Shown piece after piece: positions 1 through 64,000 of a stretch of DNA of 64,000 nt. The stretch comes from an uncultured Verrucomicrobiae bacterium (lineage in GTDB: Bacteria > Verrucomicrobiota > Verrucomicrobiia > Chthoniobacterales > Chthoniobacteraceae): positions 11,038 to 75,037 of the forward strand of contig CAVWMS010000001.1 of the NCBI GenBank assembly GCA_963756185.1. The letters run 5' to 3'. Under the pieces are notes generated by a model. That model made no database searches, had not been told where the DNA came from, and was given only the letters and a program-made list of their open reading frames with translations. Numbering within the stretch: position 1 is the stretch's first letter; every line of letters begins with the position of its first letter. Position numbers and translations under genes: made by a program.

Positions 1-425
1 TTGATGGTATCCTCGTCAAATTCGAGCGTCGCCTTTTCCCCGCCTTTCGAGACATCCACGGTGCTCTTGCCCATTTCATCCGACCATTTGATGCGCTCGA
101 CCTTCATTCCATCCACGGTGCTCGAGCCCACGGCCAGGAAAAGGGTCGGCTTGTCCTGGTCGCGCGACTTGATCGCCACATAATCCGTGTCCGCGATGCG
201 CGCAATGCCATCGACGTAAAGCTGCGCCGCGAAGCCCGGCGTCGGCGCCGCGGTGGTTGTGGTGGCCGTGGCCACCGCGAACGGCGATTTCTGGCTCATC
301 TGGCGGTAGCGCGCCTCCGGGAACGGCGTCGGCAGCGGTTGCGGGGAGTCCGCGCGCGCAGCCGCCGGCCCCATCACGCCGGCGCCCAGCGCCAGCAATC
401 CGGCCAATGGAAAACGACTCTTCAT
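1..425 (-). CDS. Partial (runs off window start) secreted hypothetical protein. Its N-terminus MKSRFPLAGLLALGAGVMGPAAARA is a signal peptide.
   Basis: I translated the minus strand from the ATG at 425..423 and found no stop codon down to position 1. It has a clear signal peptide. This ORF is absent from the six-frame track because it is open-ended. Confidence 0.5.
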   Translation of the reverse strand, partial: MKSRFPLAGLLALGAGVMGPAAARADSPQPLPTPFPEARYRQMSQKSPFAVATATTTTAAPTPGFAAQLYVDGIARIADTDYVAIKSRDQDKPTLFLAVGSSTVDGMKVERIKWSDEMGKSTVDVSKGGEKATLEFDEDTI

Positions 426-459
426 TGCGCGGAAATTTTAGCCCGATACCGGCCCACAT

Positions 460-711
460 TCAATGATACTTCACCCAGGAATCGCGGACGATGTGCCCGA
501 TCCTGCCGCCCTCGAAATCCACGCGAATCGCGACGCCGATCAGCTTCTCCCAGCACGGCATGTCCAGCTCCGTCAGCAGGTCGAACACCGCCTCCGGCGC
601 AAAGCGCGCGATCAGCAGCCGATCCTGCGAATGCCGGATGTAAAGGGCCGCCTCGGCCTTGCACTTTTCATTGTATCCCAATCGGGTGGCGATGATCGTC
701 GCGGTATCCAT
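460..711 (-). CDS. Small hypothetical protein (83 aa).
   Basis: ORF in the same orientation, immediately upstream of the secreted-protein gene. No recognisable motif. Confidence 0.3.
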   Translation of the reverse strand: MDTATIIATRLGYNEKCKAEAALYIRHSQDRLLIARFAPEAVFDLLTELDMPCWEKLIGVAIRVDFEGGRIGHIVRDSWVKYH

Positions 712-722
712 GGCCGCCCATG

Positions 723-1958
723 TTACTGCGGCGCCGCCAGCCGTCCCATGAATAAAAACGCGCCCGTTTTATCGTCGCGAATCACGAAGAGAAACGGGTG
801 ATCCGCGCGAAACTCCGGCGGCGGTCCCTCAGGCCGCGCCATGGCCATCGCCATCACCACGCCGGTTGCCGCCGCGGCCTCGGTGCCCTGCTCGTTCACG
901 TCGACGAAGGCCTTGTGAATCACGTTGGAGATTGACAAGTCCTTGTTGCCGGTCATGCCGGAAAAATCCGCGCTGCCGCCGAAGGCATCGGTCATTCCCA
1001 GCGCTTGCAGTTCCGGCCCGAGCTCGAATTCTTCGGTTAACTGAAACTTCGGAATGGTGACGACGACCCTTTGGCGGTCCATGCCCTCCAGCGCGCCGGG
1101 CAGCTTTGCGATTTCCTTTTCCATCGCCGCCAGCCCATCCACGGCCTTGGGCAGCACGATGATCATTGATAGATCGTTGCCCGCGTAAGGCAGTTCCAAT
1201 GCCTGGAAGTTCTGGTCTTCCGTGTAACCAAATTCATCCGTCTGATGCATCATCGGCATGTTCTTCTGCTGGGTCGCGGTCATGTGGAACGGCTCGTCAT
1301 GGGTCGCCTTCTTACTAAACTGCGACGCCCATGTGCCCTTGAAGTAAATGGCATTGGTCAGCACCATTCGCGTCATCGATGTAAGTACTCCGGGGCCGAT
1401 CAAATTCTTGATCTTATCATTAGTCTGCTTTTCCACCCAGGAGTTGATTTTGTCGCGCGCGCCCGCCGCGTCATTTTTGAAATCGACATTCTCAACTCCC
1501 GCGCCGTAATTCGTCTTCAAGGCGTCGAGGAAGGCGGGCAGGAAAGTGTAGCTCTGCTCCGCCCACAGCGCATTGGCTATCGATAACTGGTAGCCGCGCG
1601 GCTGGCCCTCCGAGTCATTCGGCGCATTGAGCGCCGCGAGAAAGCTGCCGAAGTCCGCGGACACCGTTTTGCTTCCCGCGGGCAGGTGGAGCACCGCGGC
1701 CATTTGCGAGGCGGTGTCGCCGCTCGCGCCGGCCCAGGTCATCGCCAGCGCGGTTTCGATGCTGGCCGGTGAGAAAAAGAGATTCCCCTGGTCCTGGGCG
1801 GCCAGCTTTCCGTACAGGTCCGCGGCGAATGCGTTATTTGCATTGCCGATCCAAGCCGGCGCGTCGTTTGCCGTGGCGGTCATCGGTATCGCTCCGCAGT
1901 AGATATATCCCAATACGACTAAACTTAGCTTCCAGCGATGCGAAAGTCTATTTTTCAT
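723..1958 (-). CDS. Serpin (serine protease inhibitor family) with an N-terminal signal/anchor.
   Basis: Contains the serpin motifs FSPASIETALAMTWAGA, NAIYFKGTW(A)SQF and C-terminal PFLFVIRDDKTGAFLFMGRL. Start placed at the internal Met (MKNRLSHRWKLSLVVLGYIY). Confidence 0.85.
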   Translation of the reverse strand: MKNRLSHRWKLSLVVLGYIYCGAIPMTATANDAPAWIGNANNAFAADLYGKLAAQDQGNLFFSPASIETALAMTWAGASGDTASQMAAVLHLPAGSKTVSADFGSFLAALNAPNDSEGQPRGYQLSIANALWAEQSYTFLPAFLDALKTNYGAGVENVDFKNDAAGARDKINSWVEKQTNDKIKNLIGPGVLTSMTRMVLTNAIYFKGTWASQFSKKATHDEPFHMTATQQKNMPMMHQTDEFGYTEDQNFQALELPYAGNDLSMIIVLPKAVDGLAAMEKEIAKLPGALEGMDRQRVVVTIPKFQLTEEFELGPELQALGMTDAFGGSADFSGMTGNKDLSISNVIHKAFVDVNEQGTEAAAATGVVMAMAMARPEGPPPEFRADHPFLFVIRDDKTGAFLFMGRLAAPQ

Positions 1959-2037
1959 ACGTAATTCTCCGATCTCCAATGCTTGACACGCGTGAAGTTA
2001 TATCCCACCCTCCTCGACTCGAATCAAGAGAATCACT

Positions 2038-2877
2038 ATGAAACTCACCGGACGTCTCATACTCGTGTCGATCATTTTCACGACGGCCGCGGCGGTCTGG
2101 GCCGCCAGCGACGACAACGATCCGCTTTTTCCAAACGGACCCGGCATTTCCGTCGGCGGCGAAGCCGGGCAGGGGAACATCGATTCCCAGCCGACGCAAA
2201 CCACGGTGTACACGACCAACACCGTCACCACCAGTGTCGCGGCTCCTGCGACGCCGACACCCAGGCCCACAGGCAGTCCCACGGGCAGCCCCACCGGCAG
2301 TCCCACAGGCAGCCCGAGTGGAGATCCGGATACGGTTCTGAAGGGCAAGGCGGTAAAGGCGGTAAAACACGCGCTGGTGCTCACCGGTCCCAAGGTCGAG
2401 GATCCCACGGTGACGAAGACCTTTAGGACCAAGCATTTCGTTTCGGTGGATCGTCTCCAGCACAATGCGGGCGGCGGCGCCATCGCGGCCGCTTATTTCT
2501 TCACGCGCAATGTGGGCGTCTCCCTGGAAGGGGACTTCCTCGGCGGCAGCCAATATAACACGAACCTCACCGGCAACGTCATTCTCCGGTATCCGTTTGA
2601 GTTCGGCGAAAAATCTGTCTCTTCGGGCTATTCGAAGGATGGCAAGGATGACGGCAAGACGGTCATGTCCGGGCCCACCTGGGGCATTGCTCCCTATGTC
2701 CTCTTCGGCGGTGGCGGCCAGTGGGATGGAAGGGCCGAGGGCATCGGCGACGTGGGCGGCGGCCTCGAGTTTAAGTTCCAGCCGCATTGGGGCGTCTTCG
2801 TCGAAGGCCGCTGGGTCGTCCACGACTCCCGCGAAAGTTACGCCGCTGAGTCGGCCGGTTTGATGCTCGATTTCTAG
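2038..2877 (+). CDS. Outer-membrane beta-barrel protein with signal peptide and a (PTGS)4 linker repeat.
   Basis: Signal peptide MKLTGRLILVSIIFTTAAAVWA. G/Y/F-rich strands and a C-terminal ...AGLMLDF with terminal Phe, typical of OMP beta-barrels. 12-nt tandem repeat at about 2270-2320. Confidence 0.65.
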   Translation: MKLTGRLILVSIIFTTAAAVWAASDDNDPLFPNGPGISVGGEAGQGNIDSQPTQTTVYTTNTVTTSVAAPATPTPRPTGSPTGSPTGSPTGSPSGDPDTVLKGKAVKAVKHALVLTGPKVEDPTVTKTFRTKHFVSVDRLQHNAGGGAIAAAYFFTRNVGVSLEGDFLGGSQYNTNLTGNVILRYPFEFGEKSVSSGYSKDGKDDGKTVMSGPTWGIAPYVLFGGGGQWDGRAEGIGDVGGGLEFKFQPHWGVFVEGRWVVHDSRESYAAESAGLMLDF

Positions 2878-2905
2878 AAAATCGGCGAACGAGCAGACCA
2901 CGCGC

Positions 2906-3655
2906 TCATGGATGGCCAGGGGCGAGAGCGCCTTGCTGGCGCCATGCGTCGAGCAATTGCTCGATATCGGCGATCACGAGGTCCGGCGCCGGGTAATCCC
3001 GGGGAAATTCCTCATTGCCATTCCTCACCCAGGCCGCGGCGCAGCCGCAGTTCTTCGCCCCGGCGATATCGCGCAGCGGATGGTCCCCCACCAGGAGCGC
3101 GCGGGCGGGCTCGATGCCGAAGAGATCGAAGGCGCGACGGAACGATTTTGGCGAAGGCTTGATGCAGCGGGTCTCGGACGACCAGACAATGTGCTCGAAA
3201 CAGCCAAGGATGCCCGCGTTCGCCAGGTTTCGCTCGAAGACCTCCTTGCGCGCCCAGATATTTGAAATGACTCCCAGCCGATGCGTGGCCGCCATGCGGC
3301 GAATGGCATCCGCATGGCGCAGCGAGATGGAGCCAACCTCATGGAGCGCAACCAATTCATCAATCAATCGAGCCTCTTCGGCATCGAGGAACCTGCCTTC
3401 CGGCAAGTCCCGGAGCGCCTCAGAAACCGATGGAAATGAATCGTACCAACCCGGATCGCGGCCCAACTCGCTCAATCGTCTCACAAGGCCGCTCATCATG
3501 CCGTGCAGGCGTTCGCTCGAAAGATGCGCGCCACCGAGCCCGCGGTAAGTCGCAAAATAATCTTCCATGGGACCAAACCGGTCATTCGCAAACATGAAGG
3601 TCCGTCCCTGATCAAGGAAGATGACATCATACCTGTCGATAAAGCGGTCTATCAT
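2906..3655 (-). CDS. HAD-superfamily hydrolase.
   Basis: Motif I-like VIFLDQG and motif IV LVGDHPLRDIAGA (GDxxxD), with HAD-like spacing. Confidence 0.7.
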   Translation of the reverse strand: MIDRFIDRYDVIFLDQGRTFMFANDRFGPMEDYFATYRGLGGAHLSSERLHGMMSGLVRRLSELGRDPGWYDSFPSVSEALRDLPEGRFLDAEEARLIDELVALHEVGSISLRHADAIRRMAATHRLGVISNIWARKEVFERNLANAGILGCFEHIVWSSETRCIKPSPKSFRRAFDLFGIEPARALLVGDHPLRDIAGAKNCGCAAAWVRNGNEEFPRDYPAPDLVIADIEQLLDAWRQQGALAPGHP

Positions 3656-3673
3656 ATTCTTGCAGCCGGCCTG

Positions 3674-4087
3674 TTATCCGGAGAAATCGAAATCCAGGGC
3701 ATTGAAAACAATCCAATAGAGAAGCAAAGGAAGGATCATTGCAATGGTGCCGGCCAGGAGAATAACCCAAAAAAAACGGCCAAAGAAGAGCGACCAGGGG
3801 ATGAGATAGACAAAGAGCAATGGAAGAAGGAACAGGAACTGAAAGAACCACCGGAAGGGCCACTTATAAGTGAATAAGTAATCCGCGATCGATGCGACCG
3901 GAGTCACCACCAGCAGGCAAAGCATGGCGACAAACATGGCATTGATCAGCCAACCTGCCGCGAGAGCGCTCTCCGGATGAGCGGCAGCCTGATCCAACTG
4001 GATCGCAAACCCATGGAGCGACCCGGTCCCCGTAAAAATCCCCACGCACGCACAAAGCGCAATAAAATGCCGGACCAGCCGTTTCAT
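3674..4087 (-). CDS. Hypothetical integral membrane protein.
   Basis: 3-4 hydrophobic helices (FIALCACVGIF..., LLFVYLIPWSLFF..., VILLAGTIAMILPLLLYWIV). Start taken at the internal MKRLV; the longer ORF extends to 4156. Confidence 0.45.
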   Translation of the reverse strand: MKRLVRHFIALCACVGIFTGTGSLHGFAIQLDQAAAHPESALAAGWLINAMFVAMLCLLVVTPVASIADYLFTYKWPFRWFFQFLFLLPLLFVYLIPWSLFFGRFFWVILLAGTIAMILPLLLYWIVFNALDFDFSG

Positions 4088-4118
4088 CTTTCCATCTCCC
4101 TGTAACGCGTTTTCACCG

Positions 4119-4523
4119 CTACGCGTAAAGCAGTGTTTTGAATCCTGCCTGCTCAAAATGACGGTCGGCAGTCAATGCCTCAGCCAGCCCTTCGCGGTCC
4201 ATCACGACAAAGGAAATGCAGTCAGTCAGTGACCATTCCTTGTCTGGACGTGAGATGTAGAAATTGCAGCCGCGTTCGAACAAATCCGAATCCGGCGCGA
4301 CGATTTTTGCGTCGGACTGGTTGCGCAAAGCCGTGAGCACAAGTTCGAAGTTCTTCCGGCCATGGCTTGCTGAGACCGCGTTTGCAAACTCCAACAGAAC
4401 CCACGCAGTTGTCACCAGGGGTATCTTCAACTGGGTGTTCAATTCCATGGCGGATCGGTGATACTGATCGCGTGGATTGACCAGCGCTAGGAAGAACGCC
4501 GTATCGGCAAAGACCGGCTTCAT
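4119..4523 (-). CDS. vapC: PIN-domain toxin (VapC-like).
   Basis: N-terminus MKPVFADTAFFLAL... with a conserved acidic residue pattern and size about 134 aa. Overlaps the upstream small antitoxin-like ORF by 4 nt. Confidence 0.7.
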   Translation of the reverse strand: MKPVFADTAFFLALVNPRDQYHRSAMELNTQLKIPLVTTAWVLLEFANAVSASHGRKNFELVLTALRNQSDAKIVAPDSDLFERGCNFYISRPDKEWSLTDCISFVVMDREGLAEALTADRHFEQAGFKTLLYA

Positions 4524-4741
4524 CCGCGCTTGGGCGTCCCGTATAGGTAGTGATCGTGATTGAGCGAGAGGTCAGGGGGTAGATCATCGGCAGTGCCGGC
4601 AATTTCAAGCAATGCGGCGCCCCATCCGGTCCGGGGCTTTTCCGGCGCGGCAGCTTCCAGTTCGGCCAGCTTCTGCTTCACCAGCCGTAGGTCGGCAGGA
4701 TTCAGCTTTGGCAGTTCGGCGATGATCTCTTGGGTGCTCAT
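4520..4741 (-). CDS. Putative antitoxin / addiction-module component, partner of VapC.
   Basis: About 74 aa, MSTQEIIAELPKLNPADLRLVKQKLAELE, resembling 'putative addiction module component' proteins. Translationally coupled to the PIN gene. Confidence 0.55.
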   Translation of the reverse strand: MSTQEIIAELPKLNPADLRLVKQKLAELEAAAPEKPRTGWGAALLEIAGTADDLPPDLSLNHDHYLYGTPKRG

Positions 4742-4834
4742 TGAGCTCTCTCCGCTGGAATCAATGTGCGGCAACCGCATCTTGCTGTCAATGAAGCCGA
4801 AACCGTGTCTTTCGAGGACACGGCTGTGACCCCA

Positions 4835-5047
4835 TTACTCTCCCAAGCTGTCTGCGCAGGGAGAAGGCTTCGCCCCGCTGATCACGAGTTCCATCTCCAC
4901 AAAGCGCCCGGCCTTCGCATCGGCCATGCCTTGCTTGAACTCCTCCGGAATCCAGGAATCGTCATGTTCGACGACATACTTGGTCACTACGGCCCGCTCC
5001 TCGGGGGGCAGAGCCTTGAATTGCTCAATGATTTCAGCGGCGCTCAT
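4835..5047 (-). CDS. Small addiction-module-component-like protein.
   Basis: MSAAEIIEQFKALPPEERAVV..., the same family flavour as the 4520..4741 ORF. Confidence 0.45.
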   Translation of the reverse strand: MSAAEIIEQFKALPPEERAVVTKYVVEHDDSWIPEEFKQGMADAKAGRFVEMELVISGAKPSPCADSLGE

Positions 5048-5070
5048 GCCGGAATAACGCGTTTTTGAGG

Positions 5071-5325
5071 CTACGCCACCTTCTTGGGGAAGGCGCAGTG
5101 TTCGTCGAGCCACTTAGCCGTCTCATCCAGGCTGAGAATCTTTCCGATTTCGCACCATGCCCGCAGGGTGCCGGGCGAAAAGTCGAGGTCATCATCCACC
5201 CACACGGGTACTCCGTGAATATCGACGGTTGCCTTGTCCGACCGGTCAAAAGGGCGAAGGGGATTAATTCGAGGAGTGCCGACAAGATTTATAGGGAGCT
5301 CGTGATTACAGCGGCAGAATGACAT
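5071..5325 (-). CDS. Small hypothetical protein (84 aa), possible partner of the 4835..5047 ORF.
   Basis: ORF only. The start overlaps the stop of a start-less upstream fragment at 5306..5520. Confidence 0.35.
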   Translation of the reverse strand: MSFCRCNHELPINLVGTPRINPLRPFDRSDKATVDIHGVPVWVDDDLDFSPGTLRAWCEIGKILSLDETAKWLDEHCAFPKKVA

Positions 5326-5706
5326 CTCGAGCGCCGCGCTTCTTGAGCTTGCGGCGCGCGGCCTGGAGGATCATTTCGCGGAAACGGCCCTCGGCCTCGA
5401 GCGTGGCGCCTTTATCGTGAAGGTCGACAATCTTTCCGGTGAGATCGCGGCCTAGGCGGAATTGGCCCAGCCATTTGCCCGCCTCTTCCTGGGCCTGCTT
5501 CCAACTCAGCTATCCATGGGCGGGTCCTCCGGGCGTAAAGATTGCACGCGAACGAAATAGCTGGGCCACCCAGAAGGTGCAAGGGATGAAGCAAAATGAA
5601 GCATCTTTTTGCGCATTACCGCGCAGTCATCATCCGCCGAAAACTTCTCAATCCTCGCGTTTCCCTGGGGAAAGCAGCCCATGAATGGTTGATAGTGTCG
5701 CCAGCG

Positions 5707-5733
5707 ATGCTGCCTCGCTAGGACTCGAACCTA
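5707..5733. repeat. attR-like partial copy of the tRNA-Gln 3' end (27-bp direct repeat).
   Basis: Identical to 8166..8192. The upstream sequence does not fold into a tRNA. Confidence 0.7.
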
Positions 5734-5885
5734 TCGGAGTTAGGAGGCCTGGAGCACTAGCGGGCGGCTACGGGACATTTTGCTCAGGGGTTGGGACTGG
5801 CCGAGGAGAATTGCATGCGCGATGGGTGCGCGGTAATGGGCAAAAATTTGCTCCATTTTGCTCCGCGGGTTGGAGCGCTTCCGGT

Positions 5886-7250
5886 TCAGAAGGAAAATTC
5901 GATCTGGGGATCTTCGCCATCGTGGGGAGGGAAGAGGGCGAACCATTCCTGGGCGAGTTTCTTCGTTACGGGCTCGCCGGTGACCGTGTGGACGTTTTTG
6001 TATTCGCCGAGGACTTCTTTTGCGCTGGTGTTGCAGTCACGGGCGACGGCGGCGGCGTCGCCGGTTTGGGCGAAACGGTACCCGATGAAGCTGGAGCGGA
6101 GAGCGTTTTTGCGCCAGGGCATTACGGTCCAACGGGAGAGGCTGGCGGTGAAGGTCGAGAGTTGATCCTTGCCGCCGGGAGCGACGTTGCCGCGAGCGCC
6201 GGAGTTGCGCAAGTCGGTCAGCCAGGCGGCGAGGACCTCGGGAATCGGCGCGAGATAGCGGCGGCTGATCTTGCTCTGTTTCTTGTCGACCTCGATGGTC
6301 GACTCGGTCCAATCGAAGGCCTGCCAGTCCAATCGAAGGATGGCGGCGGTGCGCATTCCCGTGAAGGCGCCGATGGCGAGCCAGGGGAGCCATTCGGGCG
6401 CGCGGCGGCGAGTGGCCTTGAGATATGCGAGGAGCTGCGCGGGCGAGTAGATGGGATTGCCGCCCGTGACGACTTTGATTTCCTCGATTCCCTCGGCCGA
6501 GGTGGGAAGGTTTGGCAGAAGCCGCTTCGCGCGGGCCCACCGAAAGAGCGTGACCAGGCTGTCGCGGACCTGCTGCCGGCGGCGCGGGCTGGATTTTACA
6601 AAGCGGAGATTCTTCGGGTCTTTCTTTTTCTTCCTTGGATCGATCCTGAGATTGCGTCCGAGCCCGGCGATATAGAGGTCGAGGTCGGCGGGCGAGATGT
6701 CGGAGAGTTCGCGATTGGCGAAATGGCCGGCGGCGCGGGTCAGATCGTCTTCCATCTGGGCGAGATAGGCGTCCGAGAGGCCCTTGAGCTGCTTGGCCGC
6801 GAGGAAATCCTTCACGGTGTCGGTGAAGGTTTTTCCATGGGTGATGAGAGCGCCGGACGCGATGGCGTAGCGGGTGTAGAAATCGGCAAGCTGGCCGAGG
6901 CTGGCGCCCTTGCACTTTTCCAGGGCGGCGGCGTATTCGCGGCAGGCAACGTCGACCTGGATGCCGAGGGGCTGGAGGGCCTGGCGCGCGGCGAGATAGG
7001 AGCGATGGTCGGAGCCCTCGAGTTCTTCGAGGCGCCCGCTGAGGATTTTGTTGGAGACTTCCTGGAGGCGCCTGCGAAGGGATTCGATGGTGGAGGCCGA
7101 GGCCTGCCGGCGGATGGTGCCGTCCATCCACCAGGTCCGGAGGCGGCCGCCGGCGACGCGGATGAGGGGAAAAGTGACGCGGCCGACGCGCAACTCGGAG
7201 CGTTCGGGCCTTGCGCGATCGAGGAGACGGAGCGGCTGGGGAGACTTCAT
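5886..7250 (-). CDS. int: Tyrosine-type site-specific recombinase / phage integrase.
   Basis: 454 aa. The C-terminal catalytic region has ...GMRTAAILRLDW... (Arg-I box), ...LRSSF... and a Tyr near the C-terminus (VLGEYKNV). Sits next to the tRNA-derived repeat. Confidence 0.75.
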   Translation of the reverse strand: MKSPQPLRLLDRARPERSELRVGRVTFPLIRVAGGRLRTWWMDGTIRRQASASTIESLRRRLQEVSNKILSGRLEELEGSDHRSYLAARQALQPLGIQVDVACREYAAALEKCKGASLGQLADFYTRYAIASGALITHGKTFTDTVKDFLAAKQLKGLSDAYLAQMEDDLTRAAGHFANRELSDISPADLDLYIAGLGRNLRIDPRKKKKDPKNLRFVKSSPRRRQQVRDSLVTLFRWARAKRLLPNLPTSAEGIEEIKVVTGGNPIYSPAQLLAYLKATRRRAPEWLPWLAIGAFTGMRTAAILRLDWQAFDWTESTIEVDKKQSKISRRYLAPIPEVLAAWLTDLRNSGARGNVAPGGKDQLSTFTASLSRWTVMPWRKNALRSSFIGYRFAQTGDAAAVARDCNTSAKEVLGEYKNVHTVTGEPVTKKLAQEWFALFPPHDGEDPQIEFSF

Positions 7251-7579
7251 CCGTGGGCGATGATGGCGCTGTTGATGGCGTCGACGAGGGCGGCGACGGC
7301 GTGCTTGTTGAAGCTGGTCCAGGCCGCGGTTTCGCCGGCGGAGGTGCGGACAATGGCGGTCCAGGAGGGCACGCGGATGAGCAATGCGGCGGCGAGAAGG
7401 AAGCAGGCAATGGCCACGAAGCGGGCAACGTCGCTGCCAAAGAGGCAGGCGGCGCCGATCGCCATGGCAAGGAGGCCGGCCCTGGCGCTGGGATTTTTTT
7501 TCCTGGCGAGCTCGACGGAGCCGATGGAGGCGATGGCGACGGTTTTGCGGCCGGCAACGAGACGGCAGTCGGTGACCAT
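7247..7579 (-). CDS. Small hydrophobic protein between the RHH gene and the integrase.
   Basis: Only the C-terminal part of ORF 7247..7966 looks like real membrane sequence (LLAMAIGAACLF..., FVAIACFLLAAALLI). Start placed at the internal MVTDCRL. Confidence 0.35.
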   Translation of the reverse strand: MVTDCRLVAGRKTVAIASIGSVELARKKNPSARAGLLAMAIGAACLFGSDVARFVAIACFLLAAALLIRVPSWTAIVRTSAGETAAWTSFNKHAVAALVDAINSAIIAHG

Positions 7580-7623
7580 GACGCCCGGGGCGCGGAAGAG
7601 GACGGTCTCGGAGAATTGCTGAT

Positions 7624-7944
7624 TCACGGCTTTCGTTTTCGAAGGGCTTCCCGAATTCGAGAGGGAGTGGCGCGCGGGGTCGGGCCGGGATCGGCAGAGG
7701 GTTCGTTGAGGCGCTGGGCCTCTTCGGAGAGGGGAGCAGTTAAGCGAGAAGGGGCCGCGATAACCGGTTTTTTTTCGCTGATCTTTTGGGCGACGATTTT
7801 GCGGAGTTCGCGGACGACCCATTTTGACCGGGAGCGGTCGTCCTGGGCGGCGAGCTGATCGATTTTGGCCAGCAATTCCCTGGAAAGGGAAATGGTCATG
7901 GTGGTCTGGGTTTCGGCCCTGCTGTGACTCTTCTCGTTTGCCAT
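7624..7944 (-). CDS. Ribbon-helix-helix (CopG/Arc-like) DNA-binding protein, candidate excisionase or regulator.
   Basis: MTISLSRELLAKIDQLAAQDDRSRSKWVVRELRKIV fits the beta-strand plus two-helix RHH pattern. Confidence 0.55.
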   Translation of the reverse strand: MANEKSHSRAETQTTMTISLSRELLAKIDQLAAQDDRSRSKWVVRELRKIVAQKISEKKPVIAAPSRLTAPLSEEAQRLNEPSADPGPTPRATPSRIREALRKRKP

Positions 7945-8168
7945 GGCAACGGGGAGGGTTCAACAAATTTTGTTGTTGGTCAATAATTATTGTTGACTGA
8001 CCGTAAGACGGCTGCTTACGGTGTGGTCATGGCAAATTCCTCTGTTCAAATTTGCGGCGCTCGAGGTGTTTGCGCTGAGGCTGGCTGGCGCGGCGCCGGA
8101 GGCGTAGCTGATTGCTCCAAATTGCTCCACGGAAGGGCGGAGCAGGTGCAAACCCTGATAAATACATG

Positions 8169-8240
8169 CTGCCTCGCTAGGACTCGAACCTAGACAAGCA
8201 GAGTCAGAATCTGCTGTGCTGCCAATTACACCACGAGGCA
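8169..8240 (-). tRNA. tRNA-Gln (anticodon CTG).
   Basis: Reverse complement is TGCCTCG-TG-GTGTAATTGGCAGCAC-A-GCAGATTCTGACTCTGC-TTGTC-TAGGTTCGAGTCCTA-CGAGGCA-G. It has a 7-bp acceptor stem (U1:A72), GTTCGAGTC T-loop and anticodon loop TTCTGAC. CCA is not encoded. Confidence 0.8.
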
Positions 8241-8453
8241 ATCGAGCCCGGGACGTTAAAACGAGGGGGGCGGGGCGTCCACTTCTTTTTGGATTTGGGA
8301 AACCGCTCCCCGGCAGCGGCTTGGGCGGCCGGGACGCGCGCCATCCTTCCCTCTCACCGGCCAGGACCGTGGTTGCGGTCAGGGAAAATCGTGCGGGCGC
8401 AACGGGGCAAATTTAGCATTCCTTTTTCGGTGGGAGTCTTGTGGGATGGAGGC

Positions 8454-10028
8454 ATGTCGGAACAGTCACTTTGGCAACGGTACCAGACCCACCTGGTGCG
8501 TTATCACGGTCTGGGCATCTGGCTGGATATCAGCAGGATACGCTTTGGCGACGGATTTTTCGAAGCAATGACCGCGAAGGCGGAGGAGGCCTTCGCGCGG
8601 ATGAAGGAGCTCGAGGCGGGAGCGATCGCCAACCCGGACGAGGGGAGAATGGTGGGGCATTATTGGCTGCGGAATCCGGCACTGGCGCCCACGGCGCAAA
8701 TCCGCGACGAGATCGAGACGACCCGCGAGCTCATCCTCGGGTTCGCCTCGCAGGCGCACGCGGGGACCATCGCCGGCAGCGGCGGGAAATTCACCGATCT
8801 GTTGCTGATCGGCATCGGCGGCTCGGCGTTGGGGCCGCAGTTCATCTCCGAGGCGCTCGGGACCACGCAGGACAAGATGCGCGTCCATTTCCTGGACAAC
8901 ACGGACCCGGATGGATTCGACCGGGTATTCGAAAAGCTCGGCGGCCTGGAGACGACGCTGACCGTGGTGATTTCGAAATCCGGCGGCACAAAGGAAACGC
9001 GCAACGGCATGCTGGAGACGCAGGCGCGGTACGAGGCGCAGGGGCTCACGTTCGGCAAGCACGCGGTCGCCGTCACCGGCGCGGGGAGCGAGCTGGACAA
9101 GGTGGCGGAAAAAGGGTCGTGGCTGCGCCGGTTCCCGATGTGGGATTGGGTGGGCGGGCGCACGTCGGTGATGAGCGCGGTGGGTCTTGTGCCAATGGCG
9201 CTGCAAGGGCTGGATATCGAGCAATTCCTGGCCGGCGCCGCGGCCATGGACGCGAAGACGCGCGTGGGCAAGATCGAGGAGAACGCCTCGATGCTGCTGG
9301 CGCTGATGTGGTATTTCGCCGGAAACGGCAAGGGGGCGAAGGACATGGTGATCCTGCCGTACAAGGACCGGCTCGTTTTGTTTTCAAAGTATTTGCAGCA
9401 ACTGGTGATGGAATCGCTGGGCAAGGAAAAGGACCTGGCCGGAAACGTCGTGCACCAGGGCATCGCGGTATATGGGAACAAAGGCTCGACCGACCAGCAC
9501 GCCTACGTGCAGCAATTGCGCGACGGCGTGCCGAATTTTTTCGCCACCTTCATCGAAGTGCGCAAGGACCGCGACAGCGCGGCATTCGATGTCGAGCCGG
9601 GCGTGACCAGCGGCGATTACCTGCAAGGATTTCTCCGCGGCACCCGCGCGGCGCTCTATGAAAACGGGCGCGACTCGATCACCATCTCGGTGTCGCACGT
9701 CGATGCCTTCACCGTGGGCGCGATGATCGCGCTGTACGAGCGGTCGGTCGGCTATTACGGTTCGCTGGTCAATATCAACGCGTATCATCAGCCCGGAGTC
9801 GAAGCCGGGAAGAAGGCGGCCGCGCGGATCCTCGCATTGCAGGGGAAAGTGCGCGCGGCGCTGGAGGCGGCCAGCGGCAGGCCGAGGACGGCGGAGCAAT
9901 TGGCCGCGGAGACCGCCTCCGACCCCGAGGACGTATTTCACGTTTTGAATCATCTCGCGGCGAACGCGTCAAATATTGCCGCCCAGGACGCGGATGCCCC
10001 CGGCCAGCAGACGTTTACATTGCGATAA
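8454..10028 (+). CDS. pgi: Glucose-6-phosphate isomerase.
   Basis: [21 protein letters not shown] and other PGI signatures. Start at [11 protein letters not shown]. The in-window ORF 8441..9661 is an alternate-frame artefact. Confidence 0.9.
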
Positions 10029-10034
10029 ATCTAA

Positions 10035-10752
10035 ATGAGCGATACCCCCGCAAGTTTCCAGAACGGGCCCGGCATTCCACTGCCGCGGCTGGTGAATTTT
10101 GTAAAGCAGGTCACGCACGACGTGCGCAATGGCCTCAATGCCATCGATTTGCAAGCCGCCTATATCGGCGAGCTGGCGGGCGACAGCGAAATCGGCCAGG
10201 AAGTGGGAAAATTGAGGCGAATGATCACGCACGTCACGCTCGGGATGCAGGAGCTCTCCGGGCGGTTTGGGGAGTTGAAGGCGTTGAAGGTGGTCTATCC
10301 CGTACAGGAGTTGCTCCAGGGGCTGAAGGAGACAGTCGAGCCGCGAATTCGAGACGCAGGCGAAGCGTGTGGTGTGGGAGATCAAGTTCGAGGATGAGGA
10401 ACTGGAGATGGATTACACCATGCTCACCAACGCGCTGGTCGAGCTGGTGCGCAACGCGATTTATTTTCGTGAGGGCGACCAGGCGATCCGTTTCACCGCG
10501 TGGGACGAGGGGGACAACGCGGTGTTCGAGGTGCGGCAGGCGCGCTCGCAGCCGGCGGGCGATCCGGCGCAATGGGGGCGCGCCCCGCTGATGTCGAGCC
10601 GCCGTGGCGGGTACGGATTGGGATTGTTTTACGTTCGCCGGATTTTGGATACACTAGGTGGCACGCTGGACCCGCGATACAACGCGGAGTCCGGCGAATT
10701 GAGCGTGCGGCTGTCTCTGCCTCTGAAAGGGGCGGGGCCGGCGCGGCTCTAA
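10035..10752 (+). pseudogene. Cytoplasmic histidine kinase (NtrB-like: HisKA + HATPase_c, no sensor domain) interrupted by a +1 frameshift near 10345-10370.
   Basis: H-box THDVRNGLNAIDLQA is in frame 0. The N/G boxes (LVELVRNAIYF..., GGYGLGLFYVRRI) are in frame +1. Frames join at ...EPRI/FETQAKRVVWEIKF. Confidence 0.6.
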
Positions 10753-10755
10753 AGA

Positions 10756-12143
10756 ATGAAGAAAATAGTTGTCATCGACGATGAGCGGCCGGTGTTGGCC
10801 GACGCTGCAGGCGCTGCTCGAGCGGCATGGGTATTCCGTGCAACTGGCCGGGACTGCGAGCGCGGGCCTCGGGCTCATCGAGAAGACGCAGCCGGAGCTG
10901 GTGCTCCTGGACCTGGGGCTGCCGGATGCGGCCGGGCCTCGAGACGCTGGCCAGGATCAGGCAGGACCATCCGGACATCGCGGTCATCATCATCACGGCG
11001 CAGGACTCGCTCAGCAATGCCATCGAGTCGATCAAGCTGGGCGCGTTCCATTTCATCTCGAAGCCCTACGCGCCCGAGGAATTGCTCAACGTCATCGTGC
11101 GCGCGCTCGAGCAGCGCGACCTGGTAAAGGACCGGGACCAACTGATGGCGAAGACGGCGGAGCTGGCGCGCCAGCTCGAGGAGGCGCAGATGCAGCTCGC
11201 GCCGACGGTCACCAGCCGGCGCATGCGCGAAATCCACGAACTGGTGGCGCGCGTCGCGCCGAGCGACGCAAATGTGCTCATTACCGGCGAGAGCGGCGTG
11301 GGCAAGGAAGTGGTGGCGAACCAGATTCACCGGCTCAGCACCCGGCAGGCCGGCCTGATGGTGAAGTTGAATTGCGCGGCCTTTCCGCAGAACATGATCG
11401 AGAGCGAGTTGTTCGGCTATGTGAAAGGGGCGTTCACGGGCGCGGCGAATGATTTTCCGGGGATGATCCACGAGGCCGCGGGCGGCACGCTCTTCCTGGA
11501 CGAGATCGCGGAGATGCCGCCGGATTTGCAGACCCGATTCCTGCGGGTGCTGCAGGACCGCGAGTATCGCTCTCTCGGCAGCACGAAAACGGTGAAGGCC
11601 GATTTCCGGCTCGTCGCGGCCACCAACCGGCCCGTCCAGGCGGCGCTGGCCGGCGGCGCGCTGCGGCAGGATTTGTATTACCGGCTCAAGACGTTCGAAA
11701 TGGAGATACCCCCGCTGCGGGAGCGGCGCGAGGATATTCCCGCGCTGGCGCTGCAATTCGCGCGCCGGTTCGCCGCGCAGATGAACAAAGGCGAGCCGCG
11801 CTTTTCGCCGGAGGCGTTCCGGGTGTTGATGGATTACAATTGGCCTGGCAACGTGCGCGAGCTGCAAAACGCGGTCGAGCACAGCATCGTGCTGTGCGAA
11901 AGCGGCTCGGTAATGCCGAAACATCTCCCACGCGAGCTGCGCCTGCCGGCGATCCTGCAGGAGGCCGCGGTGCAATCGATCAACGGCGGGGGGAACCTGA
12001 AGCTGGACGTGCGGGAACGCGAGGCGATCCTGCAAGCCCTGGCGCAATGCCACGGCAATAAAAAGAAGGCGGCGGCCGTGCTCGGCATCCACCGTCCGAC
12101 CTTGTACTCGAAAATGAAACGGTACGGGATCGAATTGAAGTGA
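10756..12143 (+). pseudogene. Sigma-54-dependent response regulator (NtrC family: REC + AAA+ + Fis-type HTH) with two +1 frameshifts in the receiver domain, at about 10795 and about 10925.
   Basis: MKKIVVIDDERPVL is in frame 1. TLQALLERHGYSV...LVLLDLGLPD is in frame 2. GLETLARIRQDHPDIAVIIITAQDS and onward is in frame 0. Downstream it is intact: GESGVGKEVVA, GAFTGA, ESELFGY, NWPGNVRELQN and a C-terminal HTH. Confidence 0.6.
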
Positions 12144-14966
12144 GCAGAAAGTTGCAGGCAGCGTCCCGGGCGGCGGCGGTCGATCAAACCGCGAAGACGG
12201 ATGCCCTTTCGCGGCACCGTGAGAAAGTGCTCGAGCACGCGGAGGCGCAACTGGCGCTGCAAGGCAAGGAAAGCCCGGCGGAGCTGCTGGCGCTTTACAA
12301 GCGGTTCCTGAAAATCGAGAACCACCGGCTGCGGCTCAAGCACAACGCGGGGGAAGGCGGGCGGGAAATCGCGCATCAGCGGGCCAGCCTGGTCGATATC
12401 GTACTGCGGCATTTGTTTGACGGCGCGGCGGCAAAGGCCGGGAGACGTCGATTTGCGCGAACTGTCGCTCGTGGCGATCGGCGGTTACGGGCGGGACGAG
12501 CTGAATCCTTACAGCGACGTGGATATCATGTTCCTCACTCGGCAAAGGGAAAGGAAGTGCCGTCGGAGTTGAACGAGGTCATCCAGATGATCCTCTACAT
12601 GTTATGGGACATCGGATTCAAGGTGGGTCATTCCACGCGGTCGATCCCCGGGGCGATCAAGCAGGCCAACATCGACATGCTTTCGAAGACGTCGCTGCTC
12701 GAGTCGCGCCACGTGGCGGGCAGCCGGGAGTTATTCGACGATTTCCGGCGGGAATTCGTGAAGCGCTGCGTGCACGGCTACGAGAAGGAATACATCCTGC
12801 AGCGGTTCGAGAACCAGACGGAGCGGCACGCGAAGTTTGGCGAGACGGTCTATATGCAGGAGCCAAACGTGAAGAACGGATGCGGCGGGCTGCGGGATTA
12901 CCAGAACCTGCTGTGGATCGCATTTTTCCGCGAGGAGATTGCCACCACGGCGGAGCTGGTGCAGCGGAAACTGCTTTCGGACATCGAGCGGCGCAGGCTG
13001 GATCGCGCCTACGACTTCCTGCTGCGGGTGCGCACGGAGCTTCACTATCTGAACAAGCGCGGCACGGACGTACTCAGTCTCGGTTTCCAGGGACAGGTGG
13101 CCAATAACTTCCGTTACCCGCAGAAGAACATCCTCAGGCGCACCGAGGCGTTCATGCGGGAGTATTACTGGCACGCGCGGGACCTCTATAACATCACCGA
13201 GATGGTGGTCGAGCGGCTGGGACATGGGATCGTCGACGCGAAGCCGGCGGGCCTGCTGCACTTGTTCGGCAACGGCAAGAAGCAGAGTGGAGTATTTTGA
13301 CGGATTTTATTCCGAGGGTGGATTTGATTTACGCGGAATCGCGCGACGTGTTCACCCAGGATCCCTACCGGATGATGCGCGTTTTCCAGCACGCGCAGCA
13401 GCGGCATCTGCGGCTTTCGTCGGAGCTGCAGCAGTTGATCCGGCGCAAGCTGCCGCATGGTGGGCCGGACATTCCAATACTCGCGGGCGGCGCGCGAGAC
13501 ATTCCAGGCCATCCTGTCGCGCAAAGGGGAGGTGGGGCGGGTGCTGCGGATGATGCACCAGGTCGATTTTCTGGGGAGATACATTCCGGAGTTCGGCGAC
13601 CTGACCTGCCTGGTGCAGCACGAGTTTTTCCACCGGTACACGGCGGATGAGCACACGCTGGTGTGCATCGACAAGCTGGACTCGCTGATCGATACCACCA
13701 ATCCCAAGCTGCAGGATTACCGGATATCTGTTCCAGAAGCTGGAGGACCCGTACGTGCTCTATCTCGCGCTGCTGCTGCACGACACGGGCAAGGCGACCG
13801 GGGCCCGGTATCACGCGGAGGCGAGCGCGCTTTACGCGCAGCGGGTGGCGGCGCGGCTGCAACTTAGCTCGGAGCGCCGAAAGGCGCTGATCCTGCTGGT
13901 GGACAATCACATGACGCTTTCGAACGTCGCGCAGCGGCGCAACCTGGACGACGCCGCCACGATCCAGGAGTTCGCGGACGTGGTGAAGACGCAATCGAAC
14001 CTCGACGCGCTGATGCTGCTGACTTTGGCCGACGGGCAGGGGACAGGGGACGAGAATTGGTCGGACTGGAAGGAATCGCTCGTCTGGCAGTTGTACCGCT
14101 CGACCACGCAGTTTCTCGAGGATGGCGCTTCGTTTTTCCGCCAGCGCCGCATCGAGCGCGAGGAGCTGCGCAAGCGGGTCGGCGCGCTTTTGCCGAAGGA
14201 TTTCGAGGAGGAGGTCGAGGCGCATTTTCAATACATGCCGGATTACTATTTCCAGACCAATCCGGCGAACGACATCGCGGCGCACGTCCGGCTCTTCCGC
14301 GCATTCCTCGAGCGGGAATCGAAGGGGCTCGAGAACGCGCTCACGCCCGTGGTCAAGTGGGTGCCGCATGCCGACCAGGGGCATACGGAAATGTGGATAT
14401 GCACCTGGGACCGCAAGGCGCTGCTCACGCGCATCGCCGGCTCCCTCTCCGTGGCGCACCTGAACATCCTGAGCGCGGATATCTTCACGCGCGGGGACAG
14501 CCTGGCGCTGGATTTCTTCCGCGTGTGCGACACGAAATTCCAGGCGGTGACGGACCAGCGGGACATCGCGGCGGTCGAGAAGATGCTCAAGCAGGCGCTC
14601 TCGCAGGAGGATTTCGATTTTCATCCGCTGCTGCAAAAGGCGAAGAAGCGCCCGGGATTTCATTTGTCGCAGGAGCTCGATTTTCCGACACGGATATGGA
14701 TCGATAACGGCGCGCACCCGGTATACACATTGGTGGACATCCAGACGCCGGACCGGTTGGGGTTGCTGTATGACTTGCTCAGGGCATTCGCGGATTCGCG
14801 GGTGAACATCGTCCTTTCGCGCATCACCACGGAGAAAGGCGCGGCGATAGACAGCTTCTATGTCACCGACGTGGATGGCAGAAAGATCCGCGACCAGGAA
14901 CATATTACGGAGATACAAAAGGCATTGAAGCAGGCCGCCCCCGGCGTGCCGCTGAAGGAAAGCTGA
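12140..14966 (+). pseudogene. glnD: [Protein-PII] uridylyltransferase / uridylyl-removing enzyme GlnD, interrupted by at least 5 frameshifts at about 12420, 12540, 13290-13330, 13480 and 13740.
   Basis: The nucleotidyltransferase motif ELSLVAIGGYGRDELNPYSDVDIMFL sits in a different frame from its flanks. The HD-domain ([19 protein letters not shown]...[13 protein letters not shown]) and C-terminal ACT segments lie in three different frames. Five ORF pieces tile the gene. Confidence 0.6.
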
Positions 14967-14973
14967 GTCTGTC

Positions 14974-16548
14974 TTAGTTATTTGGCGTGCCGGTTTTTAC
15001 CTCGATGATGTCGTGGGGGGCGGATTCCTTCTGGCCGGCGGGGGTGATTCGGGCGAAGCGGGCGCGGCGGCGCAGCTCGACCAGGTTCGGGGCGCCCAGA
15101 TAGCCCATGCCGGATTGGACGCCGCCGACGAGTTGGGTCATCACGGCATCGAGCGACGGGGAAACCTCCTTCAAGGCCTCGACCCCTTCGGCGGCCACCT
15201 TGCGCGTGGCATCCTTTGTATGGCCGTAGCGCGCGGCGGAGCCCGCCTTCATGGCGGCCGGGCTGCCCATGCCGCGGTATTGTTTATAGGGCTTGCCGTT
15301 GATCTCGATGATCTGGCCCGGGGCTTCCGGGCATCCGGCCAGCAGGCCGCCGCAGATCACCGCGTGCGAGAGCGTGAGCGCCTTTACGATGTCGCCGCTC
15401 TTGGCGATGCCGCCGTCGGCGATGATGCTCACGCCGGCCTCTTGCGCGGCCTTGCCGCAGACGTAGAGCGCGGTCAATTGCGGAATACCGACGCCGGCGA
15501 CAATGCGCGTGGTGCAAATCGATCCCGGCCCCTGTCCCACCTTGATCGCGTCGGCGCCGCAGCGGGCGAGGTACTCGACAGCGGAGGCGCTGGTCACGTT
15601 GCCCGCGATGATCGGCAACTCCGGGAACGCGGCGCGAATGAGCCGCACGGTGTCGCCGACGCCCTTGCTGAAGCCGTGCGCGGTGGAAATCGCGACCGCA
15701 TCGACACCGCGGTCCACCAGCGCGCCGACGTGCTGGACGATGCGATTCTGGTCGAGTTCGCCGGTCGAGTTGCGGGTCGCGGAGACTGCCGCGCCGCAGA
15801 TGAGCCGGAAATTCGCGTCGCGGGCCGGCTTGAGCGGCGCGGCCTTTTCCTGGCTGATGCGCTCGATGTCGCTGAGGGTAAAGAGCCCGCGCAGCCGGTC
15901 CTGGTCATCGACCACCAGCAGCTTGTGGATGCCGATGTGCTCGTTGAAAAACTTGTCCGCGCGGGCGATGGGGTCGGGCTGCAATTCCCTTTCGGCGATG
16001 GTCTGGACCTGCTCGCGCGGCATCATCGCGTCGCTGACCTTGCGCGCGGCGTAGCGCGGGCGCACCACGTGGCCCGGCAGCAGGCCGAGCAATTTCCCGT
16101 GATCGTCCACGATGGGAAAGGTGCTGAAGGCAAAACGCCGTTCATCGATGAGCGCCAGCACGTCGCCGATGAATTGATCGGGCGACACCTTGATCGGCTC
16201 CTGGATGAGGCCATGGACGTGATATTTTACCCGGGTCAGCTCGGAGAGCTGCTGCCGGTCGGACATATTGTAATGGATGAGCCCGAGGCCGCCGTTGAGC
16301 GCCATGGCGATGGCCATGCGCGATTCGGTGACGGTGTCCATGTCCGCCGAGATGATGGGGATTTGGAGATGGAGCCGTTCGGCGAGCGCGGTTTCGAGGT
16401 TTGAGTCGCGTGGGAGAATTTCCGAGTACTGCGTGGCGAGCGTCACGTCGTCGTAGGTGAGCGCCACGCCCTGCTGCGCGGGAAAAAAGGAATCCGCCGG
16501 CTGATAGAAGGCGTCGTCAACAGCGGCGCATCGAGAGGAGTCTGCCAT
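14974..16548 (-). CDS. guaB: Inosine-5'-monophosphate dehydrogenase.
   Basis: CBS pair plus catalytic loop IIAGNV...[16 protein letters not shown]...GSICTTR, at 524 aa. Confidence 0.9.
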
Positions 16549-16637
16549 GGTTTATCTTGGGGAAGCGGGGGGCCGGTGGCAAGGCCCAAAAGCCGCCTTG
16601 AACGGTCTCGCGGCAGGAGAAAAGGGGGTGAAAGTGG

Positions 16638-16707
16638 CTTGATTCACCTTGATTGACCTTGATTGACCTTGATTGACCTTGATTGACCTTGATTGACCTT
16701 GATTCTG
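16638..16707. repeat. Tandem 10-bp repeat (CCTTGATTGA)x7 in the divergent guaB / subtilase-operon intergenic region.
   Basis: The sequence reads gcttgattca ccttgattga x5 ccttgattct. It is a perfect head-to-tail array with no spacers. Confidence 0.85.
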
Positions 16708-16713
16708 AATAGG

Positions 16714-16734
16714 TGCCATATGGCGCATATGGCA
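16714..16734. promoter_or_regulatory. Double palindrome TGCCATATGGCGCATATGGCA (two CCATATGG half-sites). Candidate operator upstream of the subtilase / cysteine-rich protein operon.
   Basis: The symmetry is read directly. It lies 7 bp after the tandem repeats and about 230 bp upstream of the 16961 start. Confidence 0.4.
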
Positions 16735-16960
16735 TGCAGTTGCCCTTCGCTTTCTGCCGTTTGGGCGGCGGTAATTATCGCGTCTGGCGCTTTCATTTGT
16801 GCCGGGGCTTTTCCTCACCTTAGCAAATTCAGTGTCGCGTGGGTTAGAGGTTTTCGGCGGGGCCTCAGGAGGTGAGACATTTTGTCCTGGTGGTTTTTGC
16901 CTATTTCAATTTTTTCAGGGGAAAAGCATTGTTGAGAATCGACGTTAAACTTTATGGGCT

Positions 16961-17854
16961 ATGAGGACTTCCCTCGACTTGAGCGGCTTGACTTCGCTGA
17001 TGAGGCGAACGGCTGGCCGCAGGGGGGTCATCATCGGGCTCGTGGATGGGCCTGTGGATATGGGAAATCCGAATTTCGCAACTGAGGCGATTCGCGAAAT
17101 GGCCATGCATTCGCCAGGTCAGACGGGCGCCTGTAATTTTCCCCAGAGTAATTCGTGCCGGCACGGCACATTCGTGGCTGGCATTCTCGCCGCCAAGCGC
17201 GGCTCCGATGCGCCCGCGATATGTCCCGGATGCACTGTGCTGTTGCGCCCGATCTTTTCGGAGGAAGAATCATCGGATTCAATGCCCGCAGCTTCTCCGC
17301 GCGAACTTGCCGACGCCATCGTGGAGGTAGTGCAGGCAGGAGCCAATATTGTGAATCTCAGTTGTCAACTGCCGCGTGGTTCGGCAGGTGCGGAACGAGA
17401 CCTCGACGACGCCTTCAATTACGCCGCATCGCGCGGCGCAATTTGCGTAGCCGCGGCGGGCAACGAAGGATCGCTCGGAAGTTCCGCCATCACAAGGCAT
17501 CAATGGGTGATTCCGGTGGCCGCCTGTGACCGAACCGGCCATCCTACGGAAGGATCGAACCTGGGACATTCGATAGGCCGCCGCGGGTTGCTTGCTCCCG
17601 GCGACAGCATTCGCAGCCTCGGGGCCGAGCACGAAGACTATCCCGTGAGCGGCACCAGCGCGGCTGCGCCCTTTGTTGCCGGCGCGGCGGCGTTGCTTTG
17701 GTCGGAATTTCCCGAAGCAAAAGCGGTGGATGTCTGGCAGGCTCTCAACCTGATCCAAGTTTTGCGGCGCACCAGTGTGGTGCCGCCCCTGCTTGATGCA
17801 TGGCGATCGTATCAATGGCTGAATTCGCATTTTGGCAGGACACAAACCCTATGA
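16961..17854 (+). CDS. Subtilisin-like serine protease (peptidase S8) consisting of the catalytic domain only, with no signal peptide.
   Basis: Asp-box GVIIGLVDGPVD, His-box HGTFVAGILAA and Ser-box GTSAAAPFVAGAAALL. The N-terminus is hydrophilic. Confidence 0.8.
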   Translation: MRTSLDLSGLTSLMRRTAGRRGVIIGLVDGPVDMGNPNFATEAIREMAMHSPGQTGACNFPQSNSCRHGTFVAGILAAKRGSDAPAICPGCTVLLRPIFSEEESSDSMPAASPRELADAIVEVVQAGANIVNLSCQLPRGSAGAERDLDDAFNYAASRGAICVAAAGNEGSLGSSAITRHQWVIPVAACDRTGHPTEGSNLGHSIGRRGLLAPGDSIRSLGAEHEDYPVSGTSAAAPFVAGAAALLWSEFPEAKAVDVWQALNLIQVLRRTSVVPPLLDAWRSYQWLNSHFGRTQTL

Positions 17855-18069
17855 AAAAGGGAGGCAGAGCAACTGTATCCGAGCCCAGCAGTCCTCAGCC
17901 GCACGTCGTTCGCCTGCCTGGCTGGATCGTGAAGGAGGAGGTTGGACTCGGAGACGTCATCAAACGGGTCACCCGCGCGATTGGGATTCCGACCTGCCCG
18001 GGCTGCCAGCGTCGCGCCGACACACTTAACCGCTGGGTAAAAATCACCCCTGGCGACCACAAAACATAA
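17851..18069 (+). CDS. Small protein (73 aa) translationally coupled to the subtilase through an ATGA overlap.
   Basis: MKKGGRATVSEPSS...IPTCPGCQRRADTLNRWVKITPGDHKT. No recognisable domain. Confidence 0.45.
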   Translation: MKKGGRATVSEPSSPQPHVVRLPGWIVKEEVGLGDVIKRVTRAIGIPTCPGCQRRADTLNRWVKITPGDHKT

Positions 18070-18101
18070 ACACCAAAAATAATAACAAGAAAACCGACAT
18101 C

Positions 18102-19031
18102 ATGACAACAGCCACCGAGACCAATGAACCCGCCGACGCCGTCCAGGCAGCCAGCGACTCCAACCCGGTTACAGCCGCCGCGCCGGCAACTGCGCTTCCA
18201 AGAGCAGTTTCGCCCCCGGGCTCGTGTCCAACCTGCGCCACGGCGCCGGCTGGCGCCCGGGCAAATTCCTACGTCTGGGCAATTGGAAAGATCGAGCCAC
18301 AATTCATGGGCATTGCGGAGGAGAAGGAATACGCGCAGGTCGTCGGTGGTATTGAAACGGAGGGTCTTACCAAGCGCCAGGTCTTCTCCAAGGTGCTCAA
18401 AAATCCAAATTATCATTATTTAATGCGGGATGGTCTCGCTTGGATCATGAGAATTGGCGGGCAGGAGGTCTATGAGTTAAAGCCGCGCTACGAAAGCGAT
18501 TTTCATCTCCTCGTAGAGTCGTTTCAACCTGAGGTCGACTCAAACGCGCTTGACGCCGTTATTGGGACGAACGTCGGGATGCCGCGTCAAGGGCTACGCG
18601 GCGCACCGTTGCTGCCCGTCGTGAGAGTCCACCAGATTTATACCTTTACTAAAGAACATTTGATTAAGGGAATTCCAGGCGATAAAAAATCCCATACAAA
18701 AGAGTTCAACGCCTCTGCCCACGAGGTGCTCAATCGGATTCTGGCCTTTACGGAAAATCTCGGCAACACCGATTGCGACCGCGCGAAGAACTGGATCGCG
18801 TTGCGCAGTCCGTACCTTTACAAAATCGTGGCGGAATGTCATGGACGCGACTTGGAGTTGGCCAGGATAGAGTGCCGCCCCCACCCGCTTTCCGGAGCCC
18901 GCAACCTTGTCGACCTATTGCTCCGATTTGAGTCGCGAGGAAAGGAGTTTGGCGAGAAATATCGCGTTATTCTGGACATGACTGACGCCCTCCCGTTCCA
19001 AGTTTCCCCATTTGAGCGTTACTACGCTTAA
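18102..19031 (+). CDS. Hypothetical protein (309 aa) in the subtilase / cysteine-rich protein operon.
   Basis: Long ORF with lower GC. Ala/Pro-rich N-terminus with CPTC. No recognisable domain. Confidence 0.55.
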   Translation: MTTATETNEPADAVQAASDSNPVTAAAPATALPRAVSPPGSCPTCATAPAGARANSYVWAIGKIEPQFMGIAEEKEYAQVVGGIETEGLTKRQVFSKVLKNPNYHYLMRDGLAWIMRIGGQEVYELKPRYESDFHLLVESFQPEVDSNALDAVIGTNVGMPRQGLRGAPLLPVVRVHQIYTFTKEHLIKGIPGDKKSHTKEFNASAHEVLNRILAFTENLGNTDCDRAKNWIALRSPYLYKIVAECHGRDLELARIECRPHPLSGARNLVDLLLRFESRGKEFGEKYRVILDMTDALPFQVSPFERYYA

Positions 19032-19035
19032 TAAT

Positions 19036-20247
19036 ATGAACATGAGAATACCGCAATTCACCGCTGAACTGGCGCTGTCTTCCCCACGAAACTGGACTAA
19101 AGGGTTCGAAGTCGCCGAGTACGGCCCCAAAAGATCGACCATGCACTATCGCGCCGCTGGCTTTCGGAAGGCAGGGCAAGGCTCGCGGGGGGTCGTGCCG
19201 GCGCAGGACGGATGTGTTACATTGGGTGGGCAGATTTATTGCCCGGTGGTAGTAGGAAACCCGACGGCGTGTCCTCCCGGCACTTTCGGAATACCCCCAA
19301 ATTGCCAGTCCCTGCCCGCTTTTCCGCATTGTCCAATCGGGCAAACGAATTGTAATCCATTTGGAATACTACCTACGATGTGTACGAACCTTCAGACGGA
19401 TTCGAACAATTGCGGAAGCTGTGGAAACCAATGTAAGAACGGCCAGACGTGCCAAGACGGAGCTTGCGCCTGTCCAGGCGGGAAACCCCTCAATAGCTTG
19501 CAGAATTGCGGAACCTGCGGGCGCACCTGCACCGCCCCCTCGGGTGGGACCGCTTCCTGTGCTAACGGAAGCTGTAACTGGGTCTGCAACAGTGGCAGCG
19601 GCTACAGTAACTGCACCGGCCACAGCTGTACGAATACACAATCTGACCGGAACAACTGCGGCTCCTGTGGGTACATCTGTTCACAACACGTACCACAGAA
19701 TTCGACCGCGACGGGATGTACTAACGGACATTGCAACTGGCAGTGCAACAGCGGGTACACGGACCAAAGTGGGAAATGCATTCAAACGTGTCCGCAAGGC
19801 GATACCAGTTGCGGCGGGGCCTGCGTGAATCTTCAAACTGACCGGAACAACTGCGGCTCCTGTGGGTATAACTGTTCACAACACGTCCCGCAGAATTCGA
19901 CCGCGACGGGATGTACAAAGGGGCATTGCAACTGGCAGTGTAACAGCGGCTTTGTGGACCAAAACGGAAAGTGCGTTCGATCGTCAGGAGGCTGCGCTCA
20001 GGGTTACGAGAGCTGCGGAAGCGGTTGTTGTCCTGACGGAACGTGCTGTGACACCGTCTGCATGACATCTTCCGACGATACATGCTGCGGCAATGGGAAT
20101 GTTGCCACCGGGGATCAAATCTGCTGCGGCGGTGCCGGCTGTTCGACTGACGGTTGCTGCCAGACCGAGCTTGGATATACGTGCTGTGATCCCTGGGTGT
20201 GCTGCGGTGACGGCACTTGCGCTCCTGATAGCGATTCATGCGATTAA
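19036..20247 (+). CDS. Cysteine-rich protein with multiple Stig1-like D-x-x-N-C-G-x-C-G-x-x-C repeats. Paralog 1.
   Basis: LQTDSNNCGSCGNQC, TQSDRNNCGSCGYIC and LQTDRNNCGSCGYNC. N-terminal MNMRIPQFTAELAL with no Sec signal. About 17% Cys. Confidence 0.65.
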   Translation: MNMRIPQFTAELALSSPRNWTKGFEVAEYGPKRSTMHYRAAGFRKAGQGSRGVVPAQDGCVTLGGQIYCPVVVGNPTACPPGTFGIPPNCQSLPAFPHCPIGQTNCNPFGILPTMCTNLQTDSNNCGSCGNQCKNGQTCQDGACACPGGKPLNSLQNCGTCGRTCTAPSGGTASCANGSCNWVCNSGSGYSNCTGHSCTNTQSDRNNCGSCGYICSQHVPQNSTATGCTNGHCNWQCNSGYTDQSGKCIQTCPQGDTSCGGACVNLQTDRNNCGSCGYNCSQHVPQNSTATGCTKGHCNWQCNSGFVDQNGKCVRSSGGCAQGYESCGSGCCPDGTCCDTVCMTSSDDTCCGNGNVATGDQICCGGAGCSTDGCCQTELGYTCCDPWVCCGDGTCAPDSDSCD

Positions 20248-20277
20248 CAAAAATAGCTCCTTACTACTCCCGTTGAT

Positions 20278-22098
20278 ATGAAGATGACGGTCCCTGGATT
20301 TTTTGCCGAGTACGGTCTCGAGGGTGCCACCCGCCATTACCTGACGCTTGGCTCGGAGGAAACAGGGGGTCCCGGTTGGGATCTTGCTATGGCGACGAAC
20401 GTCTACCGAACGATGGCCGGCATTTCTGAGGCCGGCAATGTCTACGATCCCACGAGGCCAGCCGTGCGCCGCGATGGTCGTGGTTCGGGCTGCGTCGGCG
20501 GACCACCCTATATGCCATGCCTCAAGCAGGGAAGTCAGCCGGTATGCGCCGATGGGATTTGGGGAGGTGCCGGTGCTCCGCAGGGAACCCTCTGCTGGTC
20601 GCAATATCCGGAGATGGGCTACCAGGGGATTTGCAGTGGTGGCGGCGCGCCCGGAGGGAGAGGCGGCCTACCTCCCTCCCCTGGGTATTGCGACCCGTGC
20701 CCAACGGGGACAACTCTTTGCATCTCCGGAAACACCGGAGTTTGCTGCCCGGGCGTAGCGGAGTGTGAGAGAGGGAACTGCCACTGCCCCAATGGGGAGG
20801 TATTCTGCAACTCACAGTGTGTAGACACCCAGACCGACCCGAGGAACTGCGGGTTCTGCGACAAAGCGTGCCAGGCTGGACAGGTCTGCTGCAGCGGTTC
20901 TTGCACTGACATCAGCAGTGATAGTAACAACTGCGGAGCTTGCGGTAGCACATGTCAGCAGGGGGACGGAACGTGCTGCGGCGGTCGATGCTGTCCGGAG
21001 CGTTACGGGACCTGTTGTAACGGCCAGTGCTGCCCGGACCCCTTCTTTTGCTGCGGTAGTTCCTGCTGTTCCAACGGAGAGCTCGGCGGTGAGCCGCAAG
21101 CCTGCTGCAACGGCAGCTGCCAGCCCCAGGACGAGCAGCACTGCGGTTTTTCCTGCCAATCGTGCACAGGAGGCCAAACCTGCCAGCTTGATCCCTCGCA
21201 GGGCTATCACGGTTATGCATGCCTTTGCTCAAGTGGGGAAACACTCAGCAATGGTCTGTGTTGCCCATCAGGGCAGACAAACTGCAACGGCAATTGCGTA
21301 GCCCCGCCGGGCGCCGGCGCTCTTAGTAGCAACAGCAATTTCATGCTCTCGAACAATTGCGTGAGTATAGCGGGTCCGAATGGCAGTCTGAAAGTATCAT
21401 TGCTGGCTGGAACGGAGGATTTGGTTTCAGAAAATGGATTCTCGTTTCAGCTGAACGGGTTTCCTCCACCGCTGACGCCTACGTCACCGAATGGGTGCCC
21501 TTCCTCTGCTGATTTTTGCTGCATGGCTCCAACTGGAGTTTGCATAATGCAATATATTATCCGAGTTAGTGGGAACAATGTTTCTCCTTGGATTCAATAC
21601 TTTCAAAACAGCGGAGTGGAAAATCCGAACAACGACCCGTTTGCCACGCTGCCTGCCGGGAAGGCGAACACCCTTCCTGCCGGGTGGGCTCTCGAAATCA
21701 CATTGGAAAACGACGAGAATGGGAATGTCGATGGGATAATCCTTAGCGTCATAGACAACACCGGGCACACGGTTGGCTGCGCTGACCAAGGGCAGACAGG
21801 TTCCTGCCAACAAATGCCGATGCCGGTGGATCCCAATTCTGGCCTGCCACTCTTGTTCGCAAATCTAGCTTTTTCGGCAGTCGCGGTCGCTCTCCCGGGG
21901 AGTAGCGAGGCTAAGTTCACGTCTGGGGGCGGATGCATCACCTACGAAGTTTCAGAGGGGCAATTATGTGAGACGCAGGATAATTGCACGAACTTCGATG
22001 CGGGTACAACTGAGCAGTCAAACGCTTCCTACGGTGCCTTGAGCGCCACGTGTGGCTCCTCCTTGAGTCAATCCGTAACCACTTCGGATGCGTCCTAG
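20278..22098 (+). CDS. Cysteine-rich Stig1-like repeat protein with a C-terminal domain shared with the 22395 gene. Paralog 2.
   Basis: TQTDPRNCGFCDKAC and ISSDSNNCGACGSTC. The C-terminal ...GFSFQLNGF...ITYEVSEGQLC...YGALSATCGSSLSQSV aligns with the C-terminus of paralog 3. N-terminal MKMTVPGFFAEYGL. Confidence 0.65.
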   Translation: MKMTVPGFFAEYGLEGATRHYLTLGSEETGGPGWDLAMATNVYRTMAGISEAGNVYDPTRPAVRRDGRGSGCVGGPPYMPCLKQGSQPVCADGIWGGAGAPQGTLCWSQYPEMGYQGICSGGGAPGGRGGLPPSPGYCDPCPTGTTLCISGNTGVCCPGVAECERGNCHCPNGEVFCNSQCVDTQTDPRNCGFCDKACQAGQVCCSGSCTDISSDSNNCGACGSTCQQGDGTCCGGRCCPERYGTCCNGQCCPDPFFCCGSSCCSNGELGGEPQACCNGSCQPQDEQHCGFSCQSCTGGQTCQLDPSQGYHGYACLCSSGETLSNGLCCPSGQTNCNGNCVAPPGAGALSSNSNFMLSNNCVSIAGPNGSLKVSLLAGTEDLVSENGFSFQLNGFPPPLTPTSPNGCPSSADFCCMAPTGVCIMQYIIRVSGNNVSPWIQYFQNSGVENPNNDPFATLPAGKANTLPAGWALEITLENDENGNVDGIILSVIDNTGHTVGCADQGQTGSCQQMPMPVDPNSGLPLLFANLAFSAVAVALPGSSEAKFTSGGGCITYEVSEGQLCETQDNCTNFDAGTTEQSNASYGALSATCGSSLSQSVTTSDAS

Positions 22099-22394
22099 AA
22101 TTCTACAAGCCAGTTTTGGCGTGCCTATGTTGGGCTTCGAAATCGCCCCCTATTGCAGCATTAAAAAAGGAATAAACCGTGTTCAATCCACTTGCTCCCG
22201 TCTGGCGAGACACCGCCATTGGTCACTACACGTATTTTACGAATGGAGAGGAAAATGCCTCCCCTATTTGAAGGATGCCCAATTGCACGAAAACAAAGGT
22301 TACTATGACAATTACCGCGGAGAACAATGAACTGACAAGCGCCCTCCAGTCGGACGCCAAAATCACACACTAAGACGACCATTAGAACAATTAT

Positions 22395-23570
22395 ATGAAC
22401 CTGCCCCAATTTACGGCCGAGTTTGCGCTTTACCGGTCAAAGAATGTCTACCGGGAAAATGGCGCTGCCGCCGAAATGACGGATTGGGACCCGCAAATAC
22501 TACCGGCGGGACCGTCGCAGCATCCTGGTGGCGGTTTTGGTGGCGGTCCTCAGGTCCATTGTGTGGCACCCTATTCACAATGTGGAAATGTCTGCAAGGA
22601 TCTGAGTACGGATGCCGCTAACTGCCATGAGTGCGGCAATGTTTGCGCAGATGATATGTGCTGCATAGGGGGTAGATGCACGACGGTTGACACCAATTAT
22701 GATAGTAATAACTGTGGAGACTGTAATAGCAAATGCCCTTTGATTGCGCCATTTTGCTGTAGCGGTGAATGCCTCACCATCGAAATGGCTGAAAAGTGCC
22801 AGAATTGTGGCACCAATTGCCCGACCGGGTATTACTGCGGTGGCGATGGCTACACATGCATCGCATGCCCGGCGGGACCAGATCCCATACAATCGCCGGG
22901 AAGCAATGTTAATTATATAATGTACAACTCATGCTCGCCCATTGACCAGCTGAGTTATTCTATGTATGTCAATAAGGATCTCGTCTCGGGATCGGGCGGT
23001 TTTTCTCTGCAATTCAATAATTATACAAAGGCGACGGGTTACGAAAATACGGTCATTCAGCTTATTTTCCACGTAAGCGACCAAATTTTGGCCCATATAC
23101 AATATCCGGGAGGCACCCCTGATGGAATTGATCATGATTGGCAGAAGAGCTTTTCAAAAATTACATTGGAGAACGATACGTTGCCCGCTCATTACACATT
23201 GGGGGTTGCTCTCAGTAATGATGGCAACGGGAATATTAATGGAGCTGCCTTTACGGTTGAAGATAATAATGGGAAGAGTTACACAATCTCTGCCCCTGCT
23301 TCTGCCTTTCCTTCCGGGAAGTATCTGTATCCCATTTCCGAATTCCAAGCGAATCTTGTCGGGTATGGCGGGGGCGCGACCGCGAGCTTTTCTCCCGGAG
23401 GAAAGGCAACAATAACTTACTCCTCGGAGGGACAACTATGCGTAGAAGGGGCTAATCCAAATTGTACAGGCAGTGATCTTATAACGGATGAAAAAGCGAA
23501 TACCGGATATGGAGAATTGAGCAGTTGCTGTGGTGGGTCTTTAACGCAGCCGGTATTTATTACTTCTTGA
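22395..23570 (+). CDS. Cysteine-rich Stig1-like repeat protein, paralog 3. Lower GC.
   Basis: MNLPQFTAEFAL N-terminus, LSTDAANCHECGNVC and YDSNNCGDCNSKC. The C-terminal ...GFSLQFNNY...ITYSSEGQLC...YGELSSCCGGSLTQPV is paralogous to the 20278 protein. Confidence 0.65.
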   Translation: MNLPQFTAEFALYRSKNVYRENGAAAEMTDWDPQILPAGPSQHPGGGFGGGPQVHCVAPYSQCGNVCKDLSTDAANCHECGNVCADDMCCIGGRCTTVDTNYDSNNCGDCNSKCPLIAPFCCSGECLTIEMAEKCQNCGTNCPTGYYCGGDGYTCIACPAGPDPIQSPGSNVNYIMYNSCSPIDQLSYSMYVNKDLVSGSGGFSLQFNNYTKATGYENTVIQLIFHVSDQILAHIQYPGGTPDGIDHDWQKSFSKITLENDTLPAHYTLGVALSNDGNGNINGAAFTVEDNNGKSYTISAPASAFPSGKYLYPISEFQANLVGYGGGATASFSPGGKATITYSSEGQLCVEGANPNCTGSDLITDEKANTGYGELSSCCGGSLTQPVFITS

Positions 23571-23709
23571 TTTCAAAACGGAAGATATCGAGGATGTCGT
23601 GAATTCCGGGGGGCAAGGGGGGTTCATGAGAAAGTTGAAGAGTAAGTGCGAGTACACGCTGGCGCGCGGGTGGGCAGACTTCAATTCGAAACGCTTTGGG
23701 AGGGCTGGC

Positions 23710-23949
23710 TTACAGGCGGCGGAAGGGGGTTCGCTCGTTGAGGCTGCCGCAGCGGGGGCAGCGGGCGAGGAGGTCGGTGGAGGGGTCTTCGAATTCGAAG
23801 GAGCAGAGGGCGCAGCGGAGGCGGTGGCGGAAGGCTTGGCGTTCGCGGCGGAGGCGCCCGATGTTCCAGACGATCCAGTTGCCGAAGATGAGGGTGAGGA
23901 AGATGCCTAGATAAACGAAGACCAGGGTTGTGAGGGAGACCTGGATCAT
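23710..23949 (-). CDS. Small membrane protein with a C-terminal zinc-ribbon (CxxC...CxxC).
   Basis: One TM helix (LVFVYLGIFLTLIFGNWIVW) followed by CALCSFEF...CPRCGSL. Overlaps the upstream TonB-like gene stop. Confidence 0.45.
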   Translation of the reverse strand: MIQVSLTTLVFVYLGIFLTLIFGNWIVWNIGRLRRERQAFRHRLRCALCSFEFEDPSTDLLARCPRCGSLNERTPFRRL

Positions 23950-24713
23950 GGAGCCGAGGCTGTGGGTTGGGCGTAGACGGCGGCGCCCCAGTAGAAGGTG
24001 GCGAAGCCCCAGGTCATGGCGGTTGTCGAGGGATGGAAGCGGACTTGCTCGAGGAGGCGGCCGGCGTCGGCGTCGAGGGTTTTGTCGCCGGAGGAATCCT
24101 GGAGGAAGACGAATTGGACTTCGCCCTGGGCGGAGACGCCGAGGAGGTAGCGGGCGGGTTGGATTTGGACGTCGCCGACGTCTTCCTGGCGCAGGGCGTC
24201 AAGCGAGGGCGTGGAGTCGATGGGGGCGCTCTCAAGGGGGCCGGTGAAGCTGAGGACTGTTGAGACGGGTGGGGCGGGGGAAGCGGCGGGTGTGGGATGG
24301 GCGGCGGCCATTTGGACGAGGTCGAGGCCGCTGACGCCGGCTGGGTACGGGACGGGCTGTTCGGTGACGGCGGGAATGACCGGTTTGGCGTGGACGGTGG
24401 AGTAGGAGGGATTGTAGGGCAGGCTCATGAGGCCCGGGGACGGGTATGCCTTGGTGGGCTGGGCGGCGCGGGCGGGGTCCTCGGAATCGATCCAGCGGAG
24501 GATGGCGTCGGCCTCTGGTGTGCCGGGAGTGATCAGGCCGACCTGGACGGGGGGCGGGCCGACGTGCGCGGCGGGTGGATAGATGGTTTGAAAGATGTAA
24601 AAGCCGAAGGCGTGGACGCAGGCGGAGAGGAGGATGAAACCGAGCAGCGCCCAGGGAATGCGACCGGCATCACGCCCGGGAAAGACGAGGTTCGCCTCGG
24701 CTTGCGGGCTCAT
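23946..24713 (-). CDS. TonB-like energy-transducer (N-terminal TM anchor, Pro-rich spacer, C-terminal domain).
   Basis: The TM helix is LLGFILLSACVHAFGFYIF and the Pro-rich segment is PPVQ...PAASPAPPV. It is directly downstream of exbD with a 4-nt overlap. Confidence 0.5.
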   Translation of the reverse strand: MSPQAEANLVFPGRDAGRIPWALLGFILLSACVHAFGFYIFQTIYPPAAHVGPPPVQVGLITPGTPEADAILRWIDSEDPARAAQPTKAYPSPGLMSLPYNPSYSTVHAKPVIPAVTEQPVPYPAGVSGLDLVQMAAAHPTPAASPAPPVSTVLSFTGPLESAPIDSTPSLDALRQEDVGDVQIQPARYLLGVSAQGEVQFVFLQDSSGDKTLDADAGRLLEQVRFHPSTTAMTWGFATFYWGAAVYAQPTASAP

Positions 24714-25114
24714 GACCGCTCCGGGGCGGTGGCGAGGACGACGGGCAGGCCGGCGCGCAGCCCTTCGTCCACGACGCGCATGACGAGGGCGTAAGGGGTG
24801 GAGCTGTCTGCGCGGACGATGAGGGTGTGATCTTTCAGGTCAGGCGAAGAGAGAGCCTGGCCGATTTGATCGAGCTCCCAGCGGCGGTCGCGGAAGAAGA
24901 TGGCCGGGGCGGAGCCGCCGGTGATGGTGAGGATCTGGGGATTTTTCTGCGGGCCGAGAGTCCAGGAGGAAAAAGGGAGGGTAATGGCGATGCCGGGCTG
25001 GAGCAGGAAGCGGGAGCTGACGGAAAAGAAGAGGACGACCAGGAACAGGACGTTGATGATCGGGATGAGGCCAAAGAGCGCCGGATGAAATTTGACGGTC
25101 CGGGTGAGATTCAT
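24710..25114 (-). CDS. exbD: ExbD/TolR family biopolymer transport protein.
   Basis: About 134 aa, with a single TM helix (PIINVLFLVVLFF) and a periplasmic domain ...HTLIVRADSSTPYALVMRVVD. Confidence 0.75.
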   Translation of the reverse strand: MNLTRTVKFHPALFGLIPIINVLFLVVLFFSVSSRFLLQPGIAITLPFSSWTLGPQKNPQILTITGGSAPAIFFRDRRWELDQIGQALSSPDLKDHTLIVRADSSTPYALVMRVVDEGLRAGLPVVLATAPERS

Positions 25115-25159
25115 CTTTCGGACATGGGCCGCGGGCTCGGGCGGTTACGGAGAGCTTGT

Positions 25160-25840
25160 TTACTCGGCGGTGCGGGCGCGGCGTGGCGACTTGAAATCGA
25201 TGATCTGGGCGGCGGCGTCCTCGGGGTCGCGAGCGCCGGTGATGAGGCTGACGACTTCGATGCCGCCGCGCTCCATGTCGCGCATGAGGGTATTGACGCG
25301 GGAGGAGAGATAGCTGTAGGCGGCGAAGGAGGGGATGGCGACGACGAGGCCGGCGGCGGTGGTGAGGAGGCTCTGGTAGATGCCGCCGGAGAGATCGGTG
25401 GTGCTGGCGAGGCCGCTGTGGCTGGAGATGGTGACGAAGGTTTCGATGAGGCCGGTGACGGTGCCGAGGAGGCCGATGAGGGGGGCGATGAGGGCGATGG
25501 TGCCGAGGAGGCCGAGGTTGCGTTCGAGGTTGGCCATTTCGAGCTGGCCGGCTTCCTGGACGATTTCCTTGAGTTCATCGCGCGGGGCCTCGTGGCGGAT
25601 GATGGCGGCGTGGATGACGCGTGCGACAGGTCCCGGCGTACCTGCGCATTCATGCAGAGCCTCGGCGAAATTGCGGCGCTGAATGAGGTTGGCGAGGCCG
25701 CGGAGGAATTCTCCGACGCGAATGCTTGCCCGGTAGTAATAAGTGACGCGCTCGGCAAAAATGGCCGCGGCGATCACGCTGCAGACGAGGATGAGCCACA
25801 TGAGCGGCCCACCTTTTTGCATGTAGTCCAGCATGGAGGG
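25160..25840 (-). CDS. exbB: MotA/TolQ/ExbB proton-channel protein.
   Basis: LMWLILVCSVIAAAIFAERV..., ...LGTIALIAPLIGLLGTVTGLI... Start at MLDYMQKGG. The upstream (NL)n segment comes from the hexamer repeat and is noncoding. Confidence 0.75.
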   Translation of the reverse strand, partial: PSMLDYMQKGGPLMWLILVCSVIAAAIFAERVTYYYRASIRVGEFLRGLANLIQRRNFAEALHECAGTPGPVARVIHAAIIRHEAPRDELKEIVQEAGQLEMANLERNLGLLGTIALIAPLIGLLGTVTGLIETFVTISSHSGLASTTDLSGGIYQSLLTTAAGLVVAIPSFAAYSYLSSRVNTLMRDMERGGIEVVSLITGARDPEDAAAQIIDFKSPRRARTAE

Positions 25841-25912
25841 GAGGTTATAGGGCAAGTCGGGGGGGAAGCAAGGGGGAAGGCAGCCCTGATTTCGGGGGCT
25901 AGGGGAGGCTGA

Positions 25913-25960
25913 GTTCAGGTTCAGGTTTAAGTTCAAGTTCAAGTTCAGGTTCAGGTTCAA
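25913..25960. repeat. Tandem hexamer (GTTCAR)x8 flanked by about 34-bp direct repeats (AAGGGGGAAGGC..CCCTGATTTYGGGGGCTAGG), lying within the operon between the Pro-rich gene and exbB.
   Basis: The sequence is gttcag gttcag gtttaa gttcaa gttcaa gttcag gttcag gttcaa. The direct-repeat copies are at 25870..25903 and 25959..25994. Confidence 0.8.
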
Positions 25961-25989
25961 GGGGGAAGGCGACCCCCTGATTTTGGGGG

Positions 25990-27780
25990 CTAGGCGACGG
26001 TCGAGAGGTCGTCGGCGGCGGCGATTAGGGCGTCGTGGGCGACCGATCCGAGGAGGCGGTCGTAATGGAGGGCGACGACGAAGTGGGTGTCGCGGACGAC
26101 CGTGGTGGCGTGAAACTGGTCGCAGTCGATGGTGACGATGCGGTTCCAGCCGAGGCGCTGGCCGCTCTCCTTTGCGTGATCGACAAAGGAGCCGATGAAA
26201 TCGCGCAGGGCATCGAGGTCGGGCTTGCGGGGAAAATCGGCGCTTGCGAAGACGGCGCCTTTGACGAAGGCGGCGGCGGCGAAAATGCCGGGCTGATTGG
26301 CGAGGAAATCGGCGGTGCGCCTGGCCTCGGGCATGGAGGCAGTGTCGGCGGAGGAATCGGGTTCGGATGGATTTTCGGCGAGCGCGGGTTCAGGGCGCAG
26401 AAGAATGGGAGGAGGGACCTGGAAGCCGTGCATCCATGGGACGCGCTGAAGCGGGGGCGGTTCGGGTGTGGGCTGGGGCTCAGGCTCGGAAAATTGCGCG
26501 GCAGGCGGTTCCGGTTTTTGGGCGGCGGAAGGTTCGGGCGCGGGCTCCGGAGCTGCTTGCGCGGTGGGGGGTTCGGGTGCGGACTCGGTGTTGGCTTCGG
26601 CGGCTGGAGGCTCTGGTTCGGGGGTGTTGGGATCGGCCGGTGGTGTTTGGGCTGCTTCAGGGGTCGCTTCGGATGGTTTGGGCTCGTCGACTTTTTTGGG
26701 AGTGGGCTCGGAGGTTGGAGGCTCGATGATGGTGGTGGTGGAGTCGCCGAAGGGCGGCATGTAAAATGGATGATCGAGCGGGAGGCTTTGGAAAATCTCG
26801 TCGAGCGGAATCCAGACGCGGGCGTGTGGAAGCGGGTTGAGCATCGGGCGCAAATCCTCGGGCAGCGCCTTGATGAAATCGTTGATGGGGATTTCGACGT
26901 GGCCCTCGGCGAGCTGGGTTTCGATGGCGGCGAGCGGGAAAGCCGCGAGCGCGGCTTTTGAAGGAAGCGGACCCGGACGGAGGATCTTGGTTGGGAGCAG
27001 GCGGAAAATGGGAAGGAGGCGCAGGGAGATGGTCGGGGTGGGTTGGGCTGCCGGTTCGGGCGTGGTGGTTTCGGGAGGAGGGGTTGGCGCGTCGGCGGCC
27101 GGTTGCGGAGAAGGGGGTTCGACGTTGGCAGGAGGTTCGATTTTCGCGGACGCTCCTTCCTTTGGCGGTGTGACAGGTTCTTTTTCTTCGGCGATTGGTT
27201 TTTCGGGCGGCTTCGGCTCATCGGAGCGGCCGAAGAGGCCGAGGACGGAGGAGATCGCCTTGGAGATCAACGGTTGCGCGGTGGAATCGGCGGGATCCTT
27301 GCGGGCGGGCTCGGGCTCGATTGGAGCGGCGGGTGCGGGCGGCGGATTGACGACCCGTGTGGTTGCGGCCTCGATGATGACGCTGGCCTTCGCGCGAGCC
27401 CTGGCGGCATGTTCGAACGGGACGCCGTTGGGTGCGGGGGCCTTGCGCGCAACGAGGCCGACTTGCTCGAGTAATTTTTGAAGGGGAAGCTGGACTTCGC
27501 GTTCATCGGGCGAGGCCGACTCGGGCCGGAAGACGCCGGGGCATGCGGCAGTGAGCCGATCAAGTGGGACCGTGACGCGCCCACGGGCGATTTTTACCGC
27601 CAACTCGTCCACGACGAAACGGACCTGGGAGGAGTTGTCGTGAGGGCCCGGCTTGATGAGGTGCGAGGGCACTCGCGGCAGAATGTCGCCGAGCCGAAGG
27701 ACGATCTCCTGAGCCTCGTTTTGCGGCTCGGGCTTGGTTTCGAGATCGCTGGGGGCGCTCATTGGGCGTGATGGTAGCAA
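25990..27780 (-). CDS. Proline-rich protein with an internally duplicated N-terminal module and a C-terminal roadblock/LC7-like domain.
   Basis: The duplicated module appears as ILPRVPSHLIKPGPHD...VTVPLDRL... and again as LLPTKILRPGPLPS...VEIPINDF... Many PEPxP-type repeats. The C-terminus ...FHATTVVRDTHFVVALHYDRLLGSVAHDALIAAADDL resembles an MglB/roadblock fold. Confidence 0.55.
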   Translation of the reverse strand: MLPSRPMSAPSDLETKPEPQNEAQEIVLRLGDILPRVPSHLIKPGPHDNSSQVRFVVDELAVKIARGRVTVPLDRLTAACPGVFRPESASPDEREVQLPLQKLLEQVGLVARKAPAPNGVPFEHAARARAKASVIIEAATTRVVNPPPAPAAPIEPEPARKDPADSTAQPLISKAISSVLGLFGRSDEPKPPEKPIAEEKEPVTPPKEGASAKIEPPANVEPPSPQPAADAPTPPPETTTPEPAAQPTPTISLRLLPIFRLLPTKILRPGPLPSKAALAAFPLAAIETQLAEGHVEIPINDFIKALPEDLRPMLNPLPHARVWIPLDEIFQSLPLDHPFYMPPFGDSTTTIIEPPTSEPTPKKVDEPKPSEATPEAAQTPPADPNTPEPEPPAAEANTESAPEPPTAQAAPEPAPEPSAAQKPEPPAAQFSEPEPQPTPEPPPLQRVPWMHGFQVPPPILLRPEPALAENPSEPDSSADTASMPEARRTADFLANQPGIFAAAAFVKGAVFASADFPRKPDLDALRDFIGSFVDHAKESGQRLGWNRIVTIDCDQFHATTVVRDTHFVVALHYDRLLGSVAHDALIAAADDLSTVA

Positions 27781-27863
27781 AAGCAGCGGCGCTTGACACT
27801 ACTGATTAGCGGCCTGCCGATTTAGCCTGAAAGTTTCACGCGCCGGCGCGAAAAAAATCCGGG

Positions 27864-29573
27864 TTAGTGATCCTCGGAAGTCACGCGGCCGACTTCTTCG
27901 AGTGTGGTGACGCCTTCGCGGGCCTTGTCGATGCCGACGACGCGCAGGCTCTTCATGCCTTCGGCAATGGCCTGGGCCTTGATGACGGCGGCGGAGGCGC
28001 GTTTGATGATGAGGCGGCGGATGGATTCGCTGACGGCGAGGACTTCGAGGATGGCGGCGCGGCCCAGGTAGCCGCGGCGTTTGCAACGGTCGCAGCCGGC
28101 GCCCTTGTAGAAAGAGGTCTCCGGGTCATCGATCTCGAGTTTATCGAGCATCTCGGGTTCCGGCTTGTATTCCTCGCGGCAATTGGGGCAGATGCGGCGC
28201 ACGAGACGTTGTGCGCAGGAGAGGATGACGGAGGTGGAAATGAGGAAGGGCTCGATGCCCATGTCATCGAGACGGGTGATGGCGCCCGCAGCGTCGTTGG
28301 TGTGAAGGGTCGAGAGCACCTGGTGGCCGGTGAGGGCGGCCTTGACGGCGATGTCGGCGGTTTCGTTGTCACGAATTTCACCGATCATCACGATGTCGGG
28401 GTCCTGGCGCAGGATGGAGCGGAGCGCGCCGGCGAAGTCGAGGCCGATCTCGCTCTTGACGGCGACCTGGTTGATGCCGGCGAGCTGGTATTCAATCGGA
28501 TCCTCGACGGTGACGATATTGTACTCCGGGTTGTTGAGTTCCTGGAGGACGGTGTAGAGGGTCGTGGTTTTACCGGAGCCGGTGGGGCCGGTGACGAGGA
28601 TCATGCCGTGCGGGGCGTCGATGGCCTTCTTGAAGCAGCCGAGGGTGTGTTCGTCCATGCCCATGTTGTCGATGGAGCCGGAGAGGGCGCTCTTGTCGAG
28701 GAGACGGATGACGATTTTTTCGCCGTGAACAGTGGGGAGGACGGAAATACGAAGATCGACTTCCTTGCCCGAGACGCGGATGCGGAAACGACCGTCCTGC
28801 GGGAGGCGGCGCTCGGCGATGTCGAGGCCGGCGAGAATCTTGATGCGGGAGGCGATGGGCAACTGGAGGGCCTTGGGCGGGGAGCTGGCCTCGACCAGGG
28901 CGCCGTCAACGCGGTAGCGGAGCTTGAGGGTCTTTTCGAAGGGCTCGATGTGAATATCGGAGGCTTTTTCCTTGAGGGCCTGGACGAGGATGAGGTTGAC
29001 GATCTTGATGACCGGGGCGTCCTCGCTTTCGTGGGCGAGCTTGTCCAGGTCGATTTCCTCGCGCTTCTGGGTGACGACCTCGGCTTCGCTGGCTTCCTTG
29101 GAGACCTCCTGGATCATCTGCTCCATCTGCTGGCCGGCGCTGTTGACGCCGCTCAGGGCCTCCATGACGGCACGCTCGGTGGTGATCATGGGGACGATCT
29201 CCATCTTGGTGCGCTGGCGCAGGTCGTCGAGGGCCAGGACGTTGAGGGGATCGGCCATCGCGACGAAGAGCTTGTTGGCGAGGCGGCAGATGGGGGCCAG
29301 CTTGTAGGCGCGGGCCATGTCCTTGGGCACCAGTTCGAGCACGTCCTCGGGGACGCGGACACGGGAGAGATTGATGGGAGGCGTATCGAGGCAGCGGCCC
29401 ATGGAGATGACCATGTCCTGCTCGGTCACGAAATTGCGGTCGGTGAGGATTTTCAGCAGGCGTCCGCCCTGCTTTTTCTGGATATCAGTGGCCTCATCGA
29501 GCTGGCTGGCCAGCAGCAGCCCGTCCTCGATGAGGACATCCGCGATGCGTTCGCCGAAAGATTTGATGCTCAT
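27864..29573 (-). CDS. GspE/PilB-family secretion/pilus ATPase with an N-terminal GspE_N (MshEN-like) domain.
   Basis: Walker A GPTGSGKTT, tetracysteine CPNC...CDRC, and an N-terminal RIADVLIEDGLLLASQLDEA motif. Confidence 0.85.
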   Translation of the reverse strand: MSIKSFGERIADVLIEDGLLLASQLDEATDIQKKQGGRLLKILTDRNFVTEQDMVISMGRCLDTPPINLSRVRVPEDVLELVPKDMARAYKLAPICRLANKLFVAMADPLNVLALDDLRQRTKMEIVPMITTERAVMEALSGVNSAGQQMEQMIQEVSKEASEAEVVTQKREEIDLDKLAHESEDAPVIKIVNLILVQALKEKASDIHIEPFEKTLKLRYRVDGALVEASSPPKALQLPIASRIKILAGLDIAERRLPQDGRFRIRVSGKEVDLRISVLPTVHGEKIVIRLLDKSALSGSIDNMGMDEHTLGCFKKAIDAPHGMILVTGPTGSGKTTTLYTVLQELNNPEYNIVTVEDPIEYQLAGINQVAVKSEIGLDFAGALRSILRQDPDIVMIGEIRDNETADIAVKAALTGHQVLSTLHTNDAAGAITRLDDMGIEPFLISTSVILSCAQRLVRRICPNCREEYKPEPEMLDKLEIDDPETSFYKGAGCDRCKRRGYLGRAAILEVLAVSESIRRLIIKRASAAVIKAQAIAEGMKSLRVVGIDKAREGVTTLEEVGRVTSEDH

Positions 29574-29597
29574 GGGATGCTCTGGAGTGGGAAAGGG

Positions 29598-30524
29598 TTA
29601 TTCGCGGCCATCGAGGCGATAGGCATCGCGCAGCGCCTTGGCGATGGCGGCGGGAGCGGCGACGTGCCACTGGATGTTGTAATCGAGAAGCTGCTGGACG
29701 GCCTCCTTGCCCTGGGCGTCGAATGGATTGGCCGTGGCGATCATGATGGTGCGGCTGATGAGGTCGAAAGGAACGATGAGGCGGCCGAGGGTGAGCTGCT
29801 CGGGCAGCATGCGAACGACCTGGCGGTCCACCTCGTAGCAATCGAGGGGGATGTAGGCGAACTTCGAGCGTTCGAGGATGCCGCAAAGGAGGGTTTCGAG
29901 GCTCGACATGCCGCTCTTGGCGATGTCATCGATGAGCGAGGAGGCGAGCGCTTGCGGCCCGGCGTTCTTGTTGATCTTCGTCACGCGCTCGAGGGAGGTG
30001 CGCACGGTCTCCTCGGGGGCGAGCCTGTGCTGGATGAGGAATTTGGCGAGGGCCTCGTTGCCGTCGTTTTCCAGCTTCAATTCCACGCCGGCGCCTTCGG
30101 GCTTGATGGTGGCGCTGGTGGTGATGAGGGTGGGGTCTTCGGCGATGATCGAGCCGAAATCCATCGAGATGGGGGAATCGGCCGGCTGGATCGATTTTTC
30201 CGAGGGCTTGCCGTTGACGGGGTGAAGCTTTGTCTCGACCTCGGCCAGCATCTTGGTCACTTCGGCGTTGTTCGGCTCCTTTTGGAGGATGCCTTCGTAC
30301 TCGAGGAGGGCGGAAGAATACTGGCCGAGGGAGTAATAGGCGTCCGCGAGCTTGCGGGTGATGGCCAGGGCGTCGCTCTGGCGGTTGAGCTTCCAGTAGG
30401 CCTCCTTGAGGATCTCCATCGACTGGCAATCCTGGGCGTTCGACTGCAGAATGACCTCGAACATCTCGATGGTCTGTAATATCTGGTCGAGTTCCTCGTT
30501 AGTGACGCTCTGCGCGGTGGTCAT
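29598..30524 (-). CDS. TPR-repeat protein with a C-terminal GspE_N (T2SSE_N) domain.
   Basis: The N-terminus is TPR-like (ADAYYSLGQYSSALLEYEGILQKEPNNAEV). The C-terminus ...LPEQLTLGRLIVPFDLISRTIMIATANPFD is typical of GspE_N. Confidence 0.65.
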   Translation of the reverse strand: MTTAQSVTNEELDQILQTIEMFEVILQSNAQDCQSMEILKEAYWKLNRQSDALAITRKLADAYYSLGQYSSALLEYEGILQKEPNNAEVTKMLAEVETKLHPVNGKPSEKSIQPADSPISMDFGSIIAEDPTLITTSATIKPEGAGVELKLENDGNEALAKFLIQHRLAPEETVRTSLERVTKINKNAGPQALASSLIDDIAKSGMSSLETLLCGILERSKFAYIPLDCYEVDRQVVRMLPEQLTLGRLIVPFDLISRTIMIATANPFDAQGKEAVQQLLDYNIQWHVAAPAAIAKALRDAYRLDGRE

Positions 30525-30917
30525 GGGCTGATCGACCCTGAGATAGCTAGAAACGTGCCCCTGCGCAGGAGGCGTTCAATTTTGAGACTCGGTCCTACAA
30601 CCGACTTTTCATGCCACTTTGGGCTAAATTCGGCAGGCTTCCCAATTCGCATTGAAATGGGGGTTTGGCGGCGGGAAAATCGTCAGCAGGTGATCCATAT
30701 GACTAGCAACTCAACCGCGGTCGGAACATGGGATTTCCTTCGTTTGAATCCCACGGCTTACCCGTGACCCCCTAAATACCAAGGCCTTGCAACCGCGCTG
30801 GCGGGGTGCAGTCGACAGTATGCCGTCTAGCGCAGGAACGAGGCCAAAGCCTCAACCCTTTTCGCGCCCCGAGCGGGCGCCCTGCATCCCTCAAAGAAAC
30901 CCAAACCTAGGAATAAT

Positions 30918-33065
30918 ATGACTCAACAATTAACCATGGTGGCGATCTGGGCATTCATCATTGTCATCGCCCTGCCGCTGGCGATATGGCTGGCCTGCCG
31001 GCTGCTCGGGGTAAGATATATCCCGCACAGCTCGGTGGGCATCATCGAGAAATACTGGTCGCTGCGGGGATCGCTCCGAGAGGGGCGGATCGTGGCGGGA
31101 AGCGGAGAAGCGGGATTCCAGACGCGGCTGCTGCGTGGCGGCCTGCACCTTGGATTATTCCCGTGGCAATACCGGGTGCACCGGCAGGCGCTGGTGGCGG
31201 TGTCGGAAGGGAAGATTGGCTACGTCTACGCGCGCGACGGCAGCCCGCTGCAACCGGTGCAGACGCTGGGCCAGGTGGTCGAGTGCAACCACTTCCAGGA
31301 CGCGCAGGCGTTCCTGGTCAATGGCGGGCAGCGGGGCCGGCAACGGCTGATCCTGCGCGAGGGTGTTTATGCGATCAACCTGGCGCTGTTCGTGGTAATT
31401 ACCGAGAGCAACGTGTTCTCCGGGCCGGTTCGGGAACGGGAGCAGACGAAGTATGGGGATTGGCAGCGAGAGCTGGGGATGCTGCGGGCGTTTGACCCGG
31501 TGGTTATTGGCTACGGGAGCCAGGAGTATCCGAAGGATGCCGGCGACCGGAACGACCTGCCCGACGTGCAGGGGATGGAACTGCTGCCGAGCGACAACAT
31601 CGGCGTGGTGAGCGTGCAGGATGGGCCGACGATCGGAGCGGGGGAGATCATTGCGCCGGAACTGCCGAAGCGGGAAGACGGCCTGGATCATAAATATTTC
31701 CAGGATCCCGAGGCGTTCCTGGAGCTGGGGGGACGGCGCGGGAAGCAGTTGCAGGTGCTGACGGATGGGACGTTCTTCATCAACCGCTGGTTTGCGACGG
31801 TGGAGATCAAGCCGAAGACGGTGATCCCAATCGGCTACGTGGGCGTGGTGGTCTCCTATTACGGCGGCCAGGGCGAAGATCTGACGGGAACCGGGTTCCG
31901 GTACGGGGAACAGGTGGAACCGGGGCACCGCGGCGTGTGGAAGCAGGCGCTGCCGCCCGGGAAGTTCGCGCTGAACCCGTATGCGCTGAAGGTGGAGCTG
32001 GTACCGACGGTGAACTTCGTGCTGCGGTGGATTACCGGGCAGACGGAGGCGCACCAGTACGACGCGGAGTTGTGCAGCATCGAGCTGGTGACGGCGGACG
32101 GATACGAGCCGCTGCTGCCGCTATCGCTGATCCTGCACATCGATTACCAGAAGGCGTCGCGCGTGGTGCAGCGGTTCGGCGATGTGAAGCGGCTGATCTC
32201 GCAGACGCTGGACCCGATGCTGACATCGTATTTCCGCGACGTGGCGCAGAGCTCGCACATGCTGGACCTGCTGACCAAGCGCGAAGAAATCCAGGAAAAG
32301 GCCACGGAGGAATTGGGCCGGCGTTTCCAGGGTTATGACATCGAGTGCGTGGCGGTGCTGATCGGGCGGCCCGAGCCGAAAATCGACGCGGCGCGCCCAG
32401 ATTACAATCCGATCGAGCAACTGTTCAACCAATTGCGGATGCGGCGCCTGGCCGAGGAGCAGAAGGAGACCTTCTCCAAGCAGGAGGAGGCGGCGGTAAG
32501 GCAGAAGGAATTGAACCACGCCTTCGCCGCGGCGGAGAAGCAGAAAGAACTCACGGAGACGCGCATCGGCATCGAGCTGGCCGCAAACCGCGGCGAGGCG
32601 CAACTGGCGGAAGCGCAAGGGCTGGCCAAGCGCGACGTGGCGCGGGCCGAGGGTGAATCGCGCTCGAAGGAGCTGCTGGGCAAGGGCGAGGCGGCGCGGA
32701 TCGCGCAGATCGGGTTGAGCGAGGCGGCGGTGCAGTTGCAAAAAATCCGCGCGTATGGCGACCCGAGGCTGTTCGCGCTGAACCTGGTGTCCGAGCATTT
32801 TGCCAACAGCACGCAACCGCTGGTGCCCGAGCGCCTGCTGGTGATGGGCGAGCAGGGACACAACGGCAACGGCGAAGGCGAGAAGGCCCCGCAAATGGCC
32901 GGCGGCCAGGCGTTCGGCATGGTGGGCCAGTTGCTCACGCTGCTGCTGAGCGAACGCTCCGGGGTGAACATCGCCGGGAACCAGCCCGGGACGGAAGACC
33001 TGGAGAAGTTTGCGCGGGATATCGTCCAGCAGAAGGAGACCGCGGCGACCGCGGCGAAGAGCTGA
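30918..33065 (+). CDS. Flotillin / SPFH (band-7) domain protein with a long coiled-coil C-terminus.
   Basis: N-terminal TM helix, an SPFH region, and an AEA/EA-rich coiled coil (AAAEKQKELTETRIGIELAANRGEAQLAEAQG...). Confidence 0.8.
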   Translation: MTQQLTMVAIWAFIIVIALPLAIWLACRLLGVRYIPHSSVGIIEKYWSLRGSLREGRIVAGSGEAGFQTRLLRGGLHLGLFPWQYRVHRQALVAVSEGKIGYVYARDGSPLQPVQTLGQVVECNHFQDAQAFLVNGGQRGRQRLILREGVYAINLALFVVITESNVFSGPVREREQTKYGDWQRELGMLRAFDPVVIGYGSQEYPKDAGDRNDLPDVQGMELLPSDNIGVVSVQDGPTIGAGEIIAPELPKREDGLDHKYFQDPEAFLELGGRRGKQLQVLTDGTFFINRWFATVEIKPKTVIPIGYVGVVVSYYGGQGEDLTGTGFRYGEQVEPGHRGVWKQALPPGKFALNPYALKVELVPTVNFVLRWITGQTEAHQYDAELCSIELVTADGYEPLLPLSLILHIDYQKASRVVQRFGDVKRLISQTLDPMLTSYFRDVAQSSHMLDLLTKREEIQEKATEELGRRFQGYDIECVAVLIGRPEPKIDAARPDYNPIEQLFNQLRMRRLAEEQKETFSKQEEAAVRQKELNHAFAAAEKQKELTETRIGIELAANRGEAQLAEAQGLAKRDVARAEGESRSKELLGKGEAARIAQIGLSEAAVQLQKIRAYGDPRLFALNLVSEHFANSTQPLVPERLLVMGEQGHNGNGEGEKAPQMAGGQAFGMVGQLLTLLLSERSGVNIAGNQPGTEDLEKFARDIVQQKETAATAAKS

Positions 33066-33165
33066 AGCCCCGCCTCTGGCGGGAGCGCGTTATCAATTCC
33101 CGCCCGGTGTTAAGCCGGGCGGGATTCTTGGTTGTTGCGCAGGAAAGACGGTGCAGATTGTGCGC

Positions 33166-33564
33166 ATGGTTCGAATCACCCCATTTAACGCATACAAAGC
33201 AAGATTCATCGCGGTTTTCGATGAGGCGATTGTTCGCCTTAGCAATGAATTCCCGAATGTGAAATTCGGCCGGTGCGTTGAAGAATATCAGGTGTATCTT
33301 TCCGCGTTGATTTTAGATGCGGCCATCGATGCTCCCGACCTTGTCGAGTTGGTGATTGGCATTGCTGCTTCGGATGATGGCAAAACGTCTCTTGAAGCGG
33401 ATCTGATTTGGGGCCACCCATCGGGAAATGTGGAGAGCAGCTTCGCGCCGGGGCCAGTCGATGCAAACGAGGAAAATCTTCAGAAGCTATATCTTGACCT
33501 GCCGCGATTGCTCGATGGGTTAAGGAGTGCGGTGATGAGGGCGCGACCCAAATCCACAAACTAA
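33166..33564 (+). CDS. Hypothetical protein in a lower-GC segment.
   Basis: Start taken at MVRITPFNAYKARF; the longer ORF from 33010 overlaps the flotillin gene and is Arg-rich junk. No recognisable domain. Confidence 0.45.
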   Translation: MVRITPFNAYKARFIAVFDEAIVRLSNEFPNVKFGRCVEEYQVYLSALILDAAIDAPDLVELVIGIAASDDGKTSLEADLIWGHPSGNVESSFAPGPVDANEENLQKLYLDLPRLLDGLRSAVMRARPKSTN

Positions 33565-33573
33565 AAAGAGCTA

Positions 33574-34164
33574 ATGGAGACCGATAGCTTCTTAAAACGG
33601 CAGGCTGCTCTGGGATCGTCAGATGCGAGTTTTCGGATGGGTTATCGCTTCGCTTTTGGGCGCGGCAGAAAGAGAGACTGGAGCCAGGTAGTCCGGTATT
33701 GGAAAAGGGCCGCAAATGCTGGCCATGTTCGTGCGGCATTTTACTTGGGAACTGTTTACGACTTTGGGAAAGGCGTCAAAACGAATCGGCGCCGTGCCAT
33801 GTTTTGGTACGGCAAGGCAGCTAAATCTGGTCATCCTCAGGCGCAGTATAATCTGGCTCTCGGCTACGCCAATGGCGACGGCGTCCCGCGCGATCTGAAA
33901 AAGTACTTATACTGGCTACGCAAAGCCGACAAATCCGGTGAATCCGAGGCGTCATTGAATCTGGGCGTTTGTTATTACGAGGGTCGCGGAGTTAAAAGGA
34001 ACTTAAAGCGAGCAGTGCAATTTTATTTGAAGGCGGCTACCGCCGGGGAGAAAAAGGCGCAATGGAATTTGAGTCTTTGTTATCTGTACGGCGAGGGTGT
34101 GGCAAAAAATCTCCGACTTGCAAAAAAATGGTTGAGATTGTCCGGACGGACTCGGAAAATCTAG
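33574..34164 (+). CDS. Sel1-like repeat (SLR) protein.
   Basis: Four repeats of the A..G...A...LG..Y..G.GV..D...A..W..KAA pattern. Confidence 0.7.
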   Translation: METDSFLKRQAALGSSDASFRMGYRFAFGRGRKRDWSQVVRYWKRAANAGHVRAAFYLGTVYDFGKGVKTNRRRAMFWYGKAAKSGHPQAQYNLALGYANGDGVPRDLKKYLYWLRKADKSGESEASLNLGVCYYEGRGVKRNLKRAVQFYLKAATAGEKKAQWNLSLCYLYGEGVAKNLRLAKKWLRLSGRTRKI

Positions 34165-34659
34165 ATGGAGTTTCTATTAATCCCGAATTCCGAAGTTGAT
34201 CGGGGCGATCTGGCGCAATCTGCTGGCCGCGAGTGCCATTCGTCGGGCCTCACCGTATCTTTCAGATACGCTTCGGTCCTCCTCATGTCATCGCGACTCA
34301 GCATCTTGCACCATCTCATCCCCTCCAACATCGGAGTTCGGGTTAATTTGTCGGATTTTGGTTGGAAGCGGAGGAGGATGGGCATCGAAATGCGCTGCGC
34401 TGTTTCGATGCGGGCACGGCGGCTATTTGGCAGCGATGTGCGGACTCATTTTCTGCGGGCCGGTGTGATGGGAATTTTTAGGCCGCCGTGCCTGTTTTTG
34501 AAGGGCGGGGCGTCGCCCCGCGCCCCACTCAGGGGACAGCGGTCCCCTGAGAACCCCATGCGGTCGCTGGCGCGACAGATTGAAGCGAAAGTGCACTACT
34601 GTCTGGCAGTCCCTTCGGGACAACGTCGCGGCTGCGACTTTTTTAAGACGGGCTTAATT

Positions 34660-35436
34660 TTAGCCCAGTGCGGTTTTCACTTCCGCCTTTATGAATTCGC
34701 GGTTGAGCTTTGTGATGAAGAGGGCGGAGATTTCGGCGGGGCAGACGGCTTCGCATTCGTAATGGTTGCGGCAATTGCCGAAGCCTTCCTCGTCGTGTTT
34801 GGCGAGCATTTTCATCACACGCTCGGTGCGCTCGGGCTGGCCCTGGGGGAGGAGGGCGAGGTGCGAGACGCGGGCGGAGAGGAAGAGCATGGCGCTCGCG
34901 TTCGGGCAGGCGGCGACGCAGGCGCCGCAGCCGATGCAGGCGGCGGCGTCCATGGCGCGGTCGGCGACGGGCTTGGAAATGGGAATGCCGTTGGCGTCCT
35001 GCGGGGAGCCGGTGCGGACGGAGATGAAACCGCCGGCCTGCTGGATGCGGTCGAAGGCGGAGCGGTCGACGATGAGGTCGCGCAGAAGGGGGAAGGCGCG
35101 GGCGCGGAAGGGCTCGATGACAATGGTCTGGCCGTCGGGAAAATGGCGCATGTAAAGCTGGCAGGTGGTGGTGGCGCGGTTGGGGCCGTGGGCGGTGCCG
35201 TTGATGACCAGCGAGCACATGCCGCAAATGCCCTCGCGGCAATCGTGATCGAACGCGATCGGATCCTCGTTTCGGGCGATCAATGTCTCGTTCACGATGT
35301 CGAGCATCTCGAGGAACGAGGCGTCGGCGGGGATTTCGCGCGCTTCGTATTCCACGAAGCGGCCCTGCGTTTGGGCGTTTTTCTGACGCCAGACGCGCAG
35401 CTTGTAGTTCCGTTTGGCTGGGCCTTGCGCGGTCAT
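34660..35436 (-). CDS. sdhB: Succinate dehydrogenase/fumarate reductase iron-sulfur subunit.
   Basis: Cys clusters [21 protein letters not shown] and CEAVCP. Confidence 0.85.
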
Positions 35437-37349
35437 TTGTAGCTCCGAACTGCGAGGTGGACGTTATCGAACTCGAGCGGCTCCTTGTGCAATTGCGGCG
35501 GGCCGTCGCCGACATATTCCCACGCGGAGACGTAGGAATATTCCGCGTCGTTGCGCTTCGCCTCTCCGTCGGGGGTCTGGAATTCTTCGCGGAAATGGGC
35601 GCCGCACGACTCGCGCCGGTTGAGCGCGTCGTAGCAGAGCAACTCGGCGAATTGCAGAAAATCAGCGACGCGCCCGGCTTTTTCGAGCGATTGGTTCAGC
35701 TCGTCGCCGTCGCCGAGGACGTTGACATCCTCCCAGAATTCCTCGCGCAACTGCGGGATGCGTTTCAGCGCCTCGCGCAGGCCGGCTTCGTTGCGGGCCA
35801 TGCCGCATTTTTCCCACATCAGCAGGCCGAGTTCGCGGTGGAAATGATCGACCGACTTTTTTCCGCGGATGCCGAGGAGCCGCCGGGTGCGGTTGCGCAC
35901 GTCTTCCTCGGCCTGTTTGAATGGCGGCGAGTCGGCACTTGGTTTTTTGCCGACCTGCCCGGCGAGGTAATTGCCGATGGTGCCCGGCAGGACGAAGTAG
36001 CCGTCGGCGAGCCCCTGCATGAGGGCGCTGGCGCCGAGGCGGTTGGCGCCGTGGTCGGAGAAATTGGCCTCACCGAGGACGTGGAGACCCGGGAGGTTGC
36101 TCATGAGGTTATAGTCGACCCAGAGGCCGCCCATGGTGTAATGGACGGCGGGAAAGATGCGCATCGGGGTCTTGTAAGCATCCTCGTTGGTGATCTTGTC
36201 ATACATGTCGAAGAGGTTGCCGTAGCGTTCGCGGATGGCGCCCTCGCCGAGGCGCTTGATGGCGTCGGCGAAATCGAGATAGACGCCGAGGCCGGTGTCG
36301 CCGACGCCGCGGCCTTCGTCGCAGACTGCCTTCGCGGCGCGCGATGAAACGTCGCGCGCGGCGAGGTTGCCGAAGCTGGGATACTTGCGCTCGAGATAGT
36401 AATCGCGCTCGGCTTCGGGGATCTGGTTCGGGGGGCGCTTGTCGCCGGCTTTCTTCGGCACCCAGACGCGGCCATCGTTGCGCAGCGACTCGGACATGAG
36501 CGTCAGCTTCGATTGGTAAGGGCCGGTGACGGGGATGCAGGTCGGGTGAATCTGGGTGAAACAGGGATTGGCGAAGTAGGCGCCTTTCTTATAGGCGCGG
36601 AAGGCGGCGGTGACATTGCAACCCTTGGCGTTGGTCGAGAGGTAATAGACGTTGCCGTAGCCGCCGGTGGCAAGCACCACGGTATCGGCGGCGTGGGAGG
36701 AGATTGCGCCGGTTACCATGTCGCGGACGACGATGCCTTTCGCGTGTCCGTCGACCACGACGAGGTCGAGCATCTCCGTGCGCGGGAACATCTCGACGGC
36801 GCCGGCGGCGATTTGCCGGCAAAGCGCGCCGTAGGCGCCGATGAGCAATTGCTGCCCGGTCTGGCCGCGCGCGTAAAAGGTGCGGGAGACCTGGGCGCCG
36901 CCGAAGGAGCGATTGGCCAGCAGCCCGCCGTACTCGCGGGCGAAGGGGACGCCCTGGGCGACGCATTGGTCAATGATGGCGGTGCTGACCTGGGCGAGGC
37001 GGTAAACGTTCGCCTCGCGCGAGCGGAAATCGCCTCCTTTGACCGTGTCGTAAAAGAGCCGGTAAACGCTGTCGTTGTCGTTCTGGTAATTTTTCGCCGC
37101 GTTGATGCCGCCCTGCGCGGCGATGGAATGCGCGCGGCGCGGGGAATCCTGGTAGCAGAAGCATTTTACGCGGTAGCCGAGTTCGCCGAGGGTGGCGGCG
37201 GCGGAGGCGCCGGCGAGGCCCGAGCCGACGACGATGATCTCGAATTTGCGGCGGTTGGCCGGGTTGATGAGCCGCGACTGGAACTTGTGGAGGTCCCATT
37301 TTTTCTCGATGGGTCCCTCGGGGATGTGGGCATCGAGGCCGTTGGTCAT
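35433..37349 (-). CDS. sdhA: Succinate dehydrogenase/fumarate reductase flavoprotein subunit.
   Basis: FAD-binding [14 protein letters not shown] and the covalent-FAD region [13 protein letters not shown]. Start trimmed to [12 protein letters not shown] to abut sdhC. Confidence 0.85.
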
Positions 37350-38041
37350 AGGTGGAGGAACCCGGTCATCACGGCGATGGGGATGGCGATGTAACCGAGA
37401 CAAATGACGATGGCCAGGACGCGCCCGCCATTGACGAGCCAGGGGGCGAGCTTGGAGGAATTGAGGCCGAGGGTCTGGACAAAGCTGCCGAAGCCGTGGC
37501 TCAAGTGCATGCAAAGGAGAATCATTCCCACGATGTAAAAGCAGCTTGCGGCCGGCTGCTGGAAGCCCTCGACGACCATGCGGTAGATGTCGGGCTCCTC
37601 GGTGCCATTGGGGAGGGTCTGGTGGAGATTGGCGAAGTCAGGCCGGATGGTGTGGGTGGTGAAATGGAGGATGTGGAAAACGACGAAGCAGAGGACGATG
37701 AGGCCGCTGACGATCATCGAGCGGCTGGCCCAGTCAGACTTGCGGTAATGCGGGGCTTCGTAGCGGTCTGGCCGGGCGCGGCGGTTCTCGATGGCGAGCT
37801 GGATGGTGACGACGATGTGAGTGACGAAGCAGGCGAACAGGAAGGCGCGGATGACCCAAAGCAGCGGCCCGAGGCTGTGAAGGAATGCGCCGTAGGCATT
37901 GATGCGGCCCTTGTTGGGCAGGAAAATCTGGAGATTGCCGACCAGATGGCCGAGCACGTAGGCAACGAGGACCAGTCCCGTGAGGGCGACGATCCACTTT
38001 TTGCCGATGGAAGAGCGGCAGAAGCGGGTGAAATTACTCAT
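37346..38041 (-). CDS. sdhC: Succinate dehydrogenase cytochrome b558-type membrane subunit.
   Basis: Five TM helices with conserved His residues. N-terminus [37 protein letters not shown]. Confidence 0.75.
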
Positions 38042-38305
38042 TCTGCGCGACGTTCCGGAAGGGGAGGCAGGCGGGCGCTGGATGGTGAACCATGTTATTT
38101 TCGGAGGCGGGAACCGGCTTTCGAGGGCCGGCGAATGAATTACCTACTATGAGTTTGAATTTCGCTCAAGAGGTATGAAAGGGGGTGGAATTGGCGTCCA
38201 GGAGGAGGGTGTTCCGAAATTGATTTTGCGCTACAGAATAAAAGGCCAGAAAAATCGGTTTCGCGCCGAAAGGGTGGGTAGGTACTTGCGCTCGCCTCTG
38301 GACAA

Positions 38306-38382
38306 CTTTGCGTCTTTGCGCCTTTGCGTGAGTCCCTCATCCAGAAGGGATTAGCCTCACGCAAAGGCGCAAAGGCGCAAAG
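38306..38382. promoter_or_regulatory. Long imperfect hairpin (27-bp arms, one mismatch, 23-nt loop) built from three CTTTGCG(C/T) units, in the divergent sdhC / 38582 intergenic region.
   Basis: The left arm is ctttgcgtctttgcgcctttgcgtgag. The loop is tccctcatccagaagggattagc, with its own tccc/ggga mini-stem. The right arm is ctcacgcaaaggcgcaaaggcgcaaag. Confidence 0.6.
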
Positions 38383-38581
38383 AAAATCAGAACAGGCGAC
38401 TCACGAAAAACCGCGGGATCGGAGGTCAAAACGCAACCCTACTGGTTTTCGGAGCAGTTATTTCCAATCCAAATACTTACTCCGAATTTCGGAACAGCCT
38501 CGGGAGGGGCGCACCACATGGAGATGGACGAAGCCGGGCTTGCCCGCGCCTGATTACGGCATACCGTATCGAGGAATCAGT

Positions 38582-38812
38582 ATGATAAAGGAACACGATT
38601 GCGTTGTCTTGACCGTCGATCTGGCTGCCGAAGGGCTGGCCGCGGGCGATATCGGCACCGTCGTGCACGTCCACAAGGGCGGCGAAGGATACGAGGTTGA
38701 ATTCATGACGCTGGATGGCCAGACGGTGGCCGTTTCAACTCTGCTGGCCAACCAAGTGCGTCCTATTGCCCGGCGAGAAATCGCCCATGTCCGATCCCTT
38801 GCGGCAGCGTAA
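38582..38812 (+). CDS. Small DUF4926-like protein.
   Basis: MIKEHDCVVLTVDLAAEGLAAGDIGTVVHVHKGGEGYEVEF, about 77 aa. Start at the internal Met of the longer ORF. Confidence 0.5.
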   Translation: MIKEHDCVVLTVDLAAEGLAAGDIGTVVHVHKGGEGYEVEFMTLDGQTVAVSTLLANQVRPIARREIAHVRSLAAA

Positions 38813-38934
38813 GAGGCGCACGGAGTGCAATCGGAAGACGCTCCAAACGGCTAAGAATCGTTCCTGCCGCCTTTGGCGTTGATAAGGCGTTCGGCGGCGG
38901 TTAGGTTGGCGGTTTTGAACAGGGAAAAAAACTT

Positions 38935-40087
38935 ATGAGAATCGCTTCCGTCGCGCCGTTTCTTGGGATGCTGGCCGTGGGATTGCTGTCCGGCTGCAAC
39001 CAGTCCTCGACAAGCACCAACTCGACGCCGGCGCCGGATACCTGGAAGGTGGGCGAGTTTGCGTCGCTGACGGGAGGAAACGCCAGCTTCGGGCAGTCGT
39101 CGGACAAGGGGACGCGGATGGCCATCGACGAGATCAACGCGTCGGGCGGGGCGGGGGAAGAATATCGAGTTGATTACCGAGGACGACCGCTCGACGGCGG
39201 GCGAGCCCTCGACCATCATGCACAAGTTCATCTCGGAGGATCACGTCGTTGCGGTGCTGGGCGAGGTCGCTTCCTCGAAGTCGCTCGAGGCGGCGCCGAT
39301 CTGCCAGGAAAACCACATCCCGATGATCTCGCCGGCCTCGACCAACGCGAAAGTGACGCAGGTGGGCGATTACATTTTCCGGGTCTGCTTCATCGATCCC
39401 TTCCAGGGGAAGGTGATGGCGAAGTTCGCGCTGTCGAAGGGTTGGACCAAGGTCGCGATCCTGAGGGACGTGAAGCAGGACTACAGCGTGGGGCTGGCCG
39501 ATGCGTTTGAGAAATCGTTCACGGCCGGCGGAGGGACGATTGTGGCGAAGGAAGACTACAGCACGGGCGACAAGGATTTTCGGGCGCAACTGACGGCGAT
39601 CCAGGCGGCGAACCCGCAGGCGATCTTCGTGCCGGGCTATTATGCGGAAGTGGCGCTGATCGCGCGGCAGGCGCGGGAACTCGGCATCAAGGGGCCGCTG
39701 CTGGGCGGCGACGGATGGGTGGGCGAGTCGCTGCTGAAAGTGGCGGGCAACGCGCTGGACGGCAGCTTTTTCTCGAACCATTACTCGCAGGACGATCCGT
39801 CGCCGATCATCCAGAATTTTGTGAAGGCCTATCAAGCGAAGTATGGCGAAAAACCGGATGCGATGGCGGCGCTGGGGTATGACTCGGCGAAACTGCTGGC
39901 GGACGCCATCAGCCGGGCGGGGACGGCGGACGAACCGAAGCTGCGCAACGCGCTGGCTGAGACGCATGATTTCAAGGGCGTGACCGGCGACATCACGCTG
40001 GATGCGGACCGAAACGCCACGAAGGCGGCCGTGATCCTGACGATCGGCAACGGCGGCTTCCAATTCGTCCAACGCGTCGAGCCTTAA
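38935..40087 (+). pseudogene. livK: Branched-chain amino acid ABC transporter substrate-binding protein (LivK/LivJ-like) with one frameshift in a G-rich run near 39150-39165.
   Basis: A lipoprotein signal plus GEFASLTGGNASFGQ...AIDEINASGG is in frame 1. ...KNIELITEDDRSTAGEPSTIMHKFISEDHVVAVLGEV and onward is in frame 2. The junction falls in gggcggggcggggg. Confidence 0.6.
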
Positions 40088-40105
40088 AAGCCATCCGCGC
40101 AATCC

Positions 40106-41056
40106 GTGGCCGAATTCATCACGTTCCTCCAGCAGCTCATCAACGGCCTCTCGCTGGGGGCCATCTATGCGCTCATCGCGCTGGGGTACACGATGGTGTA
40201 TGGGGTGCTGCGGTTCATCAATTTCGCGCACGGGGACGTGTTCATGATCGGCGCGTTTACCGGGCTGTATGTCGCGCCGGTGGTGTTGAAGTTTTCCAAC
40301 GGCGGGCCGTCGTGGTACGGGGCGTTTGTGATTTTGATCACGGCGATGGTGGCATGCGCGATCCTGGGAATCGTGATCGAAAAGCTGGCCTACCGGCCGC
40401 TGCGCAACCGGCCGCGGCTGACGGTGCTCATTACCGCGATCGGCGTGTCGCTTTTTCTCGAGAATTTCGGGCAGTATATTTTCGGAGTCGACCCGCAGTA
40501 TTTTCCGGACCTGATCGGCGACCACGCGGTTGCGCTGCCGGCGTGGCTGGGGCCGCTGAACCACCTGGTCGTCATGGAGAGCCAGGTATTGGTCTTCGGC
40601 GTCACGCTGGCGCTGCTGGTGGTGCTGCGCTTCATCGTGATGAAGACGAAGCTGGGCACGGCGATGCGCGCGCTCTCGGTGAACCCGGTGGCCACGTCGC
40701 TGATGGGAGTGAACAATGACGTGGTCATATCGTTTACATTTGGGCTGGGCTCCGCGCTGGCGGGCGCGGCGGGGATTTTGATTTCGATCCAGCAGCCGTC
40801 CATCGATCCGCTGATGGGCTTGCAGCCGGGGATCAAGGCGTTCGTGGCCGCGGTGCTGGGCGGGATCGGGAACATCCCGGGCGCGGCGCTGGGCGGGATC
40901 CTGCTGGGGGTGATCGAGACGCTGGTGGTCGGGTACAGCGACCGGCTTCACATTCCCTCCGGTTACCGCGATGCGGTTGCTTTCCTGCTGCTGATCCTGA
41001 TCCTGCTCTTCAAGCCGAACGGCTTGCTGGGCCGCGTGGTGCGGGAGAAAGTTTGA
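40106..41056 (+). CDS. livH: Branched-chain amino acid ABC transporter permease.
   Basis: Typical LivH topology, ...GYTMVYGVLRFINFAHGDVFMIGAF... Confidence 0.85.
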   Translation: MAEFITFLQQLINGLSLGAIYALIALGYTMVYGVLRFINFAHGDVFMIGAFTGLYVAPVVLKFSNGGPSWYGAFVILITAMVACAILGIVIEKLAYRPLRNRPRLTVLITAIGVSLFLENFGQYIFGVDPQYFPDLIGDHAVALPAWLGPLNHLVVMESQVLVFGVTLALLVVLRFIVMKTKLGTAMRALSVNPVATSLMGVNNDVVISFTFGLGSALAGAAGILISIQQPSIDPLMGLQPGIKAFVAAVLGGIGNIPGAALGGILLGVIETLVVGYSDRLHIPSGYRDAVAFLLLILILLFKPNGLLGRVVREKV

Positions 41057-41057
41057 T

Positions 41058-42044
41058 ATGTTCGAGCGGCACAAGATCACGCTTCTGGCCGCGCTGGCCG
41101 CCATCTTCGCGATCTCGCGATTTTCGGGCCGGATTGACCCTTATTATTACCAGATCATTCTTTATATCGGGATCAATATCACCCTCGCAACAAGCCTTAA
41201 CCTGGTAAACGGGTATACGGGACAGTTTTCGCTCGGCCACGCCGGGTTCATGTCGGTGGGCGCTTATGCGGCGGCGTCGTTCAGCCTGTACGCCGCGGAG
41301 CCGTTGTTCGGGTTGATGAAGCCGCTCGGCCCGTTCGTTTCCTCGAGCGTTTTCTTCGGCATCGCATTGCTGCTGGGCGGGATCGCCGCGGGCATTACGG
41401 GGCTGCTCGTGGGCATTCCGTCGCTGCGGCTGAAAGGGGATTATCTTGCGATTGTGACGCTCGGGTTCGGCGAGATTATCAAGGTCGTGATTCAAAACGT
41501 TGACGCCCTGGGCGCGTCGCGCGGATTGTCGGTCGACTATGCATTTACCGATTTATTCTGGGTCTATGCCACCGCCGCGATCACGATTTACGTGGTGTTG
41601 AACCTGGTCAATTCAACTTATGGGCGCGGTTTCCTGATGGTGCGCGACGATGAGGTGGCGGCGGAGGCGATGGGCATCAACACGACCAAGTACAAGGTGC
41701 TGGCCTTTACGCTGGCGGCTTTCTTCGCGGGGATCGCCGGCGGCCTTTTCGCCTATCTCACGCAATTCATTACTCCGGACGGATTCAATTTTCTCAAATC
41801 GGTGGATATTGTGACGATGGTCATCCTGGGGGGAATGGGAAGCACGTGGGGCGTGGTGGTGGCGGCGATCCTGCTCACGATTCTTCCGGAATGGCTGCGC
41901 TGGGTTTCCGAGCGGCCCTTCCTGCCGCATTGGCTCGCGGGGCTGCTCGAAAACCGCATGATCCCCTATTCGCTGCTGCTGATCCTGCTGATGCTGCTGC
42001 GGCCGCAGGGGCTTTTTGGCGGCATCAGAAGGAAAACCGCATGA
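41058..42044 (+). CDS. livM: Branched-chain amino acid ABC transporter permease.
   Basis: ...NLVNGYTGQFSLGHAGFMSVGAY... Confidence 0.85.
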   Translation: MFERHKITLLAALAAIFAISRFSGRIDPYYYQIILYIGINITLATSLNLVNGYTGQFSLGHAGFMSVGAYAAASFSLYAAEPLFGLMKPLGPFVSSSVFFGIALLLGGIAAGITGLLVGIPSLRLKGDYLAIVTLGFGEIIKVVIQNVDALGASRGLSVDYAFTDLFWVYATAAITIYVVLNLVNSTYGRGFLMVRDDEVAAEAMGINTTKYKVLAFTLAAFFAGIAGGLFAYLTQFITPDGFNFLKSVDIVTMVILGGMGSTWGVVVAAILLTILPEWLRWVSERPFLPHWLAGLLENRMIPYSLLLILLMLLRPQGLFGGIRRKTA

Positions 42045-42826
42045 GCGAACCGGAACCGCTGCTCGATTTGCGCGACGTGACGGTCCGCTTCGGCGGCCTG
42101 AAGGCGGTGTCCGATTTCAATTTTTGCATCCGTCATCGCGAGCTGGTGGGGCTGATCGGGCCGAATGGCGCGGGCAAGACGACCATATTCAACCTGATCA
42201 CCGGTGTTTATCGTCCGACCGGCGGGTCGATCCTGTTCGAAGGCAAACCGGTGGCGGGAAAGAAGCCGTATCTCATCACCAAGCGGGGAATCGCGCGGAC
42301 GTTCCAGAACATCCGGCTGTTCTGTTCGATGTCGGTTTTCGACAATGTGCGCGCGGCGTGCAACATGCATTTGAAGCACGGAATCTCGCACGCGCTGTGG
42401 CGCGGGAAGGGCCTGGCGTCGGAGGAGGCGCGCATCGAGCAGGAGGCGAGGGAGTTGCTCGAGATCTTCCACCTGGACAAGGTCCGCGACGCCGCGTGCA
42501 CGAGCCTGCCGTACGGCGGGCAGCGGCGGCTGGAGATCGTGCGGGCGCTGGCCACGCGGCCGAAGTTGATATTGCTCGACGAGCCGGCCGCCGGGATGAA
42601 CCCGTCTGAGAAGACGGAATTGATGCAGTTGATCCGGTTCGTTCAGGAGAAATTCGAGATCGCGGTGTTATTGGTCGAGCACGACATGCGGGTGGTGATG
42701 GGGATATGCCAGCGGATCGCGGCGGTGGACTACGGAGTGAAAATCGCGGAGGGAAGCCCGGCGGAAATCAAGGCGAACCCGGCGGTGATTCGTGCGTATC
42801 TGGGGGTGGAGGAGGGTTGCGCATGA
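42041..42826 (+). CDS. livG: Branched-chain amino acid ABC transporter ATP-binding protein.
   Basis: Walker A GPNGAGKTT, LSYGGQRRLEI and Walker B LLDEPAAG. Start at MSEPEPLLDL. Confidence 0.85.
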   Translation: MSEPEPLLDLRDVTVRFGGLKAVSDFNFCIRHRELVGLIGPNGAGKTTIFNLITGVYRPTGGSILFEGKPVAGKKPYLITKRGIARTFQNIRLFCSMSVFDNVRAACNMHLKHGISHALWRGKGLASEEARIEQEARELLEIFHLDKVRDAACTSLPYGGQRRLEIVRALATRPKLILLDEPAAGMNPSEKTELMQLIRFVQEKFEIAVLLVEHDMRVVMGICQRIAAVDYGVKIAEGSPAEIKANPAVIRAYLGVEEGCA

Positions 42827-42894
42827 AGCCCTGCCCAATCTCAAGATTGGCATGCTTCCCGGATTCAGAGTAATCGAAGCTGGCGGCATGCCTG

Positions 42895-43365
42895 CACTTG
42901 CACTTTAACTTTCACTTGAACTCCCATGAACAAAGATCTGATTTTATTCGACCACGAGAAGCTGACGGTTTACGGGAAATCCTTGGAATTTGCCGCCTGG
43001 GTAACCGATATTCTCGAACTCATTCCCAATTCGCTCTCCGTCCGGGACCAATTGGACCGAGCGTCCACCTCGATGCCATTGAACATCGCGGAGGGCACTG
43101 GAAAATTCACCGTTCGGGACAAGTGCAGGTACTATGACTCGGCTCGAGGGTCCGCTCTCGAATGTGCCGCGTGCCTTGACGTTTTGGTTGTGAAGAAGAT
43201 CGTGGCTCCGGACCGTATTGGGCCTGGCAAGGAGCTCTTGCGTCCGATTGTTGCGATGCTTGTGGGTCTTATTAAGTCGATTTCACCGCGGAGGGTTTTC
43301 GGCAGTCCCGTGCGCCGGAGCAGCGAAGAGAAGTTCAAGTGAAAGTTAAGGAGTAAGCACAAGTG
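42895..43365 (+). mobile_element. IVS-like cassette: a four-helix-bundle (23S rRNA intervening-sequence protein family) gene bracketed by imperfect terminal inverted repeats, inserted between livG and livF.
   Basis: The left inverted repeat is CACTTGCACTTTAACTTTCACTTGAAC at 42895..42921. Its reverse complement matches GTTCAAGTGAAAGTTAAGGAGTAAGCACAAGTG at 43333..43365 (17/17 core identity). The CDS start and stop lie inside the inverted repeats. Confidence 0.4.
42926..43342 (+). CDS. Four-helix-bundle protein (23S rRNA IVS protein family).
   Basis: 138 aa. ...EFAAWVTDILELIPN...DQLDRASTSMPLNIAEGTGKFT...YYDSARGSALECAACLDVLV... is typical of this family. Confidence 0.65.
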   Translation: MNKDLILFDHEKLTVYGKSLEFAAWVTDILELIPNSLSVRDQLDRASTSMPLNIAEGTGKFTVRDKCRYYDSARGSALECAACLDVLVVKKIVAPDRIGPGKELLRPIVAMLVGLIKSISPRRVFGSPVRRSSEEKFK

Positions 43366-43376
43366 TAGCCGCGCCG

Positions 43377-44068
<692 letters not shown>

Positions 44069-44087
<19 letters not shown>

Positions 44088-45757
44088 GCGCCCGCGGCGG
44101 GCTGCGCCCGATGGCCGCAAAGGGAACCGGAGATTTGCCGCAGCGTGCCGCGCAGTTCATTCACATCGATCGGTTTCACGAGGTGCGCGGTGAAGCCGGC
44201 TTCCCTCGAGCGGCGAAGGTCCTCGTCCATTCCGTAGCCGCTGAGGGCGATGCCGCGCAAATGCTCGTGGATGGCGCGCAAATCCCTCATCAATTCGAGG
44301 CCGGTGCCATCGGGCAGGCCGAGGTCGGAAATGACAACGTCGAAATGGTCTGCCGCGGCGATTTCCCGGGCTTCGGCAACGGTCGCGGCATCGGTCACCG
44401 CATGCCCGGCGCGGATGAGCAGCCGGGTGAGCACCTGGCGCGTGGGGGTGTGATCCTCGACCACCAGCAGGCGCATCGGGCGGGCGGGGCGCGGCTGGAT
44501 GTTCAGTTCGCCGGCGACCGAGCCGTCGATGATGACGCCCTCGGGCGCCGGGCAGGCGGGGAGTTCCACCGTGAAAATCGAGCCGCGGCCCGGGCCGTCG
44601 CTTTTGGCGCCGATTGCGCCGCCGTGCATGTCGACGATGGCGCGCGCGATGGCGAGCCCCAGGCCGAGGCCGCCGCGCTGCGAGGTCTCGCGCGCCACAC
44701 CTTGCTCGAACGGCTCGAAGATTTTCCCGCTCACCGCCGCGTCGAACCCGGCGCCGTCGTCTTCCACGGCGATGCGGATGCGCCCCTGGCCGGGGGATAG
44801 GGCGCCCACGCAATCCTGCGAGCAAATGCAAATGTGGCCTCCCTCGGGGGTAAATTTCACGGCGTTGTGCAACAGGTTCCAGAACGCCTGCTGCAAACGG
44901 ACCGGATCGCCGAGGACACGGGTACGGAGCGCGGCGAGCTTGAGGGTAATGGTGATTTTCTTTTCGCGCGCCTCGTCGCGGACGATTTCGACCACCATGC
45001 CGATAATCGAGTGGGCGTCGCAGGGCTCCGAATGCAGGGTCAGCTTGCCGTGGGTGATGCGGGTGAGGTCGAGCAGATCGTCAATGAGGCGCGCTTCGAG
45101 CAGGACGTTGCGCTTGATCATTTCCAGCTCCGCCTTCACATCGGCTGGCAGGCGGTCGTCCTCGCGCAGCGCCGCCGCGGTCATCAATACCGGGGTGAGC
45201 GGGGTGCGCAGCTCATGGGAGAGCGCGGCGAGAAAGTTATCCTTCGCGCGGGAAGCGGCTTCCGCCTGCTCCTTGGCGTGACGCAGGTTCTCGTCGGCGC
45301 AGCGCTTCTCGGTGATGTCCCGGGCGATTTTCGACGCTCCGATGAGAGCCCCTTCGCTGTCGCGGACGGGCGAGACTGTGAGGGAGATCGGCACGCGGGC
45401 GCCATCCTTCCGCACGCGGATGGTTTCGTAATGGGAAATGCGCTCGCCGCTCTTGAGCTTTGAGAGGATGAGGGCTTCCTCATCCTTCAATTCCACCGGG
45501 ATCAATTTGAGGACCGGCTGGCCGATCATTTCGGCCGCCGAGTAACCGAAGATGCGCTGGGCGCCTTCATTCCAACTGGTGACGATCCCCTCGAGCGTCT
45601 TGCTGATGATCGCGTCATCGGAGGAGGCGACGATGGCGGCGAGATGCGCCTGCGCTTCGAGGAGGCGCCTGATGGTTTCCGGAGGCGCGCAGTTCGTGAG
45701 GGCGGGAGACACGTTCACGCGAACGTTTTCGGCGGGGGGTGGCGGATTGGACGCCAT
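44069..45757 (-). CDS. Hybrid sensor histidine kinase (PAS - HisKA - HATPase_c - REC).
   Basis: The PAS region is IISKTLEGIVTSWNEGAQRIFGY, the H-box is LSHELRTPLTPV, HATPase_c contains GGLGLGLAIAR, and the C-terminal REC region is LLVVEDH...DVVISDLGLPDGTG. Confidence 0.8.
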
Positions 45758-45855
45758 CCCAGGAGAATTTCTTGTCCGCGGCTGGGCGCGCGTACGAAGA
45801 ATTTTCGAAATTTTCCCACTTTGTCCGCCGGGCGAGCCGGGTTACATTCGGGGCC

Positions 45856-46266
45856 ATGGAGTTGATAAAGAAAAGATTCACGCTCGAGTACTGGCCGGAG
45901 AGCGGCTGGTTCGAGGGGCGCCTGCGCGAAATCCCGGAGGTGCTGAGCCAGGGACAGACCCGTGATGAACTGGAGGAGCACGTGCGCGAGGATTGCGCCG
46001 ACCTGTTGCTGGACGAGGAGTACGCACACGCGCACGGGTACGCCCACCTGGATGCGGCGGACATTCACAACGCCGAATTCAATTACGTAAAGCTGAACCG
46101 GTACCAGGCCGCGTGCGCGCAATTGCAGGCGCTTTCGCCGGATCGCGCCGAGAAAGTTTTTGCATACATCGAGGACCTCGTCGACCTCGAGGCGCTCGAG
46201 CGTCGCGCCGACGCCGAGGACGCGGCGCGCCGCAACGAGGAGCCGAGCGGCGAGGAAGAGTGGTAG
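45856..46266 (+). CDS. HicB-like (UPF0150) antitoxin-family protein. No adjacent HicA is evident.
   Basis: FTLEYWPESGWFEGRLREIPEVLSQGQTRDELEEHVREDCADLL followed by an acidic C-terminal tail. It ends 8 bp before the helicase start. Confidence 0.5.
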   Translation: MELIKKRFTLEYWPESGWFEGRLREIPEVLSQGQTRDELEEHVREDCADLLLDEEYAHAHGYAHLDAADIHNAEFNYVKLNRYQAACAQLQALSPDRAEKVFAYIEDLVDLEALERRADAEDAARRNEEPSGEEEW

Positions 46267-46273
46267 GCGGGCG

Positions 46274-48289
46274 ATGAGCCGCGAGTACACGCTGCACCGG
46301 CCGGCTGGCCCGGCGTTGCACATCGATTACGCCGGGCAGCTCAATCCGCAACAATACGAGGCCGTCACGGCGCCGCCGGGCCCGGCGCTGGTCATCGCCG
46401 GGGCGGGCAGCGGCAAGACGCGGACGCTGACCTACCGCGTGGCCTATCTCATCGAGAATGGCGTCAGCCCATCGAGTATCCTGCTGCTCACGTTTACCAA
46501 CAAGGCGGCGCGCGAGATGATCGAGCGCGTGACGAATTTGCTGCCGCATGACCTGGCGGGGCTCTGGAGCGGCACCTTCCATTCCGTGGGCAATCGCATT
46601 TTGCGCGCGCATTCGCAGGCGGCCGGGTTCCGGCCCGGGTTCTCGATCATGGACCGCGAGGACCAGGAGGACATGATCGAGGCGGTCATTGCCGCCGCCG
46701 GCATCGACACGAAGGACAAGCGTTTTCCCAAAGGCGGAGTGCTGGGGGATGTTTTTTCCTATGCGGTAAACACGAGCCAGCCGGTGGGCGAGGTGCTGGC
46801 GGAAAAATATCCCTACTTTGTCATGCTCGAATCGGAGATCGACTCGATGCGGCAAAAATACGAGCAGCGGAAACACTCGGCCAATTCGCTCGATTTCGAC
46901 GACCTGCTGGTGAAACCACTGCGGATGCTCGAGAGCACGCCGGCGGTCGCGGAGCATTACCAGAACAAGTTCCAGTTCATCCTGGTGGATGAGTACCAGG
47001 ACACGAACCGGATCCAGGCGGAGTTCATCGATATCCTGGCGGCGCGGCATCGAAACGTGATGGTGGTGGGAGACGACGCGCAGGCGATCTACTCCTGGCG
47101 CGGGGCCAATTTTCAAAACATCCTCGATTTTCCGAAGCGCTATCCCGGCGCGGTGGTGCACAAGATCGAAACCAACTACCGGAGCGTGCCCGAGGTGCTC
47201 GATGTCGCCAATGCGGCGATTGCCGGCAATGTGCGGCAGTTCCACAAGGAGCTGCGGGCATCGCGCGGGGGCGGGCACGTGAAGCCCGGGCTGGTGCCGC
47301 TGGCCGATGCGAACCAGCAGGCGCAATTCATCACGCAGCGCATCCTGGAATTGCGCGACGAAGGAATGGACCTCAACGAAATCGCCGTACTCTACCGCGC
47401 GCACTATCACTCGATGGAATTGCAGATGGAGTTGACGCGGCACGGCATTCCCTTTGCCATCACCAGCGGCCTGCGGTTTTTCGAGCAGGCGCACATCAAG
47501 GACGTGGCGGCGTTCCTGAAATTTGCCGTCAACCCGCGCGACGAGGTCGCATTCAAGCGGATGGCCCGGCTTTTGCCGGGCATCGGGGCGCGCTCGGCGG
47601 AGGATATTTGGGCAGCGGTCTTCGCGAAGCTGGGCGACGATCCCGCGCCGGAGGATGGGCCGCCGAGCTTCGAGTCCTTCCACAAATTGCTCTTCGAGCA
47701 GAAGACGCCGGCAAAGAGCCGCAAGGCGTGGCAGCAGCTCGTTTACACGCTGGATGAAATCGCGCCCGGCGGGCGGCCGCAACCGCCGGCGGAGATGATC
47801 GGCTCGGTCATCGAGGCCGCGTATGACGAGTATCTCAAGGCGAAATTTCCCAACTACGAGCAGCGGCGCGAGGACTTGCAGGTATTGCAAAACTACGCGC
47901 GCCAATATCGGAACGCCGCGGAGTTTCTGGACCAACTGGCGCTCGTCACGTCGCTCGAGAGCGAGGGGGAGCTGGGCACGCGCGACGAGGAGGATGAGAT
48001 GGTGAATTTGTCAACCGTCCACCAGGCGAAGGGCCTGGAATGGAAGGCGGTGTTCGTGATCTGGATGACGGAGGGGATGTTTCCCAGCTCGCGGTCGCTC
48101 GAGAGCAACGAGGCCATCGAAGAGGAGCGGCGGCTGTTCTACGTTGCGATCACCCGGGCGAAGGATGAACTCTATCTGACCTATCCGCTGATGAAATCGA
48201 ACGCGGGTTACGGTGAGATGTTTCAACGGCCCTCGCGTTTCCTGGGCGAGGTGCCGGCGGCGCTGATCGAGGAGTGGACGGTGAGGTAG
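46274..48289 (+). CDS. UvrD/PcrA/Rep-family ATP-dependent DNA helicase.
   Basis: Walker A AGAGSGKTRTL, VDEYQDTN, the QNYRS-like motif TNYRS and the C-terminal VHQAKGLEW. Confidence 0.85.
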   Translation: MSREYTLHRPAGPALHIDYAGQLNPQQYEAVTAPPGPALVIAGAGSGKTRTLTYRVAYLIENGVSPSSILLLTFTNKAAREMIERVTNLLPHDLAGLWSGTFHSVGNRILRAHSQAAGFRPGFSIMDREDQEDMIEAVIAAAGIDTKDKRFPKGGVLGDVFSYAVNTSQPVGEVLAEKYPYFVMLESEIDSMRQKYEQRKHSANSLDFDDLLVKPLRMLESTPAVAEHYQNKFQFILVDEYQDTNRIQAEFIDILAARHRNVMVVGDDAQAIYSWRGANFQNILDFPKRYPGAVVHKIETNYRSVPEVLDVANAAIAGNVRQFHKELRASRGGGHVKPGLVPLADANQQAQFITQRILELRDEGMDLNEIAVLYRAHYHSMELQMELTRHGIPFAITSGLRFFEQAHIKDVAAFLKFAVNPRDEVAFKRMARLLPGIGARSAEDIWAAVFAKLGDDPAPEDGPPSFESFHKLLFEQKTPAKSRKAWQQLVYTLDEIAPGGRPQPPAEMIGSVIEAAYDEYLKAKFPNYEQRREDLQVLQNYARQYRNAAEFLDQLALVTSLESEGELGTRDEEDEMVNLSTVHQAKGLEWKAVFVIWMTEGMFPSSRSLESNEAIEEERRLFYVAITRAKDELYLTYPLMKSNAGYGEMFQRPSRFLGEVPAALIEEWTVR

Positions 48290-48297
48290 CGGGCCGG

Positions 48298-49352
48298 CTA
48301 CTGGGTTGTTTCCCTGCCAGATTTCGGGCCCGAATCCACGAGGCCGGAGCGGGAGAAACCTTGAGGGGCAATCGAGGAGGTGAGCTTGTCCGGCTCCGAG
48401 CCCGGCAGATTCGCCATCAGAATGCTGCCCTTCATCAGGCGCCAGGCCTCGGAGCTGCCATGATCGGTTTCCTCGGCTATCGGCGGCGGGTTGATCGAAT
48501 GGGAGACGAGTTCCTCAGGCGCCTTCTCGAGCACGGGGGCGGTCCTGGCGAGGGTTGGCTCGATTTTCGCCGGCGCGGCACTTGCCAGCATGGCGGGGGC
48601 AGGGGACTCCGGCGCCGGCGATTGCGCGGGCTGCGGCGGCGCCAGGTTCTCTGGCGCGGGCGGCTCGTACCTGTGCATGTGGGGCAGCCTGTCCGGGATG
48701 ATGGAAACCACCGTGCCAATGGGCACGTCGTCGAAAACCTTGATGACATCCTTCGACCGCATGCGGATGCAGCCGTAGCTGACCGGCGTGCCGATGGTGC
48801 GCTCCTCCGGCGTGCCGTGGATATAAATGCCGCGGCTGCGCGCGTTCTGGTTTTGCGGTTCGAGGCCCTCGAGCCAGATCAGGCGGGTCACAATCGGGTC
48901 GCGTCCCGGGGCGTTCACGGGCAGGACCTCGCCGGTCGCGGAGCGATGACGGATCACGGCGCCCGGGCTCAGGTCCGCGCCGATCTTGTCGCACACGCGC
49001 AACTGGCCGAGCGGCGTCTTGAAGCTTCCATAATTGTCGCCGGTCCCGAATTTCAACGTCGAGACCGGGAAGCGCGCCACCAGTTCGCCGTCGCAGACGA
49101 TTGCCAGGCGTTGCTCGGGCACGCTGATGAGCACCTGGCATGGCGGGTCGGCGGGGGCGGGCAGCGGCGCGGGCGCATCCGCCGCGCCGGCCAGCGGCGC
49201 GAGAGCCAGCCATGCGCTCGCCAATGCGACCAGGGATTTGATCCAGTTTCGCCTCACGGGGGCCGCATTTAACCAAAAAACGCGGCCATGACAACCAAGA
49301 AGACGCTCGAAATATCGGGCCGTTTGCGCACATTGTGGCCGGAGATTCATCG

Positions 49353-49359
<7 letters not shown>
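48298..49359 (-). CDS. L,D-transpeptidase (YkuD domain) with an N-terminal signal and a Pro-rich linker.
   Basis: The catalytic region is ...GIYIHGTPEERTIGTPVSYGCIRMRSKDVIKVF... Signal region LVALASAWLALAPLAGAADA. The exact start is uncertain. Confidence 0.65.
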
Positions 49360-50269
<910 letters not shown>

Positions 50270-50273
<4 letters not shown>

Positions 50274-51619
50274 AAGGGTTGCTCGCTCACCTGTTGCTGA
50301 CGCTGCGGCTCAACTTCCGGGCCCGCCAGGCCCTGGTTTACGGCTACCTGGTGCCGGTCTTTTTCCTGCTCGCGTTTGGCAGCGTCTTTCATTCCTCGGT
50401 GCCGCCGCTGCTGCATGAGATGGGGCAACTGGTGACCATTACCATCCTGGGCGGCGCATGTTTCGGGATGCCGACGGCGATGGTGGCGGAGCGGGAGCGC
50501 GGCGTGTGGCGGCGTTACCGGCTGCTGCCGGCTTCGACGGCTGGGCTGATCGTGAGCGCCATGGTGGCCAGGTATCTCATTGTCCTGCTGGCGGTGCTGA
50601 TGCAATTCGGGCTCGCATGGTGCCTCTATCGCACGCCCTTTCCCGCGCACCCGCTTGGGGAACTGGTTGCGTTTACCGCGGTCTGCTTCGCGTTTCTGGG
50701 GATGGGATTGATCATCGCGATGCTGGCGGGCGCGGTGCCTGCGGTGCAGGCGCTCGGGCAGGCGATTTTTCTGCCGATGATCATGATCGGCGGCGTCGGC
50801 GTGCCATTGCGCGTCCTGCCGGCCTGGGCGCAGCGCGTGGCCGGCTATCTGCCCGGGCGTTACGCGGTCGAGGCGCTCGATGCCTCGTATCTTCCCGGCG
50901 GTCCGGGGCTGGCGGGATCGCGGTTCGCGATCGCGGCGCTCCTGGTCATTGGCGTCGCGGCATGCGTGGCCGGCTCGCGGATGTTTCGATGGGATGCCGG
51001 GCAGAAATTGTCACCCGGCGCGAAGCCATGGATCCTCCTCGCGCTCGCCGCATGGGCGGGCGTCGGCATCGTGGCGGACCGCACCGGGCGGCTGGCCGTT
51101 CCCATCGATACCGCGCCGGCGCCCGGCCCCGTCGCCGCCTTCACCTCCGGGCCATGGCAGCAGGTTACCCTGGCTCAAATCGATAGCGTCAGCTTCGAGC
51201 ATTTGCCGCCGGATGAAGACACCATCGCGCCGATCGAGAACCACATGGAACTGCTGTCGCCGGCCTCGAAGGCGCGCGTCGAGGGCATCCGCAAACAGTT
51301 GCCGGACTGGCCGCCCGGCCGGCAGGGCGACATCGTCCGGCGAGTGCACAACTATCTCTATGCCGCGTCCGTGTTCGATATCCTGGAGGACCCCGACGAA
51401 GGAGCGGCGGCCCGGGTTATCCTGGATTACATCCGCCAGTTGGCGCCGGATACCGACCTCGAGAAGATTTTGACTTACATCATCGAGCACCCGTCGGAAG
51501 GGCCGGCTATTGTCCAGGTCCCGGAATTGGGCGCGAAGGGAGAGATAACCGAAGACGCTGCGCGCGACCGGTCCGCGATGTACGCCACCAAGCTGCTGAA
51601 GCGAATCCTTGGCAAATAA
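50270..51619 (+). CDS. ABC-2 family permease with an about 180-aa C-terminal soluble extension.
   Basis: Six TM helices in the first about 260 aa. The C-terminal ...VSFEHLPPDEDTIAPIENHMELLSPASKARVEGIRKQLPDWPPG... is hydrophilic. Confidence 0.65.
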
Positions 51620-51676
51620 CGAAGCCGGAATCCGGGGGCCGATTTTCTTGCGCGGGGCTCCTTTTGGGCGCATAGT

Positions 51677-52222
51677 TTGCGCATGCGCGGCTCCCTCCTT
51701 ATTGCCTTGTTTTGCGCTCTGCTTCCGGTGCTTGCGTTTGCGGACCCGGATGTGCCGGCCTTGATGAACCAGGCGCAGCGCGCCTACCTCGCGGGGGATT
51801 ACCCGACGGCGACCGATCTATTCAACCAGGTCCTTGAAGCGGACCCTAACAATACGCTGGCGACCCAGTATCTTCGCAAGATCAAGCTGGCCGACGCGGG
51901 GGTGCCGCAGGACAAGAAAAAGAGCGCGATCGAGGGGGTCATGATTCCCAAGATCGAGTTCAAGCAGGCGTCGTTTTCGAGCGCACTCGATTTTCTCAAG
52001 CAGCAGGCCGCGGCGCAGTCGGTGGCGGTGTCGTTCGTGTCGGAATTGCCGCCGGCGCAATCGCAGCAACAGATTACACTGAGCCTGACTGAAATCCCGT
52101 TCCTGGAAGCGCTGAAGTATCTATGCCAGTTGGACGGGGCGACTTACAAGGTCGAGCAATACGCGATCGTCATTACTCCCGCGCCCGCCCCCGGCACGTC
52201 CGAAGCCGCGGCATCTCCATAA
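51677..52222 (+). CDS. Secreted protein with a TPR-like N-terminus and a secretin/TonB N-terminal (STN)-like C-terminal domain.
   Basis: The signal peptide is MRMRGSLLIALFCALLPVLAFA. The C-terminus has ...IEFKQASFSSALDFLKQQAAAQSVAVSF...ITLSLTEIPFLEALKYLCQLDGATYKV. Confidence 0.5.
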   Translation: MRMRGSLLIALFCALLPVLAFADPDVPALMNQAQRAYLAGDYPTATDLFNQVLEADPNNTLATQYLRKIKLADAGVPQDKKKSAIEGVMIPKIEFKQASFSSALDFLKQQAAAQSVAVSFVSELPPAQSQQQITLSLTEIPFLEALKYLCQLDGATYKVEQYAIVITPAPAPGTSEAAASP

Positions 52223-52242
52223 GTGGCAGCGGCCAAAGGATG

Positions 52243-52335
52243 ATCCGCAGATGAACGCAGATTTGCGCAGATTTTTGGATTAGTAAGTCAAAGGTCTCCG
52301 AAAAAATCTGTGTAAATCTGCGTTCATCTGCGGAT
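52243..52335. terminator. Long hairpin (about 34-bp arms, 24-nt loop) with U-runs on both strands, between the convergent 51677..52222 and truA genes. Probable bidirectional terminator.
   Basis: The left arm atccgcagatgaacgcagatttgcgcagattttt pairs with the right arm aaaaaatctgtgtaaatctgcgttcatctgcggat, with two mismatches. Confidence 0.5.
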
Positions 52336-52347
52336 ATAAATGATTTC

Positions 52348-53073
52348 TCAATAAATCACCCGGACGAGATACAATCCTTCGGCGGGGGCGGCGAAAGGAC
52401 ATTTGGTTGAGCCGGCGAGATAAGTTTCAATGCTCGATGCGGGGGCGGCGCCCTGGGCGGTTTTGATTAGTGCGCCGGTCATCAGGCGGACCATCTTATA
52501 TAGGAAGCCATTGCCTTGAAACCGGATGGTTATCAACGGGCCTTTCTTCCGGATGGCCACCTTGTAAATGGTCCGCACGGTATCATGCTCCGGTTTGCCG
52601 CGGTTGGCGGCGAAAGCCTTGAAATCATGCGCGCCCTCGAAGGCGCGCGCCGCGCGGCGCATGGCCTCGATGTCCAGCGCCATGGGCAAATGCCAGGCGC
52701 GGCGCAATTCAAACGGCGACAGCACGGGGCCGTTCCAAATCCGGTAATCGTAAATCTTCCCTTTGGCCGAATAGCGCGCGTGAAAATCGGCGCGGGCCGG
52801 GGCGCAACGCAGGACGCGGATTTCGCGTGGCAGATTCGCGTTGAGTGCGGCAGTCCAATCGATTCCCTGCCTGCGGGGCACGTCTGCATGGGCGCACTGG
52901 GCCAGGGCGTGCACGCCGGCGTCCGTGCGGCCCGCGCCGTGCACGGTTACGGGCTCGCCGCACAGTTTGGCGAAAGCCGCCTCGAGATGGTCCTGCACGG
53001 CGCCGCCTCCCTTCTGGCTTTGCCAGCCGCGGAAGCCGCTGCCGTCGTACGCGATGACGAGGCGCAGCCGCAT
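52348..53073 (-). CDS. truA: tRNA pseudouridine(38-40) synthase.
   Basis: MRLRLVIAYDGSGFRGWQSQ and ...VHGAGRTDAGVHA... with the catalytic Asp. Start trimmed to abut ruvX. Confidence 0.8.
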   Translation of the reverse strand: MRLRLVIAYDGSGFRGWQSQKGGGAVQDHLEAAFAKLCGEPVTVHGAGRTDAGVHALAQCAHADVPRRQGIDWTAALNANLPREIRVLRCAPARADFHARYSAKGKIYDYRIWNGPVLSPFELRRAWHLPMALDIEAMRRAARAFEGAHDFKAFAANRGKPEHDTVRTIYKVAIRKKGPLITIRFQGNGFLYKMVRLMTGALIKTAQGAAPASSIETYLAGSTKCPFAAPAEGLYLVRVIY

Positions 53074-53501
53074 CACCCGTTGCGCATCGCCTCCGAGTCC
53101 AGGTAGCCCTGCAGGATCATCTGCGCGGCCACCTGGTCGATCACCGGGCGGCTCTTCTTCACGTTCAACCCCATCTCGTGGAGCGCCTTTTGCGCCGCCA
53201 CGGAAGTCATCCGCTCGTCCCAATATCGCACTTCGCAACCCGGCGCCGCGGCGCGCAATTTCTCGCCGAATTCCTTCGCCTTGGCCGCGGCGGGGCCGTG
53301 GGAGCCATCCATGTTGCGCGGCAATCCGACCACGGTGGTGTCAACTTTCTCCCGCTCGATGATCCGCGTGATATGCTCGAGGAGGGCGCCCAAGCTCTTC
53401 ACCTTCACCGTCTCGAGCGGATGCGCCAGCATCCCGAGATCGTCCGAGAGCGCCAGCCCAACGCGCGCCGCGCCCAGATCGATTCCCAGCGCCTTCATCA
53501 T
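53073..53501 (-). CDS. ruvX: Holliday-junction resolvase-like nuclease RuvX/YqgF.
   Basis: MKALGIDLGAARVGLALSDDLGMLAHPLETV...VVGLPRNMDGS... Start at MMKALG. Confidence 0.75.
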   Translation of the reverse strand: MMKALGIDLGAARVGLALSDDLGMLAHPLETVKVKSLGALLEHITRIIEREKVDTTVVGLPRNMDGSHGPAAAKAKEFGEKLRAAAPGCEVRYWDERMTSVAAQKALHEMGLNVKKSRPVIDQVAAQMILQGYLDSEAMRNG

Positions 53502-53509
53502 AGGGCGGA

Positions 53510-54649
53510 TTACTGCAACTCCGGCGGCACCTTTCCCACCAGTTGCTTGATCTTTTCCGCCACGCTGCGATGGGCCACCAGCAGCGCGTCGTCGGTTTGC
53601 ACCACGATCAAATCGCGCACGCCCATCAGCGCCACCTGTCCCGGCCGCGTCGTGTAAACAATGTTGCCCGCGGCGTCGAGGGTCGAAAGGCGCTCGGTAT
53701 TCGCGGCGTTCTGGTCCGCGTCCTGCCGCAGGTATTTCGCGATCGCCGTCCAGCTTCCGACGTCGTCCCAATCAAAACCGGCCTCGACCACCAGGACGCG
53801 CCCGGCTTTCTCCATGATCGCGTAATCGATGGAAATCTTCGGCAATTGATGGAACCGTTCAGCGATGATCGCCGCGGCGTCGCTCCCTGCGTGCAACGCC
53901 GAGACGAACGTGGCCATCGGCTCGGCGTGAGTCTCGAAGGCGGCCAAAATCGCGGAGATCGGCCAGACGAACATCCCGGCGTTCCACCGAAAATGGCCTT
54001 GCTTGAGGAATTGCTCAGCCAGTTCGGCATTCGGTTTTTCGCGGAAACGGACGACCTCGTGAACGGCCTGTCCGCCCGCGTCGTCCGCCAGTTTTACCGG
54101 CTTGCCCATCTCGATGTAACCGAAACCGGGGCAGGGCCAGGTGGGCTTGATGCCGATGGTCACCAGCTCGCCTGTCTCCCGCGCGGCGGCCACGGCGGTG
54201 CGCAGCGTCCGCTGGAAGGCCTCGCGATCCTGGATCAAATGGTCCGCCGGCAGCACGATCATGGTCGCCCTCGAGTCGCGCAGCGAGATGAGGCCGGCGC
54301 CTAGGGCGATTGCCGCCGCCGTGTCGCGCTTGGCCGGCTCGGCGACGATGTTTTCCGGCGGCAGCCCCGGGGCCAGCGCGCGGACCGCGGCCTCCTGCTC
54401 GACATTGGTCAAAATGAGCACGTGATCCGGCGCCGTGAGCCCCTCGAGCCGGGCCAGCGTCTCCTCGAGCAGGCTGGCCCCGGAGAAGAGGGAAAGGAGC
54501 TGTTTTGGGCGGCTTTTCCTCGAGAGCGGCCAGAAGCGTTCCCCGCTGCCGCCGGCCAGAATGAGCACATAAATGGAAGAAGTCGTGGTCACCGTGTATG
54601 GATTATGCTTAATTACAGCCGCACGAGGGAATTGAAGACCCGCGAGCAC
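53510..54649 (-). CDS. manC: Mannose-1-phosphate guanylyltransferase.
   Basis: Nucleotidyltransferase signature ILAGGSGERFWPLSRKSRPKQLL, ...GIKPTWPCPGFGYIE... The true start may be slightly downstream of 54649. Confidence 0.75.
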   Translation of the reverse strand: MLAGLQFPRAAVIKHNPYTVTTTSSIYVLILAGGSGERFWPLSRKSRPKQLLSLFSGASLLEETLARLEGLTAPDHVLILTNVEQEAAVRALAPGLPPENIVAEPAKRDTAAAIALGAGLISLRDSRATMIVLPADHLIQDREAFQRTLRTAVAAARETGELVTIGIKPTWPCPGFGYIEMGKPVKLADDAGGQAVHEVVRFREKPNAELAEQFLKQGHFRWNAGMFVWPISAILAAFETHAEPMATFVSALHAGSDAAAIIAERFHQLPKISIDYAIMEKAGRVLVVEAGFDWDDVGSWTAIAKYLRQDADQNAANTERLSTLDAAGNIVYTTRPGQVALMGVRDLIVVQTDDALLVAHRSVAEKIKQLVGKVPPELQ

Positions 54650-54693
54650 CCGCTTTCGAGTTTATTTTCACCCGTCGCCCCGAAAAAGAACCT

Positions 54694-54981
54694 ATGCCCG
54701 CGACACGTCCAAAGCAGATAGAAGTAACCAGCCTGGTAGCCGTCACGCAGGCCGCCGTTGGCTGCGGCATCGGCCTGCTGCTGGCCAATCGACTCAAGGA
54801 GACCTCCCGCAAGGTGACGGGCTGGGTCATGGTCTCGCTGGGAGTGGCCTCGGTGACGCCGCTGCTGGTGGGATTTTTTGCGCGGAACGCCAATCACCCG
54901 GGCTCGGCGCGCGCGATGCGGCGCCGGCTCGATTCCATCCGGCAGGACTCGGGCTTTTCCGAGAGCGCGGATGTTTTTTGA
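54694..54981 (+). CDS. Small hypothetical membrane protein.
   Basis: Two hydrophobic helices (LVAVTQAAVGCGIGLLLA, VMVSLGVASVTPLLVGFFA). Confidence 0.35.
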   Translation: MPATRPKQIEVTSLVAVTQAAVGCGIGLLLANRLKETSRKVTGWVMVSLGVASVTPLLVGFFARNANHPGSARAMRRRLDSIRQDSGFSESADVF

Positions 54982-55067
54982 GGGGCCTGTCGGGCTTCCA
55001 GTGATTTTCGCGGCAGGCGGCCCGCGCGCAGCTTGAATCTCCGGGGCCAAGCGTTACTATCGTCCCA

Positions 55068-57476
<2,409 letters not shown>

Positions 57477-57571
57477 GAAGCGCCTTCCTCTTGATCCCCG
57501 TATGAAACGCACGCCGCTCCACCACTTCTTCTCGAGATATCCGTCCGCGGGGCGTGCCTCAAGGTAGCCCA

Positions 57572-58609
57572 ATGGTCAATTCCGTAGGCAAAAGGCTTCA
57601 GCAAGCGCGTCTCGGCAAGCAACTGTCGGTGGAAGAGGCGGCCCGGGTCACGCGCATCCGGCCGGACAAGCTGATCGACCTCGAGGAGGATAATTATTCG
57701 AACTTCCCGAGCATGTCCTACGCGAAGGGCTTCCTGCTTCTCTATGCCCGGTTCCTGGGAGTGGATGTCCGCGATTTTGCCGATACGCTGCACGCGCCGA
57801 ACCCGGTCAGCAGCGACGATTATGAGTACTTGAACGCGGCGTCCCACCTGCCTCCGCCCGCGCCCACCCGCCGTCCCTATACTCCGACACCGGAGCGCAA
57901 GCGCACCATCCTGCCCGTGATCGTTTTCGCGGTGATCGTTTCGGGCATCGTTTACGTTTTGTACCTCTTCATTTCGTTTCAGAGGATCGTAACCAAGCCG
58001 GGCGGCCAGGAAGCGGCTTCGCCGACGGAATCGCCGGCGATTTCCACAATCGCTTCAACCGGCGAGTCCGCGCCCGCGGCGGCGACGCCGGCGCCACCCG
58101 CCGTGGCCGTCGAGGTCACGCCGGCCATTGTCGCCGCCACCCCGGTTGCGTCCACGCCTCCGCCGGTGCCCTCGCCATCCCCGGAGACCGCCGCCGCTTC
58201 TCCCGCGGCCGCCGAGTCGCCGTTTGCCTCGCCCGCGCCCGCCGGCACGTTCGATCCCACGCGCGAGGTGCGCCGGGCCGAGCCGGTAAATCCGACGCCG
58301 CCCGACAACACCGACGCCTCTCCCGCTCCGAACGGCTCCGGCCCGGAGCTTGCGGCAATCGCGCCCGCGTCAACTCCCGGCGACCTGAAGCAGGTTGCGA
58401 TCGTGCCGATCCGAAAAACCAAGGTGACAATTCGCCGGGATACGCCAGATTCCTCTCCCATTTTTGAAGACTGGCTCTATCCCGGAGACGGCCCGCTGAA
58501 GTTGACCGGACACAAATTCTGGATTCAGGTCTCGGACCCGAATTCGATCCAGGTCACGCAGGACGGCCAGCCGCTCCCGCCCGGGCAGAGCGACATCCAA
58601 ATCGAATGA
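57572..58609 (+). CDS. rodZ: RodZ-like cytoskeleton protein (N-terminal HTH, TM helix, Pro/Ala-rich spacer, C-terminal DUF4115-like domain).
   Basis: The HTH is VGKRLQQARLGKQLSVEEAARVTRIRPDKLIDLEED and the TM helix is ILPVIVFAVIVSGIVYVLYLFI. The C-terminus has ...LKLTGHKFWIQVSDPNSIQVTQDGQPL. Confidence 0.6.
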   Translation: MVNSVGKRLQQARLGKQLSVEEAARVTRIRPDKLIDLEEDNYSNFPSMSYAKGFLLLYARFLGVDVRDFADTLHAPNPVSSDDYEYLNAASHLPPPAPTRRPYTPTPERKRTILPVIVFAVIVSGIVYVLYLFISFQRIVTKPGGQEAASPTESPAISTIASTGESAPAAATPAPPAVAVEVTPAIVAATPVASTPPPVPSPSPETAAASPAAAESPFASPAPAGTFDPTREVRRAEPVNPTPPDNTDASPAPNGSGPELAAIAPASTPGDLKQVAIVPIRKTKVTIRRDTPDSSPIFEDWLYPGDGPLKLTGHKFWIQVSDPNSIQVTQDGQPLPPGQSDIQIE

Positions 58610-60012
58610 CCGCACTTTCCAAGGACGCGCCCGTGAAGATCGGAATGATCTCGCTCGGTTGCGCGAAGAATCTCGTCGACGCCGAGGTGATGCTGGGCGC
58701 CGCCGCGCGCCGCGGCATGCACGTGACCGCCGACGCGGGCGAGGCCGACGTGCTGGTGGTCAATACCTGCGCGTTCATCGATTCCGCCAAGGAGGAATCG
58801 GTTGACGCGATCCTCGACGCGCATCGCCGGCGGGGCCTGCGGAGAAAGCCGGGCCAGAAGCTGATCGTGAGCGGCTGCATGGCGCAGCGGTTCTCGAAGG
58901 AACTGGCCTCCGAATTGCCGGAGGTGGATGCGTTCATCGGGCTGGACCAGATTGGTCAATTGGGCGAGATCGCCGAGGGACTGCTCGCGGCGCCCTCGCC
59001 GGTGCACGATGACGAATGGCGCCCGCTCGATCTCGTGACGCGCAATTCCGTTTTCATTCCCGATTTCGACACGCCGCGCTTCCGGCTCACCGCTTCGCAC
59101 ACCGCCTACGTCAAGATCGCGGAGGGATGCAACCATCCCTGTTCCTTTTGCGTGATCCCCCGGATGCGCGGCCGGCATCGCAGCCGGACGATCGCCTCGG
59201 TTGCCGCCGAGGTTCGCAACCTGGTCGCGGAGGGGGTGCGGGAAATCAATCTCATCAGCCAGGACACGACTTACTTTGGGATGGACCTGTGGGAGCAGCG
59301 GGCAAACCCGACGCAGCCGGTCGATTCCTCGCGCGGGCCGACGCTGTCGGCGCTGCTGCGGGAGATCGAGAAGATCGAGGGCGACTTCTGGATCCGGCTC
59401 CTCTACACGCATCCGGCGCATTGGAGCGACGAGCTGATCCGTACCATCGCCGAGTGCCCGAAGGTGGCCCGGTACATCGACATGCCGCTTCAGCACATTC
59501 ACGACGCGATGCTCGGCGGGATGCGGCGCGAGACCTCGCGGCGGCACATCGAGGATTTGATCGCGCGGCTGCGCGCGGGCATTCCGGGGCTGGCGCTGCG
59601 GACCACGTTCATCGTCGGGTTTCCTGGCGAGACGGAGGAACATTTCGAGTCGCTGCTCGATTTCATGGCCGCGGTGCGCTTCGAGCGGCTCGGTGTTTTC
59701 ACTTACTCGCGCGAGGAGGGCTCGCGCGCGGCGAAAATGGCGGGGCAAATCCCCGCGAAGGTGAAACAGGCGCGCTTCAAGAAGGCGATGCGGCTTCAGC
59801 AGAAGATCGCGCGGGAAATCGCGGCGGGGCAGATCGGCAGGAAGCTGCGGGTGCTCGTCGAGAAGCCGCGGGCGGGCCGGACCGAGGCCGACGCGCCGGA
59901 CGTCGATACGCAGGTGGTGTTGAGCGCGCCGGCGCCGGTGGGGGAATTTGTCGATGTCCAGATCACGGGGTCGAATGTGTATGATTTGGTCGGGGAGCCG
60001 ATCATTGCCTGA
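58606..60012 (+). CDS. rimO: Ribosomal protein S12 methylthiotransferase RimO (radical SAM MTTase with TRAM domain).
   Basis: The MTTase N-domain IGMISLGCAKNLVDAEVM, the radical-SAM CNHPCSFC box and a C-terminal TRAM domain. Confidence 0.85.
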   Translation: MTALSKDAPVKIGMISLGCAKNLVDAEVMLGAAARRGMHVTADAGEADVLVVNTCAFIDSAKEESVDAILDAHRRRGLRRKPGQKLIVSGCMAQRFSKELASELPEVDAFIGLDQIGQLGEIAEGLLAAPSPVHDDEWRPLDLVTRNSVFIPDFDTPRFRLTASHTAYVKIAEGCNHPCSFCVIPRMRGRHRSRTIASVAAEVRNLVAEGVREINLISQDTTYFGMDLWEQRANPTQPVDSSRGPTLSALLREIEKIEGDFWIRLLYTHPAHWSDELIRTIAECPKVARYIDMPLQHIHDAMLGGMRRETSRRHIEDLIARLRAGIPGLALRTTFIVGFPGETEEHFESLLDFMAAVRFERLGVFTYSREEGSRAAKMAGQIPAKVKQARFKKAMRLQQKIAREIAAGQIGRKLRVLVEKPRAGRTEADAPDVDTQVVLSAPAPVGEFVDVQITGSNVYDLVGEPIIA

Positions 60013-60022
60013 TTTGCAGATG

Positions 60023-60055
60023 CGAAATTCGAAATTCGAAAATCGAAATTCGAAG
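60023..60055. repeat. Short tandem heptamer (CGAAATT)x4.5 upstream of murJ.
   Basis: The sequence is cgaaatt cgaaatt cgaaaat cgaaatt cgaag. Confidence 0.7.
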
Positions 60056-60157
60056 GAATGGGCGCGCCGGCGGCGCGCTTCCGATTGAACGAGACAAATC
60101 CTTGAGCGTTTTGTAATTCCGCCGCTCTCCCTTCCCGGTTATCAAACCGGGATTCCC

Positions 60158-61816
60158 GTGACCAGCAATCCGCCTCAACCCGCCCGCCGCGCCCGCGCCT
60201 CCGCCCTGATGGTGGGCGCGGGGATTTTTTTGAGCCGGATCGCGGGGTTGGTGCGCGAGATGATCTTTGCGCATTTTTTCGGCAGCTCGAACGCCGCGGG
60301 GGCGTTCAAGGCGGCGATCAGGATTCCAAATTTTCTCCAGAACCTGCTGGGCGAGGGAGTGCTCTCGGCCTCGTTCATTCCTGTTTATTCGAAGCTCCTG
60401 GCGCAGGAGGAAAACGATCTGGCGGGGCGGGTCGCGGGGATTGTCGGCAGCCTGCTGGCGCTGGTCGTCAGCATTATCGTGCTGCTGGGGGTGATCTCCG
60501 CGCCGTTCCTGGTGGATTATGTTTATGCGCCCGGGTTTCACCAGTATCCCGAAGTTCGGCAACTGACGGTGCGTTTGGTGCAGGTGATGTTTCCGGGGGT
60601 CGGGCTCTTCGTGATGTCCGCGTGGTGCCTGGGAATCCTGAACAGCCACCGGCTTTTCTTCATCTCCTATGTCGCGCCGGTTTTCTGGAACCTGGCGATG
60701 ATCGGCACGCTGCTGGGTTTTGGCGGCACGCGCGACCAGGATTCCTTCGCGGTCATCGTGGCCTGGGGATCGGTGGTCGGGGCGTTCCTCCAGTTTGCCG
60801 TCCAGGTTCCGTTCATTTACGGGCGTAAGACGGCGGATGGCCGCACGATTGGCTCGCACATTGTCTTTGGGCTCAACACCACGCTGACGCACGTACGCCA
60901 GGTGTTTCGCAGCCTCGGTCCCATCGTCATCAGCAGGGGCGTGGTTCAATTGAGCGCGATCATCGACGGCGTGATCGCGAGCTGGCTTGGGGCCAATGCC
61001 GTGGCGGACCTCAGTTACGCGCAGATTTTGTACCTCATGCCCATCAGCCTCTTCGGCATGGCGGTCGCCGCGGCGGAACTGCCCGAGATGTCGCGCTCGA
61101 AGGGGACGAAGGATGAAATCCACGCGCAGCTTCGGGTCCGGCTGATTGCCGGCAAACGGAATATCGCCTTTTATGTGATTCCGAGCGTCGCGGGGTTTTT
61201 GATTTTGGGCCGGCATATCGTCGGCGGTATTTTTCAGTCGGGCCATTTCAGCCCGCAGGATACGCTCTACGTCTGGTACATCCTGATGGGCTCGACGGTT
61301 GGATTGCTGGCGGCGACGTGGGGGCGGCTCTATTCCAACGCCTTTTACGCGCTCTTCGACACGCGCACCCCGCTCTATTTTGCCACCGTGCGGGTTACGC
61401 TCACAGCCGGCCTTGGCCTGCTCTTCGCGTTTCCCTTGCGGCCATACATCAGTTCCGTATTGCTTCACGCGTTGCACCTGCCCAAGCCTTCCCTGCCGGG
61501 CATCGACCTGGGCCTGGGCGCGGTGGGTCTGACGTTCTCCGCGGGGCTCTCCGGCTGGGTCGAGTTCCTGCTCCTGCGCCGGGCGCTCCAGGCGCGGATC
61601 GGCAACACCTCCCTGCCGGATCATTTTCCATCCAAGATCTGGGCCGCCGCGCTGGCCGCGGCTGCCGCCGGGTGGGGCGCCGGACATTTTGTGCACCTTG
61701 GTTTCCGCTGGGCGAATCTCGGCGCCATCCTTGCCGTGTTTGGCGTCGTTTACGCCGGCATCACACTGGCCGCCGGCCTGCCCGAAGCGCGCACGCTGCT
61801 GCGCCGCGGGCGGTAG
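60158..61816 (+). CDS. murJ: Lipid II flippase MurJ (MviN).
   Basis: N-terminal GIFLSRIAGLVREMIFAHFFG..AFKAAIRIPNFLQNLLGEGVLSASFIPV, about 14 TM helices. Confidence 0.85.
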   Translation: MTSNPPQPARRARASALMVGAGIFLSRIAGLVREMIFAHFFGSSNAAGAFKAAIRIPNFLQNLLGEGVLSASFIPVYSKLLAQEENDLAGRVAGIVGSLLALVVSIIVLLGVISAPFLVDYVYAPGFHQYPEVRQLTVRLVQVMFPGVGLFVMSAWCLGILNSHRLFFISYVAPVFWNLAMIGTLLGFGGTRDQDSFAVIVAWGSVVGAFLQFAVQVPFIYGRKTADGRTIGSHIVFGLNTTLTHVRQVFRSLGPIVISRGVVQLSAIIDGVIASWLGANAVADLSYAQILYLMPISLFGMAVAAAELPEMSRSKGTKDEIHAQLRVRLIAGKRNIAFYVIPSVAGFLILGRHIVGGIFQSGHFSPQDTLYVWYILMGSTVGLLAATWGRLYSNAFYALFDTRTPLYFATVRVTLTAGLGLLFAFPLRPYISSVLLHALHLPKPSLPGIDLGLGAVGLTFSAGLSGWVEFLLLRRALQARIGNTSLPDHFPSKIWAAALAAAAAGWGAGHFVHLGFRWANLGAILAVFGVVYAGITLAAGLPEARTLLRRGR

Positions 61817-61825
61817 AGATCCGGT

Positions 61826-63646
61826 TCACCTTGGCGCCGTCAGTTGGCGGGCGTGGTCCATGTAGACCGCGCAATCGGGCGTGCCCAGGACGACCTTCAC
61901 CGGGTAGGGGCTCTTGCTCAGGTTCACGGTGCGAACGATGTAAGCCGTCCAATGGCGGTACTCTCCGTTGACCAGGTCGCCGAGCGTATTCTGCGTGCCG
62001 CTGACCGGCGTGAAATAAAGCGCGGCTATCGGGCCGCCGAGCCGCTGGTAATCGCTCAAATCGATCAGCGTCTGCACATCGAACGGCAGCCAGATGCTGC
62101 GGCGGTCCCCGTACCACGCGACCGCCCACGGCATGTCCGAGGCGATGATTTCATTCGGCTGGAACCATTGGTTGAAAAGCCGGATCGCGGGCGGAAAATA
62201 AGGAGGGTATTCGATGGACGAGGTCATCCTGTCCAGCCCCATGCGGCAGAGCAGCGGGATGCCCGTGACCAGGAAGATGACGGTCACCAGCGTCGTGCGC
62301 AGCACGTGATGGGTCCTGCTCCGGTCGCGCCATTGGGGCATGATGAATGCCAGCCCGATGCGCCGGTCCCATTGCACCAGCACGTAGGCCATCCCGTAAC
62401 AAACGAAGAGCGGGACGAAGAGCAGGTAGAATTGGTTCGAGCAGAGCCCGCGCTCCTCCTTCATCCCAAAGATCGCCATGCCGCAAACCGCGGATGCGAA
62501 CATCGCGAACATGAGCCCGCGAAAGACCGCCGTCACCGGCCGGCGAAAGGCGTGCAGCAGGCTCACGAGCGCGAGGGGCGCAACGAAGCTCCAGGCCATG
62601 AATTCGATGAACCGGTCGATCTGCGCCATCAGGTTTACGCGGAAATTCTGGCCGAAATAGTTTCCCGAAACCCCCTGGATATCGACCTCCAGTCTGCGCA
62701 TGTGACCCGACTCCGAGTGAACGATGCCGTCGAGGCCATCCATTCCCGCGATGCCGCGAATGTCGCCGCACACATGGTAATTGCGCACAAGCAACGGCAC
62801 GTAGACAGCGAGGAAAAGCCCGAGCATCAGAAGGCCCCCCAAACCGCGCGGGCGGAAAAAGAAGAACGAAAAGACCAGCACCGGCGCGAAGATGAAAATC
62901 GACAGCGCATGCGTCAGCGCCATGACGCCGAAACCGAGCCCGGCCGCGGCCAGCCATCCCAACTGCTGCTCATTGGAATAGCGGGCGCGCATCGCCCGGA
63001 GGATCGCATAGACGTTCAGGTGGAGCACGAACAGCAGGAACATCTGCGGCAGCCCGGAGATGGCGTAGAGCCACATCGAGTCGCTGATGAGCACCAGCCC
63101 CACGGCGATGCACGCCAGCCGATGGTCAAAGAGTTCGACCGCGATCAGGTAGAGCACCGCCAGCGACGCCAGGAAGAAGAACACACCCATGATGGCGATC
63201 GCTCGGTCTTCGGGAAAAATCGGATGTTCCCGGTCGATCTTCCATCCCTCCTTGATGGGAATTGAGATGGCCGCCGCGTCCAGCAGCGGGGGAATCGGCG
63301 CGTTGTATGTATCCTGCCAGATGGCCGTGCTCACGTCCTTGTTGTGCCGGCGCAGCTCGCCGATCGCCAGCGGGCGGGCAAACTTTGTGGCAAAGCCGTT
63401 GCCGCGGAGGATTTCACGCCCGATCTGCGCCTCGTCCATCGCCTGGGCGATGGGCAGCCCGCGGAAGACGTGGATGAGGTAGTAAGCCCCCAGCCCGACG
63501 GCGACGGCCGCAAAGACGCATCCCCAGATCCATTTCGCCAGCCTGCCCGTGTCGATCGAAGCGACCGTCTGTTGGATTTGTTCTTCGGCAGTGAGCATGA
63601 AATGCGGCGCGCGGCCCGCCCCTGAATCTAAGCCCTTTTCGCGCAC
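61826..63646 (-). CDS. Large polytopic membrane protein, probable GT-C-fold glycosyltransferase (PMT/ArnT-like).
   Basis: 606 aa with more than 10 TM helices, a large C-terminal soluble domain, and an acidic/aromatic loop early in the protein. The assignment rests on architecture only. Confidence 0.5.
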
Positions 63647-63757
63647 CTAGAAGGATTTTGTGAAATCCGCGAATTCATACAGATTGGCGCGGTTTTCGAG
63701 GAGGTTTCCCCGCCTTGCAACCGGTTGTTTCATCTACTAGATTCATCATTCCGCATT

Positions 63758-64000
63758 ATGTCAAAAACAGCAGTCACGATCTACGACACGACGCTCCGGG
63801 ATGGCACCCAGGGCACCGGCATTTCGTTTTCCGTGCTGGATAAGATTCGCGTCGCGGAAAAGCTCGATGCCTTTGGCGTGCATTACATCGAGGGGGGCTG
63901 GCCGGGGTCGAACCCGAAGGACATTGCCTTTTTCCAGGAGGCGGCCCGGCGCACGTGGAAGACCGCGCGGATCACCGCATTTGGCATGACCCGGCGCGGA
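63758..64000 (+). CDS. Citramalate / 2-isopropylmalate synthase family (LeuA/CimA). Partial, continues past the window end.
   Basis: [26 protein letters not shown]...[16 protein letters not shown]. Confidence 0.7.

Follow-up and report, generated by a model that had tools for sequence, protein, structure and literature searches.

Organisation of the locus

The window analysed here is a 64-kb stretch of contig CAVWMS010000001.1 (assembly GCA_963756185.1) from an uncultured Verrucomicrobiae bacterium of the Chthoniobacteraceae; the Verrucomicrobium carrying the locus is a soil bacterium. Between positions 23710 and 30524 the window holds seven minus-strand open reading frames arranged head to tail (Table 1), as described in a first-pass annotation, and the flotillin gene that had been placed next to them was confirmed by a Band_7 match. 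The earlier statement that the window is devoid of PilC, PilM-Q and pilin genes was likewise borne out, as none of these domains occurred among 20 further open reading frames scanned. Since no mglA, pilC, pilin or pilMNOPQ gene was found in the 64-kb window, these partners would have to sit elsewhere in the genome.

Comparison with 46 related loci resolved the seven-gene block into two or three separable units. Unit 1 is a widely conserved trio encoding a TPR-MshEN protein, a PilB-type ATPase and a proline-rich scaffold, the TPR-MshEN gene being the first of the three. Unit 2, which is separate from the trio, is a quartet encoding ExbB-like, ExbD-like and TonB-like proteins and a zinc-ribbon protein of 79 residues (Zn79). 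Insertions and a 155-bp repeat-bearing spacer lie between the two units.

Table 1. Features of the locus, in window coordinates
Feature	Position	Strand	Basis
Membrane-anchored zinc-ribbon protein (Zn79), 79 aa	23710..23949	-	alignment A6
TonB/TolA-like protein, 255 aa	23946..24713	-	TIGR01352 20.4, sub-threshold
ExbD/TolR-like protein, 134 aa	24710..25114	-	PF02472, 52.6 bits
ExbB/TolQ-like inner-membrane protein, 224 aa from probable ATG at 25834 (ORF reaches 25960)	25160..25834	-	PF01618
155-bp spacer, scaffold gene to probable exbB start	25835..25989	-	sequence, TRF
Cytoplasmic proline-rich scaffold, 596 aa from TTG start	25990..27780	-	composition, alignment
C-terminal Roadblock/LC7 (MglB-like) domain of scaffold (residues 476-596)	25993..26355	-	
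Scaffold module copy 2 (residues ~246-345), homologous to copy 1	26746..27045	-	hhalign
Scaffold module copy 1 (residues ~22-112)	27445..27717	-	
PilB-type (type IVa pilus extension) hexameric ATPase, 569 aa	27864..29573	-	Pfam, NCBIfam, solved relatives
TPR and MshEN-domain protein, 308 aa	29598..30524	-	Pfam domain search
Flotillin (Band_7) gene	30918..33065	+	domain search

A PilB-type ATPase and its TPR-MshEN partner

The TPR-MshEN protein carries a Pfam MshEN domain at residues 224-306 (PF05157; 43.4 bits against a cutoff of 23.1) and a TPR_14 repeat at residues 55-95, and it gave weak NCBIfam matches to the N-terminal regions of PilB, TfpB and NfrB. It joins TPR repeats to a free-standing relative of the N-terminal domain of PilB. 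The search found 1,890 homologues, and in nearly all related loci its gene immediately precedes pilB.

The ATPase matched the Pfam models T2SSE (470 bits) and MshEN (59.9 bits), and the MshEN assignment suggested for this region therefore holds in both proteins. A c-di-GMP-binding motif, which had been suggested for the ATPase N-terminus, turned out to be a near match only: the N-terminus failed both 24-residue patterns, strict and relaxed, given by Wang et al. (PMC5013675). Its best 24-mer agrees with the relaxed pattern at 9 of 11 positions, the second motif is degenerate, and the score against NCBIfam NF053729 (36.3) lies below the cutoff of 38. These motif tests therefore give no support to c-di-GMP binding. 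The same motif test did not find a c-di-GMP motif in the TPR-MshEN protein.

Against the equivalog models, the ATPase scored 646 with TIGR02538 (PilB), below the cutoff of 675.65, and 632.7 with TIGR02533 (GspE), just above 630.25, the only such cutoff that it passed. Its best solved relatives are Myxococcus xanthus PilB (3jc8, 538 bits) and Geobacter PilB, and the full-length matches to type IVa pilus (T4aP) PilB proteins include the N-terminal region, which the EpsE/GspE matches do not cover. Walker A (GPTGSGKT), Walker B (IVMIGEIRD), the Asp box, the His box and the CxxC...CxxC tetracysteine are all intact, and orthologues are 68-94% identical across related loci. Judged by these matches, the protein is of the PilB type found in T4aP systems, the hexameric ATPase that drives the assembly of the pilus, and its catalytic motifs are complete.

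The scaffold protein and its MglA/MglB and pilus neighbours

The proline-rich protein (17.6% proline, no transmembrane segment) appears in the database copy, P0001, with an ATG start at 27762 and 590 residues. It gave no Pfam or NCBIfam match, and a close search returned family members from Chthoniobacterales only. The protein consists of two copies of a module of ~88 residues, proline-rich linkers and a C-terminal Roadblock domain, with three conserved blocks in alignment A1. The internal duplication recognised at first pass was confirmed by hhalign (copy 1 against copy 2: probability 96.5%, E 7.9e-10, 83 columns), and the joint alignment of both modules (A5) is almost gap-free. The module profile matches 1,285 clusters, and neither a Pfam model nor a PDB fold match was found for it; these novel modules define a large, uncharacterised family.

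In the window protein the Roadblock domain is not detectable by sequence: the Pfam search suggested as a check returned no match, and hhalign against MglB gave an E value of 0.055. The MglB-like C-terminal domain that had been proposed is nevertheless real, given its Roadblock fold, the distant family members that reach the Pfam Robl_LC7 model, and the canonical mglA and mglB genes that directly follow the scaffold gene in distant clusters (L035, L037, L040, L042, L044, L045 and L047). The MglA encoded beside the scaffold gene scores 236 bits against M. xanthus MglA, and the adjacent MglB matches MglB with an E value of 2e-17 and Robl_LC7 with 43.7 bits. Because these genes directly follow the scaffold gene, a link between the scaffold and small-GTPase polarity control is well founded.

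Orthologous clusters also adjoin type IV pilus genes: a pilin, PilC, two PilB paralogues and PilT in L005, where the pilin-like gene also matches T2SSG; PilC and minor pilins in L044; pilMNOPQ in L043; and a secretin in L047. Taken together with mglA-mglB, these neighbours make it most likely that the trio is a T4aP extension and polarity module. The arrangement had been held to resemble Agl/Glt machinery more than type IV pili; both the best relatives of the ATPase and these neighbours argue against this, and the sequence comparisons indicate that the core most likely belongs to a pilus-plus-MglA/MglB cell-polarity system and not to a gliding motor. MglA together with the TPR protein SgmX is known to stimulate T4aP formation (PMC7519303, PMC7668184).

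An ExbB/ExbD/TonB-like quartet without canonical carboxylates

The ExbB-like reading frame (25160-25960) matches MotA_ExbB (PF01618) with 104 bits, confirming the family predicted for it. Its best family and PDB matches are TolQ, although the scores for TIGR tolQ (93.5) and exbB (61.5) both fall far below their cutoffs. Since homologues align only from residue 35-43 of the reading frame, exbB probably starts at the ATG at 25834, which leaves 155 bp between it and the scaffold gene. The spacing of at most 84 bp, or overlap, assumed for the whole block would then fail at this junction; it stands within the quartet, where the TonB-like gene start overlaps exbD, and the Zn79 gene start the TonB-like gene, by 4 nt each. 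The spacer holds a (GTTCAG)x7.8 array (25913-25959) flanked by a direct repeat of ~30 nt (25961-25991 and 25872-25900), and the matching gap measures about 35, 84 and 174 bp in L003, L028 and L039.

A proton-motive-force motor had been proposed for these genes. In HMMER alignments to TolQ (8odt) and ExbB (7ajq), the window sequence giyQsll lies over giaEali and giaEall, placing Gln at the conserved TM3 Glu (Glu176/Glu173), and in alignments of the ExbD-like protein to ExbD (6tyi, 7ajq) pIINVlf lies over pFIDVml, placing Asn21 at the essential transmembrane Asp (Asp25). The Asp is absent from 7/7 ExbD-like orthologues (Asn in six, Cys in L040); an ordinary ExbD in the relative L047 keeps it (PLVDVLL). 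As judged from these substitutions, a function as a proton-motive-force motor is doubtful.

The TonB-like protein has a short cytoplasmic N-terminus, a transmembrane helix with SxxxH, a proline-rich stretch and a C-terminal domain weakly similar to TonB_C. Its assignment stands in part: the score against TIGR01352 (tonB_Cterm) is 20.4, below the cutoff of 27.1, and no Pfam or PDB sequence match was obtained, but S30 and H34 of the SxxxH motif are invariant and the proline-rich stretch is present. We found 77 homologues, many on contigs equal in size to those of scaffold homologues; the L040 orthologue has only 131 residues and is without the C-terminal domain. Zn79 comprises an N-terminal transmembrane helix, an Arg-rich segment and CxxC-x14-CxxC. 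In alignment A6 all six sequences are 79 residues long and share the invariant C46, C49, C64 and C67; a 79-residue orthologue also occurs in L040 and on the contig with a stand-alone quartet. The quartet thus keeps a rigid layout: the 4-nt overlaps and the gene for a 79-residue zinc-ribbon protein recur every time.

Linkage between the two units

Counted automatically, pilB immediately precedes the scaffold gene in 27 of 33 informative loci; L044 also has this adjacency and was missed through a coordinate artefact. PilB is displaced by insertions in L001 (about 9.8 kb) and in L038, where an opposite-strand gene separates pilB from the scaffold gene and a GNAT gene precedes exbB. ExbB is found within 6 kb in only 6 of 29 informative loci, and most trio loci are without the quartet. 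Co-occurrence of the seven genes, which the first-pass annotation had treated as a single operon, thus holds for the trio and not generally for the quartet, and these patterns, the stand-alone quartet and the window spacer mark separable units.

The coupling of the Exb/TonB/zinc-ribbon genes to the ATPase cluster does recur, in the window clade (L038, L039), in L022 and L028, and in the distant L040, where all nine genes follow in the order TPR-MshEN, PilB, scaffold, MglA, MglB, ExbB, ExbD, TonB-like, Zn79 (window identity 39% for the TPR-MshEN protein and 32% for the TonB-like protein). This linkage is lineage-restricted. L003 keeps the scaffold gene beside the quartet, with no pilB within 10 kb, and in one locus the quartet stands alone between ruvC and a transketolase gene. 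In L003, L028 and L040 the quartet shares the strand of its neighbours with gaps of about 35-92 bp. Because a clearly unrelated IMPDH gene is equally tightly linked to the quartet (35 bp in L040), adjacency of quartet and pilB may reflect inherited gene order and not function.

Alternative explanations and proposed model

Our best joint explanation, in which we have slightly more than even confidence, is that two conserved units are joined here, a pilus and polarity module and an inner-membrane complex. A possible but clearly less probable account is that the quartet is an independent housekeeping envelope system of divergent Tol/Exb type, adjacent to the pilus module only through gene order inherited within Chthoniobacterales. 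The quartet alone beside ruvC, the TolQ matches, the many trios without a quartet, the spacer and the GNAT insertion agree with it, as do the IMPDH and trpE flanks, whose joint conservation with the quartet makes the whole region an old syntenic block. Yet adjacency persists to L040 despite low protein identity, the L003 scaffold gene stays with the quartet, not with pilB, and strand and spacing are maintained; the missing Asp and Glu argue against an ordinary Tol/Exb energiser, and no tolB or pal gene adjoins the quartet.

We regard it as very improbable that all seven genes form an Agl/Glt-like surface-motility or trafficking machine, in which a proton-driven ExbBD-type motor, TonB-like transducer, Roadblock regulator and secretion ATPase act together. 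In its favour, the ExbB-like gene of L040 directly follows MglA-MglB, and a TonB-like protein alongside a membrane-anchored cytoplasmic zinc ribbon recalls GltG and GltJ; AglRQS-GltG combines a TolQR-like motor and a TonB-like partner (PMC3169522), and the GltJ zinc ribbon and linker bind MglA-GTP and recruit MglB (PMC11135422). However, the motor carboxylates are missing, the window has one ExbD-like gene whereas Agl has both AglQ and AglS, the window reading frames scanned showed no further Glt-type component, and distant clusters sit among pilus genes, not glt genes. Nor, to our knowledge, are PilB-type ATPases part of Agl-Glt. Similarly improbable is that the ATPase is a type II secretion GspE and the trio regulates protein secretion. 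The GspE cutoff, the T2SSG match in L005 and the L047 secretin, which could be of either type, fit this idea, but the N-terminal match to T4aP PilB and the adjoining PilT retraction ATPase and pilMNOPQ genes do not, and MglA-type polarity control is, as far as we know, a feature of T4aP and not of type II secretion.

From the genes present, their assigned domains and folds, the synteny and the substituted residues, we infer the following model for the two joined units, whose genes may be co-transcribed. The quartet would form an ExbB/ExbD/TonB-like complex of its own in the inner membrane, with Zn79 as a cytoplasmic, membrane-anchored zinc-ribbon subunit, and probably serves as a scaffold or signal transducer and not as a conventional proton-driven motor, because it is without the canonical proton-relay carboxylates. 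We put at about even the chance that this complex works together with unit 1 to organise the pilus machine within the envelope. The analogy is with PocA-PocB-TonB3 of Pseudomonas aeruginosa, an ExbBD-TonB homologue needed for T4aP expression and/or polar localisation (PMC5285504). In unit 1, PilB would power pilus assembly and the TPR-MshEN protein would act as an adaptor in which a domain like the PilB N-terminus is coupled to a TPR domain for protein binding. The proline-rich protein would be a flexible cytoplasmic scaffold whose two modules probably provide docking sites for partners, for instance PilB, the adaptor or the pilus base, and whose Roadblock domain, like MglB or MglC of Myxococcus, would plug into the MglA/MglB Ras-like GTPase switch, the mglA-mglB genes having presumably left the locus in the window lineage. 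Through this link between scaffold and GTPase, the cell would set where and when PilB is engaged.

Gene content of the locus

In this Chthoniobacteraceae (Verrucomicrobiota) genome, seven ORFs occupy the minus-strand block described in the first-pass annotation, and their coordinates are listed in the table together with those of the other features discussed. The first three (a TPR protein with an MshEN domain, a PilB-type ATPase and a 596-aa proline-rich protein that we call the scaffold) are referred to as the trio, and the remaining four (ExbB-like, ExbD-like and TonB-like proteins followed by Zn79, a 79-aa membrane-anchored zinc-ribbon protein) as the quartet. Domain searches recovered the TPR/MshEN, ATPase, ExbB (PF01618, 104 bits) and ExbD (PF02472, 52.6 bits) assignments made earlier, whereas the C-terminus of the TonB-like protein stayed below threshold. 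The spacing is looser than the gaps of at most 84 bp originally reported: homologues have no equivalent of the first ~42 codons of the ExbB ORF, which cross a hexanucleotide repeat, so that the gap between the scaffold gene and exbB is really about 155 bp. This spacer harbours a (GTTCAG)x7.8 array with a flanking direct repeat, and the array gives the ExbB ORF a spurious N-terminus that reads 'NLNLNL...'. Candidate explanations for the array are a regulator-binding site cluster, a tract prone to slippage and an insertion remnant. Promoter and terminator scans of the locus returned hits at the level of shuffled controls and are therefore uninformative on operon structure.

The divergently transcribed flotillin gene noted at the outset was confirmed by its Band_7 domain. 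It occupies the same position, with 78-83% identity, in the closest clade of the window (related loci L038 and L039) and is not kept in other lineages, where trpE/trpG or other genes are found instead. In line with the first-pass annotation, no PilC, PilM-Q or pilin domain was detected among the 20 other window ORFs scanned. Elsewhere in the window, the domains of GlnD are split over two ORFs; a frameshift, decay to a pseudogene or a gene that is split by nature could each explain this.

Coordinates of the features discussed (positions in the window or in the related locus named)
Locus	Feature	Coordinates	Strand	Remarks
Window	Seven-gene block	23710-30524	-	trio and quartet
Window	TPR-MshEN protein	29598-30524	-	308 aa
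Window	PilB-type ATPase	27864-29573	-	
Window	Scaffold	25990-27780	-	596 aa
Window	(GTTCAG)x7.8 array	25913-25959		scaffold-exbB spacer
Window	Direct repeat flanking the array	25961-25991, 25872-25900		~30 nt
Window	ExbB-like	25160-25834	-	
Window	ExbD-like	24710-25114	-	
Window	TonB-like	23946-24713	-	255 aa
Window	Zn79	23710-23949	-	79 aa
Window	Flotillin	30918-33065	+	715 aa, Band_7; divergent from TPR-MshEN gene
Window	Lower-GC island	16961-23570		GC 0.51-0.58 vs about 0.62-0.65 nearby
Window	Subtilase S8	16961-17854		in island
Window	PatG_D + PatG_C domain protein	18102-19031		in island
Window	Large Cys-rich Stig1-like proteins (n=3)	19012-20247, 20278-22098, 22395-23570		in island
Window	Split GlnD, two ORFs	12140-13300, 13755-14966		GlnD_UR_UTase in one, HD + ACT in the other; ~450-bp gap
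L001	Insertion displacing pilB	223-10001		about 9.8 kb
L038	PMT_2-like gene between pilB and scaffold gene	4279-5868		opposite strand
L038	GNAT acetyltransferase gene ahead of exbB	8344-8823		
L005	Degenerate MglA-like protein	12257-12829		after scaffold gene
L043	Locus of 10-module scaffold relative	1521-14918		protein of 1,465 aa
L047	Ordinary ExbD + 867-aa TPR protein	1-3015		about 3 kb upstream of MshEN-PilB-scaffold-MglA-MglB

The PilB-type ATPase and the TPR-MshEN protein

The ATPase matches T2SSE (PF00437) with 470 bits, and its core is complete, comprising Walker A and B, Asp box, His box and tetracysteine; the motifs found were Walker A GPTGSGKT, Walker B IVMIGEIRD, DLRIS, TGHQVLSTLH and tetracysteine CPNC...CDRC. 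Pfam MshEN is matched by the ATPase with 59.9 bits and by the TPR protein with 43.4 bits. A BLASTP comparison of the TPR-MshEN protein with PilB gave no match, so that it is the Pfam model which relates the two; a role of the TPR-MshEN protein as an adaptor is plausible.

The ATPase N-terminus had been read as matching an MshEN-type motif of the sort that often binds c-di-GMP. That motif consists of two 24-residue stretches, RLGxx(L/V/I)(L/V/I)xxG(L/V/I)(L/V/I)xxxxLxxxLxxQ, spaced 5 residues apart (PMC5013675). Like the Vibrio cholerae MshE receptor ATPases, the window ATPase begins with a 4-helix region in the same register (R9, G18, Q32, R38) that is followed by PF05157, but it differs at key positions: Gly3 and Leu21 of motif 1 are replaced by Ala and Thr, and Gly3, Gly10 and Gln24 of motif 2 by Leu, Asn and Cys. 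Neither the strict nor the relaxed motif pattern matched PilB or the TPR-MshEN protein, the best 24-mer agreeing at 9/11 relaxed positions. The NCBIfam model NF053729 stays below its cutoff (36.3 vs 38), and the ATPase N-terminus is no more than a near match to the c-di-GMP motif. For residues 1-145 of PilB and the C-terminal half of the TPR-MshEN protein, c-di-GMP binding is predicted to be absent or weak.

A scaffold protein with a repeated module and a Roadblock-type fold

The scaffold, an identical copy of which is encoded on a 1.07-Mb contig, has no transmembrane segment, contains 17.6% proline and aligns with its relatives, all named ones of which belong to the Chthoniobacterales, in three conserved blocks separated by variable Pro-rich linkers. 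Two of its segments are copies of a module of ~88 aa. No Pfam match was obtained for the scaffold or 16 relatives at an E of 1 or less, and the NCBIfam scan of the window proteins (E of 0.1 or less) yielded nothing useful for it. A profile of the module retrieved 1,285 representative clusters at an E of 1e-3 or less among 1.84 billion proteins, with two copies per protein in most of the matches listed and 3, 6 or 10 in a few; ten distant members of the family also contained no Pfam domain. The repeated module is thus a large family; Pfam does not annotate it, and the PDB holds no structural relative of it.

The proposed Roadblock domain at the C-terminus of the scaffold was revealed only by structure and by distant family members. 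PF03259 did not match the window protein or 16 relatives, even at an E of 1 or less, and an hhalign comparison of the C-terminus with an MglB alignment built from the related loci was not significant (E of 0.055). The domain does have the alpha-beta-beta-alpha-beta-beta-beta topology of the Roadblock/LC7 fold, along with the C-terminal helix of MglB, and PF03259 is recognised in two distant members of the family, with 24.8 bits in L035 (gathering score 23) and 21.6 in L037. In L043, a 10-module scaffold relative is followed by two Roadblock, two PATAN and one Arf-like small GTPase gene and by pilM-pilN-(pilO-pilP)-pilQ, and is an expanded version of the scaffold theme, joined directly to the pilus alignment complex.

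Conservation of the trio and its association with mglA, mglB and pilus genes

We compared the locus with 37 genome loci and 9 further contigs and found the TPR-MshEN, PilB and scaffold genes together almost always. An automated count places pilB immediately ahead of the scaffold gene in 27 of the 33 loci that were informative; this figure omits L044, which has the pair, owing to a coordinate artefact. pilB is displaced by insertions in L001 and L038 (see table), and both the pilB/scaffold and the scaffold/exbB junctions tolerate insertions in close relatives. The cultured Chthoniobacter flavus Ellin428 carries the trio as well, at 5990-12343 of L017, flanked by genes for an anthranilate synthase, an FG-GAP protein and a dihydroxy-acid dehydratase, and has no exb genes near it.

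Canonical mglA and mglB genes directly follow the scaffold gene, in this order, in L035, L037, L040, L042, L044, L045 and L047, which represent more divergent lineages. The MglA of the relatives reaches 236 bits against Myxococcus xanthus MglA, with a highly conserved N-terminal sequence, and MglA assignments were confirmed against PDB sequences; the MglB of the relatives matches Robl_LC7 (43.7 bits) and MglB (E of 2e-17). Unlike the M. xanthus T4aP polarity set, the window contains neither gene. In L005, the gene after the scaffold gene encodes a degenerate MglA-like protein that matches M. xanthus MglA at an E of 5e-20. Its P-loop is aberrant, reading GPAGGGKR where GxxxxGK[ST] is expected, and the protein may be a pseudo-GTPase.

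Several of these clusters adjoin pilus genes. The MglA-like gene of L005 faces a pilin-pilC-pilB-pilT-pilB cluster, which encodes a pilin, PilC, two PilB paralogues and PilT. The L044 cluster adjoins minor pilins and PilC, that of L043 pilMNOPQ in addition to extra Roadblock, PATAN and GTPase genes, and that of L047 a secretin gene. L047 also encodes an ordinary ExbD with the canonical Asp and a TPR protein, the secretin gene sitting between this pair and the pilB cluster. Genes of the exb type are thereby found near this pilB cluster a second time, independently of the quartet.

The quartet lacks the proton-relay residues

The quartet is a rigid block, with 4-nt overlaps and the 79-aa gene in last place in every case. 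It follows the scaffold gene only in the window clade (L038, L039 and the partial L002) and in L022, L028, L003 and L040; pilB is absent within 10 kb in L003, and the distant L040 has nine genes in a row, encoding TPR-MshEN, PilB, scaffold, MglA, MglB, ExbB, ExbD, TonB-like protein and Zn79. Since ExbB is encoded within 6 kb downstream in only 6 of 29 informative loci, and the quartet is found alone too, between ruvC and a transketolase gene, the single seven-gene operon proposed initially resolves into two units. Tight spacing is no proof of shared function here, because an IMPDH gene comes just as close behind Zn79: it does so in six relatives' loci, with a gap of 35 bp in L040. Zn79 and IMPDH are separated in the window by a lower-GC island that contains PatG-like and Stig1-like genes; the island looks like an insertion, given that IMPDH comes after Zn79 in those six loci, and may be a gene cluster for a RiPP or for secreted Cys-rich proteins.

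In HMMER alignments, Asn21 of the ExbD-like protein falls on the essential Asp25 of solved ExbD, and a Gln of the ExbB-like protein on the conserved TM3 Glu of TolQ (E173) and ExbB (E176). None of the seven ExbD-like orthologues has the transmembrane Asp, the residue being Asn in six and Cys in L040. The TM3 position of ExbB is Gln in the window, L003, L028, L038 and L039, Asn in L040 and Glu only in L022, and no alternative conserved carboxylate was found in the ExbB- and ExbD-like orthologues. As the ordinary ExbD of L047 keeps its Asp, the loss is specific to the ExbD family of the quartet. ExbD D25, TolR D23 and MotB D32 are the proton-accepting residues of these proteins. With the Asp and the Glu replaced, a conventional proton-driven mechanism appears unlikely for the quartet, at odds with the PMF motor suggested earlier. 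A Tol-Pal identity, considered on account of TolQ-best matches and the ruvC neighbour, was not adopted as a classification, since the quartet lacks these two defining residues and has neither tolB nor pal next to it.

The TonB-like protein scored 20.4 against the TonB C-terminal model TIGR01352 (cutoff 27.1) and had no Pfam match, nor any PDB match with a 4-sequence profile; these scores hint only weakly at a TonB_C domain. Its transmembrane helix has an invariant S30 and H34 (SxxxH) and is followed by a YPP...PPP Pro-rich stretch. The 131-aa orthologue of L040 keeps SLLGH and lacks the C-terminal domain. Zn79 combines a transmembrane helix with an invariant CxxC-x14-CxxC.

Discussion

On balance, we lean towards a picture in which the trio forms a module for type IVa pilus extension and for polarity, with which the quartet possibly cooperates. 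The scaffold's repeated modules would probably tether PilB and/or the adaptor, and its Roadblock domain would form the connection to an MglA/MglB switch; what the analysis establishes is the gene content, the folds, the synteny and the residue substitutions, and all protein contacts in this picture are ones that we infer. In M. xanthus, MglA-GTP and the TPR protein SgmX stimulate pilus formation at the leading pole (PMC7519303, PMC7668184), and MglB and MglC, both of the Roadblock type, shape polarity (PMC9481161, PMC7949163). The locus resembles this system in bringing a PilB-type extension ATPase together with a TPR adaptor and a GTPase/Roadblock switch of the Ras-like kind, in the MglB/MglC fold at the scaffold C-terminus and, in relatives, in canonical MglA and MglB encoded within the same cluster. 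It differs in that the M. xanthus genes are dispersed, whereas here one cluster is headed by pilB, and in that a long Pro-rich protein, bearing at least two copies of a novel module, has the Roadblock domain fused to it. The window TPR protein carries an MshEN domain and, at 308 aa, is far from SgmX (roughly 1,060 aa), with which it shares only a weak TPR match.

Whether the quartet is functionally tied to the trio seems to us an evenly balanced question. If it does cooperate, the closest precedent would be PocA-PocB-TonB3 of Pseudomonas aeruginosa, an ExbBD-TonB homologue tied to T4aP assembly and polar placement and not to nutrient uptake; T4aP expression, polar localisation or both depend on it through an unknown mechanism (PMC5285504). 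The likeness is one of composition, an ExbB/ExbD/TonB-like set linked to pilB and polarity genes, but the window set has Zn79 as a fourth subunit and neither the Asp of ExbD nor the Glu of ExbB, and its link to pilB is confined to some lineages. A rather unlikely alternative makes the quartet a Tol/Exb-like envelope system with no relation to the trio, whose nearby position is a matter of descent. It shares with ExbB-ExbD-TonB and TolQ-TolR-TolA the Pfam families of the first two proteins, the order of one ExbB, one ExbD and one TonB-like gene, the overlapping starts and the SxxxH in the transmembrane helix of the third protein; it departs from these energisers in having Asn for ExbD Asp25/TolR Asp23 and Gln for ExbB Glu176/TolQ Glu173, a sub-threshold TonB_C (absent in L040), an extra Zn-ribbon subunit and no TolB or Pal.

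The first-pass annotation had considered the locus closer to Agl/Glt-like gliding machinery than to T4P. Such a machine would account for the adjacency of mglAB and exbB in L040, for a MotA/TolQ/ExbB-family channel with a TonB-like transducer, and for a cytoplasmic Zn-ribbon near MglA/MglB, by analogy with GltJ, since Agl-Glt has TonB-like GltG/GltJ and a cytoplasmic Zn-ribbon reading MglA-GTP (PMC11135422, PMC3169522). However, Agl-Glt combines AglR with two TolR-like subunits (AglQ, AglS) and GltC/D/E/G core genes (PMC3169522), whereas the window has a single ExbD-like gene without the proton-relay Asp, and neither further candidates nor GltA-K homologues were seen among the neighbouring ORFs scanned for domains. 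The Zn-ribbon is moreover a separate 79-aa protein, and the clusters of the relatives lie in T4P contexts, so we consider the gliding reading very unlikely. We likewise regard it as most improbable that the ATPase is the GspE of a T2SS: only the GspE cutoff is passed (TIGR02533, 632.7 vs 630.25; PilB equivalog TIGR02538, 646 vs 675.65 bits), but the solved proteins that it matches best, along its full length, are PilB of M. xanthus and of Geobacter. Decidedly speculative, and improbable as it stands, is the idea that the carboxylate-less quartet is a new envelope-spanning transducer off the proton gradient, driven or gated from the cytoplasm by MglA/MglB (via the Zn-ribbon, as in GltJ) and/or by the PilB ATPase (via the Roadblock scaffold), with the ~88-aa module as an unrecognised, widespread PilB adaptor domain; were this true, pilus-motor activity and cell polarity would be physically coupled to the outer envelope.

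PilB, Roadblock, MglA/B and ExbBD-TonB proteins are all of known kinds; new are their compact clustering, the fusion of Roadblock to a novel repeated module and the carboxylate-less ExbBD with a Zn-ribbon subunit. In the literature, we found neither a PilB-MglA or PilB-ExbB cluster described in Verrucomicrobia nor a description of the pilB-scaffold-mglA-mglB cluster or the scaffold family, and a survey of prokaryotic small GTPases reports MglA-family members in Verrucomicrobia with variable neighbourhoods (PMC4316618).

In Chthoniobacterales and related uncultured lineages, the genes for PilB, a TPR adaptor and a Roadblock-ending scaffold are clustered, in many cases along with mglA-mglB. To our knowledge, nearly all that is understood of how the MglA/MglB switch controls T4P comes from Myxococcus, in which these genes lie scattered and connect to PilB indirectly. 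The one-cluster arrangement points to a direct, compact wiring of the GTPase switch to the extension motor. An ExbB/ExbD pair devoid of both canonical proton-relay residues furthermore offers a natural experiment on the role of such complexes once the usual route of proton conduction is closed to them, and the quartet may illuminate the unexplained connection between Poc and T4P in Pseudomonas.

Follow-up and report, generated by a model that had tools for sequence, protein, structure and literature searches.

The liv operon in the analysed window, a stretch of 64,000 nucleotides (64 kb) from an uncultured Verrucomicrobiae bacterium, carries a cassette of ~490 bp that consists of a left arm, an open reading frame (ORF) for a four-helix-bundle (4HB) protein and a right arm, and which is a member of a widespread, coherent and apparently undescribed architecture. 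A literature search on the architecture, on PF05635/TIGR02436 and on the repeat strings, the coverage of which was incomplete, revealed no account of 4HB cassettes of the intervening sequence (IVS) type in mRNAs or operons.

The host operon starts with a livK-like gene for a periplasmic binding protein (38935..40087, + strand; Peripla_BP_6, E 3e-52), which is split into two reading frames by what looks like a +1 frameshift in a run of G near 39150-39160, as seen in the alignment with the ortholog of locus L001. On the same strand it is followed by a livH-like and a livM-like permease gene (40106..41056 and 41058..42044; BPD_transp_2, E 1.8e-41 and E 7.8e-38, respectively) and by a livG-like ATPase gene (42041..42826; ABC_tran plus BCA_ABC_TP_C), which overlaps the livM stop by 4 nt and ends with a stop codon at 42824-42826. 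The top NCBIfam match of the livG-like product is LivG with E 1e-84, which is under the equivalog cut-off. The spacer from the livG stop to the structured left flank (42827..42882, +), defined by sequence reading and by comparison of the ortholog junctions, contains a 16-nt palindrome, CCAATCTCAAGATTGG, at 42835-42850 as well as a degenerate copy of a spacer module that is present in orthologs. The left arm (42883..42922, +), the 4HB gene (42926..43342, +) and the right arm (43332..43375, +) come next, and the livF-like ATPase gene (43377..44087, +; ABC_tran, top NCBIfam match LivF, E 2e-80) starts 34 nt past the 4HB stop codon. The gene order is a livK-H-M-G-F string with the 4HB ORF between its last two genes, and other neighbours of the liv genes are a sensor kinase-like ORF and a UvrD-type helicase. 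The 4HB insert has a GC3 of 0.66 compared to 0.77-0.87 for the liv genes, and the cassette is single-copy within the window. With Rfam, the window proved free of rRNA, and no family matched at the cassette, neither at the gathering threshold nor at E<=1. A simple scan for sigma-70 promoters and terminators, which is uninformative for Verrucomicrobia, gave no such site within the cassette.

That a four-helix-bundle gene lies between livG and livF, as the original prediction had stated, is confirmed by profile matches. The 138-aa protein matches PF05635 (23S_rRNA_IVP) with E 1.7e-17 and 64 bits (cut-off 33.8) and TIGR02436 (“four helix bundle protein”) with 59.9 bits (cut-off 24). Its AlphaFold model (pLDDT 88) contains helices at 10-30, 38-59, 63-89, and 95-119 and a disordered tail, part of which is encoded by the right arm. 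With this model, Foldseek retrieved XCC0516 (2GSC) and BT_0352 (2RLD) at E 2e-5 to 3e-4 and a target-normalised TM of 0.84-0.89; the next matches were Avd alone (4DWL) and then Avd in the ribonucleoprotein of a DGR (8UB7). Moreover, a profile search of the PDB found 2GSC at E 4e-11. Judged by these scores and by the model, the window protein belongs to the PF05635/TIGR02436 family and has a predicted fold like that of XCC0516 and BT_0352. The crystal entries 2GSC and 2RLD have five chains each, and by homology the window protein may form a homopentameric ring as well. The family is large, with 7717 relatives at E<=1e-5. The profile retrieved 11,920 clusters (50% identity) with E up to 0.001, and tandem two-domain forms make up the majority of the best-scoring 150 clusters. 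In the orthologs, pN (0.11-0.28) is well under pS (0.58-0.87), and thus purifying selection acts on the 4HB protein. Among the members of the close clade, its evolution is roughly two- to tenfold faster than that of LivF. Relative to livF, the divergence of the 4HB gene is uneven among the orthologs, which may or may not reflect replacement of the cassette, the synonymous sites being saturated.

The gene is indeed enclosed by inverted repeats with a core that is identical at 17/17 positions. This 17-mer, GTTCAAGTGAAAGTTAA, occurs exactly twice in the 64 kb, at 42905-42921 (-) and at 43333-43349 (+), for which the chance expectation is 0.04 matches with <=3 mismatches allowed. Without gaps, the arms comprise 26 nt at 42897-42922 and 43332-43357 and are 88% complementary. 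In the hexamer register, which was set from the orthologs, the left arm reads ACTTGC ACTTTA ACTTTC ACTTGA ACT (42896-42922) and the right arm AGT TCAAGT GAAAGT TAAGGA GTAAGC ACAAGT (43332-43364), which corresponds to about five hexamer units per arm of the type ACTTNN on the left and NNAAGT on the right. The minimum-energy and the centroid fold of 42880-43380 both pair the arms, and in the minimum-energy fold outer pairs extend the structure from the hexamer arrays across 42883-42894 on the left and to about 43375 on the right, 2 nt short of the livF ATG. A mini-construct of the two arms folds with -46.4 kcal/mol (z = -6.3), and its outer pairs cover the bases immediately 5' of the livF ATG. 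The loop enclosed by the predicted stem of ~30 bp measures about 410 nt and consists almost entirely of the ORF. Both the start and the stop codon had been placed inside the repeats. This holds for the stop codon (43340-43342), which lies within the right arm together with the final codons of the ORF, whereas the left arm ends 3 nt ahead of the start codon (42926). The right arm contains stops in all three frames. Among the ortholog set, the stem of the window is the most eroded one (25/32 positions). Outside the cassette, the window contains an orphan hexamer array of the same type as the cassette arms, (CTTGAA/CCTGAA)x8 at 25914..25961 on the - strand, which has neither a 4HB gene nor an inverted partner and carries a direct repeat of about 32 nt on its flanks.

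The proposal that the gene interrupts the liv operon was supported by liv operons that lack it. A metagenome scan with LivF yielded 80 distant liv loci with LivF proteins of 52-71% identity, and in about 70 of these livG is located upstream of livF with no 4HB gene in between. The gap between livG and livF ranges there from -12 to +108 nt, with two outliers of 292 and 406 nt. Because these ~70 distant junctions are tight or overlapping without a 4HB gene, the cassette is an insertion into an ancestrally tight junction, which its carriers, a single clade, have in common by descent. Cassettes at the same junction are found in at least nine Chthoniobacterales-type lineages (loci L001, L002/L003, L163, L164-166, L167-171, L172, L173/174, and L175/176), with L002/L003 being a Chthoniobacterales MAG, and every close relative with a readable context (73-80% identity) is located at livG|livF. 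Since the site is shared by at least nine lineages with saturated synonymous sites, the insertion is old and vertically inherited. From the compared junctions it appears that the cassette is an insertion between the once-adjacent livG and livF in an ancestor of the Chthoniobacterales clade, and that it has probably been passed on vertically since then. In the LivF scan, which yielded relatives of <=71% identity only, close relatives that differ in presence or absence of the cassette were not seen. At L083, the nearest site without the cassette, an orphan array similar to a right arm, AAGTAAAAGAGCAAGAGAAAG, is located precisely between livG and livF. Being the sole hit of the strict pattern among the 80 control loci, this array suggests a past loss of the cassette.

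All nine orthologs retain their arms, with 22-58 nt and a complementarity of 83-100%. Relatives that carry the gene without the repeats, which the original prediction had named as its refutation, were thus not among the orthologs. In an alignment of seven orthologs, which was itself built in the hexamer register and is therefore biased towards the structure, 91% of the cells are paired and five pairs show two-sided changes (11 cells); both the percentage of paired cells and the score for covariation were higher than in 500/500 shuffles, and sliding of the partner reduced the paired fraction to 21-45%. As the arms have stayed complementary despite saturated synonymous divergence, selection on them has continued long after the insertion. 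One of the orthologous loci, L163, has the left module in three tandem copies and the right arm in two.

The architecture is not restricted to the liv site; neither this nor the build-up of the arms from tandem hexamers had been part of the original prediction. A scan of species-representative genomes resulted in 80 loci with 82 cassettes from Verrucomicrobiota, Planctomycetota, SAR324, Desulfobacterales, Bacteroidota, Binatia, Kiritimatiellia, and others, i.e., from at least six phyla. An inverted repeat brackets 72 of the 82 cassettes (median arm 34 nt, 89% complementarity, median loop 424 nt), and 38 of these 72 have their stop codon within the right arm. On both sides, the flanks show an autocorrelation at lag-6 and lag-12 of 0.45 vs. 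about 0.25. The consensus of the hexamer unit is T-C-N-T-[A/G]-[A/C], and mismatches between the arms cluster at the N position (25% vs. 2-3% at the fixed positions). The number of units per arm varies from 3 to 17, and arms built of 6-, 7- or 8-nt units have a length of about 29-37 nt, roughly five units. Because the arms of different cassettes look alike, it is the sequence that is conserved and not pairing alone. Since the arms of different cassettes have one hexamer motif in common, own and foreign arms were compared by rank: the own right arm is the top partner of the left arm in 21-27 of the 82 cassettes, with about 1 expected by chance. The GC content of the cassettes follows that of the host (r = 0.91), yet it is lower in 81/81 cases, which fits long residence rather than recent import.

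With respect to the surrounding genes, the cassette has co-oriented genes on either side in 47 of 73 cases and opposed genes on either side in 2 of 73, based on crude frame calls. The upstream long ORF on the same strand ends at a median distance of 21 nt before the left arm, and the downstream one starts at a median distance of 9 nt past the right arm. Not a single one of the 82 related cassettes has ORF-free flanks, and therefore this subfamily resides in mRNA and not in rRNA. Named sites are livG|livF, livK|livH, accB|accC in Xanthomonas campestris, and cas10/cmr2|cmr3 on a Picosynechococcus plasmid. In the L002 clade the site between livK and livH harbors a second cassette with the unit TTGATGG. 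In X. campestris the order is accB-[GGGAATC x4]-XCC0516 homologue-[xATTCCC x4]-accC. The arms on cyanobacterial plasmids consist of the heptamers AGGGTGT in Calothrix and AGGAGTC in Aulosira, and of GGAGATAA with units of 7-8 nt in Picosynechococcus.

Several known types of elements were considered for the cassette, and most of them were rejected. A CRISPR array was ruled out, as the cassette has contiguous 6-nt units in two inverted arrays vs. repeats of 25-40 nt with unique spacers. A diversity-generating role like that of Avd in a DGR was dismissed because no reverse transcriptase is present among the called genes of any orthologous locus, the neighbours being liv genes, the kinase-like ORF and the helicase. 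An integron cassette was considered as well; the called neighbours at the orthologous loci include no integrase. G-quadruplex formation was discarded as a general principle, since the hexamer arms have no G-tracts.

As mechanism we propose, at about even odds of being right, that the cassette is an IVS-type element in an mRNA, the arms of which would form an RNA stem of ~30 bp that is cut by RNase III. Since the cassette is co-oriented with the operon and no internal promoter or terminator was found, it is probably transcribed within the liv polycistronic RNA. In this RNA the left and the right hexamer array would pair and close the ORF-filled loop, and RNase III would cut the double-stranded stem as it does with 23S rRNA intervening sequences. 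The cut would free the 4HB mRNA with a short leader and part livKHMG from livF, leading to separate livKHMG, 4HB, and livF RNAs. The short unstructured leader on each of these products would then make the insertion nearly harmless to the host operon. Cleavage by RNase III is favoured because the liv cassette has the parts of the IVS of Coxiella in the same order, and it is from this correspondence that we infer pairing of the arms in vivo, the cut itself, and effects on livF. However, cleavage of a polycistronic mRNA could also hurt the expression of livF instead of protecting it, which, like the eroded stem of the window, speaks against the proposed cut. Moreover, one often-unpaired position per unit and a unit sequence that is conserved beyond pairing hint at a reader besides or instead of RNase III. 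Among the mismatches on the sense strand, G:U pairs are not in significant excess over A:C (51 vs. 38, p = 0.2), and therefore the sequence leaves undistinguished whether pairing is selected at the level of RNA or of DNA.

The missing G:U excess would also fit arms that are the DNA-level ends of a small non-autonomous mobile element with a recombinase encoded elsewhere, and for which the RNA stem is incidental. Such arms would act as MITE-like terminal inverted repeats or as single-strand hairpin sites. We consider this unlikely, but with an appreciable chance of being correct, because several observations point to it. The cassettes L044/L045/L032, L016/L056, and L070/L077, respectively, have 80-93% nucleotide identity that is confined to about 430-476 bp, whereas their flanks are unrelated. 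This shows that such cassettes have moved between contexts. The homology begins about 30 nt beyond the hexamer array, at a further outer inverted segment. Shortened derivatives exist as well: L029 has an internal deletion and kept both arms plus the first 21 codons, and L012 lacks the ORF and is a hairpin whose loop has 22 nt. Also the orphan arrays in the window and in the empty L083 site and the 70-75 inverted GGGAATC pairs per Xanthomonas genome (PMC4692102) would be expected for DNA-level ends. On the other hand, neither a transposase nor a recombinase is encoded within or close to the cassettes, the boundaries that were read show no target-site duplication, and no near-identical copy was found, the window itself containing a single one. 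Viral contigs and phage records contained no relatives, and neither did plasmids at E<=1e-8, so that a phage or plasmid vector is unsupported; at E<=1e-3, plasmids gave four cyanobacterial matches. Furthermore, the complementarity of the arms is maintained across the saturated orthologs, and the strong co-orientation with host transcription is unexpected for a purely DNA-level element. The original prediction had described the feature as cassette-like and possibly mobile. The cassette is discrete and its relatives have moved in the past, but recent mobility at the liv site is not supported, as its closest homologues (73-80%) all share the livG|livF site across at least nine lineages despite synonymous saturation.

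The hint at a further reader leads to the possibility that the repeat units are protein-binding sites, most plausibly for the pentameric 4HB protein of the cassette itself. By binding to the approximately five units of single-stranded arm RNA the protein would compete with the stem and thereby autoregulate processing or translation. Although we regard this as rather improbable, it would explain that the unit T-C-N-T-R-M is conserved beyond pairing, with 97-98% of the fixed positions but 75% of the N positions being paired. In the Xanthomonas arms, 6/7 positions pair in every unit, unit-specific variants included, whereas the seventh never does (4/4 units). Arms of about 30-36 nt with roughly five units, irrespective of whether these have 6, 7 or 8 nt, would match the five chains in both 2GSC and 2RLD, and the homologue Avd is part of a ribonucleoprotein that also contains RNA and the reverse transcriptase of the DGR (8UB7). 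However, a constant arm of about three helical turns is equally explained by a double-strand-specific nuclease, the unit count varies from 3 to 17, and ORF-less hairpins survive without the protein.

A still less probable alternative concerns the positions of start and stop codons. Here the stem would remain uncut and serve as a translational relay or insulator, with ribosomes that complete the upstream gene or the 4HB ORF melting the arms, exposing the next start and thereby coupling livG, the 4HB gene, and livF. The clade of L002/L172/L173 is arranged accordingly: the left arm contains the stop of livG, the 4HB gene starts 21-28 nt later, and the livF start is found 24-25 nt past the 4HB stop. 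In the window, the 4HB stop within the right arm, the outer pairs covering the region 5' of the livF ATG, and, across the family, the short median distance from the right arm to the downstream genes would also fit a relay. However, in the clade of the window the livG stop is located 56-70 nt ahead of the structured left flank, and livG ribosomes would therefore not open the stem. Moreover, just 7 of 62 upstream ORFs end inside an arm, and neither the ORF-less hairpins nor the rRNA-borne relatives are explained by a relay. DNA-level ends, protein binding, and a relay are each compatible with RNase III cleavage and not mutually exclusive with it. That the 4HB gene is just an ordinary fixed accessory gene with coincidental flanking complementarity or a terminator-like hairpin pair, as its presence at the liv site in all close relatives found might suggest, has next to no probability and is effectively refuted by the chance expectation of the core repeat, by arms that recur in 72/82 relatives and in distant subfamilies, by the ranking of the own partner, and by the compensatory changes, apart from there being no terminator-like site within the cassette.

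Going one step further, and only tentatively as we consider it more doubtful than RNase III cleavage, all these elements might form one unrecognised superfamily, in which 4HB ORFs between inverted arrays of 6-8-nt units constitute minimal selfish cassettes that colonise the gaps between cistrons of conserved operons (livG|livF, livK|livH, accB|accC, cmr2|cmr3) and the 23S rRNA helices of many phyla. The rRNA IVSs, the GGGAATC pairs of Xanthomonas, and perhaps the cyanobacterial heptamers would then be facets or decay products of it, the pentamer would read about five units of its own arms and thereby control processing or spread, and Avd of the DGRs would be a domesticated relative. The origin of the rRNA IVSs and the role of their “S23p” ORF are questions that have been standing since about 1990, and if the same type of element inhabits ordinary operons in many phyla, rRNA would be one habitat of a general cassette that is excisable at the RNA level. 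For the 4HB/Avd family with its 11,920 clusters, an RNA-linked role is pointed to. One cassette is located inside a cmr operon, and this may explain why “23S rRNA IVP” scores as “CRISPR-linked” in large screens. For annotation it is relevant that the cassettes split conserved operons and append repeat-encoded tails to adjoining ORFs. As such cassettes also occur in cultured and genetically tractable bacteria, e.g., as accB-XCC0516-accC in X. campestris, they are accessible to experiments.

Compared to known systems, the cassette has similarities with several types of elements. Like MITEs and REP elements it is small, intergenic, without a transposase, has inverted termini, and gives rise to shortened derivatives. 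Unlike these, it contains a conserved ORF for a protein that is not a transposase, its arms are tandem arrays instead of unique terminal repeats, and neither a target duplication nor a high-copy near-identical family was seen. In the early region of phage T7 and in lambda, RNase III cuts stems between cistrons, and each cistron is thereby released as its own mRNA. These sites are local hairpins without tandem repeats and do not enclose a whole gene as the liv cassette does. The STRR heptamers of cyanobacteria form short tandem arrays comparable to the TAACTGA repeats. The latter are heptamer direct repeats of Beggiatoaceae, cyanobacteria, and Bacteroidetes (PMC4679880). With both of them the cassette shares tandem arrays, there with 2-6 units, whose ends lie immediately ahead of start codons, and a patchy spread across phyla with no known transfer mechanism, but in their descriptions the arrays are direct and enclose no gene. 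Avd, the accessory protein of DGRs (4DWL, 8UB7), is a pentamer that functions RNA-bound and has the same fold as the window protein is predicted to have (TM about 0.67-0.69 model-normalised and 0.75-0.86 target-normalised). However, the sequence identity is 11-12%, and neither a reverse transcriptase nor template or variable repeats are present beside the window gene.

In Xanthomonas, GGGAATC arrays and inverted pairs have been catalogued and were read as G-quadruplex formers (Rehm et al., 2015; PMC4692102). Repeat #15 of this catalogue forms the left arm at the XCC0516 (2GSC) cassette between accB and accC, and an IVS-type reading would thus account, in concrete terms, for at least some of the GGGAATC arrays. 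Rehm et al. (PMC4692102) do not mention the 4HB family and do not link the repeats to 4HB genes. Similar to the cassette arms, the GGGAATC repeats are tandem arrays of about four units that often form inverted pairs, are mostly located between co-oriented genes, and lie near or overlap start and stop codons. They differ in that repeats #16/#17 at groES-groEL, the one pair whose spacing was read, are 60 nt apart and enclose no ORF, and in that the unit of the liv cassette is a T/A-rich hexamer that is incapable of forming a quadruplex.

The closest likeness is to the ORF-carrying IVSs in the 23S rRNA of Coxiella burnetii, Leptospira, Brucella, and Haemophilus, which encode the same protein family, S23p/PF05635 (PMC4990558). 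The IVS of Coxiella has a 28-bp terminal stem with tandem GACAGAT heptamers, and RNase III cuts inside this stem in vitro, whereas the ORF is seemingly untranslated and decaying (PMC4990558). Since IVSs reside in 23S rRNA, at helix 25 or 45, and the liv cassette is flanked by livG and livF in an operon, it fails the defining test of location and is not a 23S rRNA IVS. Moreover, its ORF is under purifying selection instead of decaying, which counts against a simple analogy, and the cut by RNase III, which has been demonstrated for Coxiella, is for the liv cassette our most favoured reading. Nevertheless, the kinship with the IVS elements, which had been suggested from the beginning, holds true in the same protein family and in an ORF that is located in the loop of a long terminal stem. 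Both have a size of about 430-490 nt, with the ORF filling the loop of a terminal stem of ~28-35 bp, both have stems of short tandem repeats, heptamers in Coxiella and hexamers in the liv cassette, and both can be considered passive passengers of the host transcript.

Besides the cassette at livG|livF, one of the compared loci, L002, contains a second four-helix-bundle (4HB) cassette in the same operon, which is located at the livK|livH junction (1750-2207) and is unrelated to the livG|livF cassette. It is found in one clade, namely in L002 and also at the starts of L172 and L173, and its arms in L002 are made of heptamers, (TTGATGG)n, which extend over 37 nt and are 89% complementary. Among the best representatives in the profile-match list, 4HB proteins of ~250 aa with two domains in tandem are frequent, and the related-cassette locus L027 has such a double 4HB ORF between perfect arms (35/35; 3947-4866). 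The orthologous livG|livF cassette of L163 (2735-3526) harbors three left-arm modules in tandem as well as two right arms, and therefore nested stems. Each of these left-arm modules is followed by a spacer of ~60 nt (AATCTTTCCAACTCCA...GCCGAAGGCTG), remnants of which are found in the orthologs L164, L167 and L001 and in the window. Among the loci with related cassettes, L029 (5276-5455) shows an internal deletion, with both arms retained and only MFDHEKLRVYQASMEFLGSGL* as coding remnant, L012 (5455-5536) has an arm pair without ORF and with a loop of 22 nt, and L057 (6710-6829) has an array of 20 units.

The nearest empty livG|livF site is that of L083 (LivF 71% identical). Immediately 5' of livF it carries an orphan right-arm-like array, AAGAGGACAAAGTAAAAGAGCAAGAGAAAG (2462-2491), which lengthens the C-terminus of LivG and may be a scar left by a lost cassette. 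The window itself contains a second hexamer array, (GTTCAG/GTTCAA)x8 in plus-strand reading (25914-25961), which is of left-arm type on the minus strand and is accompanied neither by a 4HB gene nor by an inverted partner. It is flanked by two minus-strand genes, one at 25990..27780 and a MotA/ExbB-like ORF ending near 25835. A direct repeat of ~32 nt, with its two copies at about 25868-25903 and 25962-25995, encloses the array and takes in the upstream gene's stop codon.

The stretch from the livG stop to the left arm of the window cassette contains a 16-nt palindrome, CCAATCTCAAGATTGG (42835-42850), which resembles one generic left unit (AATCT) that abuts one generic right unit (AAGATT), a likeness which may be due to chance. 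livK of the window (38935-40087) is split over two frames, with the change in 39140-39175. Compared with the L001 ortholog, a G-run near 39150-39160 is longer by one G, which moves the reading into another frame. The cause is either a sequencing error in the homopolymer or a genuine frameshift in the gene for the binding protein. At gathering threshold, the tRNA gene at 8169-8240 on the minus strand is the sole match to Rfam in the whole window.

Cassettes are also present in cultured bacteria. On plasmid NZ_CP016476.1 of Picosynechococcus sp. PCC 7003 (L178), a 4HB cassette (1951-2373) is located in a type III-B operon between cas10/cmr2 and cmr3. A large clustering study lists "23S rRNA IVP" among CRISPR-linked genes (PMC10910872), which may be explained by this cassette. 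In Xanthomonas campestris (L180), the cassette of the XCC0516-type gene is found at the accB|accC junction (2929-3368), with the GGGAATC repeats known from the literature as its arms. In all four units 6 of the 7 positions pair, unit-specific variants included, and the seventh is mismatched.
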